Positions 1-64,000 of a stretch of 64,000 nt of DNA are shown here, piece by piece (positions within the stretch are counted from its first letter, which is position 1; every line of letters starts with the position of its first letter). The DNA comes from Candidatus Latescibacterota bacterium (GTDB lineage Bacteria; Latescibacterota; UBA2968; UBA8231). The stretch covers positions 3,456,001 through 3,520,000 of the forward strand of contig OZ241867.1 of NCBI GenBank assembly GCA_965203175.1. The letters are read 5' to 3'. Below the pieces are notes generated by a model. It saw nothing but the letters and a program-made list of their open reading frames with translations, had not been told where the DNA came from and made no database searches. A program made the translations under genes and the position numbers.

Positions 1-1585
1 GATTGAGATTGATGCCCCCGTATTTGTAGGCCAGTACTAAGGTCATATACGACGAGCCGACCAGACTTACTACAATGGCGATGACTACGGCCCAGAATAG
101 CCGGCGCTTGGAACCGGTGATAATCTCACCCATCTTCAGTCCGTTGGCTACAGACGCCATGACAAAGGAGCGTACTTCGGAATGCCAGCCGTAGGAAAAG
201 CCCAAGGCCACTAAACCTGAAGCACCCAAGGCCGAGGCACCGGCCCCCGAAATGACAAAGCTAGAAGTCATAATAGGGGGCCGCATGGCCGGGATGCCCC
301 CTTCGGCTACTACCCGAGTTAGCCCTATAAACAGCATCATGGCACCAAAGAGGAATAACAGCGCTGTGGGAAGGGTTAGTCCCATCATACATAGGCCGAC
401 CACCACTAGGGCAAGCGCCGCTAGCAGGCCGAAAAGGGCCTGCCGGTAGGAGAGCATCTCGCCGCTGTCGTCGACCTCTTCGTCGCCATGGAAAGCTTTG
501 CGGTAAACATTTTGTAAATGGCCGCGTCCCACCCACAACCCCACTAGGACAAAGACTATCATTGAGCCCATACCCTGATGGGCTAGGAAAGGTTCGATCG
601 AGTAGAAGTCGATCCGCTGCGTGCTCTGCACGCCGACGATATTGAAGATGCCGCGCTGGATGGTGGTGAGGGTGTAGAATATCCAGATTGAAGCCGTAAT
701 ATCGAGGTTGACGAAATAGAAAAAACCCGTCCAAGGCGGACTAAACCAGAAACTCAGGCCGACGGTATCGCGGAACAAGGGCAATGTGAAGGCCTTGGTG
801 ATCTGCGGAAAGTTCGGAAAGTAGGAGTGCAGGCCGTTGACACTGAGCAGAATGAACGATACGGCAAAACCGATCCACATGGCTTTATTGGTGAAAAACG
901 ACCGACCGATCATTCCTTCCTTTTCTCGGCCGATCATTTCCATGGGCACTTGGACCAGTGGGTAAACTAGCTTTTCCCGATCCATCCACTGGCGACGTAG
1001 AATGACCATGGTGCAGATCATGGCAAAGCTGAGCACCAGAAAAAACCCATACCAGAAACTCAGCGGTACGACCCAGATATCCCAGGGGATAGCCTCGCCT
1101 TCGGGCAGACCTTCAAAGAAAAAACGCGCCGCGTTTTCGCCTTGGGGAATCATCCAGCTAGGGATGTACTGGTTGTAGAGAAAGTCCCAGTTGTTCTCGG
1201 GTGTGGCATAGTAGGTGGAGCCAAGTAAGCATGGTATGATGAACTGAGTGAAACCCATGCCGGGAACACAGCAGGCCACCGCTAGCATGATATAGATGGT
1301 TACCAACTCGGCTTGGTCCAAGGCCAGGGGCCGGCGGAGGCAGGCGACCAAGGCACTGGCGAGCACGACGAAAAAGAAAAAGAACAGGGCCGCCGGGGTG
1401 CTGAAGTTCAGGGTTAGATACGAACCTCGGATGAGGGTCGTAGCATAGGCGTCGAGGAGATTTAGCAGAAAGGCCAGTACCGCCCCGAGTAAGATGGCCC
1501 GGGCCGAAATGCCTTTGACGTCTTCATAGGTCGGCTGGCTTCTTTTTAGCCATGTGAGGTGTTGAGGCGGAATTCTCTTTTTCAA
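1..1585 (-). CDS. DUF6785-type polytopic membrane protein (putative transporter), 3' end outside window
   Basis: Not in the ORF track because it runs off the window. Manual translation from TTG 1585 gives MKKRIPPQHLTWLKRSQPTYEDVKGISARAILLGAVLAFLLNLLDAYATTLIRGSYLTLNFSTPAALFF..., followed by many TM segments and motifs such as RRQWMDREKL and YYATPENNW. Confidence 0.75.
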   Translation of the reverse strand, partial: MKKRIPPQHLTWLKRSQPTYEDVKGISARAILLGAVLAFLLNLLDAYATTLIRGSYLTLNFSTPAALFFFFFVVLASALVACLRRPLALDQAELVTIYIMLAVACCVPGMGFTQFIIPCLLGSTYYATPENNWDFLYNQYIPSWMIPQGENAARFFFEGLPEGEAIPWDIWVVPLSFWYGFFLVLSFAMICTMVILRRQWMDREKLVYPLVQVPMEMIGREKEGMIGRSFFTNKAMWIGFAVSFILLSVNGLHSYFPNFPQITKAFTLPLFRDTVGLSFWFSPPWTGFFYFVNLDITASIWIFYTLTTIQRGIFNIVGVQSTQRIDFYSIEPFLAHQGMGSMIVFVLVGLWVGRGHLQNVYRKAFHGDEEVDDSGEMLSYRQALFGLLAALALVVVGLCMMGLTLPTALLFLFGAMMLFIGLTRVVAEGGIPAMRPPIMTSSFVISGAGASALGASGLVALGFSYGWHSEVRSFVMASVANGLKMGEIITGSKRRLFWAVVIAIVVSLVGSSYMTLVLAYKYGGINLN

Positions 1586-1663
1586 TACTTGTCTCTAGGG
1601 GCTATCATATGTCGTGTTTTAACTTCTAATGAATAAGTCGTTTGGGCGACAAAGAGAGGCCGT

Positions 1664-2458
1664 TTATTTTCTCATCACTAGGCGTGCTCCAATACCACAG
1701 TAGCGGAGCGATTGATCAAAGCTGAAGCGTTTGGCTGACCGCACGTTGCGCGCGTGATTGACAAAGCCGCCCCCGCGCATAACGCGGGTGGAGCCCGAAG
1801 CAGCTCCAGTAGGGTCTATCTGTTTGGTGCTTGAATAGGCGTTGCTGTACCAGTCTTGCACCCACTCCCATACATTGCCGTGCATATCGTATAGCCCCCA
1901 CGGATTTGGCCGCTTTGAACCCACCGGTTGGGCAAATTTTCCCTCCGCGTCTCCCATGTTTCCTATGTACCAAGCATAGTCGCCCAACAGGCTGTCGTCG
2001 TCCCCAAAGGAACGGCTCGTCGTGGTCCCGGCCCGGCAGGCGTATTCCCACTCGGCTTCGGTAGGCAGGCGGTACAAATCTCTGTCGGCGGCTTGGTTCA
2101 AGCGGCGGAGGAATTCCTGCATATCGATCCACGAGATATAGACTGCCGGGTGATTCGGCTCAGCCCGTACGTACTTGCGTCGGGTCCACGGTGCGGTCCC
2201 CATCACTGCGATCCATTGGGCCTGGGTAATCTCAAATTTACCCAAGTAAAATCCCTTGCTTATCGAGACCTCGTGCTGAGGGCCTTCGTCTTCACCTCGT
2301 ATAGGGGCTGAGGCTGGCGATCCCATCAGAAAGGTACCTGGTTCGATCCACACGAATTCCATGGTGACTCCGTCGCGGAGTTCCACAACAGTGTTCTCGG
2401 ATTGACCTGCAGTTGTGCACGTGATGCCCATCATTAGGGCGGCAAAAATCTGCCTCAT
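1664..2458 (-). CDS. Secreted formylglycine-generating-enzyme (FGE-sulfatase/SUMF1-like) domain protein, probably non-catalytic
   Basis: Signal peptide, motifs FLMGS, RLPTEAEWEYACRAG, NPWGLYDMHGNVWEW, RVMRGG; lacks the FGE catalytic Cys motif after RGG. Confidence 0.9.
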   Translation of the reverse strand: MRQIFAALMMGITCTTAGQSENTVVELRDGVTMEFVWIEPGTFLMGSPASAPIRGEDEGPQHEVSISKGFYLGKFEITQAQWIAVMGTAPWTRRKYVRAEPNHPAVYISWIDMQEFLRRLNQAADRDLYRLPTEAEWEYACRAGTTTSRSFGDDDSLLGDYAWYIGNMGDAEGKFAQPVGSKRPNPWGLYDMHGNVWEWVQDWYSNAYSSTKQIDPTGAASGSTRVMRGGGFVNHARNVRSAKRFSFDQSLRYCGIGARLVMRK

Positions 2459-2555
2459 TCCGCACCTCTGGATCTATGAATGGCAGAGGCATGCAACTTT
2501 TTAGCAAAACAAAAAAGCGGCAAAACCATCGCCCACATCCTACGGTTTTCTGTTC

Positions 2556-2584
2556 TTGCCGCAGTAGAAGCTAATACCTATAAT
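2556..2584 (+). promoter_or_regulatory. sigma70-type promoter for the CRTAC1 gene
   Basis: TTGCCG-N17-TATAAT. Confidence 0.65.
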
Positions 2585-2640
2585 TCCCCATCCATGCGAC
2601 CGTTATTACCTGTTTAGTTCACCTCTACAGCGATGAGTAT

Positions 2641-4332
2641 ATGGAGCTTTTTTATCGTCGCCGTGCCTTTGTCTCTGCCTTGGCGCTGGCCGTGTTGCTG
2701 CCGGAATCTGTTCTACCCCAATTCACCGACCAAACGAAGGAAGCGCACATCGCCTTCCAACATGTGGCCGGCGGACATGAGAAAAAACACATTGTCGAAA
2801 CCTCCGGAGGCGGCGCTGCTTTTTTTGACTACGACAACGATGGCGATCTCGATCTATACGCGGTCAACGGCGCTACGGTCAATACCTACCGGCAAAAATC
2901 CGGACCGGGCAATGTTCTCTACCGCAACCAAGGTAACGGCACCTTTGCCGATGTGACCTTACTTGCCGGCGTTGGGGACCGCAGTTGGGGCATGGGCTGT
3001 ACCGTGGGCGACATCGACGGCGATGGGTACCGCGATCTGTACGTGACCAATTATGGTCCCAATGTTCTCTACCGCAATCAAGGCAACGGTACCTTTGAGG
3101 ACATTTCCGCTGGGGTAGCAGGGAACGATTATAGCTCCAGCGCTGCTTTTTTGGATTACGATGGCGACGGTGATCTCGATTTATACGTTGCCAATTATCT
3201 CGTCTACGATTTTGACTCTCCTCCGGATAAGGTCTGTACCTACGAGGGAATCGAGATCTTCTGCGGTCCCCAAGGCCTACCTGGAGCCGCCGACCGGTTC
3301 TACCGCAACAATGGGGACAACACCTTTACCGACGTCACCCGTCCTTCGGGTATCTCTTGGGCCAACCACTACTACGGGTTGGGTGTACTGCCCGAAGACT
3401 TCGACAACGATGGTGACACCGATCTCTTCGTGGCTAATGACGCAACTCCCAATGTACTCTTCGACAACAACCGCGATGGCACCTTTAGCGAAATTGGCCT
3501 CAAAGCAGGCATCGCGTATAACGAATACGGCGAGGAAGAGGCGGGTATGGGGGTCAGCGGTGGAGACTATGACGCCGACGGTGATCTCGACCTCTATATA
3601 ACCCATTTTTTCCGCGAGAGTAATACCTTCTATCTCAACGACGGACAGGGCCATTTCAAAGATATAACAACCCAGATCGGTCTAGAAGAACCCACGCTTG
3701 GGATGCTGGGGTGGGGCACCCAATTCTTCGACTATGACAGGGACGGCGACTTGGATCTATTCGTCGCTAATGGCCATGTCTATCCGCAGGCGGCTAGCGC
3801 CATTGCAAGCACTTCCTACCCCCAGCGCAATCAGTTGCTCCGCAACGAAGACTACGACCGTTTAATCGATATAGGAGCTGCGGCTGGTCCGGGAATGGGT
3901 CTCAAAAGGGTCAGCCGCGGTGCCAGTTTCGGCGACTACGACAACGATGGCGATGTGGACATTTTCGTCGTCAATTTGGACGAGGCGAGCACCCTGCTAC
4001 GCAACGACTTCGCCCCCGTCAACAACTGGCTTGTCGTCCAACTTCTAGGCCGTGTCCCCAATCGCGACGCCGTCGGTGCCAAGATCCGTTTGCTGGCCGG
4101 TGGCCGATCCCAGTGGCGCACGGCTAATGGCGCTTCCAGCTATCTCTCCTACAACGATATACGTATTTTCTTCGGCTTGGGTGAGGAAGAAGGGGCAGAT
4201 GAAGTGGAGGTCACTTGGCCCGACGGTACCCGTCAGATAGTGCCAGCGACACCGGCCAATAAGCTGTTGGTAATCCGCCAAAACGGCCCCTACTCCTTTA
4301 TGGAGATGGGGGCCAACATCTACGCAGAGTAA
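2641..4332 (+). CDS. CRTAC1-family protein (FG-GAP/VCBS repeats + ASPIC/UnbV)
   Basis: Signal peptide, repeated DYDNDGDLDLYV motifs, C-terminal SRGASFGDYDNDG...AVGAKI...SSYLS...FGLG...VTWPDG. Confidence 0.92.
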   Translation: MELFYRRRAFVSALALAVLLPESVLPQFTDQTKEAHIAFQHVAGGHEKKHIVETSGGGAAFFDYDNDGDLDLYAVNGATVNTYRQKSGPGNVLYRNQGNGTFADVTLLAGVGDRSWGMGCTVGDIDGDGYRDLYVTNYGPNVLYRNQGNGTFEDISAGVAGNDYSSSAAFLDYDGDGDLDLYVANYLVYDFDSPPDKVCTYEGIEIFCGPQGLPGAADRFYRNNGDNTFTDVTRPSGISWANHYYGLGVLPEDFDNDGDTDLFVANDATPNVLFDNNRDGTFSEIGLKAGIAYNEYGEEEAGMGVSGGDYDADGDLDLYITHFFRESNTFYLNDGQGHFKDITTQIGLEEPTLGMLGWGTQFFDYDRDGDLDLFVANGHVYPQAASAIASTSYPQRNQLLRNEDYDRLIDIGAAAGPGMGLKRVSRGASFGDYDNDGDVDIFVVNLDEASTLLRNDFAPVNNWLVVQLLGRVPNRDAVGAKIRLLAGGRSQWRTANGASSYLSYNDIRIFFGLGEEEGADEVEVTWPDGTRQIVPATPANKLLVIRQNGPYSFMEMGANIYAE

Positions 4333-4345
4333 GACCTATAGGCCT

Positions 4346-6010
4346 CTATCCCTCCCCGAAAGCGGCTCTGAGGTTGTCCTCCCGAATAACCACCTTCGAT
4401 GCGTATTTATTCCGCACTTCTTCGATAAACAGATTAAAGGCCTTTCTGTTTTTTTCTCTTCTAAGCTGGGATCGGACTCTCCACTCAGCCTCTTGAAAAG
4501 TCTCTCGCTTGCGTTCTCTAGAAAGCACCTTAAATATAGAATAACCTTCATCTACCTTGGCCGGGCCGGTGATTACTCCTATTTCGGCTTTTTCGGCGAC
4601 TTCTACAAAACCACCGAGAAAGGCCTGTTCGAAAAGATGGAAGTGGAACCGGCCCTCTTCATCCAGATCCTCTAGCGAGCGGATAGAATACTTCTTGGCC
4701 AAATCGCCTAATCGGGCTCCCTTTTGGATCTGCTCCATCAACCTCAGTGCCTCGGCCTCCGTCTCTACTAGAACCTCTTGTACTTCAATTTGCTCGGGGT
4801 GCATATATCTTTCCGCATGGGCCTCGTAAAATTGGCGTAACTCGTTTTCAGCGATGGTCACTTTAGCTCTCAGGAGCCGCGCCCTAAGAGCACTTATCAA
4901 GAGTTGATTTGCTTGATTCCCCAACCACTCGACCGCCTCTGCTTCCTCGTCTATGCCAGCACGCAGGGCCGCTTCCACAAGCATTGCATTGGGCACGACA
5001 TGGCGCTCGGCAAAAGCGATCACTTGGCTGGAGTCGCTGAGTTGGGCCAAGGCGTTGCCTTTCAGGACGTGGCCAGCGTCTGCCAAGTCCTGAGCGGTTA
5101 TTTCTCCGCCGTCGTACCTATAGAGAACTATATTGCGTTCCGTCTCCGAGGCAAAAGATGAACCGCCACGCACTTTTTCGACAATGAGCGCGAGCCCTTC
5201 CCGATCCAATTCGAGGTGGTATTTTTCCTTGAATTCAGTGACCAAAGTTGATAGTGCCCGCTGCTTTTTTTCCTTTTTCAGTCCCATTTGAATCGCCAAT
5301 CTCCTCTGAGGACTGAGTTCGATGGTAGAGTCGGCGATGACTGTAAATATCGAATAGTTTCCACCGATTTTTATGGGCTCGGAGACTTCGCCCAAGGCGA
5401 GGGAAAACAGCTTGTCCTGAAGGGGCATGACCATGTGTTCCCGGGTGGTATAACGGCCTAAGTCACCGCCTTGAGCCGCGGTTTTTTTGTTTATGGACCA
5501 TTTTTGGGCGACTTGCCCAAAAGGCACCCCATTTTTGAGTTCCCGGAGGGCGGCCGAAGCATTTTCGCGGCTGGGAACCATTATATCGGCCAATCTGACT
5601 GCTCGAGTGAGCCCCATGCGTTCAGCGTATTCCCGCACTTCGTCCTCCACCACTTCCTCCTCTACTTCCAGCTCTCTGTCTTGGAAAATGCTGATCAACT
5701 TTTCCCGCTGGACCCTTTCCAGCCGGGCGCGAAATTCAGGGCTTTTGTCGAGATCGGCCGCCTTCGCCTCCATGATCAGTAGTTGGATATTGATCATGGT
5801 GTTCAAATGATTCTTTGCTTCTTCTACCCTAGTGGTCTCCGCCTTGGCCTCTTTGGGGAGGCCGGCGATAAATTTCCGCAACTGGTCAACTGTTATCTCC
5901 TCATCACCTATCTGAGCAACGGTTCGGTCTCCTGTTTCCACTGTGCAACCCGTAAGTGCGGTAAAAAGCAAAAGTGGCAAAAGCCAATATGCAGTCATTT
6001 CTCTTGGCAT
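4346..6010 (-). CDS. Lipoprotein with two PpiC/parvulin peptidyl-prolyl isomerase domains (SurA/PrsA-like chaperone)
   Basis: Lipobox LTGC; SurA-like N-terminus VAQIGDEEIT; two rotamase units (FGQVAQKWS...GGDLG...SEPIK and LGDLAKKYS...GPAKVDEGYSIFKV). Confidence 0.85.
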   Translation of the reverse strand: MPREMTAYWLLPLLLFTALTGCTVETGDRTVAQIGDEEITVDQLRKFIAGLPKEAKAETTRVEEAKNHLNTMINIQLLIMEAKAADLDKSPEFRARLERVQREKLISIFQDRELEVEEEVVEDEVREYAERMGLTRAVRLADIMVPSRENASAALRELKNGVPFGQVAQKWSINKKTAAQGGDLGRYTTREHMVMPLQDKLFSLALGEVSEPIKIGGNYSIFTVIADSTIELSPQRRLAIQMGLKKEKKQRALSTLVTEFKEKYHLELDREGLALIVEKVRGGSSFASETERNIVLYRYDGGEITAQDLADAGHVLKGNALAQLSDSSQVIAFAERHVVPNAMLVEAALRAGIDEEAEAVEWLGNQANQLLISALRARLLRAKVTIAENELRQFYEAHAERYMHPEQIEVQEVLVETEAEALRLMEQIQKGARLGDLAKKYSIRSLEDLDEEGRFHFHLFEQAFLGGFVEVAEKAEIGVITGPAKVDEGYSIFKVLSRERKRETFQEAEWRVRSQLRREKNRKAFNLFIEEVRNKYASKVVIREDNLRAAFGEG

Positions 6011-6049
6011 GTAGCCCAGATCTCCTCTGTATTCCTGTGCATAGGTAGA

Positions 6050-8758
6050 TTAATCCAAACCGGCAAATACCGTGGCAAAAGCCATTCTACCTGTTTCGGT
6101 TTCGTTATCTATGGCCCTTCTAGTCAGTCTGAGTCCCATCAGGGTCGTCAAATTGTAGCCCAAGTAGTTTGAGTTATTGGCGAACTGGGCTGCGCCCACA
6201 ATTTCACGGAAGTCGTCTAGCAATCCTTCCTTGACTGCTTCATCCGAATCCCTGAGCTGTTGGAAAACGGTGTACTCCACACCGGCCTGCATGGTAGAGT
6301 TATTAAACAATGGCCACCGGGCCAATAAAGTAAAAATCAGCGTGTCTTCCTTCCGTTTGGGATCTGATTTAAGCGCTGGAGATTCTATCCTCAATTCGTT
6401 TTTAATTTTTGGCTGGATGTCGAGATTAATGAATTTGAGAACATAGTCCACTTTATTAATCAGACCGACAAAAACGAAGTCCTGTCGCAGGTCGGGTTGT
6501 CTCTCCCTTTGACGCCAGCGGTCGTATTTCAGCTTGTTGATGATATTTAGATTCTTCAGCTTGGTATAGTTGAAGCTTATATAGGACGAATTTATCCACG
6601 TATTCCGGGCCGCCAGAGGATCAATGGTAGGGACGTTTCGTCTCTCGAATTCGTCCCACTGGCGAAGGTCGTTCTCTATATTGTCCTTGGCTAGCCTGAA
6701 GTTTTCAAAAATCCTCAGCTTGCCTAGTCCGGGGTAGTCCTTTTCCAGCGTAAAAAGCAAGTAATGGGTGGTGTTTTGTCCATCGCCGGCAATGAGGCTT
6801 TCGTCGGTGCGGCCGACCGTCAATCTCGTCTCTGGAGTAATGTTGACGCCTGCATAAAGGTTGTATCCACCTAAATCCCTACCATAGGGGAGATCTGCTT
6901 CATCGTCGTTTTCGAACCGATCTACCCATATATTGTTATTCATATCTATGCCGAACAGATACTCGGGTCGGTCCGTAGAATAGCGCAGAAAGGGCTCATC
7001 GTAGTCGGGTACTAAGTTGGGCAGGTCTTCGCTGTCGTTTTGATTGAAATCGGAGATAAAATCGACGTTCTCATCCAAGCCAGGAAATACGTTCAAGTCT
7101 ATGCTTTCGTATATCCTCTGCCAATCGGGGTAGCGATCCTGATCGTCGTTGTCGTCGACGAGTTCGTAGTAGAATCTCGTCCGGTCTTCGTAATCTATGT
7201 TGACCTCGCCCCGAGCCAAGATAGCGCTTGTAGTATAATTGTGGTCCATACTGTAAGCCTCGCCAAAAAAGAACCACGGCTGGACAATTCTCGACAGATT
7301 CAACATCCAGCCATCGCCTTGGTCAAAAGCCGACAGGTGTTTTGTATGCTGCCTGTTGGGGTATTTTCGGTAACTCCTACTGCGGTCGAATTCGCCGTAA
7401 AAATCAAACCCCGCAATATTGTTCGTCTCCAGAGTCAGACCGAAAATTTCGGTGGCGGTCGGCAAACCGTACGGGATCTTGAGGACTCTGAGATTGGAGC
7501 CATCTTTGACATTTTCTTCGGCTCTGGTCGCCAGCAGAAACACGTTGTTGTTTTGCCGGTTATTCTGGCGGTTCGAAGACACCTCGATTCTGTAGTCGTT
7601 GGCAACCACCAGTTCAAAAGTCACTCTTCTTATCTCCGAGGGGTCGGGACCAGTGTAGGTTCCCTCGGAAAAATCGTATACTAATTCAATCTGCTCAGAG
7701 CCACTAGCTTCCCAGAAACCCAAGCGCTGAAAGCCGCCCTGAGGCGAGGGCTTGAGACCGGCTTCGCTGGCCCGGACAACCTCCCGCTCAACCCCCCGTT
7801 CTCCCTCCTCATCAATGATTTCGACATCGGCTTCTATGATCATATCCCAAGCGAAGAGGGTAGCGCCGCCTTCGTTATCTTCAGGCGAATCGTCGGTCAG
7901 ACGGACGAAGAGCTGGGTGATATTTTCAGCATTTTGACTAGAAGTGATCGAACCACTCCTAGGAGTTCCTTCAAAGGCATCTAAGAGTTGGAAGGAATTG
8001 TGAGCGCTTACATAGTTGGCCCCGATTCTGACAAAATCGCCTACTTGGGCAACAGCCCGCCCACCCATCAGCGTTGTCAGGCTGGTCGTTTGGTTGACCG
8101 CAGGGTTGCGAGGACCGGCCCCGCCGGGCGAAGAGATTCGCGAGAGGATCGTCGTGACTTGGTATTTGTCGGCTTGGTAGTCTACCTGGATTCCATCCAA
8201 GGCCGGCTTTGAGAAGGTCATCGGGGTAAGGGTCGAGCGGATTTGATTGCCTATGGTTATAGCCAAGTTGTGTTGGCCCTTCTGATCAGAGGCAATGACC
8301 AAATTGGTGAACCAGTCTTGGAATTTCTGGGTCTTGAATAAATTGCTGCCTCCTTGCTGGGGTTGTGTCTGGGACCAGTCGTAGAGCAACCATCCTCTAG
8401 TGATGTAGGAACCGTAAATATCGTAGAAGTAATCCCCGGCTAAATTGATATCTACATAGCGCTCATAGTGATCCCTAGCGTAGTTGGTGTATTCCCACTG
8501 TTTCCAACGGTATTCTAGAAAAAGTTCTTGGGGTACGTACCACTTTTTGACTGCCGGATCCAAAGCACCGAACAGCACACCGGATCCGGTTGGTTCAAAG
8601 GTGAGTTCAGCTCCCCGGCGCACACCTTTTATGCGCATCGGATCGACATCTTGGGCTTGCGCGTCGGTGTCAAATGACATGGAAGCGAGCAAGGAGCAAA
8701 CTATAGTAACTGAACTAATACTGCGCAGTAGAGTGTTGCAAATATGGCAGGTCAGCAT
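6050..8758 (-). CDS. Large exported hypothetical protein, probable outer-membrane beta-barrel with Asp/Asn-rich Ca-binding-like loops
   Basis: 902-aa ORF, signal peptide (AQA|Q), many amphipathic strands, DDNDDQDRYPD / DENVDFISDFNQND / DMNNN motifs. Confidence 0.65.
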   Translation of the reverse strand: MLTCHICNTLLRSISSVTIVCSLLASMSFDTDAQAQDVDPMRIKGVRRGAELTFEPTGSGVLFGALDPAVKKWYVPQELFLEYRWKQWEYTNYARDHYERYVDINLAGDYFYDIYGSYITRGWLLYDWSQTQPQQGGSNLFKTQKFQDWFTNLVIASDQKGQHNLAITIGNQIRSTLTPMTFSKPALDGIQVDYQADKYQVTTILSRISSPGGAGPRNPAVNQTTSLTTLMGGRAVAQVGDFVRIGANYVSAHNSFQLLDAFEGTPRSGSITSSQNAENITQLFVRLTDDSPEDNEGGATLFAWDMIIEADVEIIDEEGERGVEREVVRASEAGLKPSPQGGFQRLGFWEASGSEQIELVYDFSEGTYTGPDPSEIRRVTFELVVANDYRIEVSSNRQNNRQNNNVFLLATRAEENVKDGSNLRVLKIPYGLPTATEIFGLTLETNNIAGFDFYGEFDRSRSYRKYPNRQHTKHLSAFDQGDGWMLNLSRIVQPWFFFGEAYSMDHNYTTSAILARGEVNIDYEDRTRFYYELVDDNDDQDRYPDWQRIYESIDLNVFPGLDENVDFISDFNQNDSEDLPNLVPDYDEPFLRYSTDRPEYLFGIDMNNNIWVDRFENDDEADLPYGRDLGGYNLYAGVNITPETRLTVGRTDESLIAGDGQNTTHYLLFTLEKDYPGLGKLRIFENFRLAKDNIENDLRQWDEFERRNVPTIDPLAARNTWINSSYISFNYTKLKNLNIINKLKYDRWRQRERQPDLRQDFVFVGLINKVDYVLKFINLDIQPKIKNELRIESPALKSDPKRKEDTLIFTLLARWPLFNNSTMQAGVEYTVFQQLRDSDEAVKEGLLDDFREIVGAAQFANNSNYLGYNLTTLMGLRLTRRAIDNETETGRMAFATVFAGLD

Positions 8759-8796
8759 GAGAGTTCCACCCTAGCTTTCAGGTAAAATGGGAATAA

Positions 8797-10521
8797 TTAA
8801 TAGACTATTGGGACAATTTTCGTCTTACTCTCGGACCCTGAATCTGCATCAATTTCCACTCGTACCAAATAGATTCCGGGTAGCACTTTGGCACCGCTCT
8901 CGTCCGTTCCATCCCAAGCCTTTTGGTATCTCCTACTGGGATCCAAGCCTGAATAGATCGCCTTTATACGTCTTCCAGAAAGATCGTATACCCCCACCGA
9001 AACCAAAGCACCACCCGTCAGGTTGACGATGTCATAAGTCACCAAGACTTCATCATTTAGGCCATCGCCGTTGGGAGTAAAAGGGACGGGAGCCACTTTC
9101 ATAGAATGAATGAGGTCTTTACCTACTGAGATCTCGACCGAAAGATCATCTCCCTGTGCCTCAAAATCAGAGGCTGCGTCCCCCTCGGTGACTACTTGGG
9201 GCAGATTGTCCGGCTCTTGGCTATCGGAGACTCTGCCGGCAAAAAAGGTATTGTACTGCAAAGCCACGTTCTCAAAGACTACTCGCAAGGTGCGGTTTCC
9301 CACAATCTGGGGGAAGCTAATTTGGACCCCGTCTTCTGTATCTGTCTTTTCCCATTCGACATCGGTTCCGTCTATTTGCACGGAGCGCACTACATCTACC
9401 GGTGCCATAGTCTTTAGTTCGAGACGGTTAAAGCCGCGGCTGTTGACGGTTCTCACGGCATAGGTAAAGGGGGTGTTCTGCCCGATCAGAGCACGTTGGG
9501 GCCAGATTTCGCCCACCAGTGAGTCGGCTAGGGCAGGAGACACCTCAAAGGCGAGGGAATCAACTGTCGCCGCTGCTAGTATATCGCTGGTCTTAAGGAG
9601 TAAACGGAACTGAAAAAAACGACGCGGAGTTGGTGATTCAATAGCTGTGTGGACTCCGGCAGGATAGGGAGGGGACCAAGCGCTCCAAGACAGCGAATCG
9701 CTGGGATCTGGTGTGTTACCACTCCGGGTCACTAGGATGGCAGCCGTTTTTGTTGGTTCGCCGATGCTCCCCCTAGCCCATGTTATGTCGCCAAAGACCG
9801 CGGGTTGTTCTCGATCAAATACTTTTGAGGTATACGATGACGTAGAGGCAAAACCCGCACCAAAGACTTGAAACTCGTCAATTTCCCACTCCCCTCGCAC
9901 TAGTTGCTTCACCTCTATGAAACGAACAAACTGTAGGGGGACGGTCAGATCAACGGTCGGCTTGAGGTTGCGTTCCTCGGTTTTAAAAACCTTGAAATCC
10001 GGCGTCCCGGCTAGGGTTTTCTGCTCTTCGCTGCCGTCGTTCAGCAGCAATTCATAGCCCTTCAGAAAAAACTCTTCAAATCCCTTCCGCGGAAAAAACT
10101 TGATCCGATTGACTCCGAAGCGCTCGCCCAAATCTAGCCTGAATATAACGCCTGTGGGGGAACCGCCCTTCACTTCAAAAGCCTTGGTCGTATCGCCACT
10201 GACCATATGCGCCAATTGTTCATTCAAAAGACTCGAGGATATTTCGAGTATTATTTTCGCATTGGGAGACGTTACGGTCCCTCCTCTTTCAAATATTTTC
10301 AGGACGATATTGTCTTCGGGACCTGTCTGAGCAGGCTGAATCTGGCCGGGGCTGGTATCGAAATCAATAACCGATATCTCGGAATAATGGTCATCCCACG
10401 CTAGAGTACCTGGACCGCCGCCAATGACGATCGTCTCTCCATAGCCTTGGGTCGGCGTAAGTCCCTGCAATAGACAAGAAAACGCTAATAGCGCGGTCTT
10501 GACCAACGGTGGTTTGTCCAA
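8797..10521 (-). CDS. Secreted protein with discoidin-like module and C-terminal FlgD-Ig/CHU_C-like domain (paralogue 3)
   Basis: Signal peptide; DLGERFGVNRIKFFP; C-terminus PVPFTPNGDGLND...VYDLSGR...WDGTDESG...PGIY...IVPIVY. Confidence 0.8.
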   Translation of the reverse strand: MDKPPLVKTALLAFSCLLQGLTPTQGYGETIVIGGGPGTLAWDDHYSEISVIDFDTSPGQIQPAQTGPEDNIVLKIFERGGTVTSPNAKIILEISSSLLNEQLAHMVSGDTTKAFEVKGGSPTGVIFRLDLGERFGVNRIKFFPRKGFEEFFLKGYELLLNDGSEEQKTLAGTPDFKVFKTEERNLKPTVDLTVPLQFVRFIEVKQLVRGEWEIDEFQVFGAGFASTSSYTSKVFDREQPAVFGDITWARGSIGEPTKTAAILVTRSGNTPDPSDSLSWSAWSPPYPAGVHTAIESPTPRRFFQFRLLLKTSDILAAATVDSLAFEVSPALADSLVGEIWPQRALIGQNTPFTYAVRTVNSRGFNRLELKTMAPVDVVRSVQIDGTDVEWEKTDTEDGVQISFPQIVGNRTLRVVFENVALQYNTFFAGRVSDSQEPDNLPQVVTEGDAASDFEAQGDDLSVEISVGKDLIHSMKVAPVPFTPNGDGLNDEVLVTYDIVNLTGGALVSVGVYDLSGRRIKAIYSGLDPSRRYQKAWDGTDESGAKVLPGIYLVRVEIDADSGSESKTKIVPIVY

Positions 10522-10546
10522 TCTGTTCCTCTCGGATCGCAGAAGA

Positions 10547-13201
10547 TCAATAGGAGACGTGTACTAAGCGGTAGTCCGAGGTATTTCTACTCGATTTTGA
10601 ATCGACCTTAGCGTCGATCCTCAGCACATATATGCCAGGAGGCACCAAAGCTCCGGAGTTATCGACTCCGGTCCAGACCACGGAATGCCGTCCCGTAGTT
10701 ATGTACTCTTCGCGTAGTTGGTGAATGAGACGCCCACCTAGATCGTATATTTGCACCTGTAACGGCGTTGATGTCTTCACCCGCATGAGTGAAAAACTCA
10801 CAGCCATATCATCGTTGATGCCGTCTCCGTTAGGGGTGAAGATTTTATTTTTAACTTCGATATCCCCCAGTACTGCACCCCTTTCGAGGGCCAGAATCAC
10901 GGTTTTTTCGCTATCTGTGATCTCGTTTGCATCACCCGGATCCACTCTTTGCCACGAATTGGGAATGGAAGAATGGCCGATAGAGCCATTGAAGAATGTG
11001 GTAAAATCGAATATGGTCGCCGCAAACTGAAGCTCGACCAACGCGGCCCCGCCCTTGATCGGAGTAGGCAAACGCACCCAAAGCGAATCGGAATCATCAG
11101 ACACAACCTCAAATCCCTCGCTTTGAGCGGTATAGGTTTGAGTCGGTTGCCCTGTGAGGCTCAGGTGGGCTTGCTGAAATTTCATTTTGACGCTAGAGGG
11201 AGCTTCAATGAGAATCTCGTCAAAACCCTCGTTAGCCGGCTCGAAGGTCGTGCGGACGAAATAGGAAAACAGTTGCTCAGCGCCAATCGTCTCGAGTTGA
11301 GGGGGCAATACCTCGCCAATAATTGTTTTGGCGACTGGTGTTACAAAGTTGAGTTTCACCCAGCGCAGTGTAGCGGCCACGAGGGGATTTTCCGTGAGAA
11401 AGGTCGCCCGGATGGCGACGAATTTACGCGGACTGGGCGAGGTGATTTTGTCTCCCGAATTGAAATAGCGTTGACTCCAACCGCTCCAATCGCTGCCCGG
11501 GTTGGTCTGGGTAACGACGGGTCCAACAGAGGCATCCCCAAAGAACTTTTTGTCCGTAGCGTGCGCTTTCGCTGCTTCTTCTTCGGTGCCCGGAAATAAC
11601 TCACCGTTCTTTTTGTAGTAGAGCGTAGTAGTTTTGATCGTATTGCCAGTGCGGGTCTGGAGAATAATATCCGTGCCCGGCGGCATATCCGCATCCCATT
11701 CTATAGACGCCAAATTTTGGGGAGAGGCCCCCAACTCTATGAACGCCGCAGGCCCGTCAAAGACTGATTCGATCCGGGCCTCGGGCATGTATCCCTCGCC
11801 GAAAAACTGAATCTCTGACAAGCCGTGGCGTCCGGCCCTTACATGGAGCTTATAGGTGAAAGAAAAATGCTCGACTTTGGTGAGTGGGAACTTAAAATCG
11901 TGGTACGACTCGTTCCCATTGATATTGTCGAGCGATCCTACTGTTTTCCACGCCAGGCTTCCGCCAGCATTGGTGGAACCATCTGAGACTTCGATGCGAT
12001 AGGCGCGAAAAGGCCCAGGAGGCCGACTGCTGGCTTGGAGCACGCGGACATTGTCCAAGAAGAAGGCCCCTCCCAGATCCACCACTAGGGCACGCTCGAC
12101 ATCCGGTGGCTCCGAAGGTAGCAGTCTGTCGGGATTGTACCCTCCTTGAGCGGGCCAGTACAACGCCTTATCTACACTATATATTACCCCGTCTACCACC
12201 ACACCCTCAGCACCGTTGTTTTCCCAACTCGTTACCTTGCCACCCCGCTCCAGGACTCCAACCCCGATATTGTCGCCGATCGACCAGACTTCCACTTCCG
12301 CCAATCGAGGCAGCTCGCGGCGATAGTAGACGATAGGGCCTTGACTGTCCCCGCCAGCCAAGGCTTCCCAATCCTCGCGTCCTTCCAATAATCTCAGCCT
12401 TCCCGAGGTTTCTCGGCGGAAGTATTCTATGTCGCCCTGCTGGTCGGGGTCGAGGTTCTCGTAAGCGGACTGGGAAACTGGTCTCGCTTTGCCAAAATCG
12501 CTGTCTGTGACGCCGACAGAGACGAATCTGATCACATCGCCGGTAAAATCCCCGCGCACCTGTGTCCATTTGGTAGGCAACTGGTTGGTCAAATCGACTT
12601 CAAAGACCCGTTCATTCTTGATGGGCTTGTTCGTTGAGAAGCGTTTCCTGTACACCAGCGGTCCAATGATCGTCTCCCCCTGAGAGGTTAGAACCTTGAA
12701 TTGGAGAAAGGGGTCTCCCAAATCTTCCCCGACAAACTTGAGGACGATCTTATTGGCTGATACGGCCCGCCCTAAATCGATTTGCACCCACCAATCTCTA
12801 AGGGGGCTAGAAGTATCCGGCTCCCAGTAGGTGTCCATCCTGCCATCCATGAGATTTTCTGCGCTCAAGCGATTGGAACCGGCCTCCCATATCCCGCCGC
12901 CGAACTCGGAGGCATTTAAAACCGCGTTAATGCCAGGGACTACCTGTTCAATGCCATCTATTTCGAGCTTGGTGCTTTTGCGTATAAAAGCTGGTTTTAC
13001 GCCCTCCTCGGTGATCTGGATGGTCTTTGCCACCGACTGCCAACGAGCCCAGTGATCCTCGGACTCGATGATAGCCGCGCCGTCTTGGATAGAAAAGCCT
13101 TCTTGCCCCCAAGCTGCGTCACCTAGGAACATTCTACCTAGGAGGCAGACCAAGCTAGTGCTCACCAACTTGAATGTTCTCATGTGTTGGTCTCCACTCA
13201 T
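10547..13201 (-). CDS. Secreted protein with two discoidin/F5-8-like modules and C-terminal FlgD-Ig/CHU_C-like domain (paralogue 2)
   Basis: Signal peptide; NLMDGRMDTYWEP...WVQIDLG; second VDG...DLGG module; C-terminus FTPNGDGIND...IYDLGGR...WTGVDNSG...PPGIY...LVHVSY. Confidence 0.8.
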   Translation of the reverse strand: MSGDQHMRTFKLVSTSLVCLLGRMFLGDAAWGQEGFSIQDGAAIIESEDHWARWQSVAKTIQITEEGVKPAFIRKSTKLEIDGIEQVVPGINAVLNASEFGGGIWEAGSNRLSAENLMDGRMDTYWEPDTSSPLRDWWVQIDLGRAVSANKIVLKFVGEDLGDPFLQFKVLTSQGETIIGPLVYRKRFSTNKPIKNERVFEVDLTNQLPTKWTQVRGDFTGDVIRFVSVGVTDSDFGKARPVSQSAYENLDPDQQGDIEYFRRETSGRLRLLEGREDWEALAGGDSQGPIVYYRRELPRLAEVEVWSIGDNIGVGVLERGGKVTSWENNGAEGVVVDGVIYSVDKALYWPAQGGYNPDRLLPSEPPDVERALVVDLGGAFFLDNVRVLQASSRPPGPFRAYRIEVSDGSTNAGGSLAWKTVGSLDNINGNESYHDFKFPLTKVEHFSFTYKLHVRAGRHGLSEIQFFGEGYMPEARIESVFDGPAAFIELGASPQNLASIEWDADMPPGTDIILQTRTGNTIKTTTLYYKKNGELFPGTEEEAAKAHATDKKFFGDASVGPVVTQTNPGSDWSGWSQRYFNSGDKITSPSPRKFVAIRATFLTENPLVAATLRWVKLNFVTPVAKTIIGEVLPPQLETIGAEQLFSYFVRTTFEPANEGFDEILIEAPSSVKMKFQQAHLSLTGQPTQTYTAQSEGFEVVSDDSDSLWVRLPTPIKGGAALVELQFAATIFDFTTFFNGSIGHSSIPNSWQRVDPGDANEITDSEKTVILALERGAVLGDIEVKNKIFTPNGDGINDDMAVSFSLMRVKTSTPLQVQIYDLGGRLIHQLREEYITTGRHSVVWTGVDNSGALVPPGIYVLRIDAKVDSKSSRNTSDYRLVHVSY

Positions 13202-13216
13202 AGGGGCGATTAAGAA

Positions 13217-15172
13217 TCAATAGGCCACGGCGATAACGCCGCTCTTGATGCCCTCTTCCGATTGGATATCTACTGCTATTCGATACAAGTATAGTCCTGG
13301 GGGGACCAGCCGGTTGGAGTGGTCTGTCCCATCCCAAGAGTGGGAGTACTCTCCGATGGGAATGTCCCCGGCGTATATTTGCTTAACTAGTCGACCGGAC
13401 AGGTCGAAGATTTCCACGGAGACTGGAACCTGAGACGTTACCCGCAAGAGCTTATAGGAAATATGCACCACATCGTTAATGGCATCGCCATTGGGCGTAA
13501 AGGGATTGGGCCCAATCTGTGGTGCAAATACCAGTGAGCTGCTCAGCGATGTTTTCACTGCAATCCCGTCGCTCTCAATCTCGTCGGCAGCGTTGCCCGG
13601 GTTGATGCGCTGACGCACCTCGTTCGGCTCGGCGCTATTGAACACCTTACCAGTAAACAGCGTGCCTACTTCCCTCAGCACCGGTGCGTTGAACACCACC
13701 TCGATCAGGGCTCCGCTGTCGGTAGGCTCCAGCTTGCGCGGGAAGTTGATCTCAAAACCTAAGCCATCCGAGGTTCTCGCCCAGATAAAGTCGTTGTAGT
13801 TGATGCCGTCTATGCGTAGCGAATCGACTGAAACCACCCCTGAGGGCGTGGAAATCTCTACGCCGTCAAAGCCCATGTCGCTGGCCCGGATGGTCGGTCG
13901 GATGAAGTAAGTGAAATGCGTCGCTTGCCCCACTTGGGTATCCACTGGGAAAATTTCTCCCACTAAGCCGTGCACGGCCGGCGGCACGGAGGCCTTGAAC
14001 TCGACATAATCGATCTTGCCTCCATCCTCGATAGTAGAAAAGAAGTCCACTTTGAGTTGTAAAAATTGGCGCGGACTAGGGGAAACGATGCCAGTCCCCG
14101 AGTTTTCAAACAGATAGGGACTGGACCAGAAACTCCAGTTTTCCGTATCGGGGCTCACTCTATCCTGGGGTTTTACCGGCTTGAGAACATCGAGCAGCTT
14201 GCTGTAGCGGCGCTTGTATTCGCTCAGGGTCAAGTCGCCACCGCCATCGCGAAATTGCACGCTGTCCCGCTGCTCGGGTCGCAGTTGCCAAAAAATGTCG
14301 GGATGTGGATCTGTTCCCGTCCGGGTGCGGATATCGACCCGGGCGTCCGTATCTTGCCGGCCCGACCAGCGAATCTCACCCCAACTGGCTAGGCCGCCCA
14401 GATCGACTACTTCGGACTCATACGCGGCCCGGGCTACGAAACCACCGCCGTAGAGTTCAAAATCGGCGAGCCCTATTTCCTTGGGTGTGTCGCGAAAAAT
14501 CAGTAATTGGACCGTTTGAGTCGATATCGGCGGGTCTAAAATCACGCTGACTTCAGGTTCGGTATTTTCTTTTACTTCGGCTACGGTCGGGAAATAGGAC
14601 ATTCTGTTGCCAATATTGACCAGCCTCTCATCGAGGGAGCCAATGGCGAGCCGCTCCACAAAGTGCTCTGGCTTTTCCGCCAGAGGGCGAAATCTCACTT
14701 CCCGGATGAGAAATCGCCCGCCTAAATCAAAAGTCAATTGTTCACTGAGGGTCCGCGAAGTGCCCACCTGAAAGCTCTCTGGAGCTACGGCTGGCCACGT
14801 GAGGCCCGTAGTCGGATCGCCATCGACCAAGACCTCTCCAATCAGTTTATTTTGATTGGCGAAAAGCCGCACCCGTACCCAACCACCTCTGCTCAATAGG
14901 GTCGCGGCGATGTCTTCGTCCTCATCAAAGTAGTTAGGTTGCAGTGAACCCGCCGGCAAAGAGTCCAGATCGAGGCCATCCTGTAGTTGGGAGACCGACC
15001 ATTCGATTTCCCTGAAATCGATGCCGAGATCTGCAAGACTGTCTTTTTCTGTTGTTGAAAAAGGCGTGCCAATTCTATAAATAACCACGCCGGAGACATT
15101 TGGGGGGCAGAGGCCGACACCTAGCAACGCGAGTAAAAGTAGCCCTATTGACTTAGGTGCAAGCATGCCCAA
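13217..15172 (-). CDS. Secreted protein with discoidin-like module and C-terminal FlgD-Ig/CHU_C-like domain (paralogue 1)
   Basis: Signal peptide; VDGDPTT...FDLGGRFLIREVRFRP; C-terminus PNPFTPNGDAIND...IFDLSGR...WDGTDHS...PPGLY...VIAVAY. Confidence 0.8.
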   Translation of the reverse strand: MGMLAPKSIGLLLLALLGVGLCPPNVSGVVIYRIGTPFSTTEKDSLADLGIDFREIEWSVSQLQDGLDLDSLPAGSLQPNYFDEDEDIAATLLSRGGWVRVRLFANQNKLIGEVLVDGDPTTGLTWPAVAPESFQVGTSRTLSEQLTFDLGGRFLIREVRFRPLAEKPEHFVERLAIGSLDERLVNIGNRMSYFPTVAEVKENTEPEVSVILDPPISTQTVQLLIFRDTPKEIGLADFELYGGGFVARAAYESEVVDLGGLASWGEIRWSGRQDTDARVDIRTRTGTDPHPDIFWQLRPEQRDSVQFRDGGGDLTLSEYKRRYSKLLDVLKPVKPQDRVSPDTENWSFWSSPYLFENSGTGIVSPSPRQFLQLKVDFFSTIEDGGKIDYVEFKASVPPAVHGLVGEIFPVDTQVGQATHFTYFIRPTIRASDMGFDGVEISTPSGVVSVDSLRIDGINYNDFIWARTSDGLGFEINFPRKLEPTDSGALIEVVFNAPVLREVGTLFTGKVFNSAEPNEVRQRINPGNAADEIESDGIAVKTSLSSSLVFAPQIGPNPFTPNGDAINDVVHISYKLLRVTSQVPVSVEIFDLSGRLVKQIYAGDIPIGEYSHSWDGTDHSNRLVPPGLYLYRIAVDIQSEEGIKSGVIAVAY

Positions 15173-15190
15173 TCCTTTGGCAAGATTATT

Positions 15191-15221
15191 AAAAAAGGGG
15201 GCGAAGATGACCTCGCCCCCT
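15191..15221 (-). terminator. Intrinsic terminator after the WGxIK-tailed gene
   Basis: Minus strand GGGGGCGAGG-TCAT-CTTCGCCCCC-TTTTTT. Confidence 0.85.
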
Positions 15222-15250
15222 AACTGCTCATTTTCTCTTACTTGTTCTCC

Positions 15251-16177
15251 TTAGTGGGAAAAACTCGCCTTGATGTCCCCCCAGCTATCCGACTCGACAG
15301 CAGTGCCTACGTTTTCACCCGCTACCCACATGCTCTCATCAAAGGGGAGCAGGACATAGTCAACCATAGCGGTAGCTTTGAAATAGATTTCCGTGTCGCC
15401 GCTATTGGTCCAATAGCCGTTGTACGAGCCTTCGGCACCGTTGTCATCGTCCTGAACGGCAAAACCAATACCCATGATTTCGCCTGCCTGCATAGTGTGG
15501 ACGATCACATCTTCGTCATCTATGCCCGTAGAGCTGGTAGGCAAATCGTCGAAGGGAGTGAACCACATCTCCATGAACAGGGTCCCGGCACCGCCATTGA
15601 TATCACCCTCAAAACTCCATTTGGCACCAGAATAAGGCTCGACTCCTGCCCACGGAGCTCCGCCCCAGAGCCACATGTGATTTTCTTGGTGTAGCGTGTA
15701 GCGGTAATTCTGGGATAGGGCCCCCTCCCATCTTTCCGGATCCAAATCCGCCGATTGTACATTCTGGAAGATGGCGTCGCCGCTGTGGTCGAAGTCCAAG
15801 GTCACCTCAACCGTATCGAAATTATTTTCGATGGTCCCGTAAAAGAAGTCGTCAAACCTTTCCTCCATGAAATACAAAATGTTGGTCACTGGACTCCAGC
15901 CGAAAATGATGCGCTCGGCTAGATTGGAAGGGTCGGGATCCCCTTGGGTGCCGGTGACGGTCTCGATCAGGTCTTCATGGGTCACCCAGAAGACCGCAGG
16001 CACGTTGTCCCATTCGCTTATATCTCCGTCCATCTGGACATCTCGTATGCCATCGACGCCAATAGGCACCTGAACTGCGGCCCAGTTTCTGTCTGTCCGC
16101 AGGTGAGCCGAACTGGCCACGACGGTGAAAAGGACAAAACTCAATGCCAAGAAGCTACAACTCATTGTTTTGCTCAT
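15251..16177 (-). CDS. Acidic secreted CBM9/DOMON-like protein with C-terminal TAVE-x3-WG-x-IKA tail
   Basis: Start placed at ATG 16177 before a hydrophobic signal peptide; MDGDISEWD motif typical of DOMON/CBM9-like domains; ends GTAVESDSWGDIKASFSH. Confidence 0.7.
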   Translation of the reverse strand: MSKTMSCSFLALSFVLFTVVASSAHLRTDRNWAAVQVPIGVDGIRDVQMDGDISEWDNVPAVFWVTHEDLIETVTGTQGDPDPSNLAERIIFGWSPVTNILYFMEERFDDFFYGTIENNFDTVEVTLDFDHSGDAIFQNVQSADLDPERWEGALSQNYRYTLHQENHMWLWGGAPWAGVEPYSGAKWSFEGDINGGAGTLFMEMWFTPFDDLPTSSTGIDDEDVIVHTMQAGEIMGIGFAVQDDDNGAEGSYNGYWTNSGDTEIYFKATAMVDYVLLPFDESMWVAGENVGTAVESDSWGDIKASFSH

Positions 16178-16460
16178 CACCCACAGTCCTTTCCTGTGTG
16201 AGAAAACTGCTTTTTTAGCGGTTGGTTGCTCAAAGGGCTTTTTGTCTCCTCCTTTCAAATATTTTTCGGTGGTAAGGTAAGTGAAGCTACAAGATAACGT
16301 ATTAACATATAAAGAAATAAGACTGGGAAATCAAGCTGATTTTTGTAAAGCATTGTTTCTATGAAATTTGCAATTATAAAGACGTAAGTTGTTTATTTAT
16401 AGGTAGTTACATATGAAATATTTCTATAAAATTAGGCCGAAATCGCAAAAAGTGTACGAA

Positions 16461-18137
16461 CTATCGATCTATGTGGACAATGCCCTCGCCCTCTTGCAGC
16501 ACCACGAGCCTATTGGCAGAGAGGTTTTCAAACCGTTCTTGTAGGCCACTTGGCCAGTGCACTACCAACAAGTCTATGGCTACTCTCTGACCCAAGCCGA
16601 AATGGGCTCTCAAATCATTGTGCGAGAGATAGCTGGCACCACTCCGGATTTCGGCGCTTTGCGTGAGCCCTCCACTGCGGACCTCAATCCTAGCCCCTAT
16701 GCCGTCTCTATTGCTTGCACTCCCTATAGTCTTGACCATTAACCAGTTATTCTCATTGCCTCCGTCGTTGCGCAACAAAGTGGGGCGATCGTTGATATTC
16801 AGGACAAATATGTCTAGATCTCCATCATCGTCGTAATCCCCAAAGGAAGCCCCTCTGCTCACTTTTTTAATCTCCAAGCCCTTCCCCGATAGCTGCGATA
16901 CCTCGATAAAGGTACCATCGCCCAAATTTTCAAAGAGTTGATTGGTCTGGGCATAGCTCGTGCCTAGGTTGGCCCTGTCCAATTGTGGGAAGAGGTGGCC
17001 ATTGGCGACGAAGAGATCTTTATCGCCGTCGTTGTCATAGTCGAAAAACTCGGTGCCCCAAGCCAAAAACTGGAAACTCTCCTTGCCCACGCCGGCGTCA
17101 AAGCTGAGGTCGGAAAAGAATGTGCCGCGGTCGTTGTGGTAAAGCGTATTGGTCTGCTCCCAGAAGTTGGTGACTAATATGTCTTGGTACAGGTCATTGT
17201 CGTAATCCCCATAGGCAATGCCCATGCAGCCTTGAGCCTCGCCGCTTTCGCCATAGGCAGCACCGATCATCCAGCCGATATCGGCAAAAGTCCCATCGCC
17301 TTGGTTCTGATAAAGGAAATTGGCCCCTGTGTCGTTGGCCACATAGATGTCCACATCGCCGTCCCGGTCGTAATCGCCGCCGACCACGCCCATACCGTAG
17401 AGCTTATCTTGGTCCACCACCCGCGCCTCCACGGTCACATCTGCAAAAATCCCGTCGCCTTGGTTGCGATATAGGATATCCCCACTTCCCTTCATTCCGC
17501 GCGGTCCGAAGTGAACCCTTAAACCTTTCCACATATAGGACTTATTGGGAGTAGTCTGCAGAAAGTGCTTGAAATCGACGTAATTGGCTACGTACAGGTC
17601 TAGATATCCGTCGCCATCGTAATCGAGGAAGGCGCATCCTGTGCCGAATCGCTCGTCTCCTACTTGGGCGTACTCGGTCACATCGACAAAAGTCCCGTCG
17701 CCTTGGTTAGCGTACAGTACGTTCCTGCCGTAGTTGGTTATATAAATGTCCAAATCGCCATCGTTGTCGTAATCGCCGACGGCGCAGCCCATACCCCAGC
17801 CTGCGTCGCCCAAGTTTGCTTCGTCGGTAGCATCGACGAATTTACCACGCTCGTTTCTATAAAAGGTATTGCGCGGGTGCTCTTGATCTGGAAAGCCAAC
17901 TACCTTCGACCCGTTCAAGATGTACAAATCCAAATCTCCGTCTTGGTCGTAGTCGAAAAAAGCCGAGCCTCCCATCATGCTGTCGACTAAGTACGTCTGT
18001 TCGCTATCCCCGGAGACGTTCTGCGCCACAACCCCCACTTCCTCTGCTACATCCACGAACTGGACTCGCCTTTCTACTGCCCGTTCTTCGACAGCTAAGA
18101 GCCGTGAGGAAATGAGTAGGAGAAAAAAGAAATGCAT
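16461..18137 (-). CDS. CRTAC1-family protein (FG-GAP + ASPIC/UnbV)
   Basis: Repeated DYDxDGDxD motifs; SNRDGIGARI...SYLS...HFGLG...WPSG. Confidence 0.92.
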   Translation of the reverse strand: MHFFFLLLISSRLLAVEERAVERRVQFVDVAEEVGVVAQNVSGDSEQTYLVDSMMGGSAFFDYDQDGDLDLYILNGSKVVGFPDQEHPRNTFYRNERGKFVDATDEANLGDAGWGMGCAVGDYDNDGDLDIYITNYGRNVLYANQGDGTFVDVTEYAQVGDERFGTGCAFLDYDGDGYLDLYVANYVDFKHFLQTTPNKSYMWKGLRVHFGPRGMKGSGDILYRNQGDGIFADVTVEARVVDQDKLYGMGVVGGDYDRDGDVDIYVANDTGANFLYQNQGDGTFADIGWMIGAAYGESGEAQGCMGIAYGDYDNDLYQDILVTNFWEQTNTLYHNDRGTFFSDLSFDAGVGKESFQFLAWGTEFFDYDNDGDKDLFVANGHLFPQLDRANLGTSYAQTNQLFENLGDGTFIEVSQLSGKGLEIKKVSRGASFGDYDDDGDLDIFVLNINDRPTLLRNDGGNENNWLMVKTIGSASNRDGIGARIEVRSGGLTQSAEIRSGASYLSHNDLRAHFGLGQRVAIDLLVVHWPSGLQERFENLSANRLVVLQEGEGIVHIDR

Positions 18138-18166
18138 ATAAACTAGCAGTCTCTATGAGGTGGGGG

Positions 18167-19708
18167 CTACTGTCGTTTGGCGTCCAAGCTCTGGATAATC
18201 TCCTGTTGCTCTTCTGCTTCCCGGTAGCGCCCTGCTTTGATATAGGCACCTTTGAGCAACCGGCGGTACTCGAGATTATGCGGATCGAGACCGATGGCTA
18301 GCTTGTACTCATTGATCGCCTTTATATACCTACCCTGTTGGGTATAGTGAGCGGCTAATTCGCCGTGGTATTTTGGATTGTCGGGCACTAAGACGACACG
18401 CTGTTCCATATCTGCTATATTGCCTTCGCGCAGTTCTTTGAAAATTTCCATCTCCTTTGCACCCTCTGCTCCTCTGCCCTGTTTCAGATAGACGTTGGCC
18501 AGACCGAAATGTGCTTCGGCATTGTAGTAGTCGAGCTCGATGGCCTTTTTGAATTTGCCAATCGCCTCCTCCTCTCTGCCGATCTTGGCATATACGGCCC
18601 CCAAGGCGTAGTGGAAAACTGACCGGTCGGGCTCGAGCCGGATGGCATACTGGTATTCCTCAATAGCGGCTTGGTATTTTTTATCTCTCGAGTAGATCAT
18701 GCCGAGCCGATAACGGGTGTAAGCCATATCGGGATTAACTGCGAGTGCCTTGACGAATTGCTCCGCTGCTTTGTCGTACTGTCGCTGGCGTTCATAGGCC
18801 ATACCTAGATTGTGCTGGAACCAGCCGTTTTCAGGAGCCAACTCCACAGCCTTGCGATGCTCCTCAACAGCGGCTGCTAGCTTGTCTTGGTCCGCCATTA
18901 CAGCCCCCAGTAGGGCTAGAGACTGGTCGGTGTAGACCAAGCCTAGTTTATCGTGTACCTCGGCCCAACTCGGCTCGAGTTGCAAGGTTTTGTGGAATGC
19001 TTCTGCGGCCTCTGCAAGTTTGCCTATTGCCATATAGGCGTTGCCCAAGACGAAGTGGATAGACGGTTCGTTGGCGACCAGCTTGGCCGCTTGCCGCAAT
19101 TCCTCTATGGCTTGAGAATAGGCCCCTTCTTCTAGATATATCGTCCCGAGCCGATAGCGAGAGGGACCGTAGTTGGGGTTGAGGTCGATAACAGCTTTGA
19201 AATGCTCTGCTGCTTTAGCCCGCTCTTGGGTCTGTATGTAGATAACACCCAAGCCGTGGTGAGCGGGAAAATACTTGGGGTTGGCCTCAATGGCTTTTTG
19301 ATAAGAATCGAGACCCTCGTCGTACTCTTGGCGAATAAAAAAAATTTTACCCAACTTGTAGTGTGCCGGTGCGTAGTCCGGATCAATCTGGAGGACCTTG
19401 GCAAATTCCTCTTCCGCCTCGCCCAATCGGTTTTGCAAGGCGTAGATGAAACCGAGGCCGTCGTGCGGATAGATATTATTAGCGTCTAATTCTATCGCTT
19501 GCTTGTATTCCCTCTCCGCACTTTCATAGTCGCCCCTTTGGGCATGGCGCATGCCGAGCCTATAATGCTCTTGGCTCCTTGAGGAAGCTCTTGCCTCGCC
19601 ATCCTGTCCATGCGCGGCTCCAACGTGGTACAGGATACATATCAATGAAATTGCATGGCCGATTCGGCAAATAGTGCCCGGTGTCTTCCGTAGTTTTGGA
19701 AAATGCAT
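18167..19708 (-). CDS. Exported tetratricopeptide-repeat protein
   Basis: Signal-like N-terminus followed by more than ten 34-aa TPR units (e.g. AHYKLG...YQKAIEANP). Confidence 0.9.
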   Translation of the reverse strand: MHFPKLRKTPGTICRIGHAISLICILYHVGAAHGQDGEARASSRSQEHYRLGMRHAQRGDYESAEREYKQAIELDANNIYPHDGLGFIYALQNRLGEAEEEFAKVLQIDPDYAPAHYKLGKIFFIRQEYDEGLDSYQKAIEANPKYFPAHHGLGVIYIQTQERAKAAEHFKAVIDLNPNYGPSRYRLGTIYLEEGAYSQAIEELRQAAKLVANEPSIHFVLGNAYMAIGKLAEAAEAFHKTLQLEPSWAEVHDKLGLVYTDQSLALLGAVMADQDKLAAAVEEHRKAVELAPENGWFQHNLGMAYERQRQYDKAAEQFVKALAVNPDMAYTRYRLGMIYSRDKKYQAAIEEYQYAIRLEPDRSVFHYALGAVYAKIGREEEAIGKFKKAIELDYYNAEAHFGLANVYLKQGRGAEGAKEMEIFKELREGNIADMEQRVVLVPDNPKYHGELAAHYTQQGRYIKAINEYKLAIGLDPHNLEYRRLLKGAYIKAGRYREAEEQQEIIQSLDAKRQ

Positions 19709-19765
19709 AGAGAAATTACCCTCTCGCAAAGAGCATCGTGAATCTTGCCAAACGGGCGGGGGAGA

Positions 19766-21997
19766 CTAGTGGTTGTGTGTCATCTCGTCCGATTCATTGC
19801 CCGGAGCGATAGCGAAAGATTTAAACTGCCGGTGAATTGGACGCGAATCACCTTCGCGGATATATAAACTTTGGTCCATCTCGACGTCGTTGAAAATCTG
19901 CACTTCTCCGCTGGTGGGCCAGACGATTTCGATCGCCTGGATAGACTCAGCCTGTCCTAGCCCTATTTCGCATTGCAGGCTGGAGGCACCAAAACTGCCC
20001 CCACTGGTCACCGCGTAATGAATGTCGCGGCTGCCATGTGCGGTGTTCACGCTTACCTTTACGCGCACTCCAATGGCGGACCGATTGGTACGCCTGCCCT
20101 CGAGCCGAAGCTTGATCCAATGATTGCCGTGGCCCGGATTGGCAAAGAGGACATTCTGATAGACATCGCCGGTAAAGGCCCCGCCAATGACCGAAAAAAC
20201 ATCTTGGTCGCCATCGTGGTCAATATCGCCAAAAGCCACACCGTGGCCCTTTTGCAAATGCCCAAAGCCACCCGAGGTGGTGATATCTTGGAAGAAATTG
20301 CCGTCGGCATTGCGGAACATGCGGTTGGGGACTATCGTAGCCATATACGGGTCGCCGGTGCCGATATAACAATCTTGGTACCCGTCGTTGTCTAGGTCGC
20401 CGAAATTGCTGCCCATGGCTAGGAGGGGTTCATCGAGCCCGACTTCGCGCGTGACATCGGTGAAAGTCACGTCGCCGTTGTTGCGGTATAGACGGGGTTC
20501 TTCAGCGCGGTGCGGCAAGCCCAGATAAGCGGCCGCTACGTCCGCTACCTCACCCTTAAAACCGGCGACGAATAGATCCTGCCACCCATCGTTGTCGTAG
20601 TCCCAGAACCAAGTCGGAAAACTATAGGGTGGCCCGGCTACACCTGCCGTGGCCGTCACATCGGCGAAATGCCCGCTCCCCTGATTGCTAAAGAGCAGAT
20701 TAGATTCTTCGGGATTCAAACGCGAGATATACAGATCCAGTTGTCCATCGTTGTTGTAGTCGCCCCATACCACTCCTTTAACCCAGCCGACCACATCGAG
20801 TCCTGCTGTCTCGGCCACATCGACGAATTGTACCGCCGATACTCCGCGCCCAGAGTCTTCGCCTTGGTTGCGGAACAACTCGCACGGATGAATGGCGCTA
20901 CCCTGAGATTCGTTGCCGACAAATAGGTCAACCCAACCGTCGTTGTCGAAATCGCCCCAGGTCGCTGTCTGCGTTGGGTGGAAAGTGAGCAAGCCGGCTG
21001 CCTCGGTTGCATCGAAAAATCGCCCATTTCCCCGATTGGCCAACAGCGAGTTGGGGTAGCGTCCCTCGTCGAGCCAAGCGCCGCGCAGCACCAGTACATC
21101 TGCATAGCCGTTATTATCGTAGTCGGCTTGGCAGATATTTAAGCCACCCACAATACCCTCCAAACCTGCTGCTTGTGTGTGATCGGCAAAGGTGCCGTCT
21201 CCCTGGTTGCGGAAGTAGCGGAGTGGGTCGCGCAGGCCCCAAGATGAAGCCACGATATCGAGGTAGCCGTCGCCGTCAAAGTCTTCCATAATGGCTCCAC
21301 CTGAGAGTCCCACCACATCCAGCCCCAATTGGGGAGCGACATCGCGAAAATTCCCAATATCGTAGTCAGAGGTGAATACTTCGGGTGGAATCAGCAAGTT
21401 CTGCGGCACCTCTTCTGGGTATTGACCCAGCGTCATATAGGCGATATTGAGTAGCCAACGAGCCGACAAATCGTTTGGATTTCTGCTCAGAACCCCTAAA
21501 AACTCCTCGATAGCAGCGCTCGATCCGCGCTTTATTTGGTGCACTCCTGTGCCGCGGATCGGCATTAGACAGGAGTCGATATTGTGTTGCACAATACAGT
21601 TTTCTTGCTCTCCCAAACGCAGATAGGCCAAGCCCACTAGCAGTTGGAGAGAATGCCGAAGCCGAGGATGGTGGACCACAGTCTGCAGTTGCCGGTACTC
21701 CTGTACTGCTCGATCGGATTGGCCAGCTTGCAGCAGTTCGTTGGCAAGAGAAAAGTGGACTTGTAGGATTTGATCTCGCCCCTGAGGATTGGTGGCTGCA
21801 CTGGATTGGCGTAGGCGGTCCAACTGAGCGTGGAAATATGCAACTCGGTCCAAATTCACATACGGATGTAGGGCAGGATCGATGTTGGCGGCTATGTCTT
21901 CTAGGAGTTCAGCCATGCGCTGAGTGCTGGCCGCCTGCTCTCGCTCGGTACAGGCTACTAAGACAAGAAACCATCCTACAATAATTGGGATCCGCAT
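19766..21997 (-). CDS. CRTAC1-family lipoprotein with N-terminal TPR-like helical domain
   Basis: True start likely ATG 21997 (MRIPIIVGWFLVLVAC, lipobox); AYLRLGEQENC...SC motif, FG-GAP repeats, ASPIC/UnbV C-terminus. Confidence 0.88.
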   Translation of the reverse strand: MRIPIIVGWFLVLVACTEREQAASTQRMAELLEDIAANIDPALHPYVNLDRVAYFHAQLDRLRQSSAATNPQGRDQILQVHFSLANELLQAGQSDRAVQEYRQLQTVVHHPRLRHSLQLLVGLAYLRLGEQENCIVQHNIDSCLMPIRGTGVHQIKRGSSAAIEEFLGVLSRNPNDLSARWLLNIAYMTLGQYPEEVPQNLLIPPEVFTSDYDIGNFRDVAPQLGLDVVGLSGGAIMEDFDGDGYLDIVASSWGLRDPLRYFRNQGDGTFADHTQAAGLEGIVGGLNICQADYDNNGYADVLVLRGAWLDEGRYPNSLLANRGNGRFFDATEAAGLLTFHPTQTATWGDFDNDGWVDLFVGNESQGSAIHPCELFRNQGEDSGRGVSAVQFVDVAETAGLDVVGWVKGVVWGDYNNDGQLDLYISRLNPEESNLLFSNQGSGHFADVTATAGVAGPPYSFPTWFWDYDNDGWQDLFVAGFKGEVADVAAAYLGLPHRAEEPRLYRNNGDVTFTDVTREVGLDEPLLAMGSNFGDLDNDGYQDCYIGTGDPYMATIVPNRMFRNADGNFFQDITTSGGFGHLQKGHGVAFGDIDHDGDQDVFSVIGGAFTGDVYQNVLFANPGHGNHWIKLRLEGRRTNRSAIGVRVKVSVNTAHGSRDIHYAVTSGGSFGASSLQCEIGLGQAESIQAIEIVWPTSGEVQIFNDVEMDQSLYIREGDSRPIHRQFKSFAIAPGNESDEMTHNH

Positions 21998-22140
21998 AGA
22001 GCGATCTGCCTTGTCATTGTCATTATTGCTCTCTGCCAGCCTGCCCCTGCAACCTGGACGAGGGGATAGACCAGCCTTTCGTGCTCCATCATAAAAGACG
22101 GCTGCCATACAATCTATTTTTAAGTGCGCAACAACCGAGC

Positions 22141-23121
22141 CTACTCGAAAAACCCGTCGGGGTACGGATCGGGATTGAGCAGAGGAGCCGTCCAGTCGCC
22201 AATTTCGTCCAGCCTCACCGGGGCACCGCCGCACTCCACGTGCGATTTGAAGCCGGCGAGAAACATCTGCACCTTCTCGTAGATGGCCTCGTAGGGTTCG
22301 GGCATTTTTCGGGTTTCGAACATCTCCTGCATCTCCAGCAGCAGGGGAACCCAAAAGTGGATGCCGCTGTGCACGAACTGCTCGAAGGTGCGCTCCCCGA
22401 ACACCCGAATCCAGCCCCACGTCCCCGATATTTCCTGCAGCGATCCGTAAAAAGTCTTTCCGCCTTCTCCTCTGGGTTCGTATTCAAAGGTGAGGTGACC
22501 ATTGGGGACATGCCAGTCGGGCGTTTGGTAGGCCACGCTCTTAATGCCGCCGCCGATACATGCGTAGATCATGTACAGGCCGTGAATGCCATGGGTGGCG
22601 TAATCGGACATGGAGTTGGCCGCGGCAAAACCCCTGATCGGTTCAATGGCCGCCACTTCGCGTTTGATGTGCTCAATTTCCGGTGCCGAGCCGAAGGATG
22701 AACCCGACATGATGGGAGTGTCGTGCTTTTTGGACAAATCAATTATTTCCTGCGCGTCTTGGAGGTTAAGGGCAAAAGGGCGGTTGATGAAGATGGGGAC
22801 GCCGGCCTCCAAATAGGGTCTGGCCAGTTCCTTGAAATGCAGAGTTGAGTCAAAATCGGAGAGAATGACACCGTCTACCTTGCCGACCATATCCCAATAG
22901 TTCTCCACCGCTTCGACTCCTTTGTATGTATCGCAGAAGTCCTTGACGCCTTCTTTGTCCATATCCCAGACGTGGGTCATGACCATGCCCGTCATACGCG
23001 TCGTGCAGCCCATGAATTGGCGCGGGCAAGAGGGATCTATGATAGGACCCCATATACCTGAGATGTGCACGTACCGGGCGCAGGTTAGAACGCCCACTCT
23101 GACGAGAGATACATTCGACAT
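22141..23121 (-). CDS. Gfo/Idh/MocA-family oxidoreductase
   Basis: RVGVL N-terminus, VDGVIL, LEAGVPIFINRPFA, GSS, YATHGIH. Confidence 0.75.
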   Translation of the reverse strand: MSNVSLVRVGVLTCARYVHISGIWGPIIDPSCPRQFMGCTTRMTGMVMTHVWDMDKEGVKDFCDTYKGVEAVENYWDMVGKVDGVILSDFDSTLHFKELARPYLEAGVPIFINRPFALNLQDAQEIIDLSKKHDTPIMSGSSFGSAPEIEHIKREVAAIEPIRGFAAANSMSDYATHGIHGLYMIYACIGGGIKSVAYQTPDWHVPNGHLTFEYEPRGEGGKTFYGSLQEISGTWGWIRVFGERTFEQFVHSGIHFWVPLLLEMQEMFETRKMPEPYEAIYEKVQMFLAGFKSHVECGGAPVRLDEIGDWTAPLLNPDPYPDGFFE

Positions 23122-23312
23122 TATCTTTCTCCTTTTTCTATTGAGGGGGAGATCTATTGCGGCAAAGTGCCTCTAAGAATACGGACGCGGTATTGAGTCA
23201 ACAAGATGAATGTTGGAATAGATGGCCCATCGGCACTGCATTGCGAAACTGGTGAATCAGTGCGTTATTGCGTACATACTGTGTAGTAGATCAAACGAGT
23301 AAGGAGGTGTCA

Positions 23313-24137
23313 ATGCCCGTTATCGACGCTCATGTTCACGTGCTGCCCAACTTTCCTGCTATGGCTCCTTGGGAAGATCTGGGGCGAGTAGATCGGCTCC
23401 TCCACCACATGGACGAATGCGATGTCGACAAAGCCGTCGTGCTGCCGGTGGTGGCGGAGTACTCGCCGGGCAACAATCAGGAATGCGCCCAATGGGGGAG
23501 AGAGCACCCCGATCGGTTGGCCGTATTGACGGATGTGCCCATGCACCAGGAAGACGCCGCAGAGAGAGTCTTGCGGGCGGGCGAGGAATTCGGTGCCGTG
23601 GGCACCAGTTACTACCCTCCCAAGCTCAATGAGAAAATGCAGTGGATGTTGGAAGAGGCTTGCGATGCGCTCTGGCGGGCGTACAAAGACACTGGCCTAG
23701 TCTGCAATCTGCAAATCGGGCCAGCCAATTACGGACTCTTGCTGGAGTTGGCGCAGAGACATCCAGAGATCCGCTTTGTCGCCAATCATCTAGCCCTGCC
23801 CGCGCTAGCCGGCGGCCCCGATGCCCAAGACGAGACGTACGGGGGACTGCTGCAGGCATCGGCTTATCCCAATTTGTCGATTAAAGCGTCGGGCTTCTAC
23901 GCGGCGGCGACCACCTCTTGGGATTTCCGCTGCCCCCAGGCGCTGGGATTTTTCAACCGCCTGCTCAAGGGTTTGGGAGCCGACCGCCTGCTGTGGGGGT
24001 CGGATTGGCCGCCGGTTGGCCGCCATGTCACGTACCGACAAAGTTTAGAAATAATCCGTACTTTTGCCTCGGAGTTGGACGAAGGGGATCGGGCCAAAGT
24101 GTTGGGGGAGAACGCCGCCCGGGTTTACGGGATTTGA
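23313..24137 (+). CDS. Amidohydrolase_2 family protein (sugar lactonase-like)
   Basis: SD AAGGAGG; IDAHVH, NHLA, IKASG, LLWGSDWP, LGENAARVY. Confidence 0.88.
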   Translation: MPVIDAHVHVLPNFPAMAPWEDLGRVDRLLHHMDECDVDKAVVLPVVAEYSPGNNQECAQWGREHPDRLAVLTDVPMHQEDAAERVLRAGEEFGAVGTSYYPPKLNEKMQWMLEEACDALWRAYKDTGLVCNLQIGPANYGLLLELAQRHPEIRFVANHLALPALAGGPDAQDETYGGLLQASAYPNLSIKASGFYAAATTSWDFRCPQALGFFNRLLKGLGADRLLWGSDWPPVGRHVTYRQSLEIIRTFASELDEGDRAKVLGENAARVYGI

Positions 24138-24164
24138 GTGACGCCTAATTGAAAGGGACTTATT

Positions 24165-24896
24165 GTGCTGAATACCGACGTCGAGCGCTTTGACTCAGAA
24201 GGCTATTGCTTTTTCCCCGATGTTTTCGGGCCAGACGAAGTCGACGCCATGCAGTATTCGCTGGACGTGGGCGTGCGCGCGGGTTTTCTCGACCGGGATC
24301 AATACTACGGCGAGCCACATACCAAGGAAGTGTTCTGGCTGGAGGTCTGCCGCTATCCGTATCTACTCGATGCGGTGGAAGCCATCTTGGGTCCCAACCT
24401 GATCTTGGTCTATTCGAGCATGTTCATCAAGCTGCCGGGCGATGGAACCAGCGTGGGTTGGCACCAAGACAATAACTACTGGCCCAGCGTCCACGGCACC
24501 GATGTGGCCACAGTGTGGCTGGCGCTCGACGACGCGGACGCTGAAAACGCCGCCATGCGCATCATACCCGGTTCACACCGGGACTACCGGGAGATGGAAA
24601 CCGTGCCTGCGGAGGAGACCGAGATGCTGAGAAAGAAGGTGCCGGTCGCCCCCGAAATGGAGGACCAAGCCGTGATGATGGAGATGAAGGCCGGTAGTCT
24701 GTCCATTCACGATTCCTACATTCTGCACGGCAGCGAGGCCAATGAAAGTGGCCGCCGCCGCGCCGGCTATACGATTCGCTACTGCAGTACAGATACCGCT
24801 TGGGTGGACATGGACCAACATCCGATTCCTGTGTTTCTAGTGCGCGGGGAAGGGGGACCACTGGGGGAGCGGTATACGGATCTGCGACCTGAATAA
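24165..24896 (+). CDS. Phytanoyl-CoA dioxygenase (PhyH) family Fe/2OG enzyme
   Basis: WHQD, VWLALDD, IPGSH, LHGS, RR motifs. Confidence 0.9.
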   Translation: MLNTDVERFDSEGYCFFPDVFGPDEVDAMQYSLDVGVRAGFLDRDQYYGEPHTKEVFWLEVCRYPYLLDAVEAILGPNLILVYSSMFIKLPGDGTSVGWHQDNNYWPSVHGTDVATVWLALDDADAENAAMRIIPGSHRDYREMETVPAEETEMLRKKVPVAPEMEDQAVMMEMKAGSLSIHDSYILHGSEANESGRRRAGYTIRYCSTDTAWVDMDQHPIPVFLVRGEGGPLGERYTDLRPE

Positions 24897-24928
24897 CTCG
24901 ATGCTTGTACACTTAGGAGGAACCCCCA

Positions 24929-26749
24929 ATGGCCTACGTATCTATTGCCGCTAAGACCTGCAAAAATCCGCCTCATTGGGCCGTGCGCCAGCGCGACTTG
25001 ATCGCCTTGATGGACCGCGCCGCTCACCCCTTTGTCGAACACAGTACCCGTCCGGACGGCACCCTGATTCAGCGCACGGAGTGGACCAGCATGGACGGTA
25101 CGGACAATGGCTACGAGGCCTTCCTATCGTTCCCCCTGTTTTACCTGCTGGGCGGCGGCGAGCACATCTATCAGATCGCCTGCAAAGAGTGGGACGCCAT
25201 CACTTGGCAGTACGCCAATTACGGCACGGTCGAGCGCGAGTTTGTCACTGGCTTTGACTGGTTCCACCACTCCGAAAGCTATACCTACATCTACTATTTG
25301 GCGCTGGCCGATCCCGCCCATCTCATCAACCGCACCCGCGCCCTGCGCTACGCTGCCATGTACACTGGTGATGATCCGCTGGCACCCAATTGGGACGCGC
25401 AACGCAAAATGATCCGCTCGCCGCTCAACGGCAGCAAGGGCCCGCGCTTTGTCACCACCCAAGTCGATTGGGATTACCACCGACCCATCCTAGCCGACTA
25501 CCTAGCGCCTTTTGAGGACATTCCAGGTGCCGACAGCTCCGACCCGCTCTTCAAGGTCGATTGGACGGACGACGAAGTATTCGCCCGGGTCCTCGACTTG
25601 ATTAACAAGCGCATGACCCGTTGCGATGTGCCCCTCAACCTGAGTGTCGCCAGCTTGATAACCAACGCCTATCTCTACACTGGCGACGACCAATACAAAA
25701 CTTGGGTGCTCGATTATTTGCAGGCGTGGGAGGAGCGCTGCGCGGCCAACGGCGGCATTATGCCCGACAATATTGGCCCCGAGGGAACCATTGGCGAGTT
25801 GATGGATGGCAAGTGGTGGGGCGGGTACTACGGCTGGCGCTGGCCACACGGAGCGCGCAATATTGTCGAGCCGGCGCTAGTGGCCGGCAGTTGCGCCCTG
25901 CTGATGACCGGCGATGATGCCCATTTGGACTTGGCTCGCTCGCAGCTCGACATGCTGTGGGAACTGCGGCGCGAGGAGGACGGCCGCGTCAAGGTACCAG
26001 CCCGCCATGGCGACCAAGGCTGGTTTGATTTTCGACCGCCCGACCCCTACTTGTACATCCATTTATACTACTTGAGCCAGAGCGAACGGGATTTGGCTCG
26101 CCTCGATGCAGCCTTTCCCGACCGCGCCGCTTTTTCCGGTCTGCCCCCTGACTGGGGCGCTGCCAAAGCTGGCATATGCCCGCCGACGGCTTGGTTCGCC
26201 TTTACCGAAGGCAAAAACCCAGGCTACGTCGATCAGGTGGTTGACTCGACCTACTCTAGCATCTGCCACAGCCTAGATCGCCTAGAGAACGACGACAGCG
26301 ATCCCGAAACGCGCGAGTGCTATCACTTCCAGAGACTCAATCCCGTGTTGCCCGAAGCCCTGATCCAGATGGCCTTGGGCACGCCTTCGGCGATCTACAA
26401 CGGCGGGATGCTCCAGGCCCATGTGCACTATTTCGACCCGCAGCGCCGTCGTCCTGGTCTGCCCGAGTACGTCGCGGCCTTAGTCGATCGAGTCAGCGCC
26501 GACGGAGTTAGTCTGACGCTGGTGAATACGGACCCAGTGGAAGGCCGCAATGTTCTGTTGCAGGCCGGTTCCTTTGGCGAGCACCAATTCACTAAGGCTC
26601 AACTAGAGAACGAAAACGGCCAAGATCAGTCCATTGAGGTAGAGGATCGGTACCTCCAGGTGCATTTGGGGCCAGCGGCTCAGGCCCATTTGCACCTTGG
26701 GCTGAAGCGCTTTGCCCACCGGCCCTCCTACAGTTCCCCACTTCGCTAG
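24929..26749 (+). CDS. Conserved hypothetical protein, probable (alpha/alpha)-barrel enzyme
   Basis: 606-aa ORF with SD AGGAGG; DGTDNGYEAF, FDWFHHSE, GIMPDNIG, GKWWGGYYGWRW, RRPGLP motifs. Confidence 0.7.
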   Translation: MAYVSIAAKTCKNPPHWAVRQRDLIALMDRAAHPFVEHSTRPDGTLIQRTEWTSMDGTDNGYEAFLSFPLFYLLGGGEHIYQIACKEWDAITWQYANYGTVEREFVTGFDWFHHSESYTYIYYLALADPAHLINRTRALRYAAMYTGDDPLAPNWDAQRKMIRSPLNGSKGPRFVTTQVDWDYHRPILADYLAPFEDIPGADSSDPLFKVDWTDDEVFARVLDLINKRMTRCDVPLNLSVASLITNAYLYTGDDQYKTWVLDYLQAWEERCAANGGIMPDNIGPEGTIGELMDGKWWGGYYGWRWPHGARNIVEPALVAGSCALLMTGDDAHLDLARSQLDMLWELRREEDGRVKVPARHGDQGWFDFRPPDPYLYIHLYYLSQSERDLARLDAAFPDRAAFSGLPPDWGAAKAGICPPTAWFAFTEGKNPGYVDQVVDSTYSSICHSLDRLENDDSDPETRECYHFQRLNPVLPEALIQMALGTPSAIYNGGMLQAHVHYFDPQRRRPGLPEYVAALVDRVSADGVSLTLVNTDPVEGRNVLLQAGSFGEHQFTKAQLENENGQDQSIEVEDRYLQVHLGPAAQAHLHLGLKRFAHRPSYSSPLR

Positions 26750-27417
26750 GCAAATACGAGCGGCTGATAAAAGTCCGGCTGATGGAAGCTGGGTTCGGGT
26801 GTATCTACTCGTGCCCACGTGCCCCAGTGGGGGTGGGAGGTGCGGTCGCCGCATTTGTAGAAGTTGCCCTTCCACTGGGTGCCGGGTACTGGTGTCTGGG
26901 CTCCGAAGTACTGGGCGAAGAGGGCAAAGGGGACGCGGTACTCGACCGCCCAAGTCGTGGGGGTGGTGCGCTCTGGCTCGACGATCTTGGGGAGGGTTGT
27001 GGCGATGCGGATGGTGGCACCGTCGGCATCGCTGACGTTTTCGGTCTCGCGACCTTGGGTGCGTTCCGCAACTGAAGGGCAGCGGTACAAGAGCATGGTA
27101 CCGCCGCAATTGACCTCGAAATTGAAGTAAGCCTGTGAGTCGGGCAGGGGGGCGACGAAAAACTCGACGCAGGAATCGGTGCAGACTGAATCTTGGAAGT
27201 GCTCGGCCACAGCGCGGACGTAGCGATCCTCGACGCGGAAGATAATGGATAGTGCCCGCTCGTCGTAGAGCACGCGCGCCTGAGTGCGGGGACGGTGGCC
27301 GGAATCCTCCCAGGGAAAGAGGGTGATTTCTAAAGTCTCGGCCGCTTGCCACTGGGGACGCTCCCAATCGGCGTCGGGAAGGTCGAGGTTGTCGGTGCGA
27401 TGAATGGTGTATTGCAT
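26746..27417 (-). CDS. Carbohydrate-binding family 9-like protein
   Basis: DSCVEFF, YFNFEVNCGG, WKGNFYKCGD, SFHQPDF; start placed at ATG 27417. Confidence 0.85.
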   Translation of the reverse strand: MQYTIHRTDNLDLPDADWERPQWQAAETLEITLFPWEDSGHRPRTQARVLYDERALSIIFRVEDRYVRAVAEHFQDSVCTDSCVEFFVAPLPDSQAYFNFEVNCGGTMLLYRCPSVAERTQGRETENVSDADGATIRIATTLPKIVEPERTTPTTWAVEYRVPFALFAQYFGAQTPVPGTQWKGNFYKCGDRTSHPHWGTWARVDTPEPSFHQPDFYQPLVFA

Positions 27418-27468
27418 GGCAGACATAATACGCAATGGCGAAGCCGCGTGAAAGTGGCTCCGTACTGT

Positions 27469-27497
27469 TTGACGGGGAGTATGGTCTCCAGTATTTT
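27469..27497 (+). promoter_or_regulatory. sigma70-type promoter for the peptidase-PD40-Omp85 gene
   Basis: TTGACG-N17-TATTTT. Confidence 0.55.
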
Positions 27498-27513
27498 CCT
27501 AGCAACTTGTGGA

Positions 27514-27545
27514 GCGACCAGCAACTGGTTGCTGGTCGCCTTTTT
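27514..27545 (+). terminator. Terminator-like hairpin within the 5' leader (possible attenuator)
   Basis: Perfect 12-bp inverted repeat GCGACCAGCAAC-TG-GTTGCTGGTCGC followed by CTTTTT. Confidence 0.55.
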
Positions 27546-27561
27546 GCGAAAGGGATACACG

Positions 27562-30500
27562 TTGCGCCGAGCGATTTTTTCCGCCATTGCCGCGCTGTTC
27601 CTCGCCGGAGCGGCCCAGGCCCAGATAAAAACCATCGTCACCGATCACTTCCGGGTCCATTACACGCTTGGAGCTGAGGGCACCGCGCGTCGCGTAGCCG
27701 AAACCTGCGAGGAGGTCTTTCCCACCCTTGCGGCGGCCTACGATTACTACGACGACTTCCGCACCATCCACGTCATCGTCCTCGACAACTCCGACGTGCT
27801 GGGCAACGGCTGGGCCAACTACTACAGCAATACCATGGCCATTTGGGCCACTAGCCTCGACTTTGAGCTGCGCGGCAGTCACGATTGGATTAAAAACGTG
27901 GTCACGCACGAGCTGACGCACATTATGACGCTCAACAAGGCGCGCAAGAAATGGCCCTTCCAGTTCGCGCTGCTCTCGGTCTCGCGCTTCGACTCTAATC
28001 CAGACATTAGGTTTATGTTCCCGCTGTACCATCTCAACGCACCGCGCGGCTGGACCGAGGGTATCGCCCAGTACGGGGCGCAAAAATTCGGTTACGACTC
28101 TTGGGATTCGCACCGCGACATGTTGCTGCGGATGGCGGTGCTGGAAGACGACCTGCTCTCGTGGGAGGAAATGGGGACGGTCTGGGACCGCATGGGCAAG
28201 TTCTACGGCGAGTTCGTGTACAATCAGGGCTACGCCATGATGGTGTACATCCACGAGCAGTACGGCGCTGAGAAAGTCGATGAACTGACGCATCAGATCG
28301 GCTCGATGAGCTTCGACCCGGCCATTCGTCGGGTGTTGGGCATTTCCGCCGACCAGTTTTACGCGGATTGGGTCGCCTTCTTGGCCGAGAATTACGGCCG
28401 CCTCGAGTCCGAGATTCGCGGGCAGGGCTTCTTTGAGGGCATGCCGCTGGACGAGGTCAACGAGGGCGTGCTCGAATATCATCCCGCGCTGTCGCCGGAC
28501 GGCAAAAAACTGGCGTACCTCACCAGCGAGAAGCGGGACTATGGGATCACGGTACTCAAAATCTACGATTTCGAGACGCGAAAAAAGACCGAGCTCAAAA
28601 ACTGGATAGATACGCGGATTAGCTGGTCACCCGACGGGGAGGAGATCGTCTTTGTCCGCAACAAGGGTGGCTTTAACGACCTCTATATCTACAACTTGGC
28701 CGAGGACAAGGAGCGCCGCATCAGCGCTAGGCTGCGCGCCAAAGACCCCTCGTTTTCCCCTGATGGCCAGCGCATCGCCTTTGTGCACAATGAAGACGGG
28801 ACCAACAACCTCGGCCTCATAGACCGCGACGGCACGGACTTGGTCTATCTGACGAACAACAACGATGCCACTCAATACATGGGGCCGCGCTTCTCGCCCG
28901 ACGGCGAGTGGCTGCTCTTTAGCGTGTTCCGCGGCGAGGACCGCGACATTGCGATGATTCGCGCCGATAGCCCGCCGCGGCCAAAGATCTTTGAGAAGAC
29001 GAAAAAGAAAAAGAAGAGCGAAGACGAAGAAGACGGAGAAAACGGAGAAGACGAGGAGGAGACCATCGACGTCTTTCCCGATACGGTTGCCTTCGCTCAT
29101 CCCGACTCGTCGGGGTTCCGCGCGCTCGTCGCCTCGTCGGCCGACGAGCGCGATCCGCATTGGCTGCCCGATGGCTCGGGTTTTGTATTTTCGTCGGACC
29201 AGAGCGGCATTTTCAACATCTACCGCTATCGCTTGGAAAACGACGAAATCGAACAGCTAACCAACGTCATCGGCGGGGCTTTTGTGCCGACTGTAGCCGC
29301 CGACGGGAGCGTGGTGTACAGTGGCTACCGCTCCAACGACTATAGTCTCTATCGCTTCGAAATGGGCGAATACGAACGCGATGCGCACTTCGAGCCGGTG
29401 GTGATGCGCGACTATCGCTCCATCTTCGACGGCCTCAAGCTCGCCGATCAGTTCCAGATCTCGACGTACAGAGGGCGCAACGTCTTGCGCTACATCCCGA
29501 TTCTACAGGTCGGCCCCACGTATGTTGGCAACACTTTTGGCCTCAATCAAGCCAGCGGCGGCTTGCAGTTTACCACGGGCGACATGTTCGGCGGGCAAGA
29601 ACTGACTGCTTGGGGCATTGCGGGCAAGAACATACGAAGAGCCACAGATCTCAATACGGATGTCGGCTTCTTCTACGAGCGCCGGCTCCGGCCGCAAGTG
29701 GGTAACAACCGGACCTTCAACCCCTCGTTTTACATAGCGGGCCGACGGCGCGAGATCGACAACTTGATCAAGGACAGCCAGGTCACGGTCGATACGCTCG
29801 GGGTGGGCAATATCTATCCGGTCCCAGTCGATTCGGTCACGAGCTTGCTCATCCCGGCGGCCCAGCAATACGTCTATCAGGGCATTAGTCGCCATGATCT
29901 GTTCAAGACCGCCTTGGGGCAACTCGCCGTGGGCGTCGATGTGCCGATGACCCGGCGCACCGAGTTGAACGCCCTCTACATATGGCGCAACTACTCCGAG
30001 GGCTGGTCCTTGCGCCACTTCCGCAGCCAGAACCAGATCTATGTTGGACAGCAGAAATATTCAGACTCAGACACTACTATGTACGACGTGTCGGCTATCT
30101 TAGACCCGGCGCTTTTGGCCCAAGACACCCTGTTGGTTAACAACGAGGATCCGCTGAAATTCTACGGCGATCTCAGCTTTTTTCGCACGCATATGTTGAG
30201 CATGTCTTGGCGCTACCGGAAGATCAACCCCACGGCCGACCGGTTGATCAGCCCATCGGGTCGCGCCATGGCCTTAGTCTATCGCTATTTGATGCCGACG
30301 GTAGCCGATTCGCTAGCCGAGCAAACACCCACCGATGGAGTCCCCCGCGACCAGTTCGCCGGCGTCGAGCGCCGCATGCGGGTCAACGAATACATCGCTG
30401 CATACAACGAGCGAATCAAGTTGCCGTTAGATAATTCGCTCAACATCGAGCTAATTGGCGCGTACAAAAACATCCGGGTCAAGCCTTACCCTATCCAGGA

Positions 30501-30966
30501 TGGCGGGTTTTTCGAGGGTCGCTACTACTGGCCCCTGCGATACTATATCGGCGGGCGCAACTTCCTCAGCGGCTACCCCTATTTCACCGATTCGGGTACC
30601 AAATTGCTCTACGCCCGCGTCGGCTACGGATTTCCGATCCTCAAGCGCATCAGCAGCCGCTTTATCAACTTCAACTTTTCCAAGCTCTACGCCGAGCTGT
30701 TCGCCGAAGCCGGGGCGGTGGGCAACTTCTCGCGCTTTGAGGATATTGACTTCTGGTCGGGCGAGCGATGGCGATCTTTGCCCAATACCGACAAATTCCT
30801 GACCAACGTGGGCGGCGAGTTGCGGCTACAGCTTTTTACCTTCTACCGCATCCCCATGTTCGCCTATTTCCAAGTGGCGCATCCGCTCAATCGCGACCGG
30901 GTTTCCAGCGGCGAGGACGCCCCCCTGATCGACAAGTGGCGCTACTACTTTGGGTTCGGACTGTGA
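27562..30966 (+). CDS. Outer-membrane protein: HExxH metallopeptidase-like domain + PD40/TolB propeller + Omp85-like barrel
   Basis: Start likely TTG 27562 (signal ..AAQA|Q); THELTH and WTEGIAQY; repeated P-x-[FWL]-SPDG; C-terminal strands ending YYFGFGL. Confidence 0.8.
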   Translation: MRRAIFSAIAALFLAGAAQAQIKTIVTDHFRVHYTLGAEGTARRVAETCEEVFPTLAAAYDYYDDFRTIHVIVLDNSDVLGNGWANYYSNTMAIWATSLDFELRGSHDWIKNVVTHELTHIMTLNKARKKWPFQFALLSVSRFDSNPDIRFMFPLYHLNAPRGWTEGIAQYGAQKFGYDSWDSHRDMLLRMAVLEDDLLSWEEMGTVWDRMGKFYGEFVYNQGYAMMVYIHEQYGAEKVDELTHQIGSMSFDPAIRRVLGISADQFYADWVAFLAENYGRLESEIRGQGFFEGMPLDEVNEGVLEYHPALSPDGKKLAYLTSEKRDYGITVLKIYDFETRKKTELKNWIDTRISWSPDGEEIVFVRNKGGFNDLYIYNLAEDKERRISARLRAKDPSFSPDGQRIAFVHNEDGTNNLGLIDRDGTDLVYLTNNNDATQYMGPRFSPDGEWLLFSVFRGEDRDIAMIRADSPPRPKIFEKTKKKKKSEDEEDGENGEDEEETIDVFPDTVAFAHPDSSGFRALVASSADERDPHWLPDGSGFVFSSDQSGIFNIYRYRLENDEIEQLTNVIGGAFVPTVAADGSVVYSGYRSNDYSLYRFEMGEYERDAHFEPVVMRDYRSIFDGLKLADQFQISTYRGRNVLRYIPILQVGPTYVGNTFGLNQASGGLQFTTGDMFGGQELTAWGIAGKNIRRATDLNTDVGFFYERRLRPQVGNNRTFNPSFYIAGRRREIDNLIKDSQVTVDTLGVGNIYPVPVDSVTSLLIPAAQQYVYQGISRHDLFKTALGQLAVGVDVPMTRRTELNALYIWRNYSEGWSLRHFRSQNQIYVGQQKYSDSDTTMYDVSAILDPALLAQDTLLVNNEDPLKFYGDLSFFRTHMLSMSWRYRKINPTADRLISPSGRAMALVYRYLMPTVADSLAEQTPTDGVPRDQFAGVERRMRVNEYIAAYNERIKLPLDNSLNIELIGAYKNIRVKPYPIQDGGFFEGRYYWPLRYYIGGRNFLSGYPYFTDSGTKLLYARVGYGFPILKRISSRFINFNFSKLYAELFAEAGAVGNFSRFEDIDFWSGERWRSLPNTDKFLTNVGGELRLQLFTFYRIPMFAYFQVAHPLNRDRVSSGEDAPLIDKWRYYFGFGL

Positions 30967-31112
30967 AACGCGAAGATCGTCAGGCGGGCAAAGTCGATTT
31001 GCACAAGCTAGCCTTGCGGCTCAAGGTGATAGAAATGATCGGCATCTACGCTCACCGCCGCCGCCTCGACGAGGCCTATTTGCGCTGGTATCGCTTGATC
31101 CAGCCCAACTGA
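30963..31112 (+). CDS. Small hypothetical protein (49 aa)
   Basis: GTG overlaps the upstream TGA (GTGA) and the ORF fills the gap to the convergent gene; MKREDRQAGKVDLHKLALRLKVIEMIGIYAHRRRLDEAYLRWYRLIQPN. Confidence 0.4.
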   Translation: MKREDRQAGKVDLHKLALRLKVIEMIGIYAHRRRLDEAYLRWYRLIQPN

Positions 31113-31115
31113 TCT

Positions 31116-31640
31116 TCAAGTTCGGTCTTGTTGCAAGATCCTGAGCGCGAGCTGAGCGTAGCTCAAGCTGGAGACGACGACCAAGGCCGCTGCTGTCATG
31201 ACTAGTCCTGTGCGCAAGCTAGCCGGGATCTCGATGACGTAGCTGAGGGCCGTGAGCACCATGCAGAGGGTCGTGTATTTACCCCAGCGATTGGCGGCAA
31301 TGACCAGCCCTTGTGAACGCAAGAGCAATCCCCCCACTAGTACGATTCCCAAATCGCGGACAAAGAGCATCCCCAAGAGCCACAGCGGCAAATCGCGCCA
31401 GAGGACTAACCCGCCGAGCAGGCAGGTGAGGAAAATTTTATCGGCCAGTGGGTCGAGTATCTTGCCGAGGCGGGAGACTTGGTTGTAGCGCCGCGCCACC
31501 CAGCCGTCGCCGATGTCCGTGATACCGGCAATGAGCAGTAGGAGCACGGCTTGGAGTTGGGCCGTCGGCCCTTGGGCGATGAAGTAGAGTAGAAAGGGGA
31601 TGAGCAGAACCCGCAGGACGCTGAGGAAATTGGCCAACAT
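31116..31640 (-). CDS. pgsA: CDP-alcohol phosphatidyltransferase (PgsA-like)
   Basis: ANFLSVLR, TDIGDGWVARRYNQVSRLGKILDPLADK; start ATG 31640. Confidence 0.85.
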   Translation of the reverse strand: MLANFLSVLRVLLIPFLLYFIAQGPTAQLQAVLLLLIAGITDIGDGWVARRYNQVSRLGKILDPLADKIFLTCLLGGLVLWRDLPLWLLGMLFVRDLGIVLVGGLLLRSQGLVIAANRWGKYTTLCMVLTALSYVIEIPASLRTGLVMTAAALVVVSSLSYAQLALRILQQDRT

Positions 31641-31647
31641 TGCCGGG

Positions 31648-33339
31648 CTATCGCAGCATTTCGCGGGCGTGTTGGCGCGCCGTATCCGAAATGGTCTCGC
31701 CAGCCAACAGATAGGCAATTTCTTCGGCGCGGGCCTTGGCGTCGAGTAGCACGACCTCGGTAGTGGTCCGCTGTTGTTCCTGCTGCTTGCGCACTGAAAA
31801 GTGTTGGTCGGCGAGGCTGGCAATCTGCGGCAGGTGGGTGATGACGATGGTTTGGCGCGCTGCGGAGAGGGCTTGTAGTTTGCGGCCAACGGCCGCGGCG
31901 ATGCGCCCCGAGATCCCGGCGTCGATTTCGTCAAAGACCAAAGTCGAAACGAGGTCGCGCCCGGCGACTGCTTCCTTGAGGGCGAGCATTACGCGCGAAA
32001 TTTCCCCGCCCGAGGCAATGCGCGCTAGAGATCGCGGGGCTTCGCCGGCATTGGCGGAAATGTGGAAGGCGACGTGCTCCATGCCGTGTTCTCCGGCCGC
32101 GTAGCGACGCCCGTCGCGCTCGACTATCCCCTCTAGGTCTTCGGTGGTTGCCAGTTCGATGTAGAACTGGGCCTTAGCCATGCCCAACTCTCCGAGCACG
32201 GCGACTAACGACCGCGACAAGGTGGCACTGGCCTGCTGGCGAGCCGCAGAAAGGGCCAGACAACAGGTGGCAAACTCGGCGAGTGCTTGATCGCGGTGCT
32301 CGGCCGCTTGGGCTAGTTCGTCGCGGAGCAGGCTAGCGCGGTCTTCTCGCGCCGCAAGCTCGCGGGCGCGTTCTAAGACGGCATCAAGAGTGCCGCCGTA
32401 TTTCTTTTTGAGGGTGCGCAGGCTGTCGCGGCGCTCGCGCAGTTCGTCGGCCCGCCCAGGACGCACCTCAATTCCGCGGGCATAGTCGCGGAGTTGGCTG
32501 GCGAGATCTTCGACCTCGTAGATCAGCTCTTCTAAGGCCGCAGTTTGGGGGCCGAGCGCAGGGTCGATTTCGCGGAGTTGGTCGAGTTGACGACGCACTT
32601 GGCTGAGAATCTCGTACACCGCGCCTTCGCGCTGATAGAGTCGGTCGTAGAGTTGAAGGCCGCCTTGGGATAGGGTCTCGGCGTTTTCGAGAACTTGCAA
32701 CTCGCGCTCTATCTCGGGCTCTTCACCCGGTCGCGGTGTGAGGAGGCGGATTTCTTCTAACTGGAAAGTGCGCAGTTCGTCTTCGGCTGCGAGCGCGTCG
32801 CGCTCTGCGCGCAACTGGTCGAGACGGGCTACGCTATCGCGGTAAGCGCGCCAGTGCTGTCCCACGAGGCGGCGCTGGTTGTCGAGGCCGGCAAACGCAT
32901 CGAGAAAGCGGGCGTGGAGCTTGGGATCGAGTAGCGATTGGTGTTCGTGTTGGCCGTGCAGATCTACCAAGATCGCGCCGATTTGCTTTAGCTGCTTGAT
33001 TGGTTGACCTTGGCCGTTGACAAAGGCCCGCGAGCGGCCTTGGCCGCGAATCTCGCGGCGGAGGATGAGTTGTCCGTCCTCCAAGAGAACGCCCAGATCG
33101 GCTAAACGCGCGATTTGATCTTGGTCGCCGAGTTCAAAAAAGCCCTCTACCGCGCACGAGTTAGCCCCTTTGCGCACTAGCTCAGCGCTGACGGGACCAC
33201 CGAGGATGGAGTTGAGGGCACCGATGAGAATGGACTTGCCGGCCCCAGTTTCGCCGGTGACGACGTTGAGTCCGGGGCCAAATTCGATTATCGCTTCTTC
33301 GATAAGGGCAAAGTCCTTGATGTAGAGGCGAGTCAACAT
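31648..33339 (-). CDS. recN: DNA repair protein RecN
   Basis: TGETGAGKS, HGQHEHQ, ASGGEISR, FDEIDAG, ITHLPQIA. Confidence 0.97.
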   Translation of the reverse strand: MLTRLYIKDFALIEEAIIEFGPGLNVVTGETGAGKSILIGALNSILGGPVSAELVRKGANSCAVEGFFELGDQDQIARLADLGVLLEDGQLILRREIRGQGRSRAFVNGQGQPIKQLKQIGAILVDLHGQHEHQSLLDPKLHARFLDAFAGLDNQRRLVGQHWRAYRDSVARLDQLRAERDALAAEDELRTFQLEEIRLLTPRPGEEPEIERELQVLENAETLSQGGLQLYDRLYQREGAVYEILSQVRRQLDQLREIDPALGPQTAALEELIYEVEDLASQLRDYARGIEVRPGRADELRERRDSLRTLKKKYGGTLDAVLERARELAAREDRASLLRDELAQAAEHRDQALAEFATCCLALSAARQQASATLSRSLVAVLGELGMAKAQFYIELATTEDLEGIVERDGRRYAAGEHGMEHVAFHISANAGEAPRSLARIASGGEISRVMLALKEAVAGRDLVSTLVFDEIDAGISGRIAAAVGRKLQALSAARQTIVITHLPQIASLADQHFSVRKQQEQQRTTTEVVLLDAKARAEEIAYLLAGETISDTARQHAREMLR

Positions 33340-33360
33340 CGGGCCGAGGCCGAGAGGCAG

Positions 33361-33588
33361 TTATTGGTCGTCGTCGTCCAGAAAGGAGAGGCGGAACTGG
33401 CCCTCGGCGTCGGCTGTGAGGACTTGGACGCGCTCGCGGGTCTGGTCGAGCCACTGGCTGCAAGCGCGCGAGGCGGCGACGCCCTTTTCAAATACTTCGA
33501 GGGCCTCTTCGAGCTTGAGATCGCCCGCTTCGAGGCGCTGGACGCTCTCTTCGAGCACGGCTAGGGATTCTTCAAAAGATTCACTCAT
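33361..33588 (-). CDS. xseB: Exodeoxyribonuclease VII small subunit
   Basis: SFEESL...LE...LEEAL..FEKG; start ATG 33588 overlaps the xseA end. Confidence 0.92.
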   Translation of the reverse strand: MSESFEESLAVLEESVQRLEAGDLKLEEALEVFEKGVAASRACSQWLDQTRERVQVLTADAEGQFRLSFLDDDDQ

Positions 33589-34825
33589 CGAGTTTCTCCT
33601 CCACACAGCAGATGGCACCTCCGCGGCGAAAGCGCAGTTGCAGTTTATCGCCCGGCTGAAGCTCGTCGCTGGCGCGGACGAGGCGTTTGTTGGCGACATG
33701 TTCCACTAGGGCAAAGCCGCGCGCTAAACTCGTAAGCGGGCTGAGGTCGTCGAGGCGGGTGGTGGCGTTAGCTAGGGCTTCGACCTGGGTGCGCAAAAAC
33801 CAATCGAAGGCGGTAGAAAGGGCTTGACGCCGCTCGTCGAGGTGTAGGCTTTGCTCCTGCAAGCGGTCGTCGAGGCGTGCGCGCAGACGGCTCGGGTCGC
33901 AGTAGCGCAATCGCTCCTCTAAAGAGCTGAGGTAGCGCTCGATTTCCGCTAGCAACCGGCCTTGTTGTTCGGCGACTCGCTCGCGCAGAGCACTGCGTTC
34001 ACGGGCGACCATTTCGGCTGCGGCCGAGGGAGTTGGGGCGCGGCAGTCGGCCACGTAGTCGGCGATGGTATAGTCGATCTCGTGACCGACGGCAGAGATG
34101 ACGGGCTGGGACGACTGGTAGATAGCCCGAGCGACGGATTCGTCGTTGAAGGGCCAGAGGTCTTCTGGCGCGCCGCCGCCGCGGCCGACGATCAACACGT
34201 CGATGTCGTCTAGTTGATTTAAATTGACGATGGCTTCGACGATCTCAGCGGTGGCCCCTTCGCCTTGGACCCGTGCGGGGCAGAGGACGATCTCGATATC
34301 CGGGGCGCGGCGGTCGAGGACTTGGATGATGTCGCGGATGGCCGCACCGGTTGGCGAGGTCACTACACCGATTTTGCGAGGGTACGGGGGCAGGGGTCGC
34401 TTGCGGTCTTCGGCGAATAGCCCTTCGGCCTCTAGGCGATTTTTGAGCTGCTCAAAGGCGATGGCCAACTCGCCGACACCAGCGGGTTTGAGCTGCTCGG
34501 CATAGAACTGGTATTTCCCTCCTCGCTCGTACACGGAGATATGTCCATACACTTGCACCTGCATGCCCTGTTGGGGGCTGAAGGAGAGCGAGCCAGCCTG
34601 CCACTTGAACATCACTGCGCTTAGTTGGCTCGCATTGTCTTTGAGCGTGAAATAGCGGTGGCCAGAGCTGTGGTGGTTGTACTGAGAGATTTCGCCCTCG
34701 ACCCAGCATTTGGGCAGGTTCTCCTCGAGCAGGCCCTTGACTTGGCTAGTGATTTCGGAGACTGAGTAAGGCCGGTGGGCTGCGTCTTCGGCGTCGGTCC
34801 AGAAGACTGGCTCTTGAAAGGACAT
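33581..34825 (-). CDS. xseA: Exodeoxyribonuclease VII large subunit
   Basis: WVEGEIS, SGHRYFTLKD, VVTSPTGAAIRD, GRGGG, SAVGHEID, APTPSAAAE. Confidence 0.97.
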   Translation of the reverse strand: MSFQEPVFWTDAEDAAHRPYSVSEITSQVKGLLEENLPKCWVEGEISQYNHHSSGHRYFTLKDNASQLSAVMFKWQAGSLSFSPQQGMQVQVYGHISVYERGGKYQFYAEQLKPAGVGELAIAFEQLKNRLEAEGLFAEDRKRPLPPYPRKIGVVTSPTGAAIRDIIQVLDRRAPDIEIVLCPARVQGEGATAEIVEAIVNLNQLDDIDVLIVGRGGGAPEDLWPFNDESVARAIYQSSQPVISAVGHEIDYTIADYVADCRAPTPSAAAEMVARERSALRERVAEQQGRLLAEIERYLSSLEERLRYCDPSRLRARLDDRLQEQSLHLDERRQALSTAFDWFLRTQVEALANATTRLDDLSPLTSLARGFALVEHVANKRLVRASDELQPGDKLQLRFRRGGAICCVEEKLDE

Positions 34826-34891
34826 AGGTCCTCCGGTTGGGGAAGCGGAAGCCGATTGGAGCAAACAGGATAGGCCGCAGCAGGGGCGAGG

Positions 34892-35674
34892 TCAAGGCTC
34901 CGCTAGCTGCAATCGCTCGATCCGAATAGCCCGGCCGCTTATCTCGTCGGCCTCGACGAGCGCGCCGCAGAGGACCGCTTTGCCGTCAGCGGGTTTGAAG
35001 CGGGTGGGTACTTGGGTGAGGAAGCGTTGGATGGCCATTTCGGGACGCACGCCAATCACGGATTCGCGGGTGCCGGTCATGCCGGCGTCGGTTAGGTACG
35101 CCGTGCCTTTGGGCAGGATGTGCTCATCTGCGGTTTGCACGTGGGTGTGGGTGCCGATGACTGCGGTGACCAATCCGTCGAGGTGGAAGCCCATGGCCAT
35201 TTTTTCGGCTGTAGCTTCGGCGTGGAAATCCACAAAGATTAGAGGAGTCTCTGCGCGCAGGCGTTCGACTTCGGCACGGCCCGTGCGGAAGGGGCAATCG
35301 GTAATGGGCATACCGGTGCGCCCTTGGAGACAGAGCACGGCTACCGGGGGACCTCCGCGTGCGGCAACGACGGTCGCACCTATGCCGGGGGCCTCTTTTG
35401 GGTAGTTGAAGGGGCGTAGGACGCGGTCGGATTGGTCTAGGTACGGGATGAACTCGCGGCGGTCCCAGACGTGGTTGCCGCTAGTGATGATGTCGGCACC
35501 GTAGCTGTGCAACTTGTGCGCGATGCGGTCGGTGAGGCCAAATCCTCCGGCTGCATTTTCGCCGTTGGCGATTACTAGAGAGACTTCGCGCTGTTGCACC
35601 AACTTGGGAATCAGAGCCGCGGCGACCCGGCGACCCGGCTGGGCAAAGATATCGGCGACGAAGAGAATGTTCAC
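34892..35674 (-). CDS. ymdB: TIGR00282/YmdB family metallophosphoesterase
   Basis: NGENAAGG, TSGNHVWD, DFHAEATAEK, GTHTHVQTAD; follows rny. Confidence 0.95.
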   Translation of the reverse strand: MNILFVADIFAQPGRRVAAALIPKLVQQREVSLVIANGENAAGGFGLTDRIAHKLHSYGADIITSGNHVWDRREFIPYLDQSDRVLRPFNYPKEAPGIGATVVAARGGPPVAVLCLQGRTGMPITDCPFRTGRAEVERLRAETPLIFVDFHAEATAEKMAMGFHLDGLVTAVIGTHTHVQTADEHILPKGTAYLTDAGMTGTRESVIGVRPEMAIQRFLTQVPTRFKPADGKAVLCGALVEADEISGRAIRIERLQLAEP

Positions 35675-37245
35675 CGCGCGTAGGACTCGGCGCGCATTTC
35701 GCGAATGATGCAGACGCGCAACTGACCGGGATATTCGAGCTGTTGCTCGATTTTGTTGGTGATTTCGTCGGCGAGTTGTTCGGCATACGTGTCGTCCACC
35801 ACCCCACTATCGACCAAGACCCGAACTTCCTTGCCATTTTGCAGAGCAAAAGCTTGCTTCACGCCTACGTAATCGGCCGCGAGTTCCTCAATCTGGTGTA
35901 AGCGGCGGATGTACTCCTCGACTTTTTCCTTGCGGGCACCTGGGCGGTGGGTGGATATCTCATTGGCAGATTCGACGAGTACGGAGATGGCCGAACGCGA
36001 GGGCGTGTGCTTGCTGTGGGTTTCGATGATCTGCACGACTTCAGGGCTTTCGCCGCACTTGCGGGCCAGCACGGCGCTGCTTTGCGCTGGGTCGTTGCCC
36101 AACTCGAAGTCTTGTGCCTTGCCTATGTCGTGCAAGAGACCAGCGCGGCGGGCCAACGTCACGTCGAGGTCGAGCATCTCGGCCATCATGCCGGCTAAGA
36201 ACCCGACTTCCTTGCTGTGGACCAACAAGTTTTGACCGTAGCTGGTGCGGAAACGGAGCTTGCCCAGAATTTCCAATAGCGGCTCGGCCAAGTCGTGAAT
36301 ACCGAGGTCAAAGGCGGCTTTGGAGCCGGACTCGCGGATCATCTCCTCGACAGTGCTGCGAGCCTTGTCGTACACTTCCTCGACGCGCCCGGGATGGATG
36401 CGCCCATCGCGGATGAGCGTTTCGAGGGTATGCCTGGCCACCTCGCGGCGCAGTGGATCAAAGCCCGAGAGCATGACCATGCTAGGGGTATCATCGACGA
36501 TTACTTCGACGCCGGTGATCATTTCAAAGGAGCGGATGTTGCGCCCGTCGCGACCGATGATGCGTCCCTTCATGTCGTCGAAGGGGATGGGTACTACCGA
36601 AAGCGTACTCTCGACGGTCAGCTCTCCTGCGAAACGCTGGATGGCGCGGGTGATGATTTCCTTGGCCTCTAGGTTGGCCGTGGCAATCGCGGTATCCTTG
36701 ATCTCGCGGACCCTGCGGGCGGCGACTCGGCGCGCCCCCCCCTCTAGCTGATCAACGAGTATGCGTCGGGCCTCTTGCTGGCTGATGCCAGCCAACTCTT
36801 CCAGCCGCTGACTCTGCTGGTGGACAAGATCCTGTGCTTGCGTCTCGGCTGCAGCTATGGCCGCCTCGCGGCGGTCGAGGTCCTGCTCGTTTTTGAGCTG
36901 TTCTCGCTCCTTGCTTGTGAGCAAGTCTATTTTGCGCTCTAGTTGCTGTTCGCGCTCTAGCAGCTTGGCCGCGAGGTCGCGCTGCGAGCGCCTCTGCGTC
37001 TCTTGTTCCTTTTCCAGCGGGGCGCGCTCGCTGTGCCACTCGTCTCTCGCTTCGAGCAAGGCATTTTTTTTCAGCACTTCGGCTTCTTGGCGGGCGCGAG
37101 AGACGATCTGATCGGCGGTAGCTTGAGTGCTGCGCAGTCTGCTGTTGCGCACTCGCTCATTTCCCAACCAGCCGAGGAGACAGCCGCCAGCAAAAAAGGC
37201 AAAGGCAGAACAGATTAGGACTATATAGTCAAACCCATTAAACAT
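35671..37245 (-). CDS. rny: Ribonuclease Y
   Basis: N-terminal TM, coiled coil, KH domain (MKGRIIGRDGRNIR), HD domain (LLHDIGK); alternative start at 37284. Confidence 0.95.
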   Translation of the reverse strand: MFNGFDYIVLICSAFAFFAGGCLLGWLGNERVRNSRLRSTQATADQIVSRARQEAEVLKKNALLEARDEWHSERAPLEKEQETQRRSQRDLAAKLLEREQQLERKIDLLTSKEREQLKNEQDLDRREAAIAAAETQAQDLVHQQSQRLEELAGISQQEARRILVDQLEGGARRVAARRVREIKDTAIATANLEAKEIITRAIQRFAGELTVESTLSVVPIPFDDMKGRIIGRDGRNIRSFEMITGVEVIVDDTPSMVMLSGFDPLRREVARHTLETLIRDGRIHPGRVEEVYDKARSTVEEMIRESGSKAAFDLGIHDLAEPLLEILGKLRFRTSYGQNLLVHSKEVGFLAGMMAEMLDLDVTLARRAGLLHDIGKAQDFELGNDPAQSSAVLARKCGESPEVVQIIETHSKHTPSRSAISVLVESANEISTHRPGARKEKVEEYIRRLHQIEELAADYVGVKQAFALQNGKEVRVLVDSGVVDDTYAEQLADEITNKIEQQLEYPGQLRVCIIREMRAESYAR

Positions 37246-37324
37246 GGGTGTCTCTTTCTCATGGGGCTCGACGCCTTCGGGCATCGGGCCAGAGCACGGG
37301 GCGAACCCTGCTCAGCACACTGCT

Positions 37325-37639
37325 TCAGTGATCGGAACGGGGGGCTTCCACTTCGGCAAAAAGGTGCCCAAGCGAGGCGGCGAGTTGAGAGGTCCGCGAG
37401 GCGATATCAGCTTCGGCTGAAGCGTAGTCCTTCCGCAGGGTTAGGAGTTCCTCCACCAAGCTAAGACTAGCTAGGATAGCCACTTGGAGTGGGGAGCCAC
37501 CTTTGATCTCGCGCTCGATCTCGTGCATACGCACGTCTAACATTTCGGCGAGCTTTTGCACGTGTTCGGCGGAGTGTTCTTGATCGACCCCTAGGGTGTA
37601 GTGCTTGTCGAATATTTTGACCACTACTTGGGACGACAT
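37325..37639 (-). CDS. zapA: Cell division protein ZapA
   Basis: VKIFDKHY...LAEMLDVRM...AILASL; pheT-zapB-zapA-rny context. Confidence 0.85.
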   Translation of the reverse strand: MSSQVVVKIFDKHYTLGVDQEHSAEHVQKLAEMLDVRMHEIEREIKGGSPLQVAILASLSLVEELLTLRKDYASAEADIASRTSQLAASLGHLFAEVEAPRSDH

Positions 37640-37708
37640 ACCTAGACCCCTTTCTCAGACATCGTTGTCCTGTTCGGCCTCTATGTGGGCCACTTCGACC
37701 TGATCGAG

Positions 37709-37990
37709 CTATTCTTTCTCACTGCTGACGGTGCCGTCCAAGCGGCTGAGGAGCTGTTCAATGCGTCCTTTCACCACTTCTTTGTCCTTTTTGAACTGTT
37801 CGTTCTCACTGATAGCGGTGCTGATTTTTTTTTCGAGGCTTTGGACTTCGGCCTGCAAGGTGTCATTTTTTTCTTTCAGACCCTTAACCTGCCCACTCAG
37901 CTCGTCGTTTTCCTTGCGGAGCGTTTCGAGTACTCCCGTCAGTCGGTTGATGTGGTGCTCAAGGCGTTCAAAATTTTCGTTTACATCCAT
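37709..37990 (-). CDS. zapB: ZapB-like coiled-coil protein
   Basis: 93-aa heptad-rich protein between pheT and zapA, ending RIEQLLSRL. Confidence 0.7.
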   Translation of the reverse strand: MDVNENFERLEHHINRLTGVLETLRKENDELSGQVKGLKEKNDTLQAEVQSLEKKISTAISENEQFKKDKEVVKGRIEQLLSRLDGTVSSEKE

Positions 37991-38022
37991 TGGAGCGGTT
38001 GTACTCCTGATTGAAGTTGGGA

Positions 38023-40401
38023 TTAGCGCAGGCGAGCACCGAACCGCGTCTGGAGGCCCTTGAGCATCGAGGAGATCGCCGCATCGGCCTGAGCATCCTG
38101 TAACGTCTGATCGCGGTCGCGCAGACGAATGGCGAAAGCCACGCTCTTATAGCCTTCTTCTATTTGATCTCCTTGGTAGAAATCAAAAACCTCAATGGAT
38201 TCGACGAGGCGGGGCGCGCTATCTTGCATAGTAGCTATGAGTTCGGCGGTTGCAGTGTCTGCGCGTACGACTACGGCCAAGTCGCGCTCGATCGGCGGAA
38301 ACTTGGGGAGCGCGGAAAACGAGCGCTCTCGACCGTGCCAATGGCGAGCTAGCGCGGTGAACGATATTTCAAAAATATGTACTTGACGCTCTAAATCAAA
38401 TGCCGCGCACAAGTCGGCCGAAACTTGGCCCAACCAGCCGAGGGGTCGATCATCGAGGGAGACGCAAGCTGCGTGCCCCGAGCGGCATTCGGGACGGTCG
38501 ACGGGGGTAAAGCGTAGATTCTCTCCGCCCACTAGCGCTTCGAGCAAGCCCTTGAGGTCGAAAAAGTCGGCCTCGCGGGCGTCGGCCTGATAGGGAGACG
38601 CTGAGACGCGGCCCGACCACAGGGCTGCGAGGTGCCAGTTCTCCTTGGGCCTTGAGTCCTTTTCCTCGCTGGCGACAAAGCATTTGCCCAGTTCGAAGAT
38701 GGCTACCTCCGTGGCCCGCTGGTTGAAGTTGCGACACGCGACATCCAAAAGGCTTGGCACCAAGGTGGTACGCAAGGCGTCTTGGGTTTCGGCTGGCGGG
38801 TTGGCCAAGCGGGCGGCACGGTCTGCGGCACCGACTAGCTCGAGCCAGCGAGATTCGACGATAGTATTGCTGACGACTTCATCCAAACCCAGGCCCAAGA
38901 GCCGCTGTCGAACGATCTGCCTAAAGGTGAACTCGGGGTCGCGCCGGGTGATCCAAGGCCCAGATGCTTCTTGGCGACCCTCAATGCGGTCGAAGCCGTA
39001 GATGCGGCCGACTTCCTCGATGAGGTCGGCCGGGCGCGTTAGATCGGGACGAAAGCTCGGGGCTGCTACCACGAGGGAGCGGCCCGATTCGACCTGGCAG
39101 CCGAGGCGTTCGAGAATCTGGACGATGGCAGCGGAGTCTAACTCCGTAGCCAAGAGTTGGTTGGCGCGGTCGACGCAGAGTGGAATCTGGCGGCACTGGC
39201 CGGGGCGAGGGTACACGTCTAGAGGATCTGGGGCGACCGCGCCGCCGGTTAGTTCGGCGATTAGTTGGGCCGCGCGGTCAATGGCTCGCACCGGGGCGTC
39301 CCAATCGGCACCGCGCTCAAAACGCGTGGACGCCTCGGTGAAAAGCCCCAGACGAGACCGGGCTAGCCGCACCCGCGACGGTGCGAAATACGCGCTTTCG
39401 AGCAGGATATTCGTGGTCGCCTCCGATACTTGGGAATGGGCTCCACCCATGACTCCGGCTAGTGCTTGGGGCCGCGTCCCATCGGCAATGACCAGCATCT
39501 CTTCGTCGAGTTGACACTGGGTACCGTCGAGGGTTTCCAAGGTCTCGCCGGCGCGCGCCCGGCGGACGATGATGCGCCGCTGATCCAGTGCATGCAGGTC
39601 AAAGGCGTGCAGGGGGTGCCCCAATTCCAGCAGTACGTAGTTGGTAGTATCGACGACGTTGTTGATTGGACGCTGACCCACGGCTTGCAGTCGGCGCTGG
39701 AGCCACTGGGGCGAGGGACCAACCTCGACGCCGCGCACGACGCGGCCGACGTAGCGCGGGCAATCGTCCGGTGCCTCAATGTCGATCCGCGCGTCTTCCG
39801 CAGTGGCCGGTCCGCTTTCGGGCACCTGTGCGTTGGGAAAGCGGAGGGGGTTGCCAGTGAGTGCGTGGACCTCGCGGGCAATGCCCAAGAGACTCAGGCA
39901 GTCTGGACGGTTGGGCGTAACTTCGAAGTCAATGACCACGTCATCGAGCTCAGTGGCCGCGGCAAAAGGGGTGCCGACCGGGAGGGCTTCGTCGAGCACC
40001 ACAATGCCGTCGTGGTTATCGCCTAGCCCGAGTTCGTCTGCGGCACAGAGCATGCCTTCGGATGCGACGCCGCGGATTTTGGCTTTTTTGATCTGCATGC
40101 CTCCGGGCAGAGTAGTGCCGGGCAGGGCGACGGCGACGGTTTGCCCGGCCGCGACATTGGGTGCCCCACAGACGATGGTGTTGACCCTGGTCCCCACATC
40201 GACTTGACAGACGGTCAGACGGTCGGCGTTTTCGTGTGGGCAACAGGTGTTGACGCGGCCGATGACGACGCCCTCGTAGCGCGCGCCGAGATCCTCGACG
40301 CCCTCGAATTCCAAGCCCGCCATGGTCAGGCGCTCGGCTAGCTCGGGCCAATCCCAGGCGAAATCCACGTATTCCTTAAGCCATTTATAGGTAATTTTCA
40401 T
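38023..40401 (-). CDS. pheT: Phenylalanine-tRNA ligase beta subunit
   Basis: IVCGAPNV, TPNRPDCLS, RFERG, DLIEEVGRIYG, C-terminal FDX-ACB domain. Confidence 0.98.
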   Translation of the reverse strand: MKITYKWLKEYVDFAWDWPELAERLTMAGLEFEGVEDLGARYEGVVIGRVNTCCPHENADRLTVCQVDVGTRVNTIVCGAPNVAAGQTVAVALPGTTLPGGMQIKKAKIRGVASEGMLCAADELGLGDNHDGIVVLDEALPVGTPFAAATELDDVVIDFEVTPNRPDCLSLLGIAREVHALTGNPLRFPNAQVPESGPATAEDARIDIEAPDDCPRYVGRVVRGVEVGPSPQWLQRRLQAVGQRPINNVVDTTNYVLLELGHPLHAFDLHALDQRRIIVRRARAGETLETLDGTQCQLDEEMLVIADGTRPQALAGVMGGAHSQVSEATTNILLESAYFAPSRVRLARSRLGLFTEASTRFERGADWDAPVRAIDRAAQLIAELTGGAVAPDPLDVYPRPGQCRQIPLCVDRANQLLATELDSAAIVQILERLGCQVESGRSLVVAAPSFRPDLTRPADLIEEVGRIYGFDRIEGRQEASGPWITRRDPEFTFRQIVRQRLLGLGLDEVVSNTIVESRWLELVGAADRAARLANPPAETQDALRTTLVPSLLDVACRNFNQRATEVAIFELGKCFVASEEKDSRPKENWHLAALWSGRVSASPYQADAREADFFDLKGLLEALVGGENLRFTPVDRPECRSGHAACVSLDDRPLGWLGQVSADLCAAFDLERQVHIFEISFTALARHWHGRERSFSALPKFPPIERDLAVVVRADTATAELIATMQDSAPRLVESIEVFDFYQGDQIEEGYKSVAFAIRLRDRDQTLQDAQADAAISSMLKGLQTRFGARLR

Positions 40402-40419
40402 AAGGCGTTGTCGGGAATC

Positions 40420-41430
40420 TCAGAATTGGCGGATGAACCGCAAGTCGTTTTCGAGGAAGCGCCGGACGTCGTCAATGCCGTGCCGAATCATGGCGATCCG
40501 CTCCAATCCCATGCCGAAGGCGAAGCCCGTGTATTCGTCTGGGTCGTAGCCCACCGCGGCAAAGACGGCCGGGTCGACCATGCCGGCCCCGGCGATTTCG
40601 ATCCAACCCGTTCCTTTGCAAATAGAGCAATTCGCGCGTTGCCCCTTGCAGATGCAGGTGAAATCGTATTCCACGCTTGGCTCAGTAAAGGGAAAGAAGT
40701 GAGGCCGAAAGCGCACTTGGGTCTCCCCGCCCATAAGTTGGCGTCCCATGGCCTCAATAGTGCCCTTCAAGTCGGCGAAAGAGACGCCGTGGTCGACGTA
40801 TAGACCCTCGATTTGGTGGAAGGCGAAGTGGTGAGTTGCATCGACCGTCTCCTTGCGGTAGCAGCGACCCAATGAGATGATCCGCACCGGCGGCAGCGTT
40901 TGCTCCATAACGCGGATTTGTACCGTGGAGGTGTGGGTGCGCATGAGTCCACCGCGCTCTAGATAGAAGGTGTCGTGCAGGTCCCGTGCAGGGTGGTCGG
41001 CCGGCGTGTTGAGGGCGTCGAAATTGTGGTACTCATCTTCGGCTTCCGGACCGTCGGCCACGTCAAAACCCATACCTTGGAAAATGCCAATCAATTCGTC
41101 GGTTAGCTGGGACAGGGGGTGAGCACAGCCCAAGAGGGGCTGTCGGCCCGGAAGCGTTACGTCGAGGGCAGAAGCCGAGTCGGCCGCCTGCCTAAGGGCT
41201 AGGACCTTGTCGTCGAGAGCTTGCCGAATGGCCTGTTGGGCGCGACCGGTGGCTTCCCCTAGCGCGGGTCGTTCGGTCGCGGGTTGCTGGCCGATCTGCC
41301 GCGCGATCAGGCGCAGTCGGCTCTTGCGCCCGAGGTGGTGAACTCGCAGTGCTTCCAATGCCTTATCGTCTTGGGCGGCCTCGATTTCCTCTACGGCTAC
41401 CGCCGCCAATTGTCGCACTTCTTCTAGCAT
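40420..41430 (-). CDS. pheS: Phenylalanine-tRNA ligase alpha subunit
   Basis: NFDALN, HPARDLHDTFY, RTHTS, FPFTEPS, GFAFGMGLER. Confidence 0.98.
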   Translation of the reverse strand: MLEEVRQLAAVAVEEIEAAQDDKALEALRVHHLGRKSRLRLIARQIGQQPATERPALGEATGRAQQAIRQALDDKVLALRQAADSASALDVTLPGRQPLLGCAHPLSQLTDELIGIFQGMGFDVADGPEAEDEYHNFDALNTPADHPARDLHDTFYLERGGLMRTHTSTVQIRVMEQTLPPVRIISLGRCYRKETVDATHHFAFHQIEGLYVDHGVSFADLKGTIEAMGRQLMGGETQVRFRPHFFPFTEPSVEYDFTCICKGQRANCSICKGTGWIEIAGAGMVDPAVFAAVGYDPDEYTGFAFGMGLERIAMIRHGIDDVRRFLENDLRFIRQF

Positions 41431-41447
41431 ATAGACCTAAATAGAAC

Positions 41448-41481
41448 AAAAAGGGCCCGGCGCGTATCGCCGACCCCTTTC
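41448..41481 (-). terminator. Intrinsic terminator after rplT
   Basis: Minus strand AGGGGTCGGCG-ATACG-CGCCGGGCCC-TTTTT. Confidence 0.75.
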
Positions 41482-41499
41482 TGTCAGATGAGTATGAGT

Positions 41500-41853
41500 T
41501 TAGACGTGGGGCCGGGCTTGTTCGACTACCGCGGCAAAAGCGGCTGGATCGCGCACGGCTAGATCAGCCAAGACCTTGCGGTTGATTGCAACGCCGGCTT
41601 GGCCTAGCCCGTGGACGAGTTGGCTATAAGACATGCCATTGCGGCGGGCGGCGGCATTGATGCGGACAATCCAGAGGCGGCGGAAATCCCGCTTGCGCTG
41701 GCGCCGGTCGCGGTAGGCATAAGCTTGAGCGCGATCAACAGCTTCGCGCGCGGTGCGGAAGAGGCGGCTGCGCGCTCCCCAATAGCCCTTGGATTGTTTG
41801 AGTACCTTCTTTTTGCGCTTCTTGGTGGCTACGGCATGACTTACCCGTGGCAT
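41500..41853 (-). CDS. rplT: 50S ribosomal protein L20
   Basis: MPRV...KGYWGARS...AYRDRR...[14 protein letters not shown]. Confidence 0.98.
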
Positions 41854-41876
41854 GAATTATTCTCCGTTAAACTCGC

Positions 41877-42074
41877 TTACTTGAGGTTCAGGGCCCGGCG
41901 CACATTGGTTAGGTCTGCGGACGAAACCGGACTGTTTTTGCGAAAAGCCCGTTTGCGCTTGGTCGAGCGGCCGCTCAAAAGGTGAGTGGCATAGGCGTTG
42001 CGCCGCTTCAGGCTGCCCGACCTGCGCTGCTTAATGCGCTTGGACGAGGATTTATGCGTCTTGATTTTGGGCAT
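41877..42074 (-). CDS. rpmI: 50S ribosomal protein L35
   Basis: MPKIKTHK...HLL...KRKR. Confidence 0.95.
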   Translation of the reverse strand: MPKIKTHKSSSKRIKQRRSGSLKRRNAYATHLLSGRSTKRKRAFRKNSPVSSADLTNVRRALNLK

Positions 42075-42111
42075 GATGATACCTTTGTCTTGATTTTGGC
42101 TAGAAAAGCAA

Positions 42112-42140
42112 AAAATAGACTATGAAATAGGGGCTGTCAA
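42112..42140 (-). promoter_or_regulatory. sigma70-type promoter for rpmI-rplT
   Basis: Minus strand TTGACA-N17-TATTTT. Confidence 0.65.
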
Positions 42141-42236
42141 GGAAGGGCAGCCTACCCTTCAAAGGGTGAATTTTTGTCGGAAAAGTTTGCGATCTCGCTC
42201 GGAACTGAGCGCGATCAGTCGCTGAATTGTAGGCGA

Positions 42237-42500
42237 CTAGGCGGCTGCGTGCGATCTACATGCTTCGATTCGCTCCCGCACTTGGGGACGGATAAAGACC
42301 GCGTCGAGAGGCAGCCGCGAAAGGGCGCGGCATAACAAATGCACTCGGGCCTCGGTATCGAGCTCGTGATTGACGATCAAGTAGGACCTACCACCGTAGC
42401 GGCAAAGCCCACCTTGGCCCTCGAAATCGTCGTAGCGCACCTCGATATCGAGCCCTTCGGCGAGGGTTTCTAACTCCTGCAGGAGGATTGAGTCATCCAT
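42237..42500 (-). CDS. Conserved small hypothetical protein
   Basis: Start ATG 42500; L..LAE.L.IEVRY...GGLCR...LD.VFIRPQVRE pattern. Confidence 0.7.
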   Translation of the reverse strand: MDDSILLQELETLAEGLDIEVRYDDFEGQGGLCRYGGRSYLIVNHELDTEARVHLLCRALSRLPLDAVFIRPQVRERIEACRSHAAA

Positions 42501-42618
42501 AAGAAAATAATAGGACCACAGGCCGCAGCTAAGCAAGGAGATTGTTGGGAGCCGAATGGCGGATTGTTATTATATGGTGCCATCTCAGAGCGCGTCTGTG
42601 GTAAAGGAGAAACCGATT

Positions 42619-43473
42619 GTGACTGCCGCAAAACCTCAAGTATTGGTGACAAACGACGATGGTGCCGATTCCCCCCTTTTGGTGCCTTTGCTGCGGGAAC
42701 TGTCCGAGTTGGCCGAGCTATGCGTAGTCGTGCCGGCTGCGGAATGCAGTTGGACCAGTAAGAGTATGAGCCGCTTTGAGCCGTTGGTACTGGCCGAGAT
42801 CGAATGCGGCGGCTTCCCGGTCCAGACGCTGACCGGCAAGCCCGCCGATTGCGCCCATATCGGCATCCACAATCTCTGTCCTGCAAAGCCGACTCTAGTC
42901 ATTTCCGGTATCAATATGGGCGCCAACTCCGGTCTCGCTTTCACGCTGAGTTCTGGCACGATAGGGGCGGCTGTAGAGGGCTTTCTTTCCGGGGTGCCGT
43001 CCGCGGCTTTTTCGCTGGAGCTGCCCGAACCGGCTTTTGTCCTCTGGCGGCGGTCGCGGCGGCTCGATCCCGCGCTCGATGCGTTGGTTGCGGCAGCGGC
43101 GGTTATCGCTGCGGAAATCGCAGCCGAGATCTTGCGTGGAGGATTGCCGGCTGGTGCCGACATGGTCGCGGTGAACATGCCCGCCAGTACTAAGCGCGAA
43201 TCCCCGAGGTGCCTGACGGGCTTGGCGAGGACGAGCTATGGTCCGCTATTCGTCCGGCGTGCGGTCGAGCCGCATTTTGCGTACCACAGTTGTCAGTTGC
43301 AGTTGGTCGGCGATGGAGCTGACAGCGATGTGGAAGCCCTGGCGCGCGGCGCGATCGCGATTACGCCGCTCCGCTATTCACTTGGTGCCCCAATAAGCTC
43401 GATTGATCGACAGCGTTTTGAGTGCGGCATTTTCACACCCGAAGGCGCGGTGAAACGAGATGGTCGTGGTTAG
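42619..43473 (+). CDS. surE: 5'/3'-nucleotidase SurE
   Basis: VLVTNDDG, GKPADC, SGINMGAN, SGTIGAAVEG, ITPL; SD AAGGAG before GTG 42619. Confidence 0.9.
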   Translation: MTAAKPQVLVTNDDGADSPLLVPLLRELSELAELCVVVPAAECSWTSKSMSRFEPLVLAEIECGGFPVQTLTGKPADCAHIGIHNLCPAKPTLVISGINMGANSGLAFTLSSGTIGAAVEGFLSGVPSAAFSLELPEPAFVLWRRSRRLDPALDALVAAAAVIAAEIAAEILRGGLPAGADMVAVNMPASTKRESPRCLTGLARTSYGPLFVRRAVEPHFAYHSCQLQLVGDGADSDVEALARGAIAITPLRYSLGAPISSIDRQRFECGIFTPEGAVKRDGRG

Positions 43474-44773
43474 GTGGCTTCTCAAAAACGGTAGCTGTAC
43501 AGTCGTCCTATTGCTCGCGGGGAAAGCGTGGGGCGAGGGCGAGGTGCGCGTCGATTCCACCCACAGCCAGCCCACGTCCCCGTTGCTGGCCAAGGTTTCG
43601 CAGTCGGCGACCGAGCAGACTGTGGAAGCCGTGCGCTGGATGGCCAAACGACGCCAGTTTACCCTGCGGGGCATTCCCTACGGTGTTACTGGCCTTCCGT
43701 TCGCTTATCTCAGCCCCAACACGGGCTGGAATTGGGGAGTGCGCGTACATTGGGCCGACTATCGGTACCAGCCCTACCTCTACAAGCTGACCCTGCACGT
43801 ACAGCAGTCTTCTGAGGGCAAATTAAAAAACCGCGTGCGACTAAGGGTGCCCCGGATTTCGGGGACGGGTTTCGGCCTGAGACTGGAGTTGATCCGAGAG
43901 CGCAATCTGCGCACGCGCTACTATGGGCTGGGCAACGACAGTGCATTCAATCGAGATTTCATTAAGCCTAATAGCGCTGATTTCAAAGACGAGAACTACT
44001 ACTACTACATTCTAGAGAGGAACCCACGGATCTTGGTGAGCCTTTTTCGCCAGTTATACGGTCCGGTATCCATGTCGCTCGGCTTTGGGCTGGAGCGCGT
44101 CGATGTGGACCAGCGAGGGACACAGGCTTTTTATTTAGAGCGCGGTACTCCAGATGGAGTTATAGATGGGTTTTCGGGGTTTATCAGTGCGACTCTTCAG
44201 TGGGATACCCGCGACGACGAAGTGGTGCCGCGGCGCGGCTTCTTTCAGGAGTGGTCATACGAATCAGCGCGCAATTCACTGCTGGCGCTGGTCTTCGAGC
44301 CTATTGATTTTAGCCGCGTGACCCTGACCAACGCCTACTACATACCGCTGTCGCCTCGGGTGAATTTCTCCCATCGCCTCGTGCTGGAGGTTCTCAGTGG
44401 CGAAGTACCCCTCTACGCCTATGGTGAGATTGGGGGCAGTCGCCGGGTTAAGGGATTAGGCGGCAGCGATTCGCTGCGGGGTTTCGACACCCAGCGGTTT
44501 ACAGATGACGTGCGCTTTTTGTCCAATATCGAATTGCGCTACCAACTGTACGATATCTGGTTTTACGGGCAGTACATAGAGTGGCAGGGGGTGGTTTTTT
44601 TCGATTCGGGCCGAGTCTGGCCCGACTTGGATCAGATCGGGTGGTCGGATATGCACATCAGCGGCGGAGCGGGGGTGCGAATGGTCTGGGACGCCGATCT
44701 CGTGATCCGCATGGGTACCGGCGTCGCCGACGAGCAAATAGATGTCTGGCTGAGCCTAGGACACAACTTCTAG
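43460..44773 (+). CDS. Omp85/BamA-TamA family outer-membrane barrel without POTRA domains
   Basis: WDTRD, LGGSDSLRGF, ELRY, FFDSGRVW, C-terminal LGHNF. Confidence 0.85.
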   Translation: MVVVRWLLKNGSCTVVLLLAGKAWGEGEVRVDSTHSQPTSPLLAKVSQSATEQTVEAVRWMAKRRQFTLRGIPYGVTGLPFAYLSPNTGWNWGVRVHWADYRYQPYLYKLTLHVQQSSEGKLKNRVRLRVPRISGTGFGLRLELIRERNLRTRYYGLGNDSAFNRDFIKPNSADFKDENYYYYILERNPRILVSLFRQLYGPVSMSLGFGLERVDVDQRGTQAFYLERGTPDGVIDGFSGFISATLQWDTRDDEVVPRRGFFQEWSYESARNSLLALVFEPIDFSRVTLTNAYYIPLSPRVNFSHRLVLEVLSGEVPLYAYGEIGGSRRVKGLGGSDSLRGFDTQRFTDDVRFLSNIELRYQLYDIWFYGQYIEWQGVVFFDSGRVWPDLDQIGWSDMHISGGAGVRMVWDADLVIRMGTGVADEQIDVWLSLGHNF

Positions 44774-45624
44774 GCGTGGCTGGCAGTCTTCGGGGATAAA
44801 AGTGCGATCAAGCGCGCCAGTTCCGCTGCCATGCGGTCGCGTGGGACGATGCGGTCGATAAAGCCGTGTTCAAGGACGGTCTCGGCTAGTTGGAAGCCTT
44901 CGGGCAGGGGAGCGTCCGTGCCGAGGAACTGCTGGATGACGGTTTGGCCGGCAAAGCCGATACGAGCCCCAGGTTCGGCCAAGGCGATATCGCCGAGCAT
45001 GGCGAAGCTGGCGGTGACTCCCCCGTAGGTCGGATCGGTGATAATGGCGATATAGAGCAAGCCGTTTTGCGAGAGTTGATTGAGCTTGGCACTAATTCGG
45101 GCCATCTGCATCAGGGAATAGGCGCTCTCCTGCATCCTAGCACCACCCGACTGGCAGACGATAACTAGCGTGCATCGTTCGGCCATGGCTCGGTCGATGA
45201 GGCGGCAGAGCTTCTCGCCGGTCGCTCCACCCAACGTGCCCGTTAGATAACGCGAGTCCATGATCGCCAAGGCGACGGGGTGGCTGCCGATTTGGCCGAT
45301 GCCGGTGTACACCGATTCTTTTAGGCCGCTCTGGCGGCGACTGGTCTTGATTTTGTCCTTATAGCCTTTGAACTTAAGCGGATCGACAGGTGCTACGTTG
45401 GCGTTGATTTCGGTGAATGTACCGTCGTCGATGAGGAGGTCAATGTACTGCTGATGGCCGATGGGATAGTGGCAAGCGCACTCCGGGCAGATCCAATGCC
45501 GGCGTCGCAACGCCATCTCGTAGTTGGAGTGGCCACACTTTTTGCACTTGATCCAGATGCCTTGGGGAATTTCGCGCTTTATTAGGGACTTAATTCCCGT
45601 TTTCATTCTTTCAAACCAGTTCAC
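44770..45624 (-). CDS. accD: Acetyl-CoA carboxylase carboxyltransferase beta subunit
   Basis: WIKCKKC...CPEC zinc finger, SGGARMQE, PTYGGVTASFA, AEPGARIGFAG. Confidence 0.96.
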   Translation of the reverse strand: MNWFERMKTGIKSLIKREIPQGIWIKCKKCGHSNYEMALRRRHWICPECACHYPIGHQQYIDLLIDDGTFTEINANVAPVDPLKFKGYKDKIKTSRRQSGLKESVYTGIGQIGSHPVALAIMDSRYLTGTLGGATGEKLCRLIDRAMAERCTLVIVCQSGGARMQESAYSLMQMARISAKLNQLSQNGLLYIAIITDPTYGGVTASFAMLGDIALAEPGARIGFAGQTVIQQFLGTDAPLPEGFQLAETVLEHGFIDRIVPRDRMAAELARLIALLSPKTASHA

Positions 45625-45975
45625 GGCTTCTTCTCACAGATTAGCTCGGCCGCTCGATTGCGGCGAAGTGAATGTGGCGGTAGCGCATCTGTCGCTATAT
45701 TGCTGTAAAGTGGATAAAGTGCATTAAAAATAAATACTTGTCAATCTATAAACGCACGGCGAGCCGCGAGAATGTAACGCAGTCGCTGCAAAGATGTGAT
45801 GGTGGAGTTGTTATATTTAGTGCCTAGGTGGCCTTTGAAGTTGCATCCCAAACAGTAAATACATATCTTGACGGCGCTACGAAGGCTGCATTAAACAATG
45901 ACAACGAACCCGCAAATTGTCGCGGCTCGGAGACTGTAGCCATATTGAGGATTGTTCACCGTGAAATGTAATCTG

Positions 45976-47109
45976 ATGCGTGCACTATGGCTAGTGATCT
46001 GCGCTTTAGTTTTGGGTGCCGACGCCAGAGCCAATGAGAATGAAGTTGCAATAGCCGATTCAATCCGCAAGTACAAATACTACGCCAAAACGGCCCGCCA
46101 AAACAAAGAGTACGACAGAGCCATAGGCTATTACACGACTGTTTTGCAATATAGTCCCCAAGAGTTGACGGCCGCCTACTTCTTGGGGCAACTCTACTAC
46201 AAAGAAAAGAAGGATTTGGACAACGCTCGCATCGCACTGCGCCGGGCGGTGAGCATCGACTCGCTGCATCTGAATTCCAATCGGCTCCTCTACACAATCT
46301 ACCAAGCTGTCGGCGAGGCCGATTCGGCTGCTTTGAGCTTGGAGCGAGCGCTACTCAAAAAGCCGAATGCTGCCGACCGTCGCAAGCTGGCCGACCTCTA
46401 TCGCCGCGAAGGCCGCAATGAGCGGGCGATCGTCCACTACGAGCAGTTAGTTGAGGCTGAGCGTGAAGACACAACTGGAGTCGAAGACGCTGAACTCATT
46501 GAAATACTTGCAGTGTTACACCAGGAGCTAGGGCAGGTGGATCAGGCTCTGGAGTGGCGTAAACTCCAAGTCGAGGGCGGGACGGGTGCCGCCGACCAAT
46601 TGGAGAGCATCGTCGAGCTGAAGCTAGAGGTCGGCGATGTCGAGGGGGCTTACGATACGCTATTGGAATTGGCGAAGGTGGATTCGCAGAACGCCTATTC
46701 CTACTACAACCAAATCGCATCAATCGCTTCTGAAGAGGGCGACGACACTTGGCGCTTCGAGGGCCTCAAGGGCATGGTAGAGGCCGACCCCAAGGATTTG
46801 AAAAGCATAGCGGAGCTAGTGGAGTGGCACCAAGGCCGCGGCGAGTTCGCCTCGGCAAAAGAGCGGCTGCGGAGGGGCCTAAAGGTAAATCCCGAGGATG
46901 CACATTTGCTGCTGCTCAAGGGCGACAATCTGGTGAGGGAAGGCGACGAGGAAGGGGCCATCGCTGCCTTTGAGAAAGCCAAAGCTGATCCAGCTTGGGA
47001 GAAGGTGGCCCAGCAGCGCATCTGGCAGCTCCGGCCGCCTGAGACCGAGGAAGAAAAGCTCAAGCGACAGTTCTTCGGCGGTGAAGAGGCGCAAGAGGAG
47101 CAAAACTAA
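45976..47109 (+). CDS. Exported TPR protein
   Basis: Signal peptide (ARA|N), helical TPR-like repeats; first gene of the exb/tonB cluster. Confidence 0.8.
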   Translation: MRALWLVICALVLGADARANENEVAIADSIRKYKYYAKTARQNKEYDRAIGYYTTVLQYSPQELTAAYFLGQLYYKEKKDLDNARIALRRAVSIDSLHLNSNRLLYTIYQAVGEADSAALSLERALLKKPNAADRRKLADLYRREGRNERAIVHYEQLVEAEREDTTGVEDAELIEILAVLHQELGQVDQALEWRKLQVEGGTGAADQLESIVELKLEVGDVEGAYDTLLELAKVDSQNAYSYYNQIASIASEEGDDTWRFEGLKGMVEADPKDLKSIAELVEWHQGRGEFASAKERLRRGLKVNPEDAHLLLLKGDNLVREGDEEGAIAAFEKAKADPAWEKVAQQRIWQLRPPETEEEKLKRQFFGGEEAQEEQN

Positions 47110-47160
47110 TCATTGCTCCGGTCTGTTGGACCGGGACTAACATTAATTGCGAGGAAAAAA

Positions 47161-47778
47161 ATGGTAGAGCTTTTTCAGGACGGTGGATGGGCCATGTGGC
47201 CCCTGCTCATTCTGCTCATTATCGGCGTTGCCGTAGCTATTGAGCGTCTGTTCAATCTGTCGCGGTCGTCGATTGACGCGGCGGATTTCTTTGCGAATCT
47301 CGAAGAGGCACTCGAAAGCGGTGGCCCCGATGCAGCGGCCGAGCTTTGCTCGAATACGCGCGGTCCGGTTGCCTCGGTTATCCACGCAGGGCTCCTGCGC
47401 CTGGACCGCGGCATTGACCACGTCGAGAAAGCCATTGACAATTCCGGCGCAGTGGAGATGGCCTTTCTCGAGCGCGGCATGGTCTGGCTCTCGACCGTGG
47501 CCAATTTGGCACCGATGATAGGTTTCTTAGGCACGGTCAGCGGTATGATCAACGCCTTTCAGGCGATTAAGGAAGCCGGCGACGTCGAACCTTCCATGGT
47601 CGCGGGTGGTATTTCCGAGGCTCTAATCACCACGGCCTCGGGTTTGATCGTGGGCATCCTGATCCAGTTTTGCTATAATTTCTGCGCCAATCGCATCGAT
47701 AAGATCATCGCCGATATGACCGAGCAGACGGCCAACTTTATCGACTTGTTGGGCGCGCGCGAGCACCAAGGAGCCTAG
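47161..47778 (+). CDS. exbB: MotA/TolQ/ExbB proton channel protein
   Basis: GGWAMWPL, APMIGFLGTVSGMI, GISEALITTASGL; SD GAGG before ATG 47161. Confidence 0.92.
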   Translation: MVELFQDGGWAMWPLLILLIIGVAVAIERLFNLSRSSIDAADFFANLEEALESGGPDAAAELCSNTRGPVASVIHAGLLRLDRGIDHVEKAIDNSGAVEMAFLERGMVWLSTVANLAPMIGFLGTVSGMINAFQAIKEAGDVEPSMVAGGISEALITTASGLIVGILIQFCYNFCANRIDKIIADMTEQTANFIDLLGAREHQGA

Positions 47779-47780
47779 AC

Positions 47781-48194
47781 GTGATCGGGAGGCGTCAGAG
47801 CCGGGTTGCCCCGGAAATCCCCACGGCTTCGATGGCGGATATCGCCTTTTTGTTGATCGTGTTCTTTCTCGTCACGACCACCATGAATCAAGACAAGGGC
47901 CTCTCTTTGCACTTGCCGCCGGTGGGAGAGACCAAGGAAGTACGAGAAAAGAATATTCTCAACGTGTGGATCAACGCCCGGGATCAGCTCGCTTTTTTTG
48001 AGAATGACCAGCTAACGCCAGTGCCGTTTGCTGAACTCAAGAGGCGCATTGAGGGGCGTCTGCAGGAAAACGAGAATCTGATCGTCTCGCTCAAGACCGA
48101 GCGCGGGGCCACCTATCGGACCTTCGTCGATGTGCTAGACGAGCTCAAACTGGCCGGGGCCACCAAAATCTCGATTGCCAACCCGGAAGAATAG
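47781..48194 (+). CDS. exbD: ExbD/TolR family protein
   Basis: IPTASMADIAFLLIVFF; VDVLDELK. Confidence 0.92.
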   Translation: MIGRRQSRVAPEIPTASMADIAFLLIVFFLVTTTMNQDKGLSLHLPPVGETKEVREKNILNVWINARDQLAFFENDQLTPVPFAELKRRIEGRLQENENLIVSLKTERGATYRTFVDVLDELKLAGATKISIANPEE

Positions 48195-48197
48195 CCG

Positions 48198-48611
48198 ATG
48201 AAATTCGCACGCAAAGCTAAAGTAGTTAGCGTTATTCCTACGGCTTCCATGGCCGATATATCCTTCCTGCTCCTCGTATTTTTCATGGTCTCGACGGTTT
48301 TCGTGCGCTATAGGGGCGTGCCAGTGGAGTTGCCACAGGCCGAAAAAATTGAGAAGCTCGAAAGCCGCCGCAACGTATTGCAGATTTGGGTCAGTAGCGA
48401 AGGAGTCGTCAATATCGAGGACCGGAACATACCGCTTTCCGAAGTGGGCAAGCTGGTGCATAAGCACCTGACGGCCAATCCTCGGTTGATCATTTCGTTG
48501 CGAGGCGATAAGGACTCTGAGTTCGGGGTAATTTCCGATGTCATGGAGGAGTTGCGCAAGGTCGAGGCTCTGCGGGTCAACTTCTCCACCAAACGGGAGT
48601 TGGACGAATGA
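48198..48611 (+). CDS. exbD: ExbD/TolR family protein (second copy)
   Basis: IPTASMADISFLLLVFF; LRGDKD...DVMEELRK. Confidence 0.92.
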   Translation: MKFARKAKVVSVIPTASMADISFLLLVFFMVSTVFVRYRGVPVELPQAEKIEKLESRRNVLQIWVSSEGVVNIEDRNIPLSEVGKLVHKHLTANPRLIISLRGDKDSEFGVISDVMEELRKVEALRVNFSTKRELDE

Positions 48612-49267
48612 TTCGCGGCAAACAGCCTGAAGCCAACCTGCGGTTGACGTACCGGAAGACGCTGTGGGCTTGCACGGGTCTTTCTACCCTCGTGCACGCG
48701 GCCCTCTTTGTCGTCTTTCCCAATTTCGAGCCCGAAGCCTACGCCAAACCCGAACAGCCGATTATCATTCAACTCGAAGAAATCCCCGAGACCAAGCAGG
48801 AACGCCGACCTCCACCGCCAGCCCGACCAGTAGTGCCCGTACCTACCGACAACCCGGATGTCCCGGAAGACGTGACCATTGAGGACACCGAACTAGACCT
48901 CGATCTCGACGATCTGGCACCGCCGCCGCCATTAGAGGAGGAGGTGGTGGTTGAGGAAGTCGAGTTGGAGGAGGAAGAAGAAATCGTCGAGTTATGGCGG
49001 GTCGAGAAGAAGCCTGTGCTCACCAAGAGAGTAGAGCCGAAGTATCCGCCTACTGCTCAGAAGGCCAACATCACTGGCAAGGTGTTTGTCACCGCGCTCG
49101 TCGGCAAAGACGGCAAGGTCGAGCAGATTGGCAAGATCACGGGTCCCAAGGTGTTCCACGAGGTCGCCAAAGCCGCTGCTCTCCAGTCGGTGTTTTCGCC
49201 GGCGATGCAAAACGATAGGCCCGTCAAGGTCTGGGTCAGTTTACCCTTCACCTTCAGACTCAACTGA
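48608..49267 (+). CDS. tonB: Energy transducer TonB
   Basis: TM helix with S-x3-H, Pro/Glu-rich linker, PKYP...GKV...FSPA...PVKVW C-terminal domain. Confidence 0.92.
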   Translation: MIRGKQPEANLRLTYRKTLWACTGLSTLVHAALFVVFPNFEPEAYAKPEQPIIIQLEEIPETKQERRPPPPARPVVPVPTDNPDVPEDVTIEDTELDLDLDDLAPPPPLEEEVVVEEVELEEEEEIVELWRVEKKPVLTKRVEPKYPPTAQKANITGKVFVTALVGKDGKVEQIGKITGPKVFHEVAKAAALQSVFSPAMQNDRPVKVWVSLPFTFRLN

Positions 49268-49390
49268 CGGTTGCCATATCCTCCTATTTTTCTTATATTT
49301 AGTATCACTTCCCTATCTTTTCCCTTCTTTTTCTTCCCCGCATAAATGCTGTCCACTGTACTCTGAACAGGCTAGTGGGAGGATTAGTCT

Positions 49391-49843
49391 ATGCGGTGTC
49401 CTTACTGCACTTGTGAAGAAGATCGGGTGGTGGATTCGCGGTCGTGCCGCGAAGGTATGGCGATCCGTCGTCGCCGCGAATGCACAAGCTGTACCAAGCG
49501 CTTCACTACCTATGAGTACATTGAAAATGTGCCCCTATCCGTTATTAAGGTCGACGGTCGGCGCGAGCCTTTTGATCGCAGTAAACTGCTCGATAAGATA
49601 CAGGTAGCCTGTTACAAGACGACCGTTTCGGCCGAGGAGATCGAGCAACTCGTCGATCAGGTCGAGGCTGAAGTGGGCAGTCTCAACGTGAAGGAAATTC
49701 CCTCCAAGCAGCTCGGCGAGCGCGTTATAGAGCATCTGCGCCAGCTCAACGACGTGGCGTATGTGCGCTTTGCCTCGGTCTATCGCCAGTTCAAGGACAA
49801 GAGCGATTTCATGCGCGAATTGGAGCAATTGGCCAATAATTAA
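49391..49843 (+). CDS. nrdR: Transcriptional repressor NrdR
   Basis: MRCPYC...VVDSR...IRRRREC..C..RFTTYE, ATP-cone, VAYVRFASVY. Confidence 0.98.
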   Translation: MRCPYCTCEEDRVVDSRSCREGMAIRRRRECTSCTKRFTTYEYIENVPLSVIKVDGRREPFDRSKLLDKIQVACYKTTVSAEEIEQLVDQVEAEVGSLNVKEIPSKQLGERVIEHLRQLNDVAYVRFASVYRQFKDKSDFMRELEQLANN

Positions 49844-49995
49844 TTAAGGTCGATTTTGAGTTCGGTGATCAACTGGGCATCAAAGCGCGCTCAATTTGAA
49901 CCCGAATTGAACCCAAAAAAACTAGCTTATCGCGCTTTCGCTCCTCTGTTTATCCCGAACTTACGTTACACAAAAAAAGATTATTTTTTTTTGTA

Positions 49996-50024
49996 TTGAC
50001 AAATACGCACGTCGTTTCTACTTT
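49996..50024 (+). promoter_or_regulatory. sigma70-type promoter of nrdJ
   Basis: TTGACA-N17-TACTTT. Confidence 0.75.
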
Positions 50025-50034
50025 AGGCCTCGAC

Positions 50035-50050
50035 ACACTACATATAGTGT
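50035..50050 (+). promoter_or_regulatory. NrdR box
   Basis: ACACTACATATAGTGT matches the palindromic consensus acaCwAtATaTwGtgt; lies just downstream of the nrdJ promoter and next to nrdR. Confidence 0.9.
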
Positions 50051-50201
50051 CAAATGAGTGTAATGCCCTGAGATAATGTATCTCGGGGTTACGCTTTTGC
50101 TCTCTCCCCTAATCCTAACAGCAGTTAACCTAAGTTCTTATTTTTGGCGATGTTGTTCCACGTCGCTCATGGATCTTTTTTGCTTTAATGGGAGGGCATG
50201 A

Positions 50202-52550
50202 ATGGAATCCGAACGCGTGGTTGCACACCGATTTGAAGACATGCTAGCGCAACTCGAAGGCCATGGGCTCAAGCGCAACGGTCACGATGCTCTCTTAGCT
50301 CGCGCCGCTGATGCCGAAACCTATTATGGTGACAACGACCTCGCCATCGACGTTTTGCGCAACAAGTACTTGGCACCCGGCGAGACCGGCCCACTGCACA
50401 TCTGGGACCGCATCGCTCGGGCTATGGCCTCGGTGGAGGAGGATCCCCAACTCTGGTATGACCGCTTCTTCTCGCTGTTGATGGACTTCAAATTCATCCC
50501 CGGCGGGCGCGTCATGCACGGCGCTGGCCGGGATGAGGCTAGGCGCAAGCCGACGCTGTCCAACTGCTATGTCATTCCCATTGAAGAGGACAGCCTAGAG
50601 GGCATCTATCGCTGCCTGAGCGAGTCGGCAATGGTGTACCGCACGGGCGGTGGCGTCGGCACGGATTTGTCGATTCTCAGGCCGCAAGGCGCCCCGGTCA
50701 ACGCCACGGTGGATGCTTCGCCGGGTTGCACCGCGTTTATGAACCTGCTCTCCGAGAGCACCAATGCCGTCTCCCAAGCCGGCCGCCGCGGAGCTCTGAT
50801 GCTGACCTTGCGGGTCGATCATCCCGATATAGAAGACTTTATAACCATCAAAAATGACGCCAATCGCACTAAAGTGCAGTACGCCAATATCAGCGTGCTG
50901 ATTACCCACGAGTTCATGCAGGCTGTATTGGCCGACTCGGACTTTGACTTGCGCTGGGGTGACAAAGTATTCCGCACGGTCAAGGCGCGCCAATTGTGGG
51001 ACAAGATCATCGCCAATGCCCACGCCAGCGCCGAGCCGGGGATTATTTTTTGGGACACGATGCGCGAGTATCACAATGTCGAATACGTCAATCCGCTCAC
51101 CAGCACCAATCCCTGCGGCGAGCAGCCGCTGGCCTCGTACACGGCCTGCAACTTGGGCAATCTCAATCTGGTGAACTTCGTCCGCGCCGACGGCGAGTTC
51201 GACTACGAGGCATTGGGGGAGGCCGCTCGCGTGGCGACTCGCTTTTTGGACAACGTCATTGAGTACAACATGGACAATCATGCCTTGCCCAAAATTCGGG
51301 AAGCCGTAGCCTCTGACCGTCGGGTGGGTTTGGGCATCACCGGCATGGCCGATGCGCTGGTCTTGATGCAGAGTAAGTACGATTCGGACGAGGCCTTGGA
51401 AATCATAGACCGCGTTATGGCCACCATCTGCCACAACGCCTATAAAATGTCCGTCGAATTGGCGCAGGAGAAGGGAGCCTTCCCGCTTTTCGACTGGGAG
51501 GGCATCAAGCAGAGCAAGTTTATCCAGAGACTGCCCCAAGCGCTGCAGGAGAAAATTGCCGAGCACGGCCTGCGCAATTGCACCTTGATTACCATGCCGC
51601 CGGTAGGCACAGGTTCGATTGTGGCGCAGACGAGCTCGGGGATTGAGCCGATCTTCTGCACTAGCTACACCCGCCGGGTAAAGCAGGAAGACGGCGAGAG
51701 TTTTCGCGAATACAAGGTCTATCACCCGCTCATCCAGCACGTTTTCGGCGACGACGAAGACCTGCCCGATTACGTGGTGACGGCCCACGAAATTGACCCC
51801 TACTTCCGAGTCAAGATGCAGGGCGTGATCCAGAAGTACACCGATAGCAGCATTTCTTCGACGATCAACCTGCCCGAAGACATCGCGCTAGAGACGGTCG
51901 CCGACATTTACATCACCGCGTACAAGGAAGGCCTCAAGGGCGTGACGGTGTACCGCGAGGGCAGCCGCGAGGGTATCCTGCAGACCGAGGGCCAAGTCGA
52001 TAAGAAGGAAGCTCCGGCTGTGGAAGTCCCCGATTCCTTGGGGCCGGATGGCTTTCGGCACCGCCGTCGCCGGCCGGCCGTCACCGCGGGCATTACCGAG
52101 CGGATCAACACCGGCGAGGGCAAGATCTACGTGACGATCAACGAAGACGAATACGGGATCTGCGAGGTCTTTAGTACTATCGGCAAGGCGGGTGGCAATG
52201 CGGCTGCCCAGTCCGAGGCCATCAGTCGGCTAATTTCGCTCGCGCTGCGCTCGGGGGTTGACCCACAGGAAGTTATCAGCGAGTTGAAGGGCATTTCGGG
52301 GCCAAGTCCGGTGTGGGAAGACGGCGAGTTGATCCTGTCTACGCCGGATGCCATTGGCAAGGCAATGGAGCGCTATTTGCAGCGGAAGGCAGGCAAGCAG
52401 CCCGATGCTATTGCTTCCGAGGGCGTGCCGCCCAGTTTCGTCGAGGGCAGTGAGCCGAAGACGCTGGCGACCTGTCCGGAGTGCGGATCGACGGTATCGT
52501 ATGAGAGTAGCTGTCTGATGTGCAAGCACTGCGGATGGTCCAAGTGTTGA
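50202..52550 (+). CDS. nrdJ: Adenosylcobalamin-dependent (class II) ribonucleotide reductase
   Basis: LSNCYV, GGGVG, TNPCGEQ, ACNLG, PVGTGS, KGVTVYR; C-terminal TSCPD-like domain and zinc ribbon; no nrdB partner. Confidence 0.95.
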   Translation: MESERVVAHRFEDMLAQLEGHGLKRNGHDALLARAADAETYYGDNDLAIDVLRNKYLAPGETGPLHIWDRIARAMASVEEDPQLWYDRFFSLLMDFKFIPGGRVMHGAGRDEARRKPTLSNCYVIPIEEDSLEGIYRCLSESAMVYRTGGGVGTDLSILRPQGAPVNATVDASPGCTAFMNLLSESTNAVSQAGRRGALMLTLRVDHPDIEDFITIKNDANRTKVQYANISVLITHEFMQAVLADSDFDLRWGDKVFRTVKARQLWDKIIANAHASAEPGIIFWDTMREYHNVEYVNPLTSTNPCGEQPLASYTACNLGNLNLVNFVRADGEFDYEALGEAARVATRFLDNVIEYNMDNHALPKIREAVASDRRVGLGITGMADALVLMQSKYDSDEALEIIDRVMATICHNAYKMSVELAQEKGAFPLFDWEGIKQSKFIQRLPQALQEKIAEHGLRNCTLITMPPVGTGSIVAQTSSGIEPIFCTSYTRRVKQEDGESFREYKVYHPLIQHVFGDDEDLPDYVVTAHEIDPYFRVKMQGVIQKYTDSSISSTINLPEDIALETVADIYITAYKEGLKGVTVYREGSREGILQTEGQVDKKEAPAVEVPDSLGPDGFRHRRRRPAVTAGITERINTGEGKIYVTINEDEYGICEVFSTIGKAGGNAAAQSEAISRLISLALRSGVDPQEVISELKGISGPSPVWEDGELILSTPDAIGKAMERYLQRKAGKQPDAIASEGVPPSFVEGSEPKTLATCPECGSTVSYESSCLMCKHCGWSKC

Positions 52551-52581
52551 ACTAAACACCGGAGTGCTTTTGGTCGAGGCG

Positions 52582-52618
52582 AGGATGTCGTCGGGAGACC
52601 GGCGGCATCCTTGTTTTT
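52582..52618 (+). terminator. Intrinsic terminator after nrdJ
   Basis: AGGATGTCGTCGG-GAGA-CCGGCGGCATCCT-TGTTTTT. Confidence 0.8.
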
Positions 52619-53381
52619 ATTTTAATTCTAACTCTAGCACCAATCCGTCGTAGGCGAGTTGCACGCCTAGGGGGAGTTCGGCATTGGTCTGATGGTGGTC
52701 GAGGTCGTGGGCTATATGCGTGAGGTAGGTGCGAGCGGGCTGGAGTTCGGCGACGATGGCCAACGCCTGCTCGACGTTGAAATGGGTAGGATGTTCTTTG
52801 TGGCGCAGTGCGTCGAGGACCAAGACCTCTAGGCCGCGCAGCCGCGCCATGGCTGCCTCCGGGATGTAGTTGGTGTCCGTGGCGTAGGCGAAGTTGCCGA
52901 TGCGGAAGGCGAGAACCGGGGCGCGGCCGTGATAGATGGTGAGCGGCTCGATGGCGAGCCCACAGGCAGTGAACGGCCCGGCAATCGGACGCAAGGCAAT
53001 TTGTGGCGTCGCGCTGGGGGCGTCTTTGTCAAAGGCGTAGTCGAAAACTCGTTCGACGCGTGCAATGGTGTCTGGGTCCGCATAGCAGGGCAGCGGCTGA
53101 TCGCGGTCAAAGCAATAGGAGCGCACGTCGTCGAGGCCGTGGAGATGATCGGCGTGGCCGTGGGTCAACAGCACGCAATCGACGCGGTCGATCTGATAGC
53201 GCAAGGCTTGGGTTCTGAGATCCGGACCGGCATCAACGAGAATGGACCGGCCTTGATGTGCTAGGTGTAAAGCGCAGCGCAAGCGCTTGTTTTTTGGATC
53301 GTCCGAGGTGCAAACCGGACAGTAGCAGCCGATGCGCGGCACCCCGATAGAGGTACCGGTGCCGAGGAAGGTGACCTTCAT
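52617..53381 (-). CDS. MBL-fold metallo-hydrolase (PhnP-like)
   Basis: FLGTGTS.GVP, C.CPVC, THGHADHLHGLDD, THIAH, AYDGL. Confidence 0.92.
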   Translation of the reverse strand: MKVTFLGTGTSIGVPRIGCYCPVCTSDDPKNKRLRCALHLAHQGRSILVDAGPDLRTQALRYQIDRVDCVLLTHGHADHLHGLDDVRSYCFDRDQPLPCYADPDTIARVERVFDYAFDKDAPSATPQIALRPIAGPFTACGLAIEPLTIYHGRAPVLAFRIGNFAYATDTNYIPEAAMARLRGLEVLVLDALRHKEHPTHFNVEQALAIVAELQPARTYLTHIAHDLDHHQTNAELPLGVQLAYDGLVLELELK

Positions 53382-54133
53382 ATCGGCACAGCGGGCAGGG
53401 TCAAAATCCGCGGCCCGTCCTCAGTAATGGCGACGGTGTGCTCGGCGTGGGCGGCGAATGAGCGATCAGAGGTAAGGGAGGTCCAGTCGTCGAGGTGATC
53501 GATTTGGGGGTCGCCTAGGCAGAGGATTGGCTCGATACAGAATACGTGCCCGGATTTGAGCAGCGGACCTTTACCGGGAGGGCCATAGTTTTCGATATAG
53601 GGAGACTCGTGCAGCTCGAGGCCAATGCCGTGGCCCCCGTACTCGCGCACCACAGCCAGTCCTTGGCTTTCGGCGTGGGATTGGATGGCGTGCGAAATGT
53701 CGGAGAGCCGTCCGCCGGGTCGCGCTCGGTCAATGCCTTGGGCGAGGCAAGCGAGGGTACCATCGATAAGGTGCTGCGCCTGCGCGCTGATGGTGCCGAC
53801 CGCGACGGTAAAGGCCCCGTCGCCATAATAGCCGTCGAGGCAGGCACCCACGTCAATGCTGACGATGTCGCCCTCTTGCAGTGGGGTTTCGTCGGGGAAC
53901 CCATGCACGATTGCGGCATTTACTGAAGTGCAAATCGAGTAGGGGAAGCCGTGGTATCCCTTGAAGGCGGGCACCGCCCCTAAGGCGAGAATTTCGGCCT
54001 CGGCGACTTGATCCAGCTCGAGAGTACTCACGCCAGGCGCAATAAGCGCTTCGAGCTTCTGCTGGACGGCGAAGACGATCTCGCAGCTAGCGGCGATGTG
54101 TTCTATCTCGCTTGATTTCTTGCGGTGGATCAA
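53378..54133 (-). CDS. map: Methionine aminopeptidase type I
   Basis: CTSVN..IVHG, DIVSIDVG, GHGIG..LHE, CIEP, AHAEHT; start uncertain (TTG 54133 chosen). Confidence 0.95.
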   Translation of the reverse strand: MIHRKKSSEIEHIAASCEIVFAVQQKLEALIAPGVSTLELDQVAEAEILALGAVPAFKGYHGFPYSICTSVNAAIVHGFPDETPLQEGDIVSIDVGACLDGYYGDGAFTVAVGTISAQAQHLIDGTLACLAQGIDRARPGGRLSDISHAIQSHAESQGLAVVREYGGHGIGLELHESPYIENYGPPGKGPLLKSGHVFCIEPILCLGDPQIDHLDDWTSLTSDRSFAAHAEHTVAITEDGPRILTLPAVPI

Positions 54134-54214
54134 GGTGTAAACCCCAAAGAATGCAGTACGTAAAACCAAATGCGTTACAAAAAGGCGACGGCTTTAGTTT
54201 GTCAAGAGCGCGTC

Positions 54215-54243
54215 TTGCGATTGTCTTAGGGCGTCTATATATT
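54215..54243 (+). promoter_or_regulatory. sigma70-type promoter of topA
   Basis: TTGCGA-N17-TATATT. Confidence 0.6.
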
Positions 54244-54247
54244 CAGA

Positions 54248-54270
54248 AAATTACGTAACTTACGTAATTT
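54248..54270. repeat. Perfect 11-bp inverted repeat at the topA transcription start
   Basis: AAATTACGTAA-C-TTACGTAATTT. Confidence 0.85.
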
Positions 54271-54302
54271 ACAGCTTTCAGTACTATCAACCGAGGGAGC
54301 AG

Positions 54303-56594
54303 ATGGGTAAGTCATTGGTGGTTGTCGAGTCGCCGGCCAAGGCCAAGACAATCAACAAAATTTTGGGCAAAGATTTTGTGGTTAAACCCTGTATGGGGCA
54401 CGTGCGGGACCTGCCGCCCAAAGAGTTGGGCATCGACATTGAAGACGGCTTTAAGCCGCGCTACGTAACGATTCGGGGCAAGGGCAAGATCCTGGACGGC
54501 CTTCGCAAAGCAGCTCAAGCAGCCGATACCACCTACTTGGCCACCGACCCCGACCGCGAGGGCGAAGCCATTGCTTGGCACGTGGCCCAGGCCATCTCCC
54601 GCAAGGACGACAACGTCAAGCGCATTCTCTTCAACGAGATCACGCCCAAGGCAGTGCGCGAGTCGTTGGATCAATCAGGTGTGCTGGATCTCCACAAAGT
54701 CGATGCCCAGCAGGCGCGGCGCGTGCTGGACCGCTTGGTCGGATACGAAATCAGCCCGCTCTTGTGGAAGGTCATACACTCCGGGCTCTCAGCCGGTCGA
54801 GTGCAGTCCGTAGCCGTGCGGTTAATCTGCGAGCGCGACCGCGAGATCAAGGCGTTTGATCCTCAGGAGTACTGGTCGGTCGAGGCCCTTTTGGGCCGCG
54901 AGAGCCAAGATTCGTTTTGGGCGCGCCTTTTGGCCAAAGACGGCGAGAAGCTCGACATCGCCAATCAGGAGGAGGCCGATTGTATCGCCGCCGAGTTGGC
55001 CGCGCAGGATATAGCGGTCAAAGAGATCAAGCGGCGCGACCAAGTGCGCCGCCCGGCCCCACCCTTCACAACCAGCACCCTGCAGCAGGAATGCGCCCGG
55101 CGGATGCGCTTTTCGGTCAAGCGCACTATGGCTGTAGCTCAGCAGCTATACGAAGGCATTGAGGTCGAGGGTGAAACCCGTGGTCTAATTACCTATATGC
55201 GCACGGATTCAGTGCGCGTTGCAGCCGACGCCATTGCCGAGGTGCGCGATCAGATCGGCACCCTCTACGGCCACGAGTACGTGCCCGAAACGCCCAATCA
55301 CTACCGGACCAAAAACAGCGCCCAGGACGCCCATGAGGCTATACGCCCCACCTCCGTGGCTTTGCATCCAGACAAGATCGAGGACTTGCTTACGCCAGAT
55401 CAAGCGCGGGTATACTCACTGATCTGGAAGCGATTCGTGACCTCGCAGATGAAGCCGCAGGTGCTCAGCATCACGACGGCTAATGTCGAGGCAGGCCCCT
55501 ATTTGCTCCGCGCTACAGGTAGCATCGTCAAGTTTCCGGGCTTTACCCTGCTCTACAGCGAGAGCAAAGAAGACGAGGACAAGCCGGAGACTATGTCTAA
55601 CGGCATAGCCCAAGGAGAAGAAAAAGACGAATCGCGGGCCATGCCTGCTGGCATTGCCGAGGGCGAAGTGCTGAAGTTAGAGAAGATTTTTCCTGAGCAG
55701 CACTTTACTAAGCCACCGCCGCGTTTTACCGAGGCGTCTCTCGTTAAGGAACTAGAATCCGAGGGCATTGGCCGTCCTTCGACCTATGCGCAAATCATCA
55801 CTACCATCCTCGATCGCAAGTACGTCGAAAAGGTCGATAACCGCTACTTCGTAGCTACTGAGCGAGGCCAGACTGTCAACAAACTACTCGTCGATACCTT
55901 TCCGCACCTCTTCAACGTAGCTTTCACGGCCAATATGGAGGACAAGCTCGATCAGATCGAAGATGGGGGCACCAACTGGGTGGAGATCGTGCAGCAGTTC
56001 TACGGCTCGTGGAAGGGCGATTTAGACACGGCCAATAGCCAACGCAAAGAGCTAAAGCGCGCGCTGCAAGAGGTGTCGGACGAGGACTGCGAGGACTGCG
56101 GGGCCGACATGGTCGTCAAGTGGGGTCGCAACGGCCGCTTCCTCGCTTGCTCTGGTTATCCCAAGTGCAAAAATACAAAACCTCTCGAAGAGCAAAGCGA
56201 GGTGGAGACCGACGAAGTCTGCGATCAGTGCAGCGCGCCCATGGTCGTCAAGACGGGTCGCTATGGCCGCTTCTTGGCTTGTAGCAGCTATCCAGATTGC
56301 AAAAACGTCAAGCCCTATGTTCTCGGGATTCAGTGCCCAGAGGATGGCTGCGATGGGCAGATCGTGGAGAAGCGGTCGCGCAAGGGCAAGGTCTTCTTTG
56401 GTTGCAGCACCTATCCCGAGTGCAACTTCGCTAGCTGGGACCGTCCCGTAGATCGCAAGTGCACCCATTGCGACGCTGCTTTGCTCTACGAAAAGGGTAG
56501 CCGCTCGGGTGCCCCTACCACGTACTGCCGAGTTTGCGGCACCGAGTACGAAAGCGAAGAGGGCGAAAAAGACAAAAGCGCCCAAGCTGCCTGA
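54303..56594 (+). CDS. topA: DNA topoisomerase I with C-terminal zinc ribbons
   Basis: VVESPAKAKTI, ATDPDREGEAI, SAGRVQS, ITYMRTDS, GIGRPSTY, C4 repeats. Confidence 0.98.
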   Translation: MGKSLVVVESPAKAKTINKILGKDFVVKPCMGHVRDLPPKELGIDIEDGFKPRYVTIRGKGKILDGLRKAAQAADTTYLATDPDREGEAIAWHVAQAISRKDDNVKRILFNEITPKAVRESLDQSGVLDLHKVDAQQARRVLDRLVGYEISPLLWKVIHSGLSAGRVQSVAVRLICERDREIKAFDPQEYWSVEALLGRESQDSFWARLLAKDGEKLDIANQEEADCIAAELAAQDIAVKEIKRRDQVRRPAPPFTTSTLQQECARRMRFSVKRTMAVAQQLYEGIEVEGETRGLITYMRTDSVRVAADAIAEVRDQIGTLYGHEYVPETPNHYRTKNSAQDAHEAIRPTSVALHPDKIEDLLTPDQARVYSLIWKRFVTSQMKPQVLSITTANVEAGPYLLRATGSIVKFPGFTLLYSESKEDEDKPETMSNGIAQGEEKDESRAMPAGIAEGEVLKLEKIFPEQHFTKPPPRFTEASLVKELESEGIGRPSTYAQIITTILDRKYVEKVDNRYFVATERGQTVNKLLVDTFPHLFNVAFTANMEDKLDQIEDGGTNWVEIVQQFYGSWKGDLDTANSQRKELKRALQEVSDEDCEDCGADMVVKWGRNGRFLACSGYPKCKNTKPLEEQSEVETDEVCDQCSAPMVVKTGRYGRFLACSSYPDCKNVKPYVLGIQCPEDGCDGQIVEKRSRKGKVFFGCSTYPECNFASWDRPVDRKCTHCDAALLYEKGSRSGAPTTYCRVCGTEYESEEGEKDKSAQAA

Positions 56595-56625
56595 GTATTC
56601 ATTTCTCCTTGGCTCGTTAACTGCC

Positions 56626-57582
56626 ATGGCCGATGCATCGCAGAGCGCTCTGCACGCCGGATCTAGCCTCGAAGAGGGCATTGCCCGCTTTTTGGAATAC
56701 TTGCACAAAGAGCGCAACTGCGCCGAGTACACCCTCAGTTCATATCGCTGCGACTTGCAGCAATTCGCCCGCTTTCTCTACCCGCGAGTCGATAATTTGC
56801 AACTGCCGCTGCGGGCAGTGCAGCGCGAGCAGGTGCAGTCCTTTGTTGCCGACCTAGAAGGAAAGGGCCTCAAAGCTAGCACTGTCGCCCGCAAATTGGC
56901 GGCTCTGCGCTCGCTTTTCCGCTATCTCTGCCGCGAGGGAGCGCTCGGCGCTAATCCGGCTGGTGCAGTGGCATCGCCTTTGGTCGAGCGCGCATTGCCG
57001 AGGCACTTACCCGTAGAGCAGGTCGCCGAGGCCATGGAAGCCCCTTCGACCGAGCGGTTCAGCGGAGTGCGGGATCGTGCCATTCTAGAGGTGTTCTACG
57101 GAGGGGGCATTCGCCTCGGCGAGCTAGTGGGGCTCAACCTCTCGTCGCTGGATCTGGCCGAGGGCACCATCAAGGTGATGGGTAAGGGCCGCAAGGAGCG
57201 CATCGCCCCTATCGGTGCAAAGGCGCAAGAGGCGCTCAAAGCGTACCTACAACGCCGCGCCGAGGTTCTACTCGAATGCGATATGTCCCAAGTAGAAGTC
57301 GGTGCCCTTTTCCTCAACGGACGCGGCAAGCGATTGAGTCGCCGCACCGTGCAGCGCATCGTCGAGCGCCACCTGCAAACAGTGTCGGAAGACGATTCGC
57401 TCAGCCCGCATCGTCTGCGCCACTCCTTTGCTGCCCATCTCCTCGACGCTGGTGCCGATTTGGTGGCCGTCAAGGAGCTCCTTGGCCATGCGACCTTGGC
57501 CGCGACTCAGAGTTACACCGAAGTGAGCTTAGAGCACCTACAAGCCATTTACGCCGAGGCCCACCCGCACGGTGCTGATTAG
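56626..57582 (+). CDS. xerC: Tyrosine recombinase XerC
   Basis: RDRAILE, GKGRKER, SPHRLRHSFA, LLGH, TQSYT; topA-xerC housekeeping context. Confidence 0.88.
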   Translation: MADASQSALHAGSSLEEGIARFLEYLHKERNCAEYTLSSYRCDLQQFARFLYPRVDNLQLPLRAVQREQVQSFVADLEGKGLKASTVARKLAALRSLFRYLCREGALGANPAGAVASPLVERALPRHLPVEQVAEAMEAPSTERFSGVRDRAILEVFYGGGIRLGELVGLNLSSLDLAEGTIKVMGKGRKERIAPIGAKAQEALKAYLQRRAEVLLECDMSQVEVGALFLNGRGKRLSRRTVQRIVERHLQTVSEDDSLSPHRLRHSFAAHLLDAGADLVAVKELLGHATLAATQSYTEVSLEHLQAIYAEAHPHGAD

Positions 57583-59131
57583 CGTCTTGGTCGCGCTGTT
57601 GTTGGGTTGTGCCAAAGTCGGGCCGCCCACCGGAGGGCCGGTGGACAAAGAGCCGCCCCGCATTCTGTCTCACTACCCGGAGAGCGACGCCTTGGAAGTG
57701 ACGCGGGATACCGAAGTAGAAATCGTCTTCAGCGAACCCATGAATCGCGAGCAGACTGAAGCCGCTCTTTTCACATCGCCGGCCGGACCGCTGCAACTGT
57801 CATGGCGTGGCCCGCGGCTGCGCATTGCCATGCCTTTGGCCGAGGAGCGAACTTATGTGCTGACGGTGGGTACCGGGGCGCGAGATCTACGGGGCAATGC
57901 CTTGACGGAATCCTTTACCTTAGCTTTTGCCACCGGCTCACAGCTCGATCAGGGGCTGGTGCGGGGCCGGGTGTACCAAGACCATCAACCTGTGTCCGGT
58001 GTCCACGTTTGGGCCTATGACTTGGGAACCTTTAGCGGAGAGGTAGGTTTGGACGAACCGTCCTATCAGACGCAGAGCGGTGCCGATGGAGGTTATGAGT
58101 TCGCCCGTCTCGCTCCGGGCCACTATCGGGTACTGGCCTTTAGGGATGCCAATCGCAACGCCCTGCCTGACGACGAGTGGTTGGCTCTGCCAGCGTCCTC
58201 TGTGGAAGTAGGGGAGGACGAAGTGCTGGCTGGCGATTTAGCGCTCATGCGGCGACAGATGTCCGCGCCCGTACTCAAGCGGGTCCAAGCCGTACACGCC
58301 GAGCGGCTGATGTTGCTGTTTACTGCGGCCGTGGACCCGCAAGACTTAGACTTGGAGGTCACTGGGCTGGCGGTCGAGTCGCTATATGCGGCCCCGAATG
58401 CAGAGGAAAAAATTTACGTCGAAACGGCCGCGCAGGAGCCGGGCCGGCGCTATCCCGTGCAGCTTGCGCTCGCTGGTGCGCCCTTGCAGTGGGATGTGCC
58501 TGTCCGCGGCAGTGGACGGGCCGACCGCAAGCCACCCTCTTTTGTCGCGCTGGCGCGAAATCAACTGGCTCCAAGGGATGCTTTGGACTTGCTTTTTTCT
58601 GAGGCCATGAAGCCAACTGCGTTGGAAGGGCTTTGGACAGAGAGTGATTCGACGCAAGCACTAGCGGGGGATTGGCTGTGGCCAGCGCCCAACTGCGCCC
58701 GCTTTGCGCCCGCCGAACCGCTGGCACCGGGTGCGTATCGGCTCGCGGGGCCGGCCGCTCGGCTTGCGGATCGGGCTGGCAATGGCCTCGCCGATAGCCT
58801 GCTCGCGCTCTCGTTTACAGTCGGCGCGGAGACTGCGGCAATTCGGGGACAGGTGCAGGCCGGGGAAATGGGTCGCGTCCGGGTCGCGGCCATCAACGAA
58901 GACGAGCGGATGTATTCCGAGTGGGCCGACGAAGAGGGGCAGTTTGCTCTGGACGGCCTGTTGGCTGATACCTACTTATTGTGGGCATTTGTAGATCGCG
59001 ACGGCAACGGCGAGTACGGTAGCGGCTCGCTCAATCCCTTTCGCTATTCCGAGCCTTATGGACGCTATTCCGAGCCGATTGACCTAGACGCGGGCCGAAT
59101 CGTCGCTGAAGTGGAGATTTCATGCCGCTGA
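57572..59131 (+). CDS. Ig-like (Big_5) domain lipoprotein
   Basis: Lipobox LLGC; P.GGP.D.EPP; FSEPM twice; Dx[DN]xNG motifs. Confidence 0.85.
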   Translation: MLISVLVALLLGCAKVGPPTGGPVDKEPPRILSHYPESDALEVTRDTEVEIVFSEPMNREQTEAALFTSPAGPLQLSWRGPRLRIAMPLAEERTYVLTVGTGARDLRGNALTESFTLAFATGSQLDQGLVRGRVYQDHQPVSGVHVWAYDLGTFSGEVGLDEPSYQTQSGADGGYEFARLAPGHYRVLAFRDANRNALPDDEWLALPASSVEVGEDEVLAGDLALMRRQMSAPVLKRVQAVHAERLMLLFTAAVDPQDLDLEVTGLAVESLYAAPNAEEKIYVETAAQEPGRRYPVQLALAGAPLQWDVPVRGSGRADRKPPSFVALARNQLAPRDALDLLFSEAMKPTALEGLWTESDSTQALAGDWLWPAPNCARFAPAEPLAPGAYRLAGPAARLADRAGNGLADSLLALSFTVGAETAAIRGQVQAGEMGRVRVAAINEDERMYSEWADEEGQFALDGLLADTYLLWAFVDRDGNGEYGSGSLNPFRYSEPYGRYSEPIDLDAGRIVAEVEISCR

Positions 59132-59478
59132 GACTGATCGAGTTGACGCTCTTGGTGCTGGTGATCATAGGACTGGGGGTGGTGCACTTTGCTCGCTTGA
59201 CCCCTCATCAGCGGGCCACGATCCAATTGGAGGCGCGGTTGGAACAGCTCTACTTGCTCGAAAAGGCCCACTTTGATAAGCACGACCGCTACTTCGATCC
59301 GAACGACGCAAATATACGGCCCGCCTGGTGGCGGATAGAGGGCTATACGTGGGAGTTCTGGCCCGTCGGCGAGGGTTTTTTGTTGGTGGTGCGGGCCGAC
59401 TTGGACGGGGACGGAGAGATCGGGGCTTGGGCCATGGATGCGGCCCACCCGCAGGTGAGCACCCTCAACCAAGACTGA
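59122..59478 (+). CDS. Small type IV pilin-like protein
   Basis: LIEL followed by a hydrophobic helix, L.QLY..EKAHF, ADLDGDG...W. Confidence 0.6.
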   Translation: MPLRLIELTLLVLVIIGLGVVHFARLTPHQRATIQLEARLEQLYLLEKAHFDKHDRYFDPNDANIRPAWWRIEGYTWEFWPVGEGFLLVVRADLDGDGEIGAWAMDAAHPQVSTLNQD

Positions 59479-59522
59479 GAACAGTAGTACCCGCCGACCG
59501 AGAGGTCGGTGCAATAATCCCG

Positions 59523-60314
59523 TCAGACGGCGATTTCCATGCGGATGGAGGGATGGGGATCGTAGTTGAGTAGTTTGAAGTCGTCGTAGCGAAAGTTGGA
59601 AATCGACTGGCTGCGATTTTTAATGGTCATAACCGGCAGTGACCGGGGGGAGCGGGCGAGTTGTTGGCGCAGCGCGGCGACGTGGTTCTGATAGATGTGG
59701 ACGTCGCCGCCGGTCCAGACGAATTCCCCGGGCTGCAAGCCGCAGACTTGGGCCATCATCATGGTCAGCAGGCTGTAGCTGGCAATGTTGAACGGCACGC
59801 CAAGCCCCACGTCGCAAGAGCGTTGATAGAGCTGGCAGGAAAGCCGGCCGCGAACGACGAAAAACTGGAACAGGCAGTGGCAGGGCATGAGGGCCATTTG
59901 CTGCAACTCGCTGACGTTCCACGCGCTGACGAGGATGCGGCGCGAATCGGGGTTGGTCTTAATCAGATCAATAGCGCCTTGTATTTGGTCGATGGGGCCG
60001 TCTGGGGTTGACCACTCGCGCCACTGCTTGCCGTAGATGGGGCCGAGGTCGCCGTTTTCGTCGGCCCATTCATCCCAGATGCTGACCTTTTCCTTTTGCA
60101 AATAGGCCGTGTTGGTGTCGCCCTTGAGGAACCACAAGAGTTCGTGGATAATGGAGCGCAGATGCAGCTTCTTGGTGGTCAGGCAGGGGAACCCGTCCGC
60201 GAGATCAAAGCGCATCTGATAGCCGAAGATGGCGAGAGTGCCGACGCCCGTGCGGTCTTCTTTGGCCTCGCCGTGATTGAGGCAATGGCTTACTAGATCG
60301 AGGTATTGTCGCAT
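59523..60314 (-). CDS. thyA: Thymidylate synthase
   Basis: [41 protein letters not shown]. Confidence 0.98.
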
Positions 60315-60498
60315 GGTAAAAGCTCGTGAGCGTAGCCGACCGCAAAGATGGAAAACGCAGTATAGTAATATTCTTTTATTTTATAAGTTTTTTGTCTCAT
60401 GTCAAAGGCATTGGTGTGGTCGGCTGTGCCCGCGTCGGAGGGGAGGAGTTAGCACGATTCTAACTCGTTCTTGGCGGCGCAATCAGGCGGCGGACAGG

Positions 60499-60527
60499 TT
60501 GACAGGAACTTGCCCGCCGCGTACTTT
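60499..60527 (+). promoter_or_regulatory. sigma70-type promoter of the tRNA pair
   Basis: TTGACA-N17-TACTTT. Confidence 0.75.
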
Positions 60528-60542
60528 CAAACCCCTGTTTGA

Positions 60543-60616
60543 GGCGACGTGGCCAAGTGGTAAGGCAGGGGCCTGCAAAGCCCTTATCCCCGGTTCGATT
60601 CCGGGCGTCGCCTCCA
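60543..60616 (+). tRNA. tRNA-Cys (GCA)
   Basis: GGCGACG acceptor stem, anticodon arm GGGGC-CTGCAAA-GCCCT, GGTTCGATTCC, encoded CCA. Confidence 0.97.
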
Positions 60617-60632
60617 TTTTTTTTGTCTGTGA

Positions 60633-60721
60633 GCCGGGGTGGCGGAATTGGTAGACGCGGTGGACTTAAAATCCACTGTCCGCTTAAGGACGTGCCGGTT
60701 CGAGTCCGGCCCTCGGCACCA
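60633..60721 (+). tRNA. tRNA-Leu (TAA)
   Basis: GCCGGGG acceptor stem, GTGGA-CTTAAAA-TCCAC, long variable arm, GGTTCGAGTCC, encoded CCA. Confidence 0.97.
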
Positions 60722-60742
60722 TGTCCCTTTTACTCCTTCCTA

Positions 60743-61714
60743 CTAATCCAGCAATTCCAGCGCCTGCATTCCAGCGCGAATGTACCCTAAGGCGAAAGCG
60801 CGGCCCCGGTGTCCGTACGGCTCGTCGCCGATTACGCGGGGCGTGTGGTCGGGCGTGATGACCCCGTCGTAGCCGGCGTCGCGATAGGTTTTGAGCGCGG
60901 CGATCATGTTGACGTCGCCCTCGTCGATAAAGACCTCGTCGAACTTGGGGAAGCCGCCGCGCACATTGCGGAAATGCACGTAGAATATCTTGCCCTGTGC
61001 GGCGAAACGGCGCACGGCTGCAATCGTCTCGTCCGGCCCCATCTCGGCCACTGTTCCCTGGCAAAACTCCAATCCATTGCTCGGACTGGGCACGAGGTCA
61101 ATCAACCGCTGCATAGCGTCGTGATTGGTCAAGAGCCGTCCCGTGCCAAAGAGGGTTTCGGCTGGAGGATCGTCTTGGTGGGCGGCAAGTTTGACCCCGG
61201 CGTTTTCGGCGACGGGCACTACTCGTTCGAGAAAATAGGCCAACCGCTCCCACATCTCGGCGACTGAGACCGGCTGGTCGACGATCGGCGGCGCGTCTTG
61301 GACTAAGCTGTAGTCGAAGCTCTTAAGGCCGGCGCCACCGCGTCCACCGCCGCTGTCGTACGCGCGCCAGTGGCCGGAGACGCCGGCCAAACTGAAGTAG
61401 TAGCCAAGGATCGGGATGCCGATTTTCCCCATGTTTTCAATGGAGGTGCACACTTTCGCCAACTGGGCGTCGCGTTCTGGCGTCGCGTGGGTGATGGGGT
61501 GCATGTGGTCGCCGGGCAAATTCTCGATGGCGCACAGTTCCAAGCCGAACGAGTCGATGAATTTTTTCATCCGCAGCAACTCGAAGTAATCGAGTACGCC
61601 CTCGTTGCCGAGGTGGGGGCTGTGAACGACGATGTGCGTGACGCCCATCTGCTGGGCGAATTGCAGGTTTTCTTTGCTGAGTGTGTCGAGGCCGAACTTG
61701 AGACCAAGTTTCAC
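60743..61714 (-). CDS. uxuA: Mannonate dehydratase family protein
   Basis: QMGVTH, GVKLAAHQDDPP, NGLEFCQG, VHFRNV, EVFIDEGD, PDH, AFALGYI; start GTG 61714. Confidence 0.88.
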   Translation of the reverse strand: MKLGLKFGLDTLSKENLQFAQQMGVTHIVVHSPHLGNEGVLDYFELLRMKKFIDSFGLELCAIENLPGDHMHPITHATPERDAQLAKVCTSIENMGKIGIPILGYYFSLAGVSGHWRAYDSGGGRGGAGLKSFDYSLVQDAPPIVDQPVSVAEMWERLAYFLERVVPVAENAGVKLAAHQDDPPAETLFGTGRLLTNHDAMQRLIDLVPSPSNGLEFCQGTVAEMGPDETIAAVRRFAAQGKIFYVHFRNVRGGFPKFDEVFIDEGDVNMIAALKTYRDAGYDGVITPDHTPRVIGDEPYGHRGRAFALGYIRAGMQALELLD

Positions 61715-61801
61715 GGTAGGTTCCCTTTCTAACGAGAATGGTGTCTGCAGAGTACGCACAACGCCTGCGGCAGGCAAATCTCGTCGCGGCCAGCCCCTCC
61801 C

Positions 61802-61830
61802 TTGACGCGCCGTACTTTGGCCGCTACTAT
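61802..61830 (+). promoter_or_regulatory. sigma70-type promoter, probably giving a leaderless mRNA
   Basis: TTGACG-N17-TACTAT, 7 nt before ATG 61838, no SD. Confidence 0.6.
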
Positions 61831-61837
61831 CGGCTGC

Positions 61838-62860
61838 ATGCGAGCCTTTTACCTACACGGTGCCCGCGATTTGCGAGCCGCGGAAATCGAGCGTCCGCAG
61901 ATCGCTGCGGACGAGATCTTAGTGCAGATTCGCGCCACTGGCATCTGCGGTTCGGACCTGCACTACTACATACACGGCAGAAACGGCGATTTCGTCCCAG
62001 AGCGCCCTTTTGTTCTCGGGCATGAGTCGGCCGGGGAAGTAGTCGATGCGGGCGCGTTCGCGGACGTGCTGCCGGTGGGTAGTCGAGTGGCCATTGACCC
62101 GTCCCACCCTTGTCGTACATGTGCCCACTGCCGCCAGGGTCGCTACAACCTTTGCGCGCAGATGCGCTACTTTGGCTCTGCTGCCTGTAGCCCGCCCCAA
62201 GACGGCTCGTTTCGCGAATACGTGCAAGTCCATGCGCACAACTGCCATCCGTTTCCCACTGAGATGGACTATCGCCAAGCGGCCCTGCTCGAACCGCTAT
62301 CCATCGCCGTCCACGGCGTCGGCCAAGCAGGGGGCATCGCTGGCAAGCGCGTACTGGTGACGGGTGCTGGTCCCATTGGCCAGCTCATCGGCTTGGTCGC
62401 TCGGCACTACGGAGCGGCCCATCTCGCCGTCAGCGATATTCGCCAAAGTGCGCTCGACGTGGCGGCGTCGCTGTGGGCCGATCAGCCCGTGAGCGCCGAC
62501 GATTCGGCGGCCATGGCGCGGTCAGCGGGCGCGGGATTCGATGTCGTCATGGAAGCATCCGGTGCTCCGGCTGCCCTGCAAGCCGCGTACGCGCACTGCA
62601 AGGCCGGTGGCACCATTGTGCAGTTGGGCGTTCAGGGCGGCTCGATTGAACTGCCGGTCAACCTGGTCATGCAAAAGGAATTGACCGTCCGCGGATCCTT
62701 CCGCTTTGCCCACGTATTTCCCCAGGCCTTGGACCTGTTGGCGCGGCAGCAACTCGACGTGACTCCCCTCATCTCGCAGTGCGTCGCCTTTCCCGACTTG
62801 GTCGCTGGTTTCGACGCAGCGCTCCAGCCCCAAACCGTCAAGGTAGTGGTTGATTACTAA
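61838..62860 (+). CDS. Zn-dependent dehydrogenase, L-idonate 5-dehydrogenase/sorbitol dehydrogenase-like
   Basis: GICGSDLHYY, LGHE, C..C..C.......C, MRYFGSAA, GAGPIG, GSFRF. Confidence 0.9.
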   Translation: MRAFYLHGARDLRAAEIERPQIAADEILVQIRATGICGSDLHYYIHGRNGDFVPERPFVLGHESAGEVVDAGAFADVLPVGSRVAIDPSHPCRTCAHCRQGRYNLCAQMRYFGSAACSPPQDGSFREYVQVHAHNCHPFPTEMDYRQAALLEPLSIAVHGVGQAGGIAGKRVLVTGAGPIGQLIGLVARHYGAAHLAVSDIRQSALDVAASLWADQPVSADDSAAMARSAGAGFDVVMEASGAPAALQAAYAHCKAGGTIVQLGVQGGSIELPVNLVMQKELTVRGSFRFAHVFPQALDLLARQQLDVTPLISQCVAFPDLVAGFDAALQPQTVKVVVDY

Positions 62861-62931
62861 GCGCACCGCCGCTTGTTGACCGCGCTACATGGGGGCGCTT
62901 TCTTATGTCGCCGACGCCATAGGGAGCCGAT

Positions 62932-63291
62932 ATGCACGAAGCTGTAAAAGACTGGTTGACACAATGCCGCGACAAGCTCCGCACCGAGGCGATTACCGCT
63001 GCGGATCTCGACCGCCTCGGTGAATTGCTCGCCGAACCCCGCCAGCAGATCCTCTACCTCTACGCCAAATCGACCAATATGCGCTCGCCGCTCGCTAGCT
63101 GGGCCTTGTACGACGCTACCCAGCCGCAAATGCCGACCCTGCCCAGCGACGACTCGCCCTACGAATCGGTGCTCGCGGCCGTGGCCGATGGCTGGCGCGT
63201 GGTGCAGTTCCCCATCGTCAAGCTCTACGCGTACGAGGGCCAAGACAACGACTACCTCGGCTATGAGTTCGTGCTCGAAAAATTCGCTTAG
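62932..63291 (+). CDS. Hypothetical protein
   Basis: SD AGGGAG, 119 aa, typical codon usage, 9 nt before the next gene. Confidence 0.7.
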   Translation: MHEAVKDWLTQCRDKLRTEAITAADLDRLGELLAEPRQQILYLYAKSTNMRSPLASWALYDATQPQMPTLPSDDSPYESVLAAVADGWRVVQFPIVKLYAYEGQDNDYLGYEFVLEKFA

Positions 63292-63300
63292 GAGGAACGG

Positions 63301-64000
63301 ATGTCGCCAATTAAACCAACGCTAGACGACGATGGCGTCATGGACTTTGTCGCCTCCGGTTTGGTTGTCCTCGAAAGCGTCATTGACGAGAACTTCAACC
63401 GCTGCTGCGACGATCTCGCCCCCGGCAACTGCGACGCCTTTATCGCCTCGGACGACTTCACCCAGCAGGTACTCCTGCATCCCCAAGTCGCCGGGGTCGC
63501 GCGCTCGCTGTTGGGCGAGGATTTCTTGGTGCCCCGAGGCGGCCACCACCACTTTTTCAAGGAACCGCACCTCGGCCAGACCTGGCATTCAGACGGGCTT
63601 TCGGGCAGCGGCTACGACGTCTTTGAACTCCAGTGCTACTACTACCCGCACAGCGTCGCGCTCGCCGATGGGCCAACTATGGTTCTGCCCGGCTCGCATT
63701 GCCGCGCCGTCGATCGCGAGGCCATCGCCCACTACGGCGATATCCGCGGCCAAGTCTCGCTGACCGTACCGGCTGGCACCGTAGTGCTGACCCGCTATGG
63801 CATCTGGCACAAGGCCGGCCCCAAAACCAACGACCGCGCCCGCAGCATGATCAAGTTCTCCTACCACCGCACGGCCGCGCCACAGCGAGACTGGCTCTGC
63901 GATGCGGCGGAGATTCCCGCCTACCGCGATCGGCTGCGCCTGCCGTATGTGACCGAAGTTGAATCCTACCGCGACCGGGTGCGGCGCATCCGCACTTGGA
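63301..64000 (+). CDS. PhyH-family dioxygenase, partial
   Basis: SD AGGAGG; manual translation MSPIKPTLDDDGVMDFVASG...VARSLLG...WHSDG...GPTMVLPGSH...IWHKAG; runs off the window. Confidence 0.85.
   Translation, partial: MSPIKPTLDDDGVMDFVASGLVVLESVIDENFNRCCDDLAPGNCDAFIASDDFTQQVLLHPQVAGVARSLLGEDFLVPRGGHHHFFKEPHLGQTWHSDGLSGSGYDVFELQCYYYPHSVALADGPTMVLPGSHCRAVDREAIAHYGDIRGQVSLTVPAGTVVLTRYGIWHKAGPKTNDRARSMIKFSYHRTAAPQRDWLCDAAEIPAYRDRLRLPYVTEVESYRDRVRRIRTW

Follow-up and report, generated by a model that had tools for sequence, protein, structure and literature searches.

Introduction

The SusC/SusD loci of Bacteroidota occur as dozens of paralogous loci in which a large barrel is combined with surface glycan-binding proteins, the TonB/ExbB/ExbD genes being located elsewhere. 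A different kind of clustering is described for the T9SS, where the genes of type-B substrates are clustered with a PorP/SprF gene and the substrates themselves are PorV-independent and probably uncleaved (accessible part of PMC10202324). The PorP-like proteins are 14-stranded and bind their own type-B substrate, the genes being clustered here as well (accessible part of PMC9143113).

We describe a six-gene cassette located in a window of 64,000 nucleotides (the whole stretch of DNA that was analyzed) from a Candidatus Latescibacterota genome of 6.58 Mb, assembled in one contig and 93% complete. With the SusC/SusD loci, as they are generally known, the cassette shares its many paralogous copies, a large barrel, glycan-binding-type proteins and motor genes placed elsewhere, but its barrel B has no TonB-dependent receptor or plug match, the partners are CTD-tailed proteins instead of lipoproteins, there is no SusD, and no hydrolase genes are seen nearby. 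Compared with the type-B CTD proteins of the T9SS, as represented by the SprB–SprF and PG1035–PorP pairs in the accessible parts of PMC9143113 and PMC10202324, the common traits are an FTPNGDG-type tail that is apparently uncleaved, a tailed gene upstream of the barrel gene and the presence of SprA in the genome. Whereas the PorP/SprF proteins are 14-stranded members of the FadL family of about 300 aa (strand count from the accessible part of PMC9143113), B has about 870 aa in its mature form, about 24 strands and two large inserts. The cassette differs from type-B T9SS loci also in that its cargo bodies belong to one family in fixed subtypes, and that a dedicated parvulin and a second type of tail are added.

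Organization of the cassette

The six genes follow each other in the order W, C1, C3, C2, B and P, all on the minus strand, with gaps of 78, 15, 25, 38 and 39 nt. Re-reading of the ORFs agrees with a preliminary description of this locus as regards co-orientation, gene order, motifs and gaps of 15–78 nt. W (15251–16177, ATG at 16177) encodes a predicted secreted CBM9/DOMON-like protein of 308 aa with a TAVExxSWGxIK tail, and a terminator-like hairpin of 11 pairs with a T-run (15221–15196, minus strand) lies between W and C1. Three tailed paralogues come next: C1 (13217–15172, 651 aa, subtype 1), with a conserved body and an FTPNGD tail ending in Tyr; C3 (10547–13201, 884 aa, subtype 3), with a Pfam F5/8 type C domain; and C2 (8797–10521, 574 aa, subtype 2), whose all-β model includes a CBM32-like module and resembles PorU in its C-terminal part. 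B (6050–8758, 902 aa) is a predicted outer-membrane β-barrel of about 24 strands, and P (4346–6010, 554 aa) a predicted lipoprotein with two parvulin domains (SurA/PrsA-like). Signal peptides had been assigned to all six products, and an N-terminal hydrophobic stretch is indeed found in each of them by a simple hydropathy scan, as distinct from a signal-peptide predictor; no other 19-residue segment exceeds a mean hydropathy of 1.42. The assignment of P as a two-parvulin lipoprotein is borne out by two rotamase stretches (PF00639, 71.1 bits, under every NCBIfam equivalog cut-off) and a lipobox-like LTGC; a lipobox-like motif is present in 30 of the 41 ORFs of its family in the genome.

Conservation, expansion and neighboring genes

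The genome holds 62 barrel genes (51 of the main type, 11 divergent), 169 C genes, 41 P-family ORFs and 42 W-family genes, and these four families cover 665 kb, or 10.1% of the genome. When genes separated by less than 4.5 kb are taken together, 40 barrel loci result, all of which contain a C gene, 33 a P gene and 31 a W gene; to the question of copies per genome, raised in the preliminary description, the answer for this genome is 40 loci and 62 barrels. B is present in all 24 genomes of the same genus and missing from all 16 genomes that represent other families of the class. Among 151 genomes drawn evenly from the phylum, 91 carry B, the same 91 carry the C family (E up to 1e-30) and 88 the W family, and the 60 barrel-less genomes contain neither C family nor W family nor the WGxIK tail pattern. 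SprA, on the other hand, is matched in all 151 genomes, in 149 of them over the cut-off. Since the 60 barrel-less genomes belong to four families, the joint absence of B and C counts as a few events and not as 60.

Relatives of B, with up to 96% identity, come mostly from Latescibacterota and in some cases from Gemmatimonadota or Handelsmanbacteria. Among the best 80 of 617 relative loci, 58 are at least 20 kb long, and of these all 58 contain C, 48 contain P and 48 contain W; in the same 80 loci the complete order W-C1-C3-C2-B-P recurs six times (L043, L044, L045, L048, L052, L079), and C1-C3-C2-B followed by P is seen in L053–L056 at 63–67% identity. The synteny across related genomes that had been proposed as a check is observed. 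The cassette is a genuine envelope module, conserved and present in greatly multiplied copies, of which no description was found in a literature search. Expansion to tens of loci is of a kind known from polysaccharide utilization loci.

Several neighbors recur as well. In the window, a gene for a DUF6785 protein (1–1585, minus strand) continues past the window edge, and FG-GAP/ASPIC-UnbV proteins, assigned by Pfam, are encoded at 2641–4332 (plus strand) and, upstream of W, at 16461–18137 (minus strand). The flanks of the cassette (1664–4332 and 16461–22420) hold an FGE-sulfatase-domain gene, three FG-GAP/ASPIC-UnbV genes and one TPR gene. Based on a crude non-overlapping ORF call, and counting genes within 4 kb of barrel loci, we find 23 of the 59 DUF6785 copies of the genome (3.8 expected), 27 of 60 ASPIC-UnbV copies (3.9 expected, about sevenfold enrichment) and 14 of 18 copies of a 250-aa lipoprotein (1.2 expected). 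DUF6785 proteins thus recur beside cassettes without being an obligate part of them: they occur in 140 of the 151 genomes sampled from the phylum, including all 60 barrel-less ones, and frequently number in the tens per genome, and are absent from all 11 barrel-bearing f10 genomes, a range wider than that of B and different from it. The literature search gave no paper on DUF6785. No glycoside hydrolase family was obvious, as judged by eye, among the recurrent neighbor clusters of the cassettes.

The barrel protein

B has no match in Pfam, NCBIfam or PDB sequences. Its model (pLDDT 83.2, pTM 0.78) contains about 23–24 long strands, a conserved aromatic N-terminal segment, an inserted β-sandwich (about residues 257–431) and an Asp/Asn-rich insert (about residues 505–628); hydrophobic alternation is found in most of the strands and is weak in some. 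In structure comparisons, all 50 VIA rows and all the Foldseek rows listed are membrane barrels. The Foldseek list is led by Deinococcus SDBC/SlpA, the FimD/PapC ushers, MtrB and LptD (E 1e-7 to 1e-5), and over the rows listed TMq is at most 0.26, with rmsd above 12 and identity of at most 10%. With these proteins B shares the overall barrel fold of its model, but their genes have no partners in common with the cassette; as regards FimD/PapC, there is no Pfam match and the fold similarity is generic (TMq 0.19–0.20, rmsd > 27). B is therefore predicted from its model to be a large outer-membrane barrel without known family or close structural match, in line with the earlier view of the 902-aa protein as a membrane barrel that could not be assigned.

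Two known classes were considered and rejected for B. A PorP/SprF or PorV barrel does not agree with the about 23–24 strands and the absence of a family match to PF11751, TIGR03519 or NF033709, and a SusC/TonB-dependent transporter is not indicated by Pfam. TonB-dependent barrels of the ordinary type are also present in the genome, with 30 PF00593 matches, none of which falls on a B gene. The Pfam and PDB sequence searches revealed neither a TonB box in B nor any homology to a plug.

The tailed C family

C1, C2 and C3 carry the FTPNGDxxND motif and pass the Pfam cut-off of CHU_C (PF13585; 27.2, 33.6 and 38.4 bits, cut-off 27) as well as that of FlgD_ig, and remain under that of TIGR04131 (16.6, 23.7 and 31.5 bits vs. 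35). Together with the PorU-like model, this agrees with the description of three paralogues with a FlgD-Ig/CHU_C-like end, a tail that is T9SS-like in sequence and fold. A tail profile splits its matches in the genome cleanly into 169 above 70 bits, all ending in Tyr, which constitute the C family, and 74 at 60 bits or less, the ends of which are mostly Lys, Arg or Glu, like type-A tails. All 169 C proteins are homologous outside the tail, with a CBM32-type module, an Ig-type domain and a PorU-like Tyr-ending tail; they fall into one body cluster, vs. 29 for the 74 type-A-tailed proteins. This single homologous family does not support the idea of the tailed proteins as ordinary cargo. Model and profile place the C proteins in the galactose-binding-like CBM32 / F5-8 type C fold, and a C protein modeled on its own gives a complete globular chain (pLDDT 96). 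The subtypes occur in fixed order, and orphan C1-C3 and C0-C4 pairs exist. A C gene lies directly upstream of 43 of the 62 barrels, and subtype 2 does so in 17 of its 26 copies.

W, its tail and the hairpin

W itself has no Pfam match; eight of 31 aligned paralogues match CBM9_1 (best E 3.2e-6), and the W-family profile matches the solved CBM9 chain 1i82 with E 4e-4. A CBM9-like fold is thus predicted for W by profile, ligand binding being putative. Of the proposal that W is a WGxIK-tailed CBM9/DOMON-like protein, the tail is directly visible, and the CBM9 part comes from the paralogues and the family profile. The mature W chain apparently starts with His (window positions 16103–16105), as in metal-binding N-termini, and so do about 33 of the 42 copies by a loose pattern; a second His of the family (DHSGG) is nearly invariant.

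The C-terminal end of W is TAVESDSWGDIKASFSH. The TAVExxSWGxIK tail (15251–15310 in W) terminates about 96–102 ORFs genome-wide, distributed over 25 body clusters. Neither an NCBIfam or Pfam model nor, in the literature search, a paper was found for the WGxIK tail; WGxIK-like tails are known from Poribacteria. The tail pattern is present in 83 of the 91 barrel genomes and in none of the 60 barrel-less ones, and 8 of the 11 f10 genomes carry barrels yet give no match to it. The motif TAV[E] precedes 76 of 96 WGxIK tails and 31 of the 74 tails of type A; for the C tails the count is 8 of 169, against a background of 18 of 500. As TAV[E] is common to WGxIK and type-A tails, we infer that the tail of W resembles a cleavage region followed by a short signal; the C tail is probably retained uncleaved, given that TAV[E] occurs before C tails at background level only.

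A strong hairpin with a T-run (by our own threshold of -10 kcal/mol) is found behind 30 of 42 W genes; the corresponding figures are 21 of 169 for C, 15 of 62 for B, 7 of 41 for P and 47 of 300 for genes outside these families. If only those genes are counted that have a cassette gene as their immediate downstream neighbor, the result is 13 of 18 for W vs. 20 of 162 for the others. W is the first gene in many cassettes, and the terminator-like hairpin behind it suggests that W is made in excess; contigs from RNA libraries agree with this in direction and cannot rank the genes. First-gene excess is known both for the binding proteins of uptake operons and for major pilins, so that an excess of W does not choose between the readings discussed below.

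T9SS components in the genome

A genome search for core T9SS genes recovered SprA, PorU and the PorV family over their cut-offs: SprA with 490 bits (contig 2481570–2487959), PorU with 632 bits, its gene being immediately followed by the top-scoring one of the PorV family (contig 2958213–2963109), and six PorV-family matches, all of them away from the cassettes. GldL, GldM and GldN, in contrast to type-B T9SS, have no match in the 93%-complete genome, no positive control having passed the cut-off. No PorP/SprF exceeds the cut-off in the genome: PF11751 matches nothing, and TIGR03519 gives a single weak match, to the PorV gene, also without positive control. As there is none in the cassette either, the locus is not a canonical PorP/SprF locus, in keeping with the preliminary description.

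Core loci and motor genes

The divergent barrels of the genome sit in four loci that also encode a TPR protein of 1080 aa and a DUF4159 protein with a membrane anchor, and two of these loci also hold ExbB and two ExbD genes. We compared 14 stretches from five distant genomes, 13 of them barrel-bearing. A core locus with the order C, PorV/PorP-like barrel, one to three divergent big barrels, TPR and ExbB is found in the present genome (G000, locus L016) and in G043, G046 and G053; two ExbD genes follow ExbB in G000, G043 and G053, the G046 stretch ending at ExbB. The conserved core locus (L016, L131, L136, L139–L140) continues behind the ExbD pair with a lipoprotein. The PorV/PorP-like genes of these loci (four copies) reach 36.7–59.8 bits with NF033709, under its cut-off of 90, and only one gene of this type adjoins a barrel in the present genome (L016, directly behind C). 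Among the 13 barrel-bearing distant stretches, six lack a C gene; in several, the barrel is accompanied by W-like, DUF4159 or DUF6785 genes. The PorV/PorP-like gene behind C at core loci and the barrels without C weaken the notion of B as a needed exporter of C.

In L127, a main-type barrel occurs together with W, a lipoprotein, two C genes and a TPR protein. This locus and the core loci with ExbB/ExbD tie the barrel family to a proton motor; the link involves the divergent subfamily (11 of 62 barrels) and one distant main-type locus, and the window cassette, like most others, contains no motor gene. The DUF4159 proteins have a TonB-like build, with one N-terminal membrane segment, which in several of them contains His, and a long linker that is basic or Pro-rich; examples are found at L123:4277–5512 and in L124, L125, L126 and L132–L135. 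Two cassette-type lipoproteins are fused to a TonB_C-like AgmX/PglI domain over its cut-off (L125:4665–5906, L126:75–1262). Two ExbB genes of the present genome (contig 5537719–5538570 and 6172155–6172901) have equal profile scores and matching N-termini, and correspond to a recent duplication or an assembly repeat. The divergent core loci thus resemble the Myxococcus Agl-Glt apparatus by an ExbB/ExbD-type motor, a TPR protein, an AgmX/PglI domain and several barrels, but the matches are at domain level, far under the GltG/GltJ cut-offs, and none is found in the window cassette.

Discussion

The earlier interpretation of the cassette as a cargo, barrel and chaperone analogue of type-B T9SS loci holds for the barrel, the conservation and the T9SS-like tail, and is not supported in its original form for the cargo status of the tailed proteins. 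Our tentative preference, short of an expectation that it will prove right, is for a surface device of capture and import, one of some forty variants in this genome, in which lectins exported by the T9SS dock on a new motor-energized uptake barrel. All six proteins would cross the inner membrane by Sec, and P would act in the periplasm to keep both B and the C proteins competent for folding. The C proteins would exit through the SprA translocon of the genome as type-B-like substrates, via a shared PorV/PorP-like shuttle, would keep their tail and would assemble on B in set combinations, with C2 as the core bound to the barrel and C1 and C3 as an exchangeable pair. W, made in excess and with its short tail preceded by TAV[E] as before type-A tails, would be an abundant binding protein. 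Bound glycans or other large solutes would traverse B, gated by its N-terminal segment, and B would be energized in trans by ExbB/ExbD and the TonB-like DUF4159 and TPR proteins from the core loci.

This uptake reading is favored by the single body family of the C proteins, the core loci, the C-less barrels elsewhere, the TonB-like DUF4159 proteins and the TAV[E] counts, and copy number, lectin folds and motor link are slightly easier to reconcile with an uptake platform than with B as exporter or anchor. Against it stand the absence of a motor gene from the window cassette, of a TonB box or plug from B and of obvious hydrolases nearby, as well as the ordinary TonB-dependent barrels that the genome already has and the different range of DUF6785; the shared shuttle, moreover, has against it that the single PorV/PorP-like gene of core-locus type beside a barrel would have to serve 169 substrates. 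B may instead serve the tailed proteins as their own exporter, shuttle or anchor, like an oversized PorP/SprF, and the cassette would then display lectin-type adhesins without import, WGxIK being a second signal; we consider this rather unlikely, if a serious contender. It would account for B and C marking an identical set of 91 genomes when SprA is present in all 151, for a tail pattern confined to barrel genomes though spread over 25 body clusters, and for C genes directly upstream of 43 of 62 barrels in a genome where no PorP/SprF exceeds the cut-off; type-B substrates also cluster with and bind their cognate barrel (accessible part of PMC9143113). Yet 62 exporters for one cargo family would seem uneconomical, core loci have a PorV/PorP-like gene behind C, C-less barrels exist, the 8 f10 genomes combine barrels with the absence of the tail pattern, and the phylogenetic profile, with barrel-less genomes from four families, may rest on very few loss events. 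Some pull back toward sorting nevertheless comes from the WGxIK tail, present on 25 body clusters yet, within the sample, only in barrel-bearing genomes. A broader formulation, to which we give a low probability, would make the barrel family the core of an undescribed proton-motor-driven route of protein sorting and display in Latescibacterota, with two signals (the Tyr-ending FTPNGDG domain and the TAVExxSWGxIK tail, the latter on roughly 100 proteins from about 25 families) and modular surface lectin complexes, each cassette providing a barrel and a chaperone.

Two further readings appear very improbable, to a similar degree. A chaperone-usher-like system, with B as usher-sized channel, P as chaperone, W as major subunit and the C proteins as minor lectin tips of a fiber or coat, would agree with the first position of W in many cassettes, the hairpin behind it (13 of 18 vs. 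20 of 162 other genes), a strand count similar to that of ushers and the presence of FimD and PapC among the Foldseek matches of B; these matches are however generic (TMq 0.19–0.20, rmsd > 27), W is CBM9-like and not of pilin fold, 9 of the 40 barrel loci lack W, and C is modeled at pLDDT 96 as a complete globular chain without a partner. In an Agl-Glt-like envelope or motility apparatus, an ExbB/ExbD motor would drive TPR and TonB-like proteins against adhesin-bearing barrels, C and W possibly acting in the periplasm. The motor, TPR, DUF4159 and AgmX/PglI-domain genes at divergent barrel loci would suit such an apparatus, as would the missing matches to GldL, GldM and GldN (a search without positive control), but forty diverged copies with variable lectin modules would fit a variety of substrates better, GltG and GltJ matches are far under their cut-offs, and most cassettes are without a motor gene.

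Up to a tenth of the genome, in a mostly uncultured phylum, is thus devoted to an envelope apparatus whose central barrel has neither a family nor a close solved structure, and the parts of the cassette are now sufficiently defined to be taken into expression and structural studies. Whichever way B acts, T9SS parts (SprA, PorU, PorV-family barrels and type-B-like tails) are used outside Bacteroidota, apparently without GldL, GldM and GldN. If B is an exporter or anchor, the cassettes would represent a sorting route of a new kind, whose short C-terminal signal is likewise new. If the uptake reading is right and B is an importer, they would constitute an alternative to SusC/SusD for the capture of large nutrients, and would help to explain what these bacteria eat.
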